From contig NC_015931.1 of the NCBI RefSeq assembly GCF_000223395.1, positions 1,770,001-1,802,000 on the forward strand: a stretch of 32,000 nt of DNA, given 5' to 3'. Below the pieces are notes generated by a model. The model saw only the letters and a program-made list of their open reading frames with translations, had not been told where the DNA came from and searched no databases. Below, one piece after another: positions 1-32,000 of this stretch; within the stretch, counting starts at the first letter, position 1; each line of letters opens with the position of its first letter. This stretch comes from Pyrolobus fumarii 1A. GTDB lineage: Archaea; Thermoproteota; Thermoprotei_A; Sulfolobales; Pyrodictiaceae. The translations under genes were made by a program, and so were the position numbers.

Positions 1-1
1 T

Positions 2-235
2 GTTGAGGCTCGTGTTAGCGACGCTAGGCGTGTTGCCGAGGTTCTACGCTCCTCTGGTCTCGTTGAGAGGGTTGAGGTTGAGGGTGATGTTGTGAGAGCA
101 TGGGTTGCGCGTGACGCCGACACTAGTAGCGTCGTGAAGCTAATCTACGATGCGGGCGTCAACGTCTTATCTGTTGAGGCAAAGCGCGTTAGCCTCGAGG
201 ATGCTTATAGAAGGCTGGTTTCGGAGGCCCGATAG
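2..235 (+). CDS. ABC transporter ATP-binding protein, C-terminal fragment (5' end outside window)
   Basis: The frame is open from the window edge to TAG 233-235. The translation ends ...VNVLSVEAKRVSLEDAYRRLVSEAR, which resembles the LEDxF/Y C-terminal tail of ABC-2 type ATPases. The stop lies 2 nt before the start of the downstream permease ORF. Confidence 0.55.
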   Translation, partial: VEARVSDARRVAEVLRSSGLVERVEVEGDVVRAWVARDADTSSVVKLIYDAGVNVLSVEAKRVSLEDAYRRLVSEAR

Positions 236-237
236 CC

Positions 238-1191
238 ATGAGGGGGTTAACGCTACGCGGGTTGAAGAGCGTCGCAAAGTACGAGATAGCTAGGGAGTTG
301 AGGAAGAGGAGCATCTATGTGCTTGTAGTGCTAGCCTTCTTGCCGATACCAGTGACGCTACTAGTGAAGAGCATGATTGGCCAAGAGATGCTAGAGACGG
401 TCAAGAAGATTGCTCCGATACTCGGACTCGACCTTAGCCGCTTCTGGGCTGTCATGATGGGGTTTGAGAATCCACCTCCACAGCTTGCCCAGATCATGGC
501 ATTGCTGCACGTCGCTAGCCTGGCGGGCATGGCTTGGCTCATCGCGATACTATACGGGGGCGACCTCTTTGCATCCGATATCAGAGACAAGGCTATACAT
601 CTTCTACTCGTGAGGCCCATTACGCGCCTAGAGTACGTCGTAGCCAAGTTTGCTGTTGTGACGGGGCTACTCCTACTATTGTTCGAGGTGGCGGGGCTCG
701 TGCTCTACACGTGCGCCTGGATACTGTTCGGAGAGCAAACGGGTCTCCATGAGGTCATAGGGTTCTCGGCGCTACTAGCCATTAGCATACTCCCTCTGCT
801 ACTCACATCCGCCGCCATAGGCGCCGCAACACGCAACCCGCTACTCGGCATGCTGCTAGGCTTCGCAGTCTACTTCGCCTCGGGTATCATAGCAACAATC
901 GCGGCATTAGCAATGGTGCCCGACGCACTCGCGACACCAGAGGGTCTCGCAAAGCTACAGGAGGTTGCATACTCCATTAACGCCGCTAACCCTTACGGCG
1001 CAGGCTCGATACTGGGCCAGGCACTGTACGCTATGATGCACCACGAGGGTAAGATACCTCTTGCGCTACCCGGCTTAACAGTAGAGATTGCTGCTGAGCC
1101 GCTAGCCGCCACAGCCTCGGTGACACTCATCATCTCGACTATCGCGTTCATAGTGTTAAACTGGGCTCTCGTAACACTAAGAGACCTCTAG
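238..1191 (+). CDS. ABC-2 type transporter permease (multi-pass membrane protein)
   Basis: 317-aa ORF with about 6 hydrophobic helices. It is tightly coupled to the upstream ABC ATPase fragment and lacks soluble-domain motifs. Confidence 0.6.
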   Translation: MRGLTLRGLKSVAKYEIARELRKRSIYVLVVLAFLPIPVTLLVKSMIGQEMLETVKKIAPILGLDLSRFWAVMMGFENPPPQLAQIMALLHVASLAGMAWLIAILYGGDLFASDIRDKAIHLLLVRPITRLEYVVAKFAVVTGLLLLLFEVAGLVLYTCAWILFGEQTGLHEVIGFSALLAISILPLLLTSAAIGAATRNPLLGMLLGFAVYFASGIIATIAALAMVPDALATPEGLAKLQEVAYSINAANPYGAGSILGQALYAMMHHEGKIPLALPGLTVEIAAEPLAATASVTLIISTIAFIVLNWALVTLRDL

Positions 1192-1215
1192 GAGAAAGCA
1201 TAACATAATATTGCA

Positions 1216-1220
1216 TTTTT
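1216..1220. terminator. Oligo-T run in convergent intergenic gap
   Basis: A TTTTT run in an AT-rich spacer (ttgcatttttaaactcg) between the convergent permease and APC genes. This is the archaeal terminator style. Confidence 0.35.
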
Positions 1221-1309
1221 AAACTCGATATCTCAGCCTCTCACGCCCTGTAAAGGCCCTACACGCTGTCCACGGGCATCAGCATGGTAAACTCGAGAAG
1301 CGCGAGACT

Positions 1310-2968
1310 TCAACGTAGCCTCCTGTACCTCCTGGCTTTCTCTAACCACTTCTTCTCCTCCGTCGGAGTCGCATAGTGCAGGTGGAGTGGGTGACGTGGA
1401 GGTAGCCCCGCCTCCTTCGCTACCACCTCCTGCATCTCCATCCTCTCGCGTCCTCGTGGCGGTCTCTCGGTGACAACCAACACATCTACATCATGCGCCT
1501 GGTGGAGCTCCCCTCTAGCGACGCTACCGACCAGGTATACTCGCGCGTCGGGGTGGCGTGCTACTATCCTCTCGACGACGCGCGGCAGCCACCTATCAAC
1601 CTCCATGACGAGTTTCTCGCGCTGCATCAGCTCCTCGTCTATGTACTCTTTCAGCTTCTCGCCTGTCCTCACCAGACCCTCCATTATCGCGGTGTATAGG
1701 AAGACTACTACCGCGCCCACAATATACTCTGGGTGCGGCAAGCTGTTCGCGACGAGGATTATCGCTGAGGCTGTGCATACAGCTACGCCCAGGAGGGCTA
1801 GTACAGGGTTGGCGCGTGTGTATCTCCTGAGCCTATAGTTCGCCAGGTTGACAGCAGCGTATATGGTAAGGAATCCTAGGCTCCCTGCGATGCCGATAGC
1901 CTCCAGGGGGAGTGCAGCGACAGCAACAGCTGATGCTAGGCTTATGATAACCAGGCCCTCTGTCGCGCGCCCCCATACCCTCCTCCCGACTATTCTCGGT
2001 AGCTGGCCTAGCTTCGCGACAACGTAGCTGATGCGGGCTGTCCCGTATAGTGTCGCGTTTATAGCGCTGCTCGTCGAGACGAGTGCTGCTAGGCCTATCA
2101 ATACGAAGCCTATCTCGCCGAGAACGGGCTTGGCGGCAACCGCTAGAGCGTAGTCGCGGTACAGCTGGACTTCTTCTGGCGTTAGGTTCTCGGCTGCAGC
2201 GGCCGCCGTCAACATGTAGACCATCATCACGAAGATTACGGAGGCGTAGAGGGCTCTTGGTATCGTCCGCTCAGGCTCATAGACGTCCTTGGATGCATTG
2301 GCTATGAGCTCGAAGCCCTCGTAAGCCAGGAAGATGACAAGCCCTCCTACGAGCACGTTCAGAAGCGGAGGCCAGTTGACCGGCGAGAGTCTCTCGGGAT
2401 TTCCCATTATGAGGCCTATGCCGGAGAATAAGAGCAAGACACCAACCTTGAAGAGTACGAGTACATCCTCGACCTTGCCCACCACGTAGGCGCCAAGGGC
2501 GTTTAGGAGGGTGAAGAAGGCTATGATTATCCATGCGAACCCTGTGCGTGTCCACCAGTTCTCACCGCCAAGAAAGAGGCCAGACGCGTAGCTCCCGAAG
2601 GCATAGGCGTAGAGAGCAAGCATTATCACGTAGCTTGCGAGGAGAAGGATGTTTAGCCAGCCGGAGATGAAGCTCCTCCCAAAGGCCCTCACTATGAACT
2701 CTACCGTGCCGCCTTCGCTGGGGTAACGCACAGAGAGCTTAGCATAACTGTATGCCGTGATGAGCGCAACCAACCCGGCGAAGAGGAAGGCTAGAGGTGC
2801 TGCACCCCTCGCAAGCTCCAGGGTTAAACCCAGGACCGCGAATATACCACCGCCTATCATCCCCCCAACGCCTATCGAGAAAGCCTCTATGAACCCGATC
2901 TTCTTCTCGCTCAGTGCCCGCAAGCCTCCCCTCCCGCAGACCCGTAGAGAGGCCAGGCCGCGCTCCAC
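1310..2968 (-). CDS. APC-family amino acid/polyamine permease fused to a C-terminal minimal nucleotidyltransferase (MNT/Pol-beta-like) domain
   Basis: The N-terminal ~430 aa show typical APC features (FSIGVGGMIGGGIF, about 12 TM helices). The C-terminal ~115 aa are soluble and carry YLVGSVARGELHQAHDVDVLVV, matching the GS-x9-12-DxD nucleotidyltransferase signature. The ORF is continuous with no internal stop. Confidence 0.75.
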   Translation of the reverse strand: MERGLASLRVCGRGGLRALSEKKIGFIEAFSIGVGGMIGGGIFAVLGLTLELARGAAPLAFLFAGLVALITAYSYAKLSVRYPSEGGTVEFIVRAFGRSFISGWLNILLLASYVIMLALYAYAFGSYASGLFLGGENWWTRTGFAWIIIAFFTLLNALGAYVVGKVEDVLVLFKVGVLLLFSGIGLIMGNPERLSPVNWPPLLNVLVGGLVIFLAYEGFELIANASKDVYEPERTIPRALYASVIFVMMVYMLTAAAAAENLTPEEVQLYRDYALAVAAKPVLGEIGFVLIGLAALVSTSSAINATLYGTARISYVVAKLGQLPRIVGRRVWGRATEGLVIISLASAVAVAALPLEAIGIAGSLGFLTIYAAVNLANYRLRRYTRANPVLALLGVAVCTASAIILVANSLPHPEYIVGAVVVFLYTAIMEGLVRTGEKLKEYIDEELMQREKLVMEVDRWLPRVVERIVARHPDARVYLVGSVARGELHQAHDVDVLVVTERPPRGRERMEMQEVVAKEAGLPPRHPLHLHYATPTEEKKWLEKARRYRRLR

Positions 2969-3114
2969 GAATACATGTTGCAGGCTAGCCCGTCTTGTCG
3001 GGTAGAAGAGAGGTTCAAGCTCATGATGTACGCGGGTTATGACGCGTTGGTTCCCGTGTAAGCTCGTATTTTGATTGCTCGTTATTATCCTGGTGTCTGG
3101 GGAAGAGTGTAAGG

Positions 3115-4164
3115 GTGGGCTGGGCCGCCGCGATTCGGGAGATTAGCGTGACAGTTGTACGCTTCTGTCTCATCGAGGGTGACGGGATAGGCCCGGAGGT
3201 CTCTAGGGCTACGCTTCGCGTTCTTGAAGCCGTCTCGAAGAGGTTTGGTATTGGTTTTGAGCCTGTTCTGTGCGAGGCTGGCGACGAGGCCGCCAAGAGG
3301 AGGGGCTCGCCTCTCCCTGAGGAGACTCTCCGCAAGGCCAAGGAGATTGGTATCGTGTTGAAGGGCCCGGTTGGGGAGACCGCGGGGGAAGTCGTAACGG
3401 TGCTCCGTAGGGAGCTTGGGACGTACGCTGCTATCCGGCCGGCTAAGACTCTGCCTGGTGTCTCGCCCCGCTGTGGCAAGCCGCTTGACGTGGTAATAGT
3501 GAGAGAGCTTCTGGAGGGCGTGTATGTCCAGACCGAGTATGTTGATGTTGTCTCGAATAGCTTCGCGGTTGCGCTCCGTGTAGCCTCGGCGCGTGAGACC
3601 GAGAGAGTCGCGAGGCTAGCGGCTAGGATAGCCAGGGGGCGTAGAGGGATAGTCTCTATCATACACAAGGCTAACGTGCTTCACGGTACGTGTGGCCTCT
3701 TCCGCGATGTAGCGAAGAGGGTGCTAGAAGAGGAGGGGGTGGTCGTCGAGGAGTATTATGTGGATGCTGCGGCTGCACTCCTGGTGAGAACCCCAGAGCG
3801 CTTTGACGTGATGCTAACGCCAAACCTCTTCGGCGACATACTCAGCGACTTGGCCGCAGAGCTTGCTGGCAGCCTTGGCCTCTCGCCATCAGCCAACGTC
3901 GGCGACAAGACCGGCATATTCGAGCCGGTGCACGGCGCGGCATTCGACATAGCCGGGATGGGCATCGCGAATCCAACAGCAATGATGCTAGCAGCCGCCA
4001 TGATGCTAGACTGGCTGGGTTACCGCGACGCGGCTCGCGCTATCGAGAAGGCGATAGAGGATGCTCTAGCCTCCGGCGCGCGTACACCAGACCTTGGAGG
4101 CAACTTGAAGACCATGGAGTTTGCAGAGGAGGTTGCAAAGAGGATAGAAGCTGGTAACGCCTAA
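3115..4164 (+). CDS. Isocitrate/3-isopropylmalate/homoisocitrate dehydrogenase family (beta-decarboxylating dehydrogenase)
   Basis: Motifs IEGDGIGPEV, LKGPVGET, YAAIRPAK and NLFGDILSDLAAELAGSLGLSPSANVG are present. An alternative GTG start at 3148 would give the usual short N-terminus. Substrate specificity cannot be assigned by eye. Confidence 0.85.
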   Translation: MGWAAAIREISVTVVRFCLIEGDGIGPEVSRATLRVLEAVSKRFGIGFEPVLCEAGDEAAKRRGSPLPEETLRKAKEIGIVLKGPVGETAGEVVTVLRRELGTYAAIRPAKTLPGVSPRCGKPLDVVIVRELLEGVYVQTEYVDVVSNSFAVALRVASARETERVARLAARIARGRRGIVSIIHKANVLHGTCGLFRDVAKRVLEEEGVVVEEYYVDAAAALLVRTPERFDVMLTPNLFGDILSDLAAELAGSLGLSPSANVGDKTGIFEPVHGAAFDIAGMGIANPTAMMLAAAMMLDWLGYRDAARAIEKAIEDALASGARTPDLGGNLKTMEFAEEVAKRIEAGNA

Positions 4165-4187
4165 CGACCGCGTAGGGCGTGCGCGTC

Positions 4188-4192
4188 TTTTT
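4188..4192 (+). terminator. Oligo-T terminator after the dehydrogenase gene
   Basis: A TTTTT run (gcgtctttttcac) lies 24 nt after the TAA stop. Confidence 0.35.
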
Positions 4193-4277
4193 CACTGATA
4201 CGTCAAGGGGCCTTTTGCGAGGAGACGGGCTCAGATAGCGCCTTGCGCCTTTCTGTGACAGCTGTTGTGCCACGTTG

Positions 4278-4284
4278 TATATTA
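4278..4284 (+). promoter_or_regulatory. TATA box for the aIF2-beta gene
   Basis: TATATTA lies 27-33 nt upstream of the in-frame GTG at 4311. This implies a nearly leaderless mRNA and makes the ORF-track start at 4275 (inside the TATA box) unlikely. Confidence 0.5.
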
Positions 4285-4310
4285 GGTATTGGCGGTTGTC
4301 GTGTGTTAGG

Positions 4311-4778
4311 GTGAGGTTCTTGGAGGCTACGCAGACGACTGCACGCGTTAAGAACGTCAAGTTGCTCTACGACTATGACTATCTCTTGAAGAGGTTGTAC
4401 GAGAGGTTGCCCACTAAGGGTGCTAAGGCGACTAGGTTCGAGGTGCCAAGGCTTGCCGTTGTGAGGGTGGGCGGCAAGACGATCATACGTAACTTCCGTG
4501 AGATTTGTGACGCGTTGAGGAGAGAGCCTAGGCTTGTAATGAGGTACTTGCTCCGCGAGCTTGCCACCAGCGGTACGTATGACGACGAGAGTGGCGCGCT
4601 GACGCTGAACATACGCGTACAATCACAGACGCTCAACGCGCTCATGGATAGGTTTGTGAAGACCTATGTCATATGCCCGACTTGCGGCGCTCCAGACACT
4701 AGGCTCGAGAAGCGCGGGAGAACATGGGTGCTCATATGCGAGGCGTGTGGCGCTGAGCAGCCAGTGCCGACCTTCTAA
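4311..4778 (+). CDS. eif2b: Translation initiation factor aIF-2 beta subunit
   Basis: LLYDYDYLLKRLYERLP... is followed by a C-terminal zinc ribbon, CPTCGAPDTRLEKRGRTWVLICEACGA, typical of the eIF2-beta/eIF5 family. The start was moved to GTG 4311 because of the TATA position. Confidence 0.85.
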   Translation: MRFLEATQTTARVKNVKLLYDYDYLLKRLYERLPTKGAKATRFEVPRLAVVRVGGKTIIRNFREICDALRREPRLVMRYLLRELATSGTYDDESGALTLNIRVQSQTLNALMDRFVKTYVICPTCGAPDTRLEKRGRTWVLICEACGAEQPVPTF

Positions 4779-4785
4779 AACGCCG

Positions 4786-4790
4786 TTTTT
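4786..4790 (+). terminator. Oligo-T terminator after aIF2-beta
   Basis: A TTTTT run lies 8 nt after the TAA stop. Confidence 0.4.
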
Positions 4791-4791
4791 A

Positions 4792-4844
4792 ACGCTCATA
4801 GGGCTACCACGGCACCACCGGTTATAGCCTAGGGCTATGAGCGT
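4792..4844. other. Imperfect hairpin (10-bp outer stem plus 5-bp inner stem)
   Basis: acgctcatag (4792-4801) pairs with ctatgagcgt (4835-4844). Inside it, ggcta (4802-4806) pairs with tagcc (4825-4829). Confidence 0.4.
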
Positions 4845-4865
4845 GTCTCACGGTGTGAGGTTCTC

Positions 4866-5237
4866 GTGGTTATCTACTGGGAGCGTTGCAGTGTATGCGT
4901 GAGGCACCTGCCTACCAAGACTTGCTGGCTGCACCCAGAGCTTAACGTGTGTGCACAGTGTTGTGTCATGTGCCCGGAGAGGAGCATATGCCCTAACCCG
5001 GTGTGGTACGCCGAGCTAGGCGAGGCGCCAAGCCTGCAAGAGGAGAGAGCCGCCACGCCTATCAGCGTGGGAGCCGAGCATGTTGAGGTCAAGCAGCCTG
5101 CTGCCCCGGCATCTATAGCAACAGCCGCGGGAGGAGAGAGCGCAGCAACCGCTGCAACGCCCACCAGGAAGAGGCTCAGTGACGAGAAGAGGAAGAAGCT
5201 AGAAGAGCTCTTGAAGAAGCTTAGCGAGAAGGGATGA
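4866..5237 (+). CDS. Hypothetical Cys-rich protein with a Lys/Glu-rich tail
   Basis: 123-aa ORF with a GTG start. The N-terminus has 9 Cys (CSVC...C...CAQCCVMCPERSIC), the middle is Ala-rich low complexity, and the C-terminus is RKRLSDEKRKKLEELLKKLSEKG. I recognise no family. Confidence 0.4.
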   Translation: MVIYWERCSVCVRHLPTKTCWLHPELNVCAQCCVMCPERSICPNPVWYAELGEAPSLQEERAATPISVGAEHVEVKQPAAPASIATAAGGESAATAATPTRKRLSDEKRKKLEELLKKLSEKG

Positions 5238-5332
5238 GAACCACGCGTATAACTACATGCCTCTCGACCCCTAAGGGTGAAGAGGGTAGTATAGCCTAGT
5301 GCTTGTAGTGAGGGTGTAGTGTTTTGGTTAGG

Positions 5333-6082
5333 ATGGTCTACCCTGCTGCCACGAAGTTCAAGTACATAATGCAGACGATAGCAAAGGTGCTCGACCAGGT
5401 ACCCTTCATGGCTGACCCAGAGGAGGGGCTCGTAGTCAAGGCTCTTAGCGCCGACAAGACAACAATGGTGGTGATGAAGATCCCCCTGGGCGCCTTTGAA
5501 GAGTTCGACGCGCCTGAAAAGAAGGGTTTCATAGTACCAGCCGACGAGCTTAACAAGGTGGCGAAGAGAGGCACGAGGAACGATATAGTCGAGATTGTCG
5601 TCGAGGAGGACCAGAGGCGTCTACGCGTAAACTTCATTGACAAGAAGACTGGCGTACGCAGGACCTTCTATGTGCCGCTGATCGAGGGTGTTGTCGAGGA
5701 GCTTACAGAGCCTCAGGTGGAGCTCACGGTAACCGCCCAGATGAGCGCAGATGACTTCAAGCATATTGTTAGAGATGCGAAGATTGTAAGCGACGAGGTC
5801 GAGTTTGTTGCTGAGCAGGACCGCTTGATAGCGAGGACGGTAACGCCGCAAAAAGAGTATTACAACATAATGGAGGTTGGGAGGCCGCTCATAACCTACG
5901 AGGTGCGTACCAACCCGCCTGTAGTCTCCAAGTACGCTGTGGACTTGCTACAGTCGAGCCTAAAGGCCACACAGGCAGCCTCAACGGCCACCATAGAGTT
6001 TGGTGAGGCACTGCCAATGCGGATAACGTTTGACCTCCCCGGCGGAGGCACCCTAGTGTACTGGATATCCCCGAGGATGTGA
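5333..6082 (+). CDS. pcn: DNA polymerase sliding clamp (PCNA)
   Basis: About 249 aa starting MVYPAATKFKYIMQTIAKVLD. The two-domain clamp pattern and length match crenarchaeal PCNA. ATG 5333 is preferred over the TTG at 5324. Confidence 0.85.
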   Translation: MVYPAATKFKYIMQTIAKVLDQVPFMADPEEGLVVKALSADKTTMVVMKIPLGAFEEFDAPEKKGFIVPADELNKVAKRGTRNDIVEIVVEEDQRRLRVNFIDKKTGVRRTFYVPLIEGVVEELTEPQVELTVTAQMSADDFKHIVRDAKIVSDEVEFVAEQDRLIARTVTPQKEYYNIMEVGRPLITYEVRTNPPVVSKYAVDLLQSSLKATQAASTATIEFGEALPMRITFDLPGGGTLVYWISPRM

Positions 6083-6097
6083 AACTCGGTGCCATGC

Positions 6098-6102
6098 TTT
6101 TT
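6098..6102. terminator. Oligo-T run in the convergent gap between PCNA and nadA
   Basis: A TTTTT run (gccatgctttttctc) lies 16 nt after the PCNA TGA stop. Confidence 0.35.
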
Positions 6103-6182
6103 CTCGTCCTCACGGCTCATCGTTAGGGACACAGTAGAGCTGGGTGGCGCCCGGGAAGCGCGTAGTTTGACCCCACGGAGTC

Positions 6183-7130
6183 CTAGCTGCGTGTGACTAT
6201 CCGCACACTCTCCTCTATCACTTCGCGCGCTCTTCTAGCCACGTTTGGGTCTACACGCACCTTTGGCTCCATCTTCTCCAGCGCATCCGCTATCGCTTGC
6301 AGCGTTATCTTCTTCATGTCTATACAGACCGCTATTGGGTTAAGGGGCTCTACGCGCACACCTGGGTTTAGCCTCCTCGCGCGGTAGACCAGACCCTCCT
6401 CTGTGCCGAGAAGGACGACACTCCTATCCCGGAATTTCGCAACCGCCCTTATCATCTGGCTCGTGCTGCCAACAAAGTCGGCCATTCTCCTCGACTCTCT
6501 CGGCGCCTCCGGGTGGACCAGTATCGCCGCCCGGTCGCCCCACTTCTCCCTAGCCTTGCGCACATAGTATGGCGAGATGAGAAACTCGTGTACTGGGCAA
6601 TGTCCGCGCGTCGGCACCGGCACCGTCTTCACACCGGTAACCTCCTCTACATACTCGGCAAGGTTCCTATCGGGACCGAACACTATCTTCTCTACACCCT
6701 CCCGGGCTAGTATCGATGCAAGCTTAGCCGCCGATGCGCTGGTAACCACGTAGTCGGCTTCAGCCTTAGCCCACAACGGCGAGTTAACATAGACGAGGAA
6801 TGGTGCCCCCGGATGCTCCTCACGAGCCCTAGCAACATCCTCCCGCGCCAGGCTATCAGCTAGAGGGCAGCCAGCTTCGGGCACCGGGTGCAACACTACA
6901 CGATCCGGGTTAAGGGCAGCCGCCATCTCAGCCATAAACCTCACACCAGCGAACACTATCACGTCGGCATCGGTCTCCATCGCCGCCCTTGCAAGCTCCA
7001 GACTATCACCGACCAAGTCAGCCACATCCTGGACCTCCGGAAGCTGATAATTGTGCGCGAGTATCACAGCCCTACGCTTCTCTTTCAACCTCGCTATCTT
7101 CTCGCGCAGCTCCTCAATGAACCCAGACAT
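6183..7130 (-). CDS. nadA: Quinolinate synthase A
   Basis: ILAHNYQLPEVQDVADLVGDSLELA, GVRFMAEMAA and AGCPLA are typical NadA motifs. The start was moved to ATG 7130 (MSGFIEELREKI...). The 38-codon upstream extension in the ORF track is W/C-rich and looks non-coding. Confidence 0.85.
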   Translation of the reverse strand: MSGFIEELREKIARLKEKRRAVILAHNYQLPEVQDVADLVGDSLELARAAMETDADVIVFAGVRFMAEMAAALNPDRVVLHPVPEAGCPLADSLAREDVARAREEHPGAPFLVYVNSPLWAKAEADYVVTSASAAKLASILAREGVEKIVFGPDRNLAEYVEEVTGVKTVPVPTRGHCPVHEFLISPYYVRKAREKWGDRAAILVHPEAPRESRRMADFVGSTSQMIRAVAKFRDRSVVLLGTEEGLVYRARRLNPGVRVEPLNPIAVCIDMKKITLQAIADALEKMEPKVRVDPNVARRAREVIEESVRIVTRS

Positions 7131-7283
7131 GACACACCCAGACCAGACAAACTCCGCACAACGATACCATGCTACAAGCGTAACTCTAGACCAGCAAGCC
7201 CATGGACCACACCAGCTTTTGACACCACCCCCAACACCAAGCAAGAGAGGAGAGTGCTGCCAACCAGCTATCCACCTGCCAGT

Positions 7284-7336
7284 TCAGCAGAATCACCCGA
7301 CAATACAAGACTCTCGGTTCGGCTCAACCTCATCAC
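7284..7336 (-). ncRNA. Weak candidate C/D box sRNA
   Basis: The minus strand reads GUGAUGA (7336-7330), then a 12-nt guide ggttgagccgaa, then CCGA (D'-like), then 26 nt, then CUGA (7287-7284). The total is 53 nt, and the flanks ctag/ctgg can form a short terminal stem. The C' box is poor. Confidence 0.2.
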
Positions 7337-7396
7337 TCTAGACTCGAAATGGTCTAAAGGCGAGGATTGAGGGGTGGAAGTTGAGGTAGAAAAGCT

Positions 7397-7876
7397 TCAG
7401 GAGGGGAAAGGCACGTAAACAACGCTTGGAGGATGTCCTATCTCATCATGTATTATTTTGCCGCCTAGATAGGTTATGTCTGGTGCTATCATCACCACTC
7501 TTTTACGAACCGGGTTTTTGACATAATTCTTGATCAGAACTTTAAGCGCTTGATACGTCTCTTCGCGGGAAAGCAGCAAGGTTATATGTGGAATAAAGAC
7601 GAGCACCAAGCCTTCAGGGTACACGTACTCGACAGCCTTAATCCTCTCTAAAATCCTGACAATAGTGATGTCATCCAAGCGTTTCATGATCATTGATGGT
7701 ATAGAGGGGTCTAACTCGCCATTATAGTCTATGTCTTCCAGCTCCGAATCCAAGAGATGTACGTACGTCATGACTAGATTCAACAAGTCCATTCCCATTT
7801 CGGCAATATCGAGGTTGATTAGAGGAACACCATACAACTTACTAATCTCCTTCATATCCTCCTTCACTGCGTGCAC
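7397..7876 (-). CDS. Hypothetical protein in an AT-rich islet
   Basis: 159-aa ORF with a GTG start. ATG 7855 is more likely because a minus-strand TATA-like gatatatga lies at about 7889-7897. I recognise no motif, and the codon composition is clearly more AT-rich than in neighbouring genes. Confidence 0.45.
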   Translation of the reverse strand: MHAVKEDMKEISKLYGVPLINLDIAEMGMDLLNLVMTYVHLLDSELEDIDYNGELDPSIPSMIMKRLDDITIVRILERIKAVEYVYPEGLVLVFIPHITLLLSREETYQALKVLIKNYVKNPVRKRVVMIAPDITYLGGKIIHDEIGHPPSVVYVPFPS

Positions 7877-8156
7877 AAGAGCCTCATATATCGAGCTTCT
7901 AGAGACTTTCTTAATGGCTTTTCTATACGCGGAAAGATGATGTTTATACCGCTTATACCTTCACCTCCAGTCCTTCTATTAGCTTCTAGCGTGTCTACTA
8001 ACCAGAGTTTTAGGTTCTTAACCTCCTCCATGCAGGGGCACCATGTAATGTATCTGCAACAATACTTTGTAAATCTTATGTGTAGTAGGTGCTACATTGT
8101 ATCACCATTTCGAGCTCATCGAAGGGGGTTTGCCTTCAAGCATAGAGCGCCTGCTT

Positions 8157-8396
8157 TTAACTGTGGTTATGCTTGTCTCTTCTGTTCTCGGCACTCTCGT
8201 AGACTGGTTCGAGTATGATCCTCCCTGTCTCCTCGTCGAGGTGCACCCGGTACGCGACTATCCTCAGCTTCTCTACAAGGTAGAGGGGGACGCGTACCTT
8301 CACGTAGCTCTCCCTGTACCTCCTGCCCCTCACCGTCTTCGTGGTGAGCGTGAGCTTCACGACCCTCTCCCGGCGCTCGGGCAACGCGCCCTCCAT
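8157..8396 (-). CDS. Small putative DNA-binding protein (AbrB/SpoVT-like swapped-hairpin pattern)
   Basis: 80 aa from ATG 8396: MEGALPERRERVVKLTLTTKTVRGRRYRESYVKVRVPLYLVEKLRIVAYRVHLDEETGRIILEPV. The VxVPxxLxExL...GxxV...G.IILxP pattern resembles AbrB/MazE-type proteins. A TATA-like tttaataa lies about 20 nt upstream on the minus strand. Confidence 0.4.
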   Translation of the reverse strand: MEGALPERRERVVKLTLTTKTVRGRRYRESYVKVRVPLYLVEKLRIVAYRVHLDEETGRIILEPVYESAENRRDKHNHS

Positions 8397-8398
8397 TG

Positions 8399-8444
8399 TA
8401 GCGTACGCTAGACGCTTATTAAACGCTATTGTGGCATACGCTAC
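8399..8444. promoter_or_regulatory. Divergent promoter with palindromic putative operator sites
   Basis: The 12-nt perfect palindrome TAGCGTACGCTA (8399-8410) and the related GCATACGCTA (8435-8444) flank the AT-rich TATA element cttattaaa (8414-8422). They lie between the divergent ORFs 8157-8396 (-) and 8429-8806 (+). Confidence 0.4.
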
Positions 8445-8806
8445 ACGGTGGCAGGGGCGTGGCCGGGGAGGAACGAGACAAGACACGGGTCTACCTCGAG
8501 CGCGTCAAGACCCTAGAGGAGAGGGCTAGGGTAGCCCTCGGCGCGGCGGCTGGGTTAGCTGGCGTGTTCTTCACCGCAGCGTCGCTTATCAGGAATCTCA
8601 GGCTTGTTATGGTTGCTGCAGCCGTATGGTCCGCGGCCACGCTCGTAACGGCATCCGCATATAGCTTCCTGGCTGCAGAGAGACTATGGGAGAGGCTAAT
8701 GCGAGACCCTGCCAAGGCCTACCCGCTGCTAGTCGCCCTCTTCGGTGCAGGCCTAGTAGCGATAGGCCTGGCCGCCCTGATAGCCACGATCATGGGCTGG
8801 TGGTGA
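8429..8806 (+). CDS. Hypothetical membrane protein (3 predicted TM helices)
   Basis: 125-aa ORF with a charged N-terminus followed by AAAGLAGVFFTAASL, VMVAAAVWSAATLVTASAYSFLAA and LLVALFGAGLVAIGLAALIATIMGWW. The start is uncertain (TTG 8429 or GTG 8459). Confidence 0.4.
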   Translation: MWHTLHGGRGVAGEERDKTRVYLERVKTLEERARVALGAAAGLAGVFFTAASLIRNLRLVMVAAAVWSAATLVTASAYSFLAAERLWERLMRDPAKAYPLLVALFGAGLVAIGLAALIATIMGWW

Positions 8807-8994
8807 ACGCTTCCCTGAGAGACCCGCAGAGCCCAAGATGGATCCTAGGCCTCATAGCGATAGTCGCGTGCTTCGGCGTAGCGGCGGTGGCGCTAGCCCT
8901 CCTAGGCCTATGGAAACGAAGATGTGGGCCCCAGCCTCGTAGGATATACGCATTCGCATTGATGTTGGACGTTGGCAGGGCGGGACACTCTTAG
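8800..8994 (+). CDS. Possible small single-pass membrane protein, translationally coupled to the upstream ORF
   Basis: The GTG at 8800 overlaps the TGA (8804-8806) of the upstream ORF. The product has 64 aa and one TM helix (WILGLIAIVACFGVAAVALALLGLW). Confidence 0.3.
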   Translation: MVNASLRDPQSPRWILGLIAIVACFGVAAVALALLGLWKRRCGPQPRRIYAFALMLDVGRAGHS

Positions 8995-9012
8995 AGGCCG
9001 GTTGACGGACTC

Positions 9013-9237
9013 CTATCTACCATCCTCGTCTGGAGGCAACCTGCTCTCTAGGAGCGCCTTGCGTGTCTCCCTGTCAACCTCCTCGCCCGCGAGCTTCTCG
9101 AGGGTCTCGAGTGCCTCCCTGCCTCGGCCCCTCTCCTCGGCGCCCGTCGCGAGGTAGAGTAGCGCCGAGAGCCTCCTCCGGTGTAGGGTGTAGCCGCGCA
9201 CCGTCTGCTCTACGCCTCCGATGCTCAACGCGGGCAT
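9013..9237 (-). CDS. Hypothetical small helical protein, possibly the second cistron of a two-ORF unit
   Basis: 74-aa Arg/Glu/Leu-rich ORF. Its ATG overlaps by 13 nt the stop of a 40-codon ORF (9225-9347, TTG start). That ORF sits 22 nt downstream of a minus-strand TATA (cctatatc, 9369-9376). Confidence 0.35.
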   Translation of the reverse strand: MPALSIGGVEQTVRGYTLHRRRLSALLYLATGAEERGRGREALETLEKLAGEEVDRETRKALLESRLPPDEDGR

Positions 9238-9541
9238 CCGGTGTAATGGTTGACGTAGAGGAGGTTATACTCTCTGCAACGGGCGCGTACAAAGCTATCG
9301 ACAGCAGCCACTGCCTCACAACCCAGCCTCATGAGAGCATGGTACAAGATAACGTGTAGCTCTGTCTCGATATAGGTCTTGAGGATCCTGGGCCAGCACG
9401 TTTGCACAGAGCATCTGGGTTTAAGGGGGCTGGTTTGGGTGTTATCCGGTAACGGCGGCGGTGTGGCGAGGAAGACCGGGCTGAGTTGCTGGTGCCTATC
9501 GTGCTGAGGCTGAGCTACGCGGACCGCCGCCATTAGCTGTT

Positions 9542-9613
9542 GGGTGTGATGATAAGGCCCCCCTATCGTGTTGAGCCGCGTTGGCTGTGAAGAGCCCGGA
9601 GTTAGCTGACCCC
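9542..9613 (+). ncRNA. Candidate C/D box sRNA
   Basis: GUGAUGA lies at 9546-9552 (C box) and GUGAAGA at 9587-9593 (C'-like). Exactly 12 nt (gcccggagttag) follow, then CUGA at 9606-9609 (D box). The flanks GGG (9542-9544) and CCC (9611-9613) can form a terminal stem. D' is poor (UUGA 9571-9574, 18 nt after C), and the length is somewhat long. Confidence 0.3.
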
Positions 9614-10447
9614 GGTACACTCAACCACCCACTTGACGAGGAGGTGTTTGAACCTCCTGTATCCGTAGCCCGCCTTCACCATGGCTACGAGCTTCTCTCT
9701 AGTCTCTCTTGGTGCGTGGCTGCCGGCTACGTGCGTGAAGCCAAGCTTAGCGCATATCCACGGGTGTATGCCTGCAGATGGCCCTAGGAGGACGCGTATT
9801 GCTGTCCCGGCTTCTCTAGCCGTGTTTGCTAGCTTCGCGGCTACGCCGGGATGTGCAAGCGCTGACCCTGATACTATCAGTGCGTCGAAGGCGCCCTCTT
9901 CTATGAGTGGTAGCGCGTATGTGTCGGGGAGGACTGGCGTCTCGCTGTTCTTGCAGCCCCACTTGCGGCTTGAGGGGTTACGATCGAAGGCTGTGACCTT
10001 GGCGCCGTGCTCTACCAGGCGACGGGCAAGCGGCTCTATGAAGCCTATGAGAGCCACGCTCATACCACTATGTATCCCGATTGCCTCTACCTCGTCACTC
10101 ACCGGGTTAACCGGCGAGACACTAGCATCTATCCATGCAGTTGTCGCGGCTGCGACCATCCCCCAGGCCGCTGCCCTAGAGCCTAGCGTCGCCAGGGGGT
10201 CTGCGAGCACCCTCCAAGCGTAGCTCAACGCCCTCCCTTCTAGGTCGGCGGCTGGCCCCGGGTTCTCCCACGTATGCGTATAGTAGAGGCCTACGAACCC
10301 TCCCTCGGAGACAACCACACCATAGTGAAGACCATGGACAATCTCTTTGACTCTCAAGCTGCTCCAAGGGCGGAGGACTGTGTTGAAAGCCTCACGCACT
10401 ATCTTCGCTTCCGGTGCGCTTTTCTCGAGAGACGATAACCTCTGCAC
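9602..10447 (-). CDS. DUF364/DUF4213-type Rossmann-like protein (putative heavy-metal chelation domain family)
   Basis: The pattern HGLHYGVVVSEGGFVGLYYT...VALIGFIEPLARRL...AFDRNP...DALIVSGSALAHPG...VLLGPSAGIHPWICAKLGFTHVAGS matches the family layout. An alternative GTG start at 10399 would cut the overlap with mscS from 56 nt to 8 nt. Confidence 0.6.
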   Translation of the reverse strand: MQRLSSLEKSAPEAKIVREAFNTVLRPWSSLRVKEIVHGLHYGVVVSEGGFVGLYYTHTWENPGPAADLEGRALSYAWRVLADPLATLGSRAAAWGMVAAATTAWIDASVSPVNPVSDEVEAIGIHSGMSVALIGFIEPLARRLVEHGAKVTAFDRNPSSRKWGCKNSETPVLPDTYALPLIEEGAFDALIVSGSALAHPGVAAKLANTAREAGTAIRVLLGPSAGIHPWICAKLGFTHVAGSHAPRETREKLVAMVKAGYGYRRFKHLLVKWVVECTGVS

Positions 10448-11264
10448 GCTCTACGCCCCGCAGCCATACTACACGCTGCGGGAACGGGATCTCTATACCC
10501 TCACGGTCGAGAGCCTCCTTGATCAGCTTCAGTAGCTCGGCTTTAGCCTGGAACCAGTGGCTGGATGGCGCCCAGAACCTAACGTTGAGTATCACAGCGC
10601 TATCCCCGAGGTCCTCTACGAACACCATGGGCTCCGGCTCGGCGAGCACAAGCGGATGCTCCTCGAGCACCCTGCGTATCACCTCGATAGCCTTGTTTAT
10701 GTCCGCACTGTAGGATATGCCCACACGGTACTCTACACGCCTAACGACATTACCAACATAGTTCCTTATCGTCGCCTCGAATACCTTGCTGTTCGGGAGC
10801 CTCGTGTGTATCCCATCCCATGTGCGTATCCTTGTCGAGAATATCGTGATGTCCGTTATCACTCCTCCTATACCGTCTATCTCGACCGCATCGCCCGGTT
10901 TGAACGGCTTGTCTATGTAGAGGAAGATGCCGGAGAGGAAGTTGGACACAACGGTTTGCGAGGCGAAGCCTAGCGCGACGCCCACAATGCTACCAGCGAC
11001 GAGGAAGCCCGTGGCCTCCACACCTGCCACAGATAGGGCCGACACGGCGGCGAGCGCAACTATACCGTAGTATATGAGCTTCTCAACTATGTTAGCCACG
11101 TCCCTGGGCATAGCGCGTAGGAAGCTCCTCTCGGCAGCCTTCCTCGCGATAACAGCTATGACAAGACCGATGATGAAGACTAGTGCCGCTGCTACATACC
11201 TCGCCACTACCGGCAACAGGCTCGCAACTTGCTCTTCAACGCTGTATACGAGCGCGCCTAGCAA
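10392..11264 (-). CDS. Small-conductance mechanosensitive channel (MscS family)
   Basis: Three N-terminal TM helices are followed by DKPFKPGDAVEIDGIGGVITDITIFSTRIRTWDGIHTRLPNSKV, the classic MscS beta-domain motif. It starts 3 nt after the upstream M16 peptidase stop. Confidence 0.85.
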   Translation of the reverse strand: MLGALVYSVEEQVASLLPVVARYVAAALVFIIGLVIAVIARKAAERSFLRAMPRDVANIVEKLIYYGIVALAAVSALSVAGVEATGFLVAGSIVGVALGFASQTVVSNFLSGIFLYIDKPFKPGDAVEIDGIGGVITDITIFSTRIRTWDGIHTRLPNSKVFEATIRNYVGNVVRRVEYRVGISYSADINKAIEVIRRVLEEHPLVLAEPEPMVFVEDLGDSAVILNVRFWAPSSHWFQAKAELLKLIKEALDREGIEIPFPQRVVWLRGVERAEVIVSREKRTGSEDSA

Positions 11265-11267
11265 CAG

Positions 11268-12506
11268 CTAGGCCCCCGGCCTTATCACTACAGAGGCTCT
11301 CGCCAACACCCGGGGTTTTAAGCGACGCCAGTCGAGAGCCAGGAGCCTCTCCCTCCTCTCCTCGAAGCTGAGAGGAGAACCCCTCATAGCCAGGTATACG
11401 CTCGTCAAGGCCCTCGTGTACATCGATATCTTGGATGGTCTTGTTATGAAGCGGAAGTACCTCTTCCTACCCTCGACATACTCCTCGTCCCCGTTATCCA
11501 ACGCCTCTATACACCCCCATAGCTCGGAGAGGGCCTCGTCGACGCGGCTCGGCTCCACCCCCTCGAGTATAACGGCAAGGCTCTTCGTCCAAGGGGTCGC
11601 ATCGTAGACCACGCCATAGCTGTAGACTAGCCCCTTCTCGCTACGAAGCTTCTCGAAGAGTATGCTAGTCGCACCCTCACCCAGCATGAACTTAGCTGCC
11701 GAGAGTACCTCGTCACTACCCTCTACCTCTAGACCGAGCGCGACATACGCGTGTTTCGCCTCGCTAGACTCCTCGGTTATATCCCGAGGCTCGCCGCGAG
11801 ATGGGCTCCTAATGCTGCACGGTTCTTCCTCGAACATCTCGAGGAGCGCCTTGACGGCCTCCACGTGCTCGCGGCTGAAGCCCCCGGATAGAACGGCGAC
11901 GAGCAGCCTACCCGTGAAGAAACACTCCTTGAACCACACGATATCACTTGGCTCGAGGGGCTCTACTGTCTCCCGGTAGCCGTGTATAGGGTCGCCCAGG
12001 TCGCTCCTACCATAGAGGGCTGTGAACACGAGGTCATAGATGCGTTCACGTGGGTTACTCTCGGCCTCGGCTATCTCCTGGAGCACCACACTCTTCTCCA
12101 TCTCGAACTCCTTGGGGTCCACACGCTTACCGATCAACATCCACTTGACGATATCCAGTACCCTCGTGAAGCTCTCACGGAGCGATTCGAACACGAGTAC
12201 TACGGCATCGCGGCTAGTGTAGGCGTTCGACTCTCCACCACTAAGCTCGAAGCCACGGTCAATATCTCGATACGTGTACCTCTCGTTGCTACGGAACAAC
12301 ATGTGTTCAGTGAGGTGCGCTAATCCCCTCTTGTCAGGCGGCTCCGTCGCCGACCCTACCCGGAACCCAACAGCCAACGCGATAGTCTCCTCGCCGGGAA
12401 CCCTGTCAAGGTAGAGCACACCACCATTCCTGAGGTCAAGCCTCTCGAGCGGCAAAGCGAGTTCCCAGGGTCCCCCAGCAGCCAGCCCGGAGAAACAATG
12501 ATGCAC
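11268..12506 (-). CDS. M16 (pitrilysin/insulinase) family zinc peptidase
   Basis: The inverted zinc motif HxxEH is present in GLAHLTEHMLF, with two-domain M16 length (412 aa). The start is GTG. Confidence 0.85.
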   Translation of the reverse strand: MHHCFSGLAAGGPWELALPLERLDLRNGGVLYLDRVPGEETIALAVGFRVGSATEPPDKRGLAHLTEHMLFRSNERYTYRDIDRGFELSGGESNAYTSRDAVVLVFESLRESFTRVLDIVKWMLIGKRVDPKEFEMEKSVVLQEIAEAESNPRERIYDLVFTALYGRSDLGDPIHGYRETVEPLEPSDIVWFKECFFTGRLLVAVLSGGFSREHVEAVKALLEMFEEEPCSIRSPSRGEPRDITEESSEAKHAYVALGLEVEGSDEVLSAAKFMLGEGATSILFEKLRSEKGLVYSYGVVYDATPWTKSLAVILEGVEPSRVDEALSELWGCIEALDNGDEEYVEGRKRYFRFITRPSKISMYTRALTSVYLAMRGSPLSFEERRERLLALDWRRLKPRVLARASVVIRPGA

Positions 12507-12639
12507 GCCCCACTAGAGCCAGATAACGCTCAACAACGCTCCACGCGCATAACCGTGGCGTGGGTTAGCCCCCGAGCAGAGTTGAGAGATGGGAGCACTG
12601 GCTGGATCTCTTCGGGGGCACGGCTGGCGACCAAGCTTT

Positions 12640-12659
12640 CTTGATATACCTTGATATAC
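12640..12659 (+). promoter_or_regulatory. Tandemly duplicated TATA-containing decamer (CTTGATATAC x2)
   Basis: A perfect 10-bp direct repeat at 12640-12649 and 12650-12659. The second copy lies about 30-35 nt upstream of the TTG start at 12690. Confidence 0.45.
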
Positions 12660-12689
12660 TGGGTTGAGTGCATGATACTGGGGGCCTAG

Positions 12690-13421
12690 TTGAGCTTCGA
12701 TTGTAAACTGGAGACGTTGCAGGGCCGCATCTTCTACTGTGACGATTGGTCGTGGAGAGCCCCGGTGTTTCGTGACCGCTGGCACGCTGGCGAGGTGCTA
12801 GCCGGGCTCGTGTCGATGCTCGTGGAGAGGGGCGTCTGGGAGAAGCCCTCGTGGGTTTACGCTATACCCGCGGGCGGCGTGCCTGTAGGCCTCCAGGTTG
12901 CCAAGGTGCTGGGCGCCCGTTTCGACCTCATAGTTGTCAAGAAGGTCACGTACCCGTGGACTACCGAGGCTGGCTTCGGCGCGGTGGCGCCCGATGGTAG
13001 GCCGATTGTGGACGCGTCAGCCGCCTCTGAGCTGGGCGACGAGGTTGTCGCGAGACAGGCTGAAGCCGCTTGGGAGAAGGTGCGCGAGAGGCTAGAGAAG
13101 CTCCGCGGCACAACGAGATACCCAAGGCTCGAGGGTGAGACCGTACTAGTCGTTGATGACGGCATAGCTGCAGGCTGGACGATGATAGCCGCCGTGAGAT
13201 TCCTCCGCAACCTCGCCGCCACCAGGATCTACGTGGCGGCGCCCACGGGGAGCCTAGACGGCACTAGTAGAGTCGCGGAGCATGCCGATAGCGTGGCTGT
13301 TGTTAATCTACGTGGAGGCCTCTACTTTGCTGTTGCAGATGCCTACCTGGAGTGGAGGGACCTCGAGGACGAGGAGGTCGTGGAGATCCTCCGTAGAGAG
13401 GGTTGGAGCCCACCCCTCTAG
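12690..13421 (+). CDS. Predicted phosphoribosyltransferase (type I PRT fold)
   Basis: FRDRWHAGEVLA is followed by the PRPP-binding loop VLVVDDGIAAGWTMIAA. Length is 243 aa. Confidence 0.8.
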   Translation: MSFDCKLETLQGRIFYCDDWSWRAPVFRDRWHAGEVLAGLVSMLVERGVWEKPSWVYAIPAGGVPVGLQVAKVLGARFDLIVVKKVTYPWTTEAGFGAVAPDGRPIVDASAASELGDEVVARQAEAAWEKVRERLEKLRGTTRYPRLEGETVLVVDDGIAAGWTMIAAVRFLRNLAATRIYVAAPTGSLDGTSRVAEHADSVAVVNLRGGLYFAVADAYLEWRDLEDEEVVEILRREGWSPPL

Positions 13422-13772
13422 CCCCAAGCGCTGCTCGGGTCGAGAGGAGGCCTATCCGAACCCCCGGGCACACCCGGCCTCATCCCGTCAAACCCGGCGC
13501 GCGCCGGTGTAAGCCGGGCGACGGGCCCAGGCCCCAGCCGGTTTGTCGAGAAACTCTGGCTTATCACCGGCACGCTGCAAGGCTCGTCATACCCTCGCCC
13601 TCCTAGCCGGGCGTAGCGTAGCGGCGAATCCTGCTAGTGACGATGTGGCCACGCGCTTTGTGTCTCGGCTGTTTGGTTGTCTGGGAGGGTGTGAACGGGG
13701 GAATACTCGCGTGTTAGGGGGGCGTTGGGGGCGTGAGCGGAAGCCATGGAGATATGACTTGGATGTTGTATC

Positions 13773-15077
13773 TTGGTGCGGTTTGAGCTTGACCCGCCGC
13801 CGCCCGGTATACTAGAGCGTAGCAATGATGAGATACTCGAGTTGTTCCTTGAGGCTCTTCGGGCGGCTGGCGCGAGTGAGAAGACTGTGAAGGCCTATAG
13901 GTCTGCTATCACCGACTTCCTCGAGTTTATCGGTGATAAGCCGCTTCGTGAGGTGACACAGGAGGATGTGCTGAGGTGGAGGGCTGAGAGGCTACGCAAT
14001 GGGTTCCCGAGGAAGAGGAGGAACCGCTCGAAGCGTCTCGACCCGTTTGAGGAGAGGAGGTTGAGGCAAGCCACTCTCCACTACTACACCCTCTTCCTCA
14101 GGGGCTTCTTCGAGTGGCTAGGGCTCCCGGTGAAGGTGCCGGTGGTCGCCAAGCCTCGTGGGCGCGAGGTAGAGGCTCTCACCGAGGAGGAGATACTCCG
14201 GCTATTGTCGGCGGCGAGGGATACCCTGGATATCCTCATACTCGCCTTGCTGCTGGAAACTGGTCTACGTGCACAAGAGGCTATCTCGCTCCGGTTGCGC
14301 GATATCGATCCCGTCCGTCGCGAGATCCGCGTGAGGAACGCGAAGTACGGCGAGGAGCGCACGGTCTTCTATGGCGACTTGACTGCAGCGGCGCTAGCCA
14401 AGTGGCTGGAGGAGAACCCTCACCTGGGCCCCGACGACCCTCTGCTCGGCATAAGCTACTCCGGGCTGTATAAGAGGCTCAAGAGTCTCGCTAGGAGGGC
14501 TGGCATAGACCCAGAGAAGGTTAGGCCACACGTCCTGCGCCACACGTTCGCTACAGAGGCGTTGAAGAGGGGCATGAGCCTACCGGCAGTGCAGAGGCTG
14601 CTAGGCCACAAGGACATCAAGACCACGCAGATCTACTTGCACTTACTCCGCGAGGACATCAGAGACCAGTACATGAGGGCGTTTACAAACCAGTGGGTAC
14701 AGCAGCCGCCCGCAACGCCACCGGCGCCAGCCGTACAAGCCGCGTGGCCTCCATGGCAGCAACCAGTGCAACAACCGTATCCCCAGCAGATACAGCCGGT
14801 GCCACAAGCACAACAACTCGGACCATATCCGCCGCCACAATACTATCAACAACCGCAATGGCAACAGTGGAGCCAGCAACCACCTAGCCCGCAGCAGCAT
14901 CACCAGTGGCCGGCCTACCCTCAACCACAGACACAGCAACAGCAGCAGCTACAACAGCCCGCACCAGTACCCCAGATGCAGCCATTCATACAGCAACAGG
15001 CGCCGGTACAGCTGGGCATGCCCTGGCCGCATCCTAGGCGAGAGGCCTCCACCCAAACGGGCGAGGCCCAGACATGA
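13773..15077 (+). CDS. xerA: Tyrosine recombinase, XerA/XerCD-like, with a long Gln/Pro-rich C-terminal extension
   Basis: The N-terminal SAM-like core-binding domain carries KTVKAYRSAITDFLEF. The catalytic domain carries LLLETGLRAQEAISL (Arg), HVLRHTFAT (HxxR) and LLGHKDIKTTQIYLHL (His/Tyr). Residues ~306-434 are Q/P/W/Y low complexity. Confidence 0.85.
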   Translation: MVRFELDPPPPGILERSNDEILELFLEALRAAGASEKTVKAYRSAITDFLEFIGDKPLREVTQEDVLRWRAERLRNGFPRKRRNRSKRLDPFEERRLRQATLHYYTLFLRGFFEWLGLPVKVPVVAKPRGREVEALTEEEILRLLSAARDTLDILILALLLETGLRAQEAISLRLRDIDPVRREIRVRNAKYGEERTVFYGDLTAAALAKWLEENPHLGPDDPLLGISYSGLYKRLKSLARRAGIDPEKVRPHVLRHTFATEALKRGMSLPAVQRLLGHKDIKTTQIYLHLLREDIRDQYMRAFTNQWVQQPPATPPAPAVQAAWPPWQQPVQQPYPQQIQPVPQAQQLGPYPPPQYYQQPQWQQWSQQPPSPQQHHQWPAYPQPQTQQQQQLQQPAPVPQMQPFIQQQAPVQLGMPWPHPRREASTQTGEAQT

Positions 15078-15210
15078 GAGGCCTAGCCGACCACCCTGGG
15101 CCCCATGGGGTTATCCACTGGCTGTGCTCCCAGCCGCCCGCCTTGGAAGACCAGAGGCCCTGCCAATCCTCTACCATGGTTCTATCCCGGTAGCGGTGTA
15201 ACAGCATAGG

Positions 15211-15879
15211 GTGTCGTTTGTGAGAATCGCGTGTGTAACTGGCCTACGCTACCCTGAGGTTGTCGACGATAGGGGGCTCGATATACTCACCACCATGCTA
15301 CGTGATCGTGGTGTGGGGCTTATCCTGCTTCTTGGCGATGTGATAGCCCGGCCGGAGCTGGGGCTCCTAGAGTATGTCGTGAGCGAGATTGTTGAGCGTG
15401 TCGAGGCTGGTGTCGCCGTTGTTCCTGGTTCCTGTGAGGCCAGTGTACCGGGCGGCGAGCTGCGCTCAAGCTGGGATGTGCTTCGTGAGGTTAGCCTTGT
15501 CGTTCGGAGGGCGGGTGGCCATCCTCTTCACGAGGAGCCCATGGTGACGGATGGTGTTGGTGTGCTGGGCGTCCCGGTGCTGCTAGGGGGCGGGTGCAAC
15601 GGGGGCGTCGAGTCGTGGGGTTTGCCTAGAGATCTTCTCGAAGAGATATGGGCTGGGAGGCTACTAAGACACTACAAGCTGCTCCTTGAGGAGTATGCGC
15701 CTCGTAGACTAGTTGTTGCGGTCTATGAGTCTCGCAGGAGTCTCGAGTCTCTCGTGAGGCTTGCTGCAGTGTCGCTAGCCGCTCTTGACAGTAGGGTTGC
15801 AGCTATAGTGTCGAATGTTGGCGGAGAGGGTGTCATGGAGTGTGGGGAGGCTCTCCACCCCCTCATACTAGACGCGTAG
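15211..15879 (+). CDS. Hypothetical protein with a degenerate metallophosphoesterase-like pattern
   Basis: VRIACVTGLRYPE...GLILLLGDV...VAVVPGSCE mimics the DxH...GD...GNH(D/E) order of calcineurin-like phosphoesterases, but most metal ligands are replaced. This is a weak call. Confidence 0.35.
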   Translation: MSFVRIACVTGLRYPEVVDDRGLDILTTMLRDRGVGLILLLGDVIARPELGLLEYVVSEIVERVEAGVAVVPGSCEASVPGGELRSSWDVLREVSLVVRRAGGHPLHEEPMVTDGVGVLGVPVLLGGGCNGGVESWGLPRDLLEEIWAGRLLRHYKLLLEEYAPRRLVVAVYESRRSLESLVRLAAVSLAALDSRVAAIVSNVGGEGVMECGEALHPLILDA

Positions 15880-15908
15880 AGCTAGGCGTGTGCAACGCCG
15901 CTATCGAC

Positions 15909-16355
15909 CTATGACCTTCTTCTCGCTGCACGAGGTGCAACACCGTGATGCTCCTCCGCGAGCCTTTCTAGCCTCTTGTGGTAGGGTGACTGGAGTCCCA
16001 GGAAGATGCCGCCTCTCTTGCCGCCTAGGAAGCCAATGCAAGACTCTCCCACTGAGAGCACGTGTAACGTCGGGTCACTCGATTCTATGACTAGGCGCCA
16101 TTCGCCACCCTCGGGGACTACTATGATGCCGCGAGGAGCCCCTACGACCCTCACGTAGATGCCTCGCCCTGCACCCCCCACGAGGTCCTCTAGGCGAGGC
16201 GCTTCTACGTCTAGGTGCGTGACCCTGGCACGGCTCCAGCCCCGCACGTGTATATACACCGCCGCGTCTAGCTCCCTGCACGAACCGTTATCGCAGAGCT
16301 GTAAACGCGCCTCTACGCGTATCTTGCCGGGGCCCGGCCCCGTCAACAATAACAA
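15909..16355 (-). CDS. Hypothetical beta-rich protein
   Basis: 148-aa ORF, divergent from csx1 and convergent with the upstream ORF. I recognise no motif. Confidence 0.4.
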   Translation of the reverse strand: MLLLTGPGPGKIRVEARLQLCDNGSCRELDAAVYIHVRGWSRARVTHLDVEAPRLEDLVGGAGRGIYVRVVGAPRGIIVVPEGGEWRLVIESSDPTLHVLSVGESCIGFLGGKRGGIFLGLQSPYHKRLERLAEEHHGVAPRAARRRS

Positions 16356-16440
16356 CCTCTCTGTCTATCGCGCCACGCTCTAGCCGTGATGCACACGCAG
16401 TATATCGGTGTTGTGGGTGTCGAAACGACCCCGCCTCCGG

Positions 16441-16448
16441 TTTATACC
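16441..16448 (+). promoter_or_regulatory. TATA box for csx1
   Basis: TTTATACC lies 35-42 nt upstream of the in-frame TTG at 16483. It sits inside the ORF-track N-terminal extension that starts at 16408. Confidence 0.45.
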
Positions 16449-16482
16449 TAGCCTCTTGCCTAGCAATACTGGTCCTCTGGTC

Positions 16483-17973
16483 TTGCCGGCTCCGACCATA
16501 GTAGCTGGTGTATGGGGCTACCCGGGGGCTTGGCGCCCAGCCGAGTACGTGTTTACGAGTAAGGATGCGAGCATAGCCAGGGTGGCGAAGTCCTCCCTCG
16601 AACCCTTAGTAGAGTTCTACAATCCGGAACACGTGGTAATCTTCATCGCTGATACTGTGGCTCCGCGGGAGGCGCTCAGAGAGGCTAGGAGCTACAGCGA
16701 TGTGCTCGAGGCTGTGGTTAGATGGCTCTACGGGTGGTTGAGGGACAACACGGATGCTATTAGGGAGAGGCTATCGAGGCTATCTGTTGAGGTTGTACCC
16801 AATGTCGGCTTCTACCAGGAGTGTGAGTGGAAGTTTGCTGAAGGTGCATCACCTCTAGACGCTTTCCGTGCACTAACACTCCGTGTTCTCTACGAGAAGC
16901 TCGTGGATGTTGCTCTCGAGGCTCCAGTTGTGAGGCTCGTGCTAGACCTCACCCATGGCATCAACTATATGCCCGTGTTGGCTAGAGAGGCTGCGCTCCA
17001 CGCCGCCATCGCCGCCAGTCTGACGACTGGTTCGACTGTCGAGCTTGTACTCGTTAATAGCGAGCCTTACCCCGTCGGCTGGAGTAGCGACAAGCCACCT
17101 CGCCTCGAGGTACACGTGTTGGGCATTGAGAGGGTTGATGCGGGGTATGCGGCTCTACGCGCATCCATCGACCTCGTGAAGACCGTGCTGCGCAACGGTA
17201 ATGTCCGTGTGAAGCTCGCGTCTGCGCCTGGCAAGCTGGCCCCCGTGCTAGGCACGACGCTCAACACACCCGCAAGGATGCTAGTCGAGAGGGATGGTAT
17301 CCCGGCCGCGGTTGTAACCCTCTACGGGCTACCACTCGCAGCTGCATACCTTGCGGTCGACTCGGAACTAGACGTAGATAACGCCATGGAGCTCTACAAG
17401 ACCGCCATTGACTACTTCCGGGGGTACACCAGGCTAGAGAGGCAGCCGTGCCGTGTGTTCCACGAGGTGGGTCTGGATTATGCCGGGCTCCGTAGTCTAC
17501 TCTACGCGGCTAGCCTCGTCCGCCACGTCAAGAGGGCCTACGCGGGAGCCCTAAGCGACGACACCGTCTGCTGTAACCTCGAGACATTAGAGGACCGCGG
17601 CGTCTACATTGACGAGTTGTCAGAGATAGCCGGTAGACTAGCCACACCATACCGCACAATAGTGGGAACCGAGCTACACAAGATAGAGGAGACTATACGA
17701 GCTGTTGCAAAGTGCAGATGCGGGGGAGGCGATGGACCCCGTTGCGAAAAGCCCGAGGCGCTACACTTCCCCATCTACTGTGACGACTGGCCGGGCGAGA
17801 AGTGCAAAGAGCAGATAGACCTGCGTAACCTCCTTGCACACGCCGGGCTAGAGTACAACGCGATAGAGGCTACGATAGACGAGTCGGGAATAGCGCTCCG
17901 CTACCGCGAGGGCTGCTGGGAGATAGTGAAGAAGCTGCTCAAGACAACCGCCAGGATGCTAGCAGAGGGTTGA
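16483..17973 (+). CDS. csx1: CRISPR-associated Csx1-family protein (CARF domain plus HEPN RNase domain)
   Basis: The DxTHG signature LDLTHGINYMP is present, as is the C-terminal HEPN Rx4H motif DLRNLLAHAGLEYNAIE, very like Pyrococcus Csx1 (FDSTHGLNY, PRNVLAHAGLE). The N-terminus IVAGVWGYPGAWRPAEYVF matches the CARF start. The ORF track extends it to GTG 16408. Confidence 0.8.
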   Translation: MPAPTIVAGVWGYPGAWRPAEYVFTSKDASIARVAKSSLEPLVEFYNPEHVVIFIADTVAPREALREARSYSDVLEAVVRWLYGWLRDNTDAIRERLSRLSVEVVPNVGFYQECEWKFAEGASPLDAFRALTLRVLYEKLVDVALEAPVVRLVLDLTHGINYMPVLAREAALHAAIAASLTTGSTVELVLVNSEPYPVGWSSDKPPRLEVHVLGIERVDAGYAALRASIDLVKTVLRNGNVRVKLASAPGKLAPVLGTTLNTPARMLVERDGIPAAVVTLYGLPLAAAYLAVDSELDVDNAMELYKTAIDYFRGYTRLERQPCRVFHEVGLDYAGLRSLLYAASLVRHVKRAYAGALSDDTVCCNLETLEDRGVYIDELSEIAGRLATPYRTIVGTELHKIEETIRAVAKCRCGGGDGPRCEKPEALHFPIYCDDWPGEKCKEQIDLRNLLAHAGLEYNAIEATIDESGIALRYREGCWEIVKKLLKTTARMLAEG

Positions 17974-18237
17974 CAAACCGGCTACGCGATCACCGCCCCG
18001 CCCACACCGAGGCACCAACGTGGCCCTCACCACTGTTTTCCTTGGCGCGTGTGGCACCGTGCGGCACCTAGCGTAGTTCTTTCCGTGTCTCACACGCTTG
18101 TAGGCTCTTTGCAGCCACATGCCTCGTTATGGTCGGGACCGACATGGGGGCTAGGTTATATAGGTGTTGGGGTTGGGCTGGGGTTTTAGGGGTGACGGGG
18201 CACGAGCTACCAAGTTCCCAAGGTTGACAAGAAAACG

Positions 18238-19311
18238 TTGAAACAGATCATTAGAGAGTTGAAGAAGTGGAAGGCGCCAGCGACGGTACTCCTCAGCCTG
18301 TACATCCCGCCCGGCAGGCCCGTGAGCGACGTGATGTCGCTACTGCGCCAGGAGTACTCTATCACGGATAACATCAAGTTGAAGAGGACACGTGACGCAG
18401 TTCAGCGCGCACTAGCATCCGCCATGGAGAGACTGTCGAAGGTAACGAAGGTGCCAGAGAACGGTCTTGTCATCTTCTGCGGCGAGGATATGAATACCGG
18501 CGACTTCATCTGCCTTATGTTCTCGCCGCCGGAGCCAGTGCCAGTCTTCTTCTACCGTACCGACAAGTGGTTCCACACCGAGTTCCTCGAGGAGATGCTC
18601 GAGCACGAGACAGCCTATGGCCTCATTATAGTAGAGAGAGACCAGGCTACAATCGGCCTCCTGAAGGGCACTAGGATCCAGGTGCTGGAGGAGCTTGAGG
18701 GCTTCGTGCCAGGCAAGCACCACAAGGGCGGACAGAGCCAGAGGCGTTTCGATAGGCTGATCGAGCAGGCTGTAGACGAGTTCTTCAAGGAGGTGGCTGA
18801 GGCAGCAGCCAAACACTTCCTGCCGTTGATAGAGAAGGGTATACTCAAGGCGATTATCGTCGGCGGGCCGGGCTACGCCAAGAAGGACTTTGTCGAGAGC
18901 GGTTACCTCGACTACAGGATACGCCAGAAGATAGTAGGGCAGCTCTTCGATGTGGCGTATCAGGGTGAGGCTGGGCTCCGCGAGCTCGTGATGAAGGCAG
19001 AGAATGTGATCAAAGAGCAGCAGTACATCGACCTCGTGAAGGCCCTCGAGGAGTTCAAGTACCACCTGGCGAAGGATGACGGCCTTGCGGTTTACGGCGA
19101 GAAGGAGGTTAAGAACGCGCTTCAGATGGGCGCTCTCAAGTTCCTGCTGGTCGACGAGAATAGGGAGGATGCCGATGCGTGGGCAGAGGAGGCTAAGAAG
19201 TACGGCACCAAGGTCTACTTCCTACCCGACGACTTCCCCGAGGCAGAGTGGGTCAAGAAGACGTTCGGCGGTCTCGTGGGCGTCCTACGCTACAAGCTGA
19301 ACTGGTACTAG
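18238..19311 (+). CDS. prf1: Peptide chain release factor aRF1
   Basis: [11 protein letters not shown], the GGQ motif ([14 protein letters not shown]) and the three-domain length all fit. The TTG start is the first start codon after the in-frame stop at 18193-18195. The NIKS position reads NIKL and the YxCxxxF position reads YRTDKWF. Confidence 0.9.
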
Positions 19312-19487
19312 GCTAGACACGCTGCTCGACACACCCCTCCCGTTGTAGACACGCCTAGCCCGACTTCTTCGCAACTGGTGCACGCTAGTGCTCGGGCATC
19401 ATCCACGAGTTGATAAGCTGGCTGTGCCTATACGCCTCTGTGCCACGGGGGGTGAGGTTCTGGGGGCTCCGCGAGCCCAACTGGGCG

Positions 19488-20183
19488 ATGAAGAGTAGTC
19501 CCATCACCGACCCCGCGTTTAAACCCCTCCCGCGGCGCGATGCTCTAGGGCCTCGAGGCGTGAAACCCCTCATAGTTATCGAGCACTGTGAGGACCACTT
19601 GTCGAGGTGGGTTCTCTACGAGTACGAGGATGTCGTTAGGCTTGCTGGACGCGAGCGCGTCGTGTTCACGAACGTCTCGAGGAGCGAGTGGTGCGAGAAA
19701 CTCTCACGACTAGCGAGGTGTTACAGGGAGAGTGTGGCGGAGCTTCGCGGTGTCCTCTGGTCTAGCCCCGAGCGTGTCATAATACTCGACCCGTCTGCGG
19801 ACAAGCTCCTAGAGCCCCGTGACACGCGTGACGCAGAGGTGGTTGTTGTCGGTGGCATTCTCGGTGACCATCCGCCGCGCGGCAGGACGAGAAGGTGTAT
19901 CACCGAGAGGATTAGCGGCGCGAGAGCGAGGAGTCTGGGGCCACACCAGCTGAGCATAGACGGGGCGGTCTACGTCTACCTGCGCGTCGAGGATGGACTT
20001 ACACCGAGTCAAGTGCCCCTGGTTGTGAATCCCAAACTGCAGCTAGAGACGCTGCCGGGCATAGAGGTTGAGGTCGAGCTTCCCTTCGCGTACCCGCTGG
20101 TCGACGGCAAGCCGCTCATACCAGAGGGGGTGCTCCGCCTCCTGAAGAGCGGCCTACCATACTATGAGGCTATGCGCATGTAG
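19488..20183 (+). CDS. Putative SPOUT-like SAM-dependent methyltransferase (DUF431/Sfm1-like)
   Basis: The core begins KPLIVIEHCEDHLSRWVLYEYEDV, which resembles the N-terminus of the DUF431 family. The start is uncertain: ORF track 19410, ATG 19488 or GTG 19560. Confidence 0.5.
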   Translation: MKSSPITDPAFKPLPRRDALGPRGVKPLIVIEHCEDHLSRWVLYEYEDVVRLAGRERVVFTNVSRSEWCEKLSRLARCYRESVAELRGVLWSSPERVIILDPSADKLLEPRDTRDAEVVVVGGILGDHPPRGRTRRCITERISGARARSLGPHQLSIDGAVYVYLRVEDGLTPSQVPLVVNPKLQLETLPGIEVEVELPFAYPLVDGKPLIPEGVLRLLKSGLPYYEAMRM

Positions 20184-20252
20184 CTAGACCGAGAGGTACA
20201 ACACCACGACTATTTACATGGCGACGAGCTAGTCTCCCGTAGGGGCACGCCC

Positions 20253-22109
20253 GTGCCGGCCACCGTGCAGTCTGGCTGTAGGGCCCCCGGCTGCTCTAGA
20301 CCCTCCACGCTTCTCCTCTCCGCAGTGACAGCCTCTATGCTCTTGTTGCTCTTGGCGTTGGTTGCACACGCGCACGCCGTGGTCTGGTACGATCGCGTCG
20401 ACTTCTGGCTTCTCTATGGCGCCGAGAACGTTACCGTTGCCATCGTTGACCCGGATTATGGGCCTCTCGGGTCGCCCTGGGAGGCCTGGATGCTAGAGAC
20501 TCTACGCGAGCGTATCAAGCTCGTATGCGCCTATATCAACGTCGGGTTTGCCGAGGAGTGGAGGTGGTACTGGGAGAGGCTGGTAGAGGAGAAGCCAAGC
20601 TGGCTGACTAGCGTCGAGTACCCCGAGTGGCCCGGAGAGTACTTCGTCGCGTACTGGTCTAGCGCCGCGTGGAAGCCAGGAGGCTGGGTTGACATCATAA
20701 CCGAGTATGTGAGGCGCGTTGTTAGGCAGGGCTTCAACTGTATACTGTTGGATAACGTCGATGTCTACAACTACTGGGTTTCGCCCGAGGAGTATGGCCT
20801 CCCTCTGCCACGCATAGAGAACGCGACTAGGATGATGGCACTACTCGTACAAGTCGTCGCGAATTACGCTCATGCGTTGAACGCTAGTGTCTTGATAAAC
20901 GTTGGTTCGGGTCTAGAGCTGCTCGAGAACGACACGTTAGTCTCGCTGATAGATGGAGTTATGCGCGAGGATGTGTTCGTGTGTAACGGTGAGCCCTGCG
21001 ACCCGAACGAGACGGAGACCGTCGTGGAGCTTCTCGAGCGTGTCGCGAGTAGAGGGAAGCTGGTGATAATACTCGACTATGTCGACGACGAGGCTGACGA
21101 GTTGCTCGTGCTGCGTGAGGCTGGGAAGCACGGTTTCGAGGCCATAGCCTCGTACTCGCTCAACCTTGACGAGCTACCGCCCTACATACGAGGCTACTAT
21201 GGCGTCTGCAAGACCAGCGCGGTCTTCGCGGCCGCCGTGAGAGTGAGAGGCGCGAGCAGGCTGTGGCTCATGCCCGGCGGCGCTGCAAGCCTGCACGGCG
21301 AGGCGATGCTACCCACGTGCAGCGGCGCAACCATTGCATACACGCTGTTCAACGGCACGTCCTACCGCGTCGTCATGGATGGCATGATGCTGGATGATTC
21401 TTTCTCCGCTGTACTCGCCAGCAACGATACACTAGTCTATCTGAACACGAGCGACTCTACACTACGCGTCGCAGGCCGGGACAGGATACTCGCTAAAGCC
21501 TACGCCTACGCACCACTCCGCAGCGTAACATGCAGCTCCACAACACTCATACTCTTCATGACGAACAACTCGACACTCGCAATAGCCGCGATCAACTCGT
21601 CAAGTCTGAGAGTACTGTGCCTCGCGAGCAACGTCTACCCCGGGAGATACGCCGCAATATGCACCAAGGACCGTATCTACATCCTCGCCTCGGACGCTAG
21701 AGAAGCCAAACTCTACCAGGCCTACAAAGACAACTGCACCGAGATCGCCAGCGGCCTGCCGCCAGCACAGCCACTCCCAAGCATCGCAAAGTGGAGCAAC
21801 GCGATCGCCTACACTAGCACCAAGGGCCTGGCACTCGTGAACACCCGCAACACCCTACTGCTACCGCTACACCTCGACTCCATGAGGAGCATACTGGCAA
21901 GCCAACTGGCACGCTACTATACGGTCACAATAATAGACGGAAACGTGACCATAATAGACCCGCCCATACAGCCCCCCACGCCCATCCACAACACAAAGCC
22001 GAACTACCCCACACAAGCCATAATCACAATAACACTAACAGCGCCGATACTCGCCACACTCGCCATACACGCCACGCGAGCAACTCGAAACGCCACGAAC
22101 ACAGCCTAA
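20253..22109 (+). CDS. Secreted, membrane-anchored GH114-like (endo-alpha-1,4-polygalactosaminidase / TM1410-like) TIM-barrel protein with a glycosylated beta-rich stalk
   Basis: A signal peptide (MLLLLLALVAHAHA) is followed by LVCAYINVGFAEEWRWYW, WPGEYFVAYW and GFNCILLDNVDVYNYW, which match the GH114 motif order. The C-terminal half is Ser/Thr/Asn-rich with about 14 N-x-S/T sequons. A Pro-rich linker and a C-terminal TM helix (AIITITLTAPILATLAIHA) end the protein. Confidence 0.6.
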   Translation: MPATVQSGCRAPGCSRPSTLLLSAVTASMLLLLLALVAHAHAVVWYDRVDFWLLYGAENVTVAIVDPDYGPLGSPWEAWMLETLRERIKLVCAYINVGFAEEWRWYWERLVEEKPSWLTSVEYPEWPGEYFVAYWSSAAWKPGGWVDIITEYVRRVVRQGFNCILLDNVDVYNYWVSPEEYGLPLPRIENATRMMALLVQVVANYAHALNASVLINVGSGLELLENDTLVSLIDGVMREDVFVCNGEPCDPNETETVVELLERVASRGKLVIILDYVDDEADELLVLREAGKHGFEAIASYSLNLDELPPYIRGYYGVCKTSAVFAAAVRVRGASRLWLMPGGAASLHGEAMLPTCSGATIAYTLFNGTSYRVVMDGMMLDDSFSAVLASNDTLVYLNTSDSTLRVAGRDRILAKAYAYAPLRSVTCSSTTLILFMTNNSTLAIAAINSSSLRVLCLASNVYPGRYAAICTKDRIYILASDAREAKLYQAYKDNCTEIASGLPPAQPLPSIAKWSNAIAYTSTKGLALVNTRNTLLLPLHLDSMRSILASQLARYYTVTIIDGNVTIIDPPIQPPTPIHNTKPNYPTQAIITITLTAPILATLAIHATRATRNATNTA

Positions 22110-22238
22110 CGCCGCATAACAAATTGCAACGCTCAACAGACACCACACAACCTTTTAATCAAAGGATGTGACGTGAGCACTCACTCGAAGAGAAAGCTTA
22201 AACCCCTGGTTCCATGGGACGCGATGAGTTGGAGAACT

Positions 22239-22326
22239 GCGGGGGTGCCCGAGCCAGGTCAAAGGGGGCGGGCTGAGGACCCGCTGGCGTAGGCCTGCGT
22301 GGGTTCAAATCCCACCCCCCGCACCA
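22239..22326 (+). tRNA. tRNA-Leu (anticodon GAG), CCA encoded
   Basis: The acceptor stem GCGGGGG/CCCCCGC, the anticodon stem GCGGG/CCCGC with loop CU-GAG-GA, a long variable arm, and the T arm GTGGG-TTCAAAT-CCCAC are present. The discriminator is A, followed by CCA. Confidence 0.9.
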
Positions 22327-22508
22327 CTTCACTTGTCCTCGCTATTGTCCCAAAATTCCGTCCGCATAACCGTTCTAACAGCACTACTAGCATTGCCAGA
22401 GTGTTAAGGATGTTTAATCAACTATTATTAATTCGTTATATACTTTTCTGAACGGTAGCTATCAACAAGCTAGAAGACTATAGACTTCTGCCGACGTTCG
22501 GTGTCACA

Positions 22509-22904
22509 ATGTCGAAGACGTTGCTCTTACCTGATGAGAGGTTACAATATAAGACTCGCATAGGCTCAACAGAGATCTACGTGACTGATAGACGTTTTGA
22601 CAGTAGTGAGCGGCGCAGAGACCTATGATGTACTCTTGACTCACATCGGTGTCGTCACTATAAAGGAAAAAGGGACATGCTCCTGCTTGGCGCCATACTA
22701 CTATTTCTTGGCATTCCATTCTTGTCATACGGTGGCGTCATACTCTTGCTAGCAGGACTAGCCCTAGCATGGTACGGGTGGAAGAACAGGTACATCCTTG
22801 AGATAACAGCAGGTTCAAAGAAGTTTAGCACACGCAACGGTGAAAGAGTGCACGAGATAGCAGCTCGCTTACGTGGCTTCGTCATGCAAGTGAAGCAAAG
22901 CTAA
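22509..22904 (+). pseudogene. Interrupted ORF (in-frame TGA at 22626-22628) or two small ORFs (39 aa plus a 75-aa two-TM protein)
   Basis: ATG 22509 lies about 27 nt after a TATA-like ctataga. The N-terminal part reads MSKTLLLPDERLQYKTRIGSTEIYVTDRRF... The same frame continues after the TGA into the ORF-track ORF at 22677-22904 (LLLGAILLFLGIPFLSYGGVILLLAGLALAWYGW...). It lies in a very AT-rich islet next to the tRNA. Confidence 0.3.
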
Positions 22905-23111
22905 AGCACAGCAGATATACTTGACAAACCGCAAAATAAGGCTTTACCAAGTTGTTTTAAAAATCCGCACTTTAAACTCTAAGATTCTATGCTTGTGTGT
23001 TAGAGCAGCTGAACGACTTTATGCACTACCTACACTTCGAATGCCTCCGTTTTGTACGAGCGTCTATACAGACTCACATGGATAGAAAACTGGAAACAGA
23101 AAGGTGAATTA

Positions 23112-23218
23112 ACGGCGTCATCCCGTCGCGCGCGCCTACCTGTGCGGGGGTTTGCCTTCGTGGCTTGTCCCCCGCCGCGGTTTGCGCGCGTCCACGGGTC
23201 GGCCGGGTTTGACGCCGT
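23112..23218. other. Long GC-rich imperfect hairpin, candidate structured RNA or DNA element
   Basis: Outer stem: acggcgtca (23112-23120) with tgacgccgt (23210-23218). Middle: cccgt+cgcgcgc (23122-23133) with gcgcgcg+acggg (23184-23198, 3-nt bulge). Apical stem: gcggggg (23144-23150) with cccccgc (23169-23175), with an 18-nt loop. Confidence 0.45.
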
Positions 23219-23372
23219 AAGGCTGTGTTTTATTGTGGTGTCGGCCCCGTCCGTTCCCCCATCCCCGCCGTGCACGTCGGCGGGTGAGGGATTCGTCTAG
23301 CCTCCTCATCCACCGGTCTTGGTTGTCTGGTGCTGCGGGCTTAGGTGGGTGGCGGTTCGGGTTTAACGTTGG

Positions 23373-24206
23373 GTGCTTGTTTTGGGTGTGGTTGAGCGTT
23401 TGTGCTCGTGTATCTCGAGGCTCTTCTCTGTGTTGTCGCGTGCCGAGGCGCGGTTGCTCGCGAGGGGTTTGTCTGTCCTCTGTGAGACTCGTGACCCGGG
23501 TTTGGCTCTCCAGGAGTCTACTGCTATAGAACGGTGGGGGTACTATGGTGAGCCTAGGCCGGAGTTCCCCGGGTTCTTCAAGAGGCTGGCGTGTGCGGCG
23601 AGGGTCAGGCTCCCCGAGCCTCTTGGAGCCTCTGGTGTGGATGTCCTTGAGGCTATCCGGCGTAGGGAGAGCCGCCGCGAGTATGGCGACATGCCGGTGA
23701 GTCTCGAGCAGCTCTCCACTCTGCTCTTCTACGCGGCTGGCGTTAGGGGGTATGAGCTGGGTTGGCCTCTCCGCACCTACCCCTCGGCGGGCGGCCTGCA
23801 GCCAGTCGAGGTGTACGTTAACGCCTGGAGCGTTGAGGGTCTCGAGCCGGGACTGTACCACTATGATGCCGAGCGGCACGAGTTGTGCCTGCTTGGCGAG
23901 CCTATACCCCGCGATAGGCTAGCCAGCATATGCCTGGATCAGGAGCATGCTGGTGACGGCTCGCTTGCACTGATAATCACCGCGGTGTACGCGCGTACTG
24001 CTAGCAAGTATGGGGCGCGCGGCTACCGCTATATACACCTGGATGCTGGGGCTGTCGTCCAGAACGTGTATCTTGTTACCGAGGCGTTGGGCCTAGCCAC
24101 GGTCGTGATAGGCGCGTTCTACGATCACGAGCTGTGCAACGAACTGGGTATAGACTGTAGGTGGGAGCTACCGATGGCAGTGATGCCCGTGGGTACGCGC
24201 CCCTAG
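23373..24206 (+). CDS. SagB-type dehydrogenase / nitroreductase-family protein
   Basis: RRESRREY, YPSAGGLQPVEVYV, the YHYD...L pattern and the C-terminal YRYIHLDAGAVVQNVYLVTEALGLATVVIGAF match the SagB/ThcOx-type FMN nitroreductase fold. The start (GTG 23373) is uncertain. Confidence 0.7.
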   Translation: MLVLGVVERLCSCISRLFSVLSRAEARLLARGLSVLCETRDPGLALQESTAIERWGYYGEPRPEFPGFFKRLACAARVRLPEPLGASGVDVLEAIRRRESRREYGDMPVSLEQLSTLLFYAAGVRGYELGWPLRTYPSAGGLQPVEVYVNAWSVEGLEPGLYHYDAERHELCLLGEPIPRDRLASICLDQEHAGDGSLALIITAVYARTASKYGARGYRYIHLDAGAVVQNVYLVTEALGLATVVIGAFYDHELCNELGIDCRWELPMAVMPVGTRP

Positions 24207-24436
24207 GCGGGGCGTGCACAACGTACAGCGTCATACTCTGTCATACCGGGTGTTCTCCCCTCCTCGTCAGGCTACACATGGTGCAGCAAGTGTGGCTCGG
24301 AGTGTCAGGTATGTGGGGCTTGCGAGCCTGGTGATACTAGAGTGATACCGCATGGGGGGACTTCGGGCGCGCACAAGGCGCGAGAACGCTTAAGTATACA
24401 TGGGCACCCCGTACCTTCACTGGAGGCTGAGGGCCC

Positions 24437-24640
24437 ATGAGCCAGGAGAAGCAGCCCTGCACCAAGCCCGTTCGTGTCCGCGACTCTAGCACCGGCGAGG
24501 AGGTCGAGCTAGTCCCAATCAAGGTGTGGGTGCTAGCACCAAGAGGCAGGAAGGGCGTCAAGATCGGCCTCTTCAAGAGCCCCAAGACCGGCAAGTACTT
24601 CAGGGCTAAGGTCCCGGACGACTACCCGATCTGCGGGTAA
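24437..24640 (+). CDS. creN7: Chromatin protein Cren7
   Basis: 67 aa reading ...[43 protein letters not shown]. This is nearly identical in pattern to known Cren7 proteins. A GGAGG lies 11-15 nt upstream of the ATG. Confidence 0.92.
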
Positions 24641-24788
24641 AGAGCAGAGGCTCGCAACACCCCGGCCCGCGCCCCGCCTTTTCTCACGCTCCCCACCACT
24701 CGCTTCTCCTCGTGGCCTAGCGTAAGGCTAGAAACACCCTGCGCGTCTCACCGTATCCTCCCTGTACTGTCACTGGGGGTGGCGCGCT

Positions 24789-25184
24789 GTGTCGGCCTGG
24801 TTAAAGAAGCTACGCGACGTTGTGGAGGAGGTCGGGTATAGCTACGAGGCCGAGGAGACGATGAGGATACACATAGGCGATATTATCGTAGAGGTTGGCG
24901 TGGAGGATGGAAAGTATGCTGTCACGGTCTCGGTGCCGCTGCCGGGCTCGGGTGCCACCGACGAGGAGGTCGACTACTATGCTAGGCTGTACGAGCAGGG
25001 TCTACGTGTCCTCCTAGGCCTAGGTGGCGATGTGAAATACGAGGTTGATACTAGTCTTCCGGACTACCCATCGCTGCACATGACAAGACTCTACGACGAT
25101 GCGGATAAACTTGTGGAGGACATGTCGAGGCTTCTCAGAAAACTCGTGGAGGTTATACCTCCGAGCGGCGGCGTCGAGGGCTAG
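24789..25184 (+). CDS. Hypothetical acidic protein
   Basis: 131-aa ORF with a GTG start and coding-like composition. I recognise no motif. Its TAG overlaps the stop of the convergent MetE-like gene within a CTAG palindrome. Confidence 0.5.
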   Translation: MSAWLKKLRDVVEEVGYSYEAEETMRIHIGDIIVEVGVEDGKYAVTVSVPLPGSGATDEEVDYYARLYEQGLRVLLGLGGDVKYEVDTSLPDYPSLHMTRLYDDADKLVEDMSRLLRKLVEVIPPSGGVEG

Positions 25185-26167
25185 TCGATTCTCCTCACTA
25201 CCTCGCACGTTATCCTCGTCTTTTCGAGCGCATAGCGTAGGGGTATCAGGTCTAGTGGTGCACTCGTTGTGACTAGTAGCTTCTCTACCTTGTACTTCAT
25301 GGCCAGCTCCTTTGCTTTGCCAGCAGTGGCGTCTACATCCTCCGGGTAGATGCTCCTTGCGTTGATTAGCCCTAGGCCTAGGCCGCTGGGCGTCCAAGCG
25401 TCTAGCGCTTCGCGCGCAGCCTCAGGCTTATCAACATAGTCTATTATGACGTAGTCTGCGTTAACATCGCTTAGCTTCTTCCACACCTCTCTCCTAGGCG
25501 GCGCGTAGTATGTGACCAAGCGTGTCTCGGCTTTGTCCTTTATCCGCGCGAATATCTTGTTGGCTAGGCGGGCGGCTTCCTCCGCGTCCTCGGGTCTGGC
25601 ATCCATGTCACCAAGGAACGGCTCGTGAACCTCTATCACGCTTGCGCCGTTCTTCACGCTCTTCTCCGCCTCGAGCGCTAGTATCTCGGCAACCCTCTCC
25701 GCTACCTTGATCGGGTCTAGCCCCTCGCGTATCTTGGCTAGCCTGGTGAACGTCACAGGGCCCGGCAGCACTATGCGTATAGCCGCCCAGCTTGGTAGCA
25801 CCGAGCGCATCGCCGCCGCTCTGCCGGGGGTCACTAGGCGCTGTGGATCTGGAAGATCCTCGATCACTGGCACTCTGTAGAAGAAGTTGTTGTCGAACCA
25901 GCGTGCGAGGCCGTCCACCCAAACACCGCGCCATGCCTCAGCAAAGGGGCGGAGGAGGTCGTGCCAGTCTAGCAGCGGGTCTGCTACGCTCCTAGTGCCA
26001 ACCGCTAGCTGTGCACCCATCAGCATCAAGCTATCCTCGACGAGCGCCCTCATTGTTTCGAGTGTACTGGCTTCGCCGAGCTCCTCTAGGCGGCGTAGTA
26101 GCCTTCTCACTCTATCACTGCGGGGGTAGGGGGTTAGCACGTCACACGCGACGTTCAACGCTTGCAC
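25181..26167 (-). CDS. MetE-like (cobalamin-independent methionine synthase / UROD superfamily) protein lacking the zinc ligands
   Basis: LARWFDNNFFYRVPVIED resembles the MetE WFDTNYHY(I/M)VPE motif, and IEVHEPFLG resembles IQIDEPAL. The positions of the HxCY and PDCGL zinc ligands read VTYYAPP and TTSAPLD. The start was moved to GTG 26167 to remove a 65-nt overlap with the upstream gene. Confidence 0.6.
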   Translation of the reverse strand: MQALNVACDVLTPYPRSDRVRRLLRRLEELGEASTLETMRALVEDSLMLMGAQLAVGTRSVADPLLDWHDLLRPFAEAWRGVWVDGLARWFDNNFFYRVPVIEDLPDPQRLVTPGRAAAMRSVLPSWAAIRIVLPGPVTFTRLAKIREGLDPIKVAERVAEILALEAEKSVKNGASVIEVHEPFLGDMDARPEDAEEAARLANKIFARIKDKAETRLVTYYAPPRREVWKKLSDVNADYVIIDYVDKPEAAREALDAWTPSGLGLGLINARSIYPEDVDATAGKAKELAMKYKVEKLLVTTSAPLDLIPLRYALEKTRITCEVVRRID

Positions 26168-26216
26168 CGGGGTTCCCGTGTCGCCACGGGTTGTTGAGAA
26201 GCTCTTCGCCGGGCCG

Positions 26217-27113
26217 CTAGGCCAGGATGTGCGGTATCCCTCGTGCGCGTAGCTCGCGGTGTATACGTTCTGCCGCCTCACCGTGCAGGACTACTGCGGC
26301 CCCCTTCTCGGCCATCGCTGCAAGGACGTCTGTGATGGCATCGAGCATCTCTGTGTTCGCGTGAAGGCCGGGATCCTCAATCATCAGCATGAGGTTGTAT
26401 GGCATGTTCCTGGCGTAGTGAATGAGCGGGAACACCGCGAATATCACTGGCTTTAGCCCGCAAAGCTCCATGCTCTTGGGTTTCCGTAGGAGTATACCCC
26501 ACGATGATAGCTCCACGTGGCACTCGATTAGCTCCTCTAGCTTCTTCACTAGCCCTTCGTTGACGTTACCCAGGCCTATCATGGTCCTCGCCTCGACCAT
26601 ATCGCGCAACCATGGCGTCTCGCAGTAGGTGTGTATGAAGCCCCGTATGTCGCCCACACGCGTCTTTGGCAAGAAGGCTGGCCATGGTACACCGCGAGGC
26701 CAGCCTATGCTACCGAGCGGGGCGAGAGCATCCTCTGCAACCTCACGGTCGACATCAAAGCTTAGACGGTCTTCCCTCACCTCTAGTTTAAGCCACCCCA
26801 GGTCCACGAGGAACGACTCGTCTATACTGACACGGTGCCCTGCTATCAGCCTGAAGAGCCGTCTCTCGAACCCCTTGCCTCCTATGACGCCTGCTATGTG
26901 GTCGCCCCTCTTGCCCTCCTCGGCTTTACCAGCCTCCTCGAATAGTATCCTCGAGAGGCTGTGGAGGATGGCATAGGGTGTCAGCAAAGTATCGAACTTC
27001 GTGGATAGGGTGACCGCGCCGGGCCTTGCCTCTAGCCAGGAGCTTCTCCCGTACTCGATTCTAACCCTCCACACGCAAATACCACCATGCGGCTCTCTGT
27101 GTGCGAGGGGCAA
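26217..27113 (-). CDS. Hypothetical protein with an ABC/SMC-like (AAA_21-like) ATPase fold signature but no P-loop
   Basis: The C-terminal LMLMIEDPGLHANTEMLDAITDVLAAMAEKGAAVVLHGE resembles the Walker B/D-loop/H-loop block (IDEPExxLHP...TH) of SMC-like ATPases. The N-terminal VWRVRIEYGRSSWLEARPGAVTLSTKFDTLLTP occupies the place of the GxNxxGK(S/T) segment without a Gly/Lys P-loop. TTG start; an alternative GTG lies at 27074. Confidence 0.4.
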   Translation of the reverse strand: MPLAHREPHGGICVWRVRIEYGRSSWLEARPGAVTLSTKFDTLLTPYAILHSLSRILFEEAGKAEEGKRGDHIAGVIGGKGFERRLFRLIAGHRVSIDESFLVDLGWLKLEVREDRLSFDVDREVAEDALAPLGSIGWPRGVPWPAFLPKTRVGDIRGFIHTYCETPWLRDMVEARTMIGLGNVNEGLVKKLEELIECHVELSSWGILLRKPKSMELCGLKPVIFAVFPLIHYARNMPYNLMLMIEDPGLHANTEMLDAITDVLAAMAEKGAAVVLHGEAAERIHRELRARGIPHILA

Positions 27114-27119
27114 TAGGAG

Positions 27120-27809
27120 TTGAGGGCGCTGATGGTCCAGGAGGGTTTCGGCGACCTGAGGGCTGGTGTAGAGAGGCGCGTGGGTGGCTGCAACCTACGC
27201 ATGTACCGCGATGGTGGCTTCAATGTGTATGAGAGGGAGTGTGGTGGAGACATCCGCCGGGTTAGGGTTGCGGGTGACAAGCTTGAGGTTGTACCGGCGC
27301 CACCGGTAATGGCTGAGCCGCGCGTCTCCAATATCATCATGCTCCGGTTGCCAGAGCCTCTTGTAGTGTCGCCGGGTAGTGAGGCGAGCATAGAGACGAG
27401 CATACCCGTTGATATCGTTGTGGTGATGGGCTCGCTGGTGGTAGATGCTATACCGACATACCGCGTGAAGTACGCGTTGTATGGTAATGTGGACAAGGGC
27501 GTAATAACAAGGTTCGTTAAGCTTGGCGAGTGTAGAGCACCGTGCGCCTCTATGCGTATAGTCGTGCGCAATAGTGGAGGTAAGCCTGTGAGGATAGAGC
27601 GTATCGTCTTTCCTGCTTACATGTTAAGCCTCTGCTACAATGGTAGCCTCGTCTACGCTAACAGCATATTCGTCAACGCGGTTGATGACGTGGGGTCTGT
27701 TCAGCCTGGAAGGTTAGAGGCGCAGGAGTGTAGACTCGCCCCGCAGCTTTTGCGCGCACCAATATTCGAGAGGCAGAGGCAGAAGTTCTTGATGCTCTAC
27801 GGGTTCTAG
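27120..27809 (+). CDS. Hypothetical beta-rich protein
   Basis: 229-aa ORF with a TTG start only 6 nt from the divergent start at 27113. A TATA-like aaatacc at 27077-27083 lies inside the divergent gene. I recognise no catalytic motif. Confidence 0.5.
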   Translation: MRALMVQEGFGDLRAGVERRVGGCNLRMYRDGGFNVYERECGGDIRRVRVAGDKLEVVPAPPVMAEPRVSNIIMLRLPEPLVVSPGSEASIETSIPVDIVVVMGSLVVDAIPTYRVKYALYGNVDKGVITRFVKLGECRAPCASMRIVVRNSGGKPVRIERIVFPAYMLSLCYNGSLVYANSIFVNAVDDVGSVQPGRLEAQECRLAPQLLRAPIFERQRQKFLMLYGF

Positions 27810-27910
27810 CGTACTACCGTTTCATATGCTTCGAGTGGCTCCGGCCACGCAAATATGGTAATACATGCCCATCCCGAGCATACCGGGTCTCCCCGCCACG
27901 GTGGTACCTG

Positions 27911-29221
27911 TTGAAGGGCGACTGGTTCATTGACGCGTATGCTGCCGTGATAGACCGGCTGCTAAGCGAGCTGAGAAACGAGGAGCGGCAAGTGCCGGAG
28001 GTACCGACGGACTGGTGGGTTGCTAGGCTCCCCGAGCCTTCGAGCGATTCGCCACCTCTCGCGGCCATCGATGGCGGCGGCGGGTTTGAGCCTCTCGTCG
28101 GAGGCTCTGCCCTGTACATTGCGCGTGCGATGGCCGTGTTCAACCCGCCTGGCGATCCTGTGAAAGTCGTTGACGTTAAGCTTGTGCCGGCGCGCGACAC
28201 GAGGATACTAGACGCGCTACGGTCTATAGTTGAGCACCGGGCGGCACTCCGCGCTCTAGAGAGGCTGCCGCGCGACGAGGCCACGATTCTAATGGATGGT
28301 AGTTACCGTGCTGTGGTCTCCGCGGCGCTCTCGTCTATTAGGAGGGCCGCCTACGGGCATGTTAGCCTGGCTTCGCTCTACACGGGCCTCGCGAGTCTCG
28401 AATTGCTAGTGGTGCTCTCTAAGCTGTTCCAGGTTGCACTTGAGCATGGCGTTAGAATAGCATATGTCTCGAAAGACTCTGGCTATCGTAGCTTCAAGGA
28501 GGCTGTTCTCCTCGACCTGCTATCAAAGGAGGCAGAGAGGCTCAACCTACTCGACCTTAGCGTGTTGGCCGAGAGGGGGGCGAGGAGCTACCCTCTAGGT
28601 AGGATACGCGAGGAGCTCCTCGCATGGCGTAAGCGTGTACCCCCGCGTCTACAATCACTGATAGACATGATACTGGACATAGGGTACCGGGATACACTCT
28701 TCATAGACGATTTCGTTGGAGCCGCTGTTGGCCACACGCTCGCACTCGAACTTGCTCTTGGTGGCCTCTACGGCTCGGATATCGAGAAGAGTGTCGACAA
28801 ACTATGTGACCGCGTGGATGAGTACATTGGGGGGCGTGAGGCTGAGAATTGTAGAGGGCTTCGGGACGACGCTGTGAGGGCATACCAGATGCTCCCAGCT
28901 GCACGCATGATGTATGTTAGACTCGCGCCGGGCGACGATCTGCTGCTAGTCGAGACGCCAGGCTCCTCTAGGCTTGCAAGCGAGGGTAGAAGCCTAGAGC
29001 CTCTCAACGACGATGAAGAGGAAGTGTTGCGCGTACTCGTGGCCGGGTATGCTGGGCCACGCTTCTACAACCGCTGGCTCGTCGCGGCGCACGAGGCCGC
29101 AACAATGAGGGGCGAGCACCTAGCGCTATACGCGAAGCTGCTTGATAGCCTGGCACGTGCACGCGGCGTGAGGCTCAGGCTTGCTCGTAGGGTTAGCGTG
29201 GGGGTGACAGGCATTGTCTGA
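27911..29221 (+). CDS. nurA: NurA-domain 5'-3' nuclease-like protein
   Basis: The NurA motif order is present: LAAIDGGGGFE...YIARAMAV (catalytic Asp region), ATILMDGSY and RIAYVSKDSGYRSF. Length is 436 aa, and the stop overlaps the start of the downstream HerA-like gene. Confidence 0.7.
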   Translation: MKGDWFIDAYAAVIDRLLSELRNEERQVPEVPTDWWVARLPEPSSDSPPLAAIDGGGGFEPLVGGSALYIARAMAVFNPPGDPVKVVDVKLVPARDTRILDALRSIVEHRAALRALERLPRDEATILMDGSYRAVVSAALSSIRRAAYGHVSLASLYTGLASLELLVVLSKLFQVALEHGVRIAYVSKDSGYRSFKEAVLLDLLSKEAERLNLLDLSVLAERGARSYPLGRIREELLAWRKRVPPRLQSLIDMILDIGYRDTLFIDDFVGAAVGHTLALELALGGLYGSDIEKSVDKLCDRVDEYIGGREAENCRGLRDDAVRAYQMLPAARMMYVRLAPGDDLLLVETPGSSRLASEGRSLEPLNDDEEEVLRVLVAGYAGPRFYNRWLVAAHEAATMRGEHLALYAKLLDSLARARGVRLRLARRVSVGVTGIV

Positions 29222-31352
29222 CTTGGGCCAACCTATAGGGAGGATTACGGGGGTCGCGAAACCCGACTATTTCATATTCACGTTTGATCCCTCAAGACCA
29301 GTTAAGCTCTACGACTACGTAGTCGTTGAGATGCGGGAGGAGCCCCCCGGTAGCGACGAGCCTGTAACAGTCAAGGTGGTAGCACAGGTCTATAGCATCG
29401 AGAGGGCTAGTCTGGGGCTTAGCCCGGACCATCCTTGGCCCGTCGTGCGAGAATATACACTGCCCCTTGACCTTGACACTCCGCGTGCCGCTGCAAAGAT
29501 ACTCGGGTATAGGTGGCAGGGTAGGATACTCCGCCCTCGGAGCGCGCCTCCCGTAGGCTCATGGGTCTACCGGGCGCCAGACAAGCTCTTAGAGGAGTTC
29601 TATGCCGTCGAGGAGCCCAGGAGGCTCCACATAGGCTACCTAATATCCAGGCCTAGTGTACCCGCATACCTCGACATTGAGGGTCTGAAACGCCACCTTG
29701 CCATCATTGCGGCTACTGGCGCTGGCAAGACATGGACTAGCGTGGTGCTCATAGAGGAGCTCTTGAGGAAAAATGCGACGTTGATAGTGCTGGATCCTCA
29801 CGGCGAGTACGTTGCTATGCAGAGGAGCGCGTGTAGGAAGGCGCGCGAGTTCTGCGGAAGGATACGTGTAGTAAAGGGCCACAAGGATCAGGAGGGCGAC
29901 ACTCTCTATCGTGTAGACGTCCTCGATCTTGATGGTAGTGAACTTGCCAACCTTGCAGGGGTACCCTCCAACGCTTCAAGGATACGCAATGTGATCATAC
30001 AGGCTAAGACGCTTAGTGAAATTCTCGCGAAACACGTGGATAAGCGTCTTGGTGGCTTACCGTGGATAAAGGAGGTAATCTCTCTCACGTTGAGAGCACT
30101 CTCTGACACCAAGACGAGGAGCGGCGGCACAGAGTACAAGTATAACCTCTTTGCGACGAACTTCACCAATGAGCTTCTCCGCGAGATACGCGATACTATG
30201 AGGTTGCCGAGAGAAGCTGTTGACAGGCTAAGGCAGGAGCTTACAAGGGACTCCACGTTCAACCAGGCTTTGCAACAACTCTTCTCGACACTAGCTAGGA
30301 GCCCAGAGCCAGCGTTAGCCGCGTTGAGATACATCTCGATGCTCGAGGACATAGGGATATACTCGACGTCAACAGTGCCTCTTGAGGAGCTATTGATGCC
30401 TGGCGTTGTGACCGTGGTCAATCTGGCTGGGTTACCGCTTCCCGTCCAAGACCATATAGCCTCGAGCATTATGCGGCGTGTCTTTGAAGCTCGTATGAGG
30501 GCTGTTAGGGGTCTCCCAGGTGAACAGTATCGCTACCCCGTGCTTATCATAGTTGAGGAGGCGCACAGGTTCATACCTTCGCAGGGTAATACGCGTACTC
30601 TCCCCGTCGCGGTGATGATAGCCAGTGAGGGTAGGAAGTTCGGCGCGTTCATGGCTGTGATAACACAGAGGCCGAGTAGAATAGACCCAGATGTGCTCAG
30701 CCAGGCTCAGAGCCAGATCATTCTGCGCATAGTGAATCCGCGAGATCAGCAGGCTGTGAGGGATGCTAGCGAACAGCTTAGCCAGGAGCTCTTCGAGAAT
30801 CTTCCGGGGCTTAACCCTGGTGAGGCTATCATCGTCGGGCCGGTTGCGCCGATCTCGATGATGGTGAGGGTGAGGGAGAGGGTTCTCGACTACGCAGGCA
30901 CCGACATTAGCCTTGTTGAGGCCTGGGGCAGAAGCGTGTCAGAGGCTAGCGTCATCCGTAGGATTGAGGAGCGTCTAGCCGAGAAGCTGAGCGACCTAAT
31001 GGGGTATCCCGTGGAGCCAGACAGAGTTCTGGATGCGCTTTCGGGTCTTCTAGGGGTCGATATACCACGTAACGTCTACATGCGCGGTTTGAAACTAGTA
31101 GCGAGCAGCAGGGTACGCGTGTACAGGTTTGATCCTCGCGACGTGAAGGTATACGGGCAGGCCGCAGGATTTGATGTTGAGGTTGGGCTTGGGGGCGGTG
31201 TTAGAAAGTGCGATTGTGGCGCTGACAGCACTGAGAGGGAGGACGCTATATGCCCCCATATGGTTGCTGTTGTGGTGCAAGCGATAGTGGATGGCATGGT
31301 GGTTAGTGTTGTGCCGAGCGCCGGAGACACGAGCATCATTGATGAGCTCTGA
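29214..31352 (+). CDS. herA: HerA-like (DUF87/FtsK-HerA superfamily) ATPase with a C-terminal SWIM zinc-finger domain
   Basis: The N-terminal HAS-barrel-like region has GRITGVAKPDYFIFTFD...LYDYVVVEM. Walker A is HLAIIAATGAGKTWT, Walker B is PVLIIVEEAHRFIP, and VITQRPSRIDPDVLSQAQSQIILRIVNPRDQQAV is also present. An extra ~150-aa C-terminus carries KCDCGADSTEREDAICPH (CxCx11CxH). Confidence 0.85.
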   Translation: MSDLGQPIGRITGVAKPDYFIFTFDPSRPVKLYDYVVVEMREEPPGSDEPVTVKVVAQVYSIERASLGLSPDHPWPVVREYTLPLDLDTPRAAAKILGYRWQGRILRPRSAPPVGSWVYRAPDKLLEEFYAVEEPRRLHIGYLISRPSVPAYLDIEGLKRHLAIIAATGAGKTWTSVVLIEELLRKNATLIVLDPHGEYVAMQRSACRKAREFCGRIRVVKGHKDQEGDTLYRVDVLDLDGSELANLAGVPSNASRIRNVIIQAKTLSEILAKHVDKRLGGLPWIKEVISLTLRALSDTKTRSGGTEYKYNLFATNFTNELLREIRDTMRLPREAVDRLRQELTRDSTFNQALQQLFSTLARSPEPALAALRYISMLEDIGIYSTSTVPLEELLMPGVVTVVNLAGLPLPVQDHIASSIMRRVFEARMRAVRGLPGEQYRYPVLIIVEEAHRFIPSQGNTRTLPVAVMIASEGRKFGAFMAVITQRPSRIDPDVLSQAQSQIILRIVNPRDQQAVRDASEQLSQELFENLPGLNPGEAIIVGPVAPISMMVRVRERVLDYAGTDISLVEAWGRSVSEASVIRRIEERLAEKLSDLMGYPVEPDRVLDALSGLLGVDIPRNVYMRGLKLVASSRVRVYRFDPRDVKVYGQAAGFDVEVGLGGGVRKCDCGADSTEREDAICPHMVAVVVQAIVDGMVVSVVPSAGDTSIIDEL

Positions 31353-32000
31353 CTCAGACCGGGAGCTGCTTGAGTATGTCGAGGAGTTGACCAGCCTAAG
31401 TTCCAACTGTCTAAGCGACGATGATGTGGATAAACTCATCGAGTGTAGCTTGAGCGGGGAGGGTGTTGTAGAGGTAAAGGTTGATGGTTTACACGTAATC
31501 ATGCCTTGCAGTGATACTCCCGAGGCTTGGGCTAATCTATTGCATGTTTATTGTCTTCGTGACTATCTACGTGTAGACGGGTTTGAGCCTCGTCCCGGCT
31601 GGGTTGTAGTTGATGCTGGTGCGTATCTTGGCTTCTATACCCTCTTTGCGGCTAAACGTGTGGGCAGCAACGGGTTGGTTATTGCTATTGAGCCTTTGCA
31701 GCGCAACCGCGTCTTCATAGAGGAGAATGTGGTGCTCAACGGGTTTATGGATAGGGTGCGTATAGACCCGCGTGCTTTGTGGTCTAGTACAGAGCGGCGG
31801 GTATTAGCCGTCTCGTGTTATCCGGCCACTAGTAGCTTCTATCGCGAGTATGTCGAGCGGCATGGTGACGTGTGTAGCGAGAAGAGGGTCTCCACAGTTA
31901 CTTTGCCCGAGCTTCTACGAGAGCATGGACTGTCACGCGTTGATCTACTCAAGGTTGACGTTGAGGGTGCTGAGGCGGACATCCTGGCTGTGAGAGGGTG
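31342..32000 (+). CDS. FkbM-family SAM-dependent methyltransferase (3' end outside window)
   Basis: The ATG at 31342 overlaps the HerA-like stop by 11 nt. WVVVDAGAYLGFYTLFAAKRVGSNGLVIAIEPLQRNRVFIEENVVLNG and VDLLKVDVEGAEADIL match the FkbM family (TIGR01444-like) motifs. The frame is still open at the window end. Confidence 0.8.
   Translation, partial: MSSDSDRELLEYVEELTSLSSNCLSDDDVDKLIECSLSGEGVVEVKVDGLHVIMPCSDTPEAWANLLHVYCLRDYLRVDGFEPRPGWVVVDAGAYLGFYTLFAAKRVGSNGLVIAIEPLQRNRVFIEENVVLNGFMDRVRIDPRALWSSTERRVLAVSCYPATSSFYREYVERHGDVCSEKRVSTVTLPELLREHGLSRVDLLKVDVEGAEADILAVRG

Follow-up and report, generated by a model that had tools for sequence, protein, structure and literature searches.

A csx1 gene set among housekeeping genes of Pyrolobus fumarii: an intact CARF–HEPN protein, most likely a remote type III accessory, with a cysteine-rich loop before its HEPN motif

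What is the role of a csx1-like gene that lies among housekeeping genes in Pyrolobus fumarii, a deep-sea archaeon that is among the most heat-tolerant organisms known? A preliminary description of the 32-kb window (the whole stretch of DNA that was analysed) had noted the lack of any repeat-spacer array or cas, csm or cmr genes around it, and had suggested that its product either serves a distant type III locus in trans or is an orphan ribonuclease that senses cyclic oligoadenylate (cOA) or another nucleotide. It had also proposed that a cluster of cysteines close to the HEPN motif might be a metal site specific to this lineage.

On the + strand, to which all the csx1 features given here belong, an uninterrupted open reading frame (ORF) extends from a GTG codon at 16408 to 17973 and could specify 521 amino acids, on which our residue numbers (e.g. 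D180, H478) are counted. This is the ORF originally described, and it exists at full length, but translation probably starts further in, at TTG 16483, to give a coding sequence of 496 codons (16483..17973), because the GenBank record for P. fumarii 1A holds exactly this 496-aa product (AEM39771.1, by inference Pyrfu_1918), the N-termini of homologues align at this codon, and residues 1–26 of the long ORF are disordered in the AlphaFold (AF2) model (pLDDT about 30). Two further starts have been annotated, GTG 16417 (RefSeq, 518 aa) and TTG 16456 (505 aa, P0001), although no exact record of the 505-aa form was found. Eight proteins of the window match P. fumarii 1A entries exactly. The in-frame upstream extension (16408..16482) is probably untranslated, and a TATA-box-like element read within it (TTTATA, 16441..16446, about 37 nt upstream of TTG 16483) suggests that csx1 may have its own promoter and a short leader; the gene for aRF1, at a distance of 264 nt, has its own TTATATA. 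The deposited name of AEM39771.1 is "DxTHG motif CRISPR-associated protein", so csx1 is already annotated, yet uncharacterised.

The gene product is an intact, full-length CARF–HEPN Csx1, ordinary for its family. This identity had been deduced from the DxTHG and HEPN motifs, and Pfam, TIGR, PADLOC and AlphaFold/Foldseek results all agree with it, chance being no plausible source of such matches; the strings then quoted are all present, namely LDLTHGINYMP (D180–N186), RNLLAHAGLE (R473–H478) and the cysteine-rich CRCGGGDGPRCEKPEALHFPIYCDDWPGEKC (C436–C466). The Rossmann-like CARF sensor domain (residues 31–220, 16498..17067) is matched by Pfam Csx1_CARF (PF22230, E=5.4e-36, with the whole 163-position model covered), by Foldseek and by profile comparisons with Csx1 of Pyrococcus furiosus (PfuCsx1, PF1127; PDB 4eog), which is the best PDB match by sequence and profile (phmmer 2.5e-11; subfamily profile 2e-51 over the CARF domain), and with Csm6 of Thermococcus onnurineus (ToCsm6; 3e-40). 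The DxTHG domain model TIGR02549 gives 31.6 bits against a cutoff of 21, the Csx1 equivalog TIGR01897 (cas_MJ1666) is a marginal pass (111.0 bits against 110), and the score for Csx1_HEPN (PF09455), 23.0 bits, is exactly its cutoff. Despite this threshold score we accept the HEPN domain, because the PADLOC match to Csx1/Csm6 CARF+HEPN is full-length (E=4e-47 across residues 32–512) and the motif aligns with R376 and H381 of ToCsm6; together with a helical linker, this effector domain occupies residues 277–520 (17236..17967), as judged from AF2 secondary structure, PADLOC and Foldseek comparison with ToCsm6. Structure modelling had been recommended in the preliminary description, and the AlphaFold monomer model, confident throughout (pLDDT 89, pTM 0.89), has the Csm6 fold: it superposes on ToCsm6 with a TM score of 0.80 normalised to the target (Foldseek E=2e-23), PfuCsx1 and SsoCsx1 being among the other matches. 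The protein is predicted to be a dimer-type CARF–HEPN ribonuclease of the Csx1/Csm6 (CARF9-like) group; both CARF9 and Csx1 models of PADLOC match it (down to 4e-47), and the label 'CARF9' is taken solely from those model names.

Although ToCsm6 (PDB 6o6s, 6o6t, 6o6x, 6o6z), the best structural match, is only about 19% identical to Pyrolobus Csx1 and about 60 residues shorter, the two share the order CARF, helical linker, HEPN, as well as WGxxxxW...Y, DxTHGxN and R-N-x-x-A-H motifs, the W14/H132/N135 triad and E337. Residue-by-residue alignments of the WGxPxxWxxxxY motif (W36, W42 and Y47; 16513..16548) place W42 in the column of ToCsm6 W14, a ring-nuclease and cA4-stacking residue (PMC6754442), and Y47 in that of Y19; W42 is kept in 133 of the 153 representatives, chosen from 678 HMMER hits, on which our conservation columns are based. 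The DxTHGxN motif (D180, T182, H183, G184, N186; 16945..16965), located by TIGR02549 and the alignments, is near-invariant among these representatives, and its H183 and N186 correspond to H132 and N135. E422 (17671..17673), invariant in the subfamily, aligns with E337, which together with W14 was mutated in the cA4-bound W14A/E337A crystal form (PDB 6o6x). In the HEPN catalytic motif R473-N474-L-L-A-H478 (R-X4-H; 17824..17841; Pfam and alignments), H478 corresponds to H381, the H381A chain (6o6z) having Ala in exactly that column, and the Arg and His are found in 143 and 145 of the 153 representatives, respectively. Judged by these alignments, every cA4-binding, ring-nuclease and HEPN catalytic residue is retained in Pyrolobus Csx1, with no sign of the loss of CARF ligand residues or of the HEPN Arg/His that the preliminary description would have taken to indicate decay. 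The W14/H132/N135 combination (here W42, H183 and N186) is the rule within the subfamily, and is found in only about 5% of Csx1 proteins (PMC6754442).

Other characterised proteins are less close. PfuCsx1 is likewise a Csx1-family protein of an archaeal hyperthermophile, partnering with type III-B (as we propose below for the Pyrolobus protein), but its HEPN half aligns solely around RNxxAH, its overall superposition is poorer (TM 0.59–0.65), and it has no cysteine-rich loop aligned to that of Pyrolobus. The cA4-activated crenarchaeal proteins SsoCsx1 (2i71) and SisCsx1 (6qzt, 6r7b series) share the DxTHGxN motif in their CARF domains, but their structural similarity is weak (TM 0.54–0.73 for 2i71 and 0.26–0.29 for 6qzt). 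Furthermore, SisCsx1 has Tyr at the position of W14, where Pyrolobus has Trp, and does not cleave cA4, separate ring nucleases being needed; it also forms hexamers via a helical insertion that is absent from Pyrolobus Csx1.

With which type III system might such a protein operate? Neither an array of direct repeats nor a tandem repeat nor a CRISPR RNA family was found in the 32-kb window, and none of its approximately 30 larger ORFs gave a cas, csm or cmr family match. The absence reported in the preliminary description therefore holds, and now extends to 51 kb in total: the left flank (9.8 kb) and the right flank (9.4 kb) contain housekeeping genes only, with no cas genes or arrays, and the repeat of the P. 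fumarii CRISPR arrays is absent from window and flanks alike. Thus, in the 51 kb examined, csx1 has no type III cas operon or array around it or next to it, and a type III locus just outside the window, which would have made it an ordinary accessory gene, does not occur within 9–10 kb on either side.

For the presence and position of arrays and of a III-B module elsewhere in the genome we draw on the literature. A 2025 survey lists seven CRISPR arrays at 388,807–502,240 in NC_015931.1 (PMC12195208, Table 1, Table S1), together with I-A, III-B and I-A cas modules at 0.39–0.50 Mb; just three cas genes are reported for the III-B module, and the cyclase integrity of Cas10 is unstated there (PMC12195208). 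The original P. fumarii genome paper gives 'CRISPR repeats 0', a homologue of the CRISPR-repeat-binding protein Cbp2 has been reported in the organism, and our literature search turned up nothing devoted to Cas10 or Cmr of P. fumarii. Estimated from locus-tag numbering, csx1 is roughly 0.5 Mb from the cas region, whereas for ToCsm6 an association with type III-A (Csm) is implied by the name only. It is known, and common, for CARF genes to lie apart from cas loci (PMC4012209). As the survey reports both a III-B module and arrays in this genome, an orphan is not needed to explain the gene: csx1 is most likely a remote type III accessory, so that of the two possibilities originally raised, the first, in which the protein serves a distant type III locus in trans, is to be preferred. 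Elsewhere in the window, tRNA-Leu was the sole RNA gene found in a low-GC stretch at 21.9–23.5 kb, and a hidden RNA gene considered there was discarded.

The cysteine-rich loop (17713..17805) directly precedes the HEPN motif, and contains C436, C438, C446 and C458 (a clade-specific quartet) and C466 (in WPxxxC); it is modelled by AF2 as short beta strands (pLDDT 85–89). ToCsm6 also has a loop before the HEPN Arg, but the Pyrolobus loop is about 10 residues longer and has five cysteines, complemented by C503, whereas that of ToCsm6 has none. C503 (17914..17916; the 'GCW' in '...YREGCW') is an addition to the preliminary description, being the sixth conserved cysteine of the same system (the protein has 10 in total). 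It is nearly invariant in a 31-sequence subfamily alignment, and co-varies with C466 (65 sequences have both, 47 neither and 30 one only; Fisher p=5e-12, phylogeny uncorrected). The quartet, C436-x-C438-x7-C446-x11-C458, is invariant in the alignment of a five-member clade. As for the conservation of the insert, which the earlier account had left to alignment, the six-cysteine version is limited to about eight sequences, and extends a four-cysteine pattern that the ~25 closest representatives of the subfamily share.

How might these cysteines be used? In the subfamily they are gained and lost two at a time (Ca/Cb, Cc/Cd) and the upstream counts are mostly even, and since cysteines appear and disappear in pairs, disulfides fit better than one metal site. 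Disulfides are abundant, indeed the norm, in crenarchaeal cytosolic proteins (PMC3177088), and a precedent for cysteine staples in HEPN is provided by SisCsx1, in which a conserved disulfide (C361–C380) positions the HEPN insertion (PMC6754442). From their pattern, the cysteines look like heat-stabilising disulfide staples rather than evidence of a new function. The lineage-specific metal site proposed earlier is thus borne out only in part, by the restricted distribution of the six-cysteine form, and not by the shared four-cysteine base or the pairwise gain and loss. The loop might nevertheless bind zinc structurally, as Zn(Cys)4, or serve as a sensor of redox state or metal, and in this way regulate the adjacent HEPN site: the quartet is an invariant, self-contained unit near a CxC motif and survives in P0003, which lacks both C466 and C503, and the loop is among the best-conserved parts of a clade that has lost the catalytic motifs (see below). 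Set against the lack of CxxC knuckles in the loop and the evidence for pairing, we regard this as possible, though distinctly the less probable use of the cysteines. The count is odd in P0002 and P0010, whose seventh cysteine is a clean fit to neither a disulfide nor a metal model.

The relatives of Pyrolobus Csx1 raise a different kind of question. Searching further with a 31-sequence profile added nothing to the 678 HMMER hits, and scans of a genome collection and of metagenomes gave one MAG locus and two fragments only. In uncultured Desulfurococcales, csx1 occurs at the same housekeeping position: it adjoins aRF1 in L002 and L011, is one gene from the TFB-Gar1-Bmp block in L007 and is beside aIF2-beta in L004, while even P0008, at 29% identity, has genes for NurA, DUF432 and MscS in its vicinity. 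Gene orientation and flanks vary between these genomes, and nine of the 10 relative loci inspected lack cas neighbours. On the other hand, P0007, a more distant member, is beside Cas_APE2256, Csa3, Csa5 and a DevR/Cas7-family gene, from which we conclude that the subfamily belongs to the CRISPR world. Intact homologues are constrained (P0002 versus P0010: dN 0.20, dS 1.7), and between the window and L002 the dS of csx1 (1.76) exceeds that of its neighbour, the aRF1 gene (0.75), more than twofold, which hints at replacement of the csx1 allele. In a sister clade (P0004, P0005 and P0006) the CARF Trp motif, DxTHG and the HEPN Arg/His are all missing, yet the Csm6 fold is kept and purifying selection is strong (dN/dS 0.07; 0.04–0.10 along the whole length). 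The loss of motifs that the preliminary description would have read as decay thus occurs in this clade, and selection in spite of it implies that the scaffold is of some use beyond cOA-activated RNase activity. Our literature search found no description of a Csx1 derivative that lacks the motifs and is under purifying selection.

It is therefore necessary to consider whether Pyrolobus Csx1 itself might have become emancipated, its gene long retained at a housekeeping position beside aRF1, TFB or aIF2-beta, and be a CRISPR-independent RNase or a factor in RNA or translation surveillance that responds to a different nucleotide signal or needs no signal. The retention of the neighbourhood in related genomes, the scarcity of cas neighbours and the sister clade could all be read in this way, but archaeal genomes are so dense in translation genes that such neighbours are expected by chance, orientation and flanks are inconstant, and cas-unlinked CARF genes are commonplace; with the cA4-binding and catalytic residues intact and near-invariant in the family, and a III-B module reported in the host genome, continued cOA signalling is the simplest assumption, and we consider emancipation unlikely. 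Given the loss of motifs in the sister clade, the lineage may conceivably be drifting away from cOA signalling. A more elaborate version of this idea, for which we hold out rather little hope, is that the Pyrolobus lineage is part-way through domestication, inherited vertically and fixed beside aRF1/TFB, its conserved core being the cysteine-stapled HEPN periphery and not the cOA-RNase chemistry, and that the process has been completed in P0004–6. If so, P0004–6 would hold a new CRISPR-independent role, for example in RNA or ribosome binding, or as a regulator or decoy of an active paralogue, and the window protein might carry a second, non-canonical function on its cysteine-stapled HEPN module.

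Two further explanations seem to us very improbable. The isolation of csx1 from cas genes, the borderline Csx1_HEPN and TIGR01897 scores (the latter just 1 bit over cutoff) and the motif-less close relatives might be taken to mean that csx1 is left over from a former type III locus and is decaying or without function; this is hard to reconcile with an uninterrupted ORF that yields a confident model and has all its catalytic and ligand residues, with the constraint on intact homologues, or with the low dN/dS maintained even by the motif-less relatives. Equally little can be said for csx1 as the cargo of an integrated mobile element or defence island. A tyrosine recombinase gene does lie 1.3 kb upstream (13773–15077), two ORFs between it and csx1 (15211–15879 and 15909–16355) have no Pfam, NCBIfam or PADLOC match, and the dS of csx1 is high compared with aRF1, but the supposed integrase is XerA, a chromosomal enzyme and not one of a mobile element (it scores 227 bits with the NCBIfam equivalog NF040815, whose cutoff is 220), and on this account the idea was rejected. 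Moreover, the surroundings of csx1 show nothing unusual in GC content, no direct repeats flank it, every other neighbour is a housekeeping gene, and the csx1–aRF1 adjacency is common to other genomes. The two ORFs were also set aside as candidates for csx1-linked genes, having neither database matches nor counterparts in related loci.

We therefore favour, as probably correct overall, a cA4-activated, self-limiting, cysteine-stapled Csx1 that operates in trans to the remote III-B module. To the family membership, the fold, the conservation of functional residues and the lack of cas genes over 51 kb, all observed directly, this explanation adds activation in trans, cA4 as the ligand, self-limitation and disulfides, which we infer. 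In this scheme, cA4 would diffuse to a CARF pocket formed by W42, Y47, T182, H183, G184 and N186, and its binding would allosterically switch on the HEPN site (R473, N474, H478) to bring about non-specific RNA degradation. Because the rare ToCsm6 combination of W14, H132 and N135 is retained, the CARF domain would probably also cleave cA4 and so switch itself off. As many as three disulfide staples could be formed by the loop cysteines and C503; a possible alternative is a single disulfide together with a Zn(Cys)4 site. Such links would make the periphery of the HEPN domain more rigid in an organism growing above 100 °C.

For the window gene itself this changes little: it is an annotated csx1 far from cas genes, whose isolation illustrates the known point that diffusible cOA allows type III effectors to be encoded anywhere in a genome. 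The heat tolerance of its host, the ring-nuclease residues of ToCsm6 type and the cysteine-stapled loop by the HEPN motif make it a candidate for an extremely thermostable, self-limiting cA4-activated RNase, of potential value in diagnostics and in studies of HEPN stabilisation, while the motif-less Csx1 derivative at the same chromosomal site would offer a tractable case of the exaptation of a defence protein.

A single long ORF occupies positions 16408-17973 (+). The preliminary description had taken its product for a Csx1 protein on the strength of its DxTHG and HEPN motifs. All three peptide strings that it quoted are present, and the identity is borne out by Pfam, NCBIfam and PADLOC. The Pfam Csx1_CARF model is covered in full (E=5.4e-36), Csx1_HEPN scores 23 bits, equal to its curated threshold, and the NCBIfam Csx1 equivalog TIGR01897 is matched with a one-bit margin (111 bits vs a cut-off of 110). 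The NCBIfam DxTHG domain model, the PADLOC CARF+HEPN 'Csx1/Csm6' model (residues 32-512, E=4e-47) and a series of PADLOC 'CARF9--CARF_HEPN' models also match. An AlphaFold2 model built from an alignment of only eight sequences is confident (pLDDT 89, pTM 0.89), and superposes best on Thermococcus onnurineus Csm6 (ToCsm6; E=2e-23, target-normalised TM 0.80), with P. furiosus Csx1 (4eog) and S. solfataricus Csx1 (2i71) among the further best PDB matches. The gene is an already annotated, intact, uncharacterised member of a known family, entered in GenBank as AEM39771.1 ('DxTHG motif CRISPR-associated protein', 496 aa) and in RefSeq as WP_167827929.1 ('TM1812 family CRISPR-associated protein'). 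Its start is most likely the TTG at 16483, because residues 1-26 of the long ORF are disordered in the model, aligned homologues begin about eight residues ahead of the 'AGVWGYP' strand, and the GenBank product has 496 residues. TTTATA at 16441-16446 (+) is a plausible TATA box.

Exhaustive HMMER searching gave 678 representative clusters at E<=1e-3 (59 of them at <=1e-30). When the best 153 of these 678 are aligned, nine motif positions are near-invariant (numbered from the GTG of the long ORF): W36 (131/153), W42 (133/153), D180 (149/153), T/S182 (147/153), H183 (144/153), G184 (150/153), N186 (147/153), R473 (143/153) and H478 (145/153). The window protein keeps them all, so the loss of CARF or HEPN residues that would have marked a decayed gene is not seen here. 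Residue-by-residue alignments equate W42, Y47, H183 and N186 of the CARF domain with W14, Y19, H132 and N135 of ToCsm6, and E422, R473 and H478 of the C-terminal half with E337, R376 and H381; the H381A chain of ToCsm6 (6o6z) has its Ala exactly in the H478 column. ToCsm6 cleaves cA4 in its CARF domain with W14, H132 and N135, and W and H occur together in no more than about 5% of Csx1 proteins (Molina et al., 2019); within the subfamily of the window protein it is the norm. From the conservation of these ToCsm6-type residues, we predict a cA4-activated, self-limiting HEPN RNase.

The Cys-rich segment ahead of the HEPN motif is real, though modest (about 10 extra residues), and ToCsm6 has an equivalent loop before the HEPN Arg that, unlike that of the window protein, is free of cysteines. 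The preliminary description had suggested a metal site specific to this lineage, which fits less well with an alignment targeted at the last 110 residues: four cysteines are conserved in the nearest subfamily (about P0007-P0028 of the homologue representatives), namely two upstream residues (Ca and Cb), Cc in WPxxxC (C466 of the window protein) and Cd in the 'CW' after LRYR (C503), which is nearly invariant in a 31-sequence alignment. These come and go in pairs. Cc and Cd are both absent from P0003, Ca/Cb are absent and Cc/Cd kept in P0024, P0027 and P0030-P0044, and P0022 is without all four. Across 142 sequences, 65 have both Cc and Cd, 47 neither and 30 a single one (Fisher p=5e-12, uncorrected for phylogeny), and upstream cysteines are mostly even in number (0/2/4 in 58/28/12 sequences vs 1/3/5 in 35/7/2). 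Given this pairwise gain and loss, the mostly even numbers, a cytosol that in crenarchaea is rich in disulfides, and the precedent of a conserved disulfide within the HEPN insertion of Sulfolobus SisCsx1, the loop probably carries disulfide staples, and these would not be unique to the Pyrolobus lineage. In the clade of the window protein (about eight sequences) the upstream cysteines number four, C436, C438, C446 and C458, and are invariant in the clade alignment; with C466 and C503 they bring the loop system to six of the ten cysteines in the protein, and this clade-specific quartet could possibly be a Zn(Cys)4 site instead. The insertion is an elaboration of a subfamily feature and seems not to be a new functional module.

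No cas, csm or cmr gene was found among the roughly 30 larger window ORFs scanned, and no direct-repeat array or tandem repeat in the 32 kb, in agreement with the preliminary description. The scan assigned an ABC-2 permease, isopropylmalate/isocitrate dehydrogenase, aIF2-beta, PCNA, NadA, DUF364, MscS, an M16 peptidase, a phosphoribosyltransferase, XerA, aRF1, an SFM1-like methyltransferase, a GH114 glycosidase, a nitroreductase, a MetE-like protein, DUF432, NurA, HerA and an amino-acid permease fused to a nucleotidyltransferase domain; window ORFs of no known family had no PADLOC match, and tRNA-Leu was the sole Rfam match. For a P. fumarii read set there are two assemblies that agree with the window at 100% identity over the shared stretches and extend it by 9.8 kb (left) and 9.4 kb (right). 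Both flanks hold only housekeeping genes (aconitase, L35Ae, SpoU, PHP, radical SAM; Pcc1, MoaC, Orc1/Cdc6, enolase, TrkA) and lack the P. fumarii CRISPR repeat, so that there is no type III locus just outside and 51 kb around csx1 are free of cas genes.

Several other features of this region deserve mention. NurA and HerA are adjacent (27120-31352), with no gene between them and DUF432 preceding; Mre11/Rad50 had no match among the scanned ORFs. The NCBIfam equivalog that identifies the chromosomal XerA recombinase covers residues 24-300 of its ORF (13773-15077, +), and the C-terminal tail of about 130 residues (about 14670-15077) is nearly all Gln, Pro and Trp in QQPxxPQ repeats, which to us seems unusual for a hyperthermophile enzyme. 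In the ORF at 1310-2968 (-), the permease (residues 24-411) is followed by a minimal nucleotidyltransferase (NTP_transf_2 / Pol-beta), and an independent gene call in locus L017 has both domains in a single 537-aa product. Two patches are low in GC against about 58% for the window: 7001-9200 (46.8%), a cluster of small ORFs without database match, and 22001-23100 (47.9%), about 1 kb, mainly non-coding and adjoining tRNA-Leu(GAG), where a permissive Rfam scan (21.9-23.5 kb) found nothing besides the tRNA. An Orc1/Cdc6 gene (L016:12398-13654), about 4.6 kb beyond the right end, indicates that the region may be near a replication origin.

Does csx1, then, serve a distant type III locus in trans, or is it an orphan? 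Eight window proteins are identical in sequence to entries of P. fumarii 1A (DSM 11204). This strain has a single chromosome of 1,843,267 bp, on which csx1 should be about Pyrfu_1918 of 2,038 genes, near 1.73 Mb, since AEM39751.1 is Pyrfu_1898. The 2011 genome note tabulates 'CRISPR repeats 0', which appears to be wrong, as NC_015931.1 has seven arrays according to a 2025 survey (PMC12195208), all of them within 388,807-502,240, with a 25-nt repeat and up to 79 spacers, along with cas modules of 4, 3 and 8 genes typed I-A / III-B / I-A. A homologue of the CRISPR-repeat-binding protein Cbp2 is also present in P. fumarii. Every CARF family has members unlinked to CRISPR-cas loci (Makarova et al., 2014), and among the relatives P0011, P0014 and P0030 have no cas neighbours; P0007, a positive control, adjoins Cas_APE2256, Csa3, Csa5 and a DevR/Cas7-family gene. 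With a III-B module and arrays reported and 51 kb free of cas genes, the simplest reading, favoured over an orphan, is that csx1 is a remote accessory of the reported type III-B system, about 0.5 Mb off by gene numbering, an arrangement that would be workable because the Csx1 activator is a diffusible small molecule.

Close relatives are few (eight clusters among 5.8 billion proteins in a word-seeded search, to which contig collections add one MAG locus and two fragments), all from hydrothermal Desulfurococcales-type assemblies. P0002 and P0010, with intact motifs, lie one gene from a TFB-Gar1-Bmp-ABC block, P0004 and P0005 lie between aRF1 and the same block, and P0003 adjoins aIF2-beta and phosphoribosyltransferase genes, both also in the window. 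From these resemblances, csx1 is a long-term chromosomal resident and not a recently scattered cas gene. As in the window, the distant P0008 (29% identity) has NurA, DUF432 and MscS (L006:5039-6403 and 15654-17240) no more than about 6 kb away, which points to a deeply conserved wider neighbourhood. Genes flanking P0014 (36% identity; L014:9052-13879) encode a Ser/Thr protein kinase with a weak FHA-domain match, a PP2C phosphatase and, separately, an FHA-domain protein, so that this CARF-HEPN protein may stand in a setting of phospho-signalling. Synteny with related MAGs is broken at one spot, between XerA and csx1, where the ORFs 15211-15879 (+) and 15909-16355 (-) have neither Pfam, NCBIfam or PADLOC matches nor a counterpart in any related locus. 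Compared with L002, the P0004 locus, csx1 is inverted relative to aRF1 and evolves much faster than its neighbours (49% identity for Csx1, 96.6% for aRF1), and dS is more than twofold higher in csx1 (16483-17973; 1.76) than in aRF1 (18238-19311; 0.75). Replacement of the allele, which is typical of defence genes, or recombination at a fixed site could explain the difference, and so could constraint on the codons of aRF1.

In the sister clade of the window protein, P0004 (L002:10001-11326), P0005 (L011:2817-4142) and P0006, the N-terminal strand bearing the two Trp is missing, DxTHG is replaced by DVAQGEP or IHDAGVD, NSEPYP is gone, and E, E and T stand in place of the HEPN Arg, Asn and His. 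Of the best 153 of the 678 representatives, only these three have lost both the CARF and HEPN motif sets. The Cys loop and C-terminal hairpin are almost unchanged, and the Csm6 fold is kept: P0004 is modelled with pLDDT 90 and TM 0.70-0.72 on ToCsm6 (6o6s). Between P0004 and P0005, dN/dS is 0.068 (0.04-0.10 in each gene quarter), comparable with 0.064 for RNase HII and 0.070 for Gar1 on the same contigs. These are a maintained Csx1 derivative without sensor and catalytic motifs, at an orthologous position, and they look like an exapted Csx1.

The observation of a Csx1 apart from any cas locus is thus confirmed and its initial interpretation partly supported. Its more notable sides are the extreme thermophily, the self-limiting residues of the ToCsm6 type and the apparently exapted sister clade.
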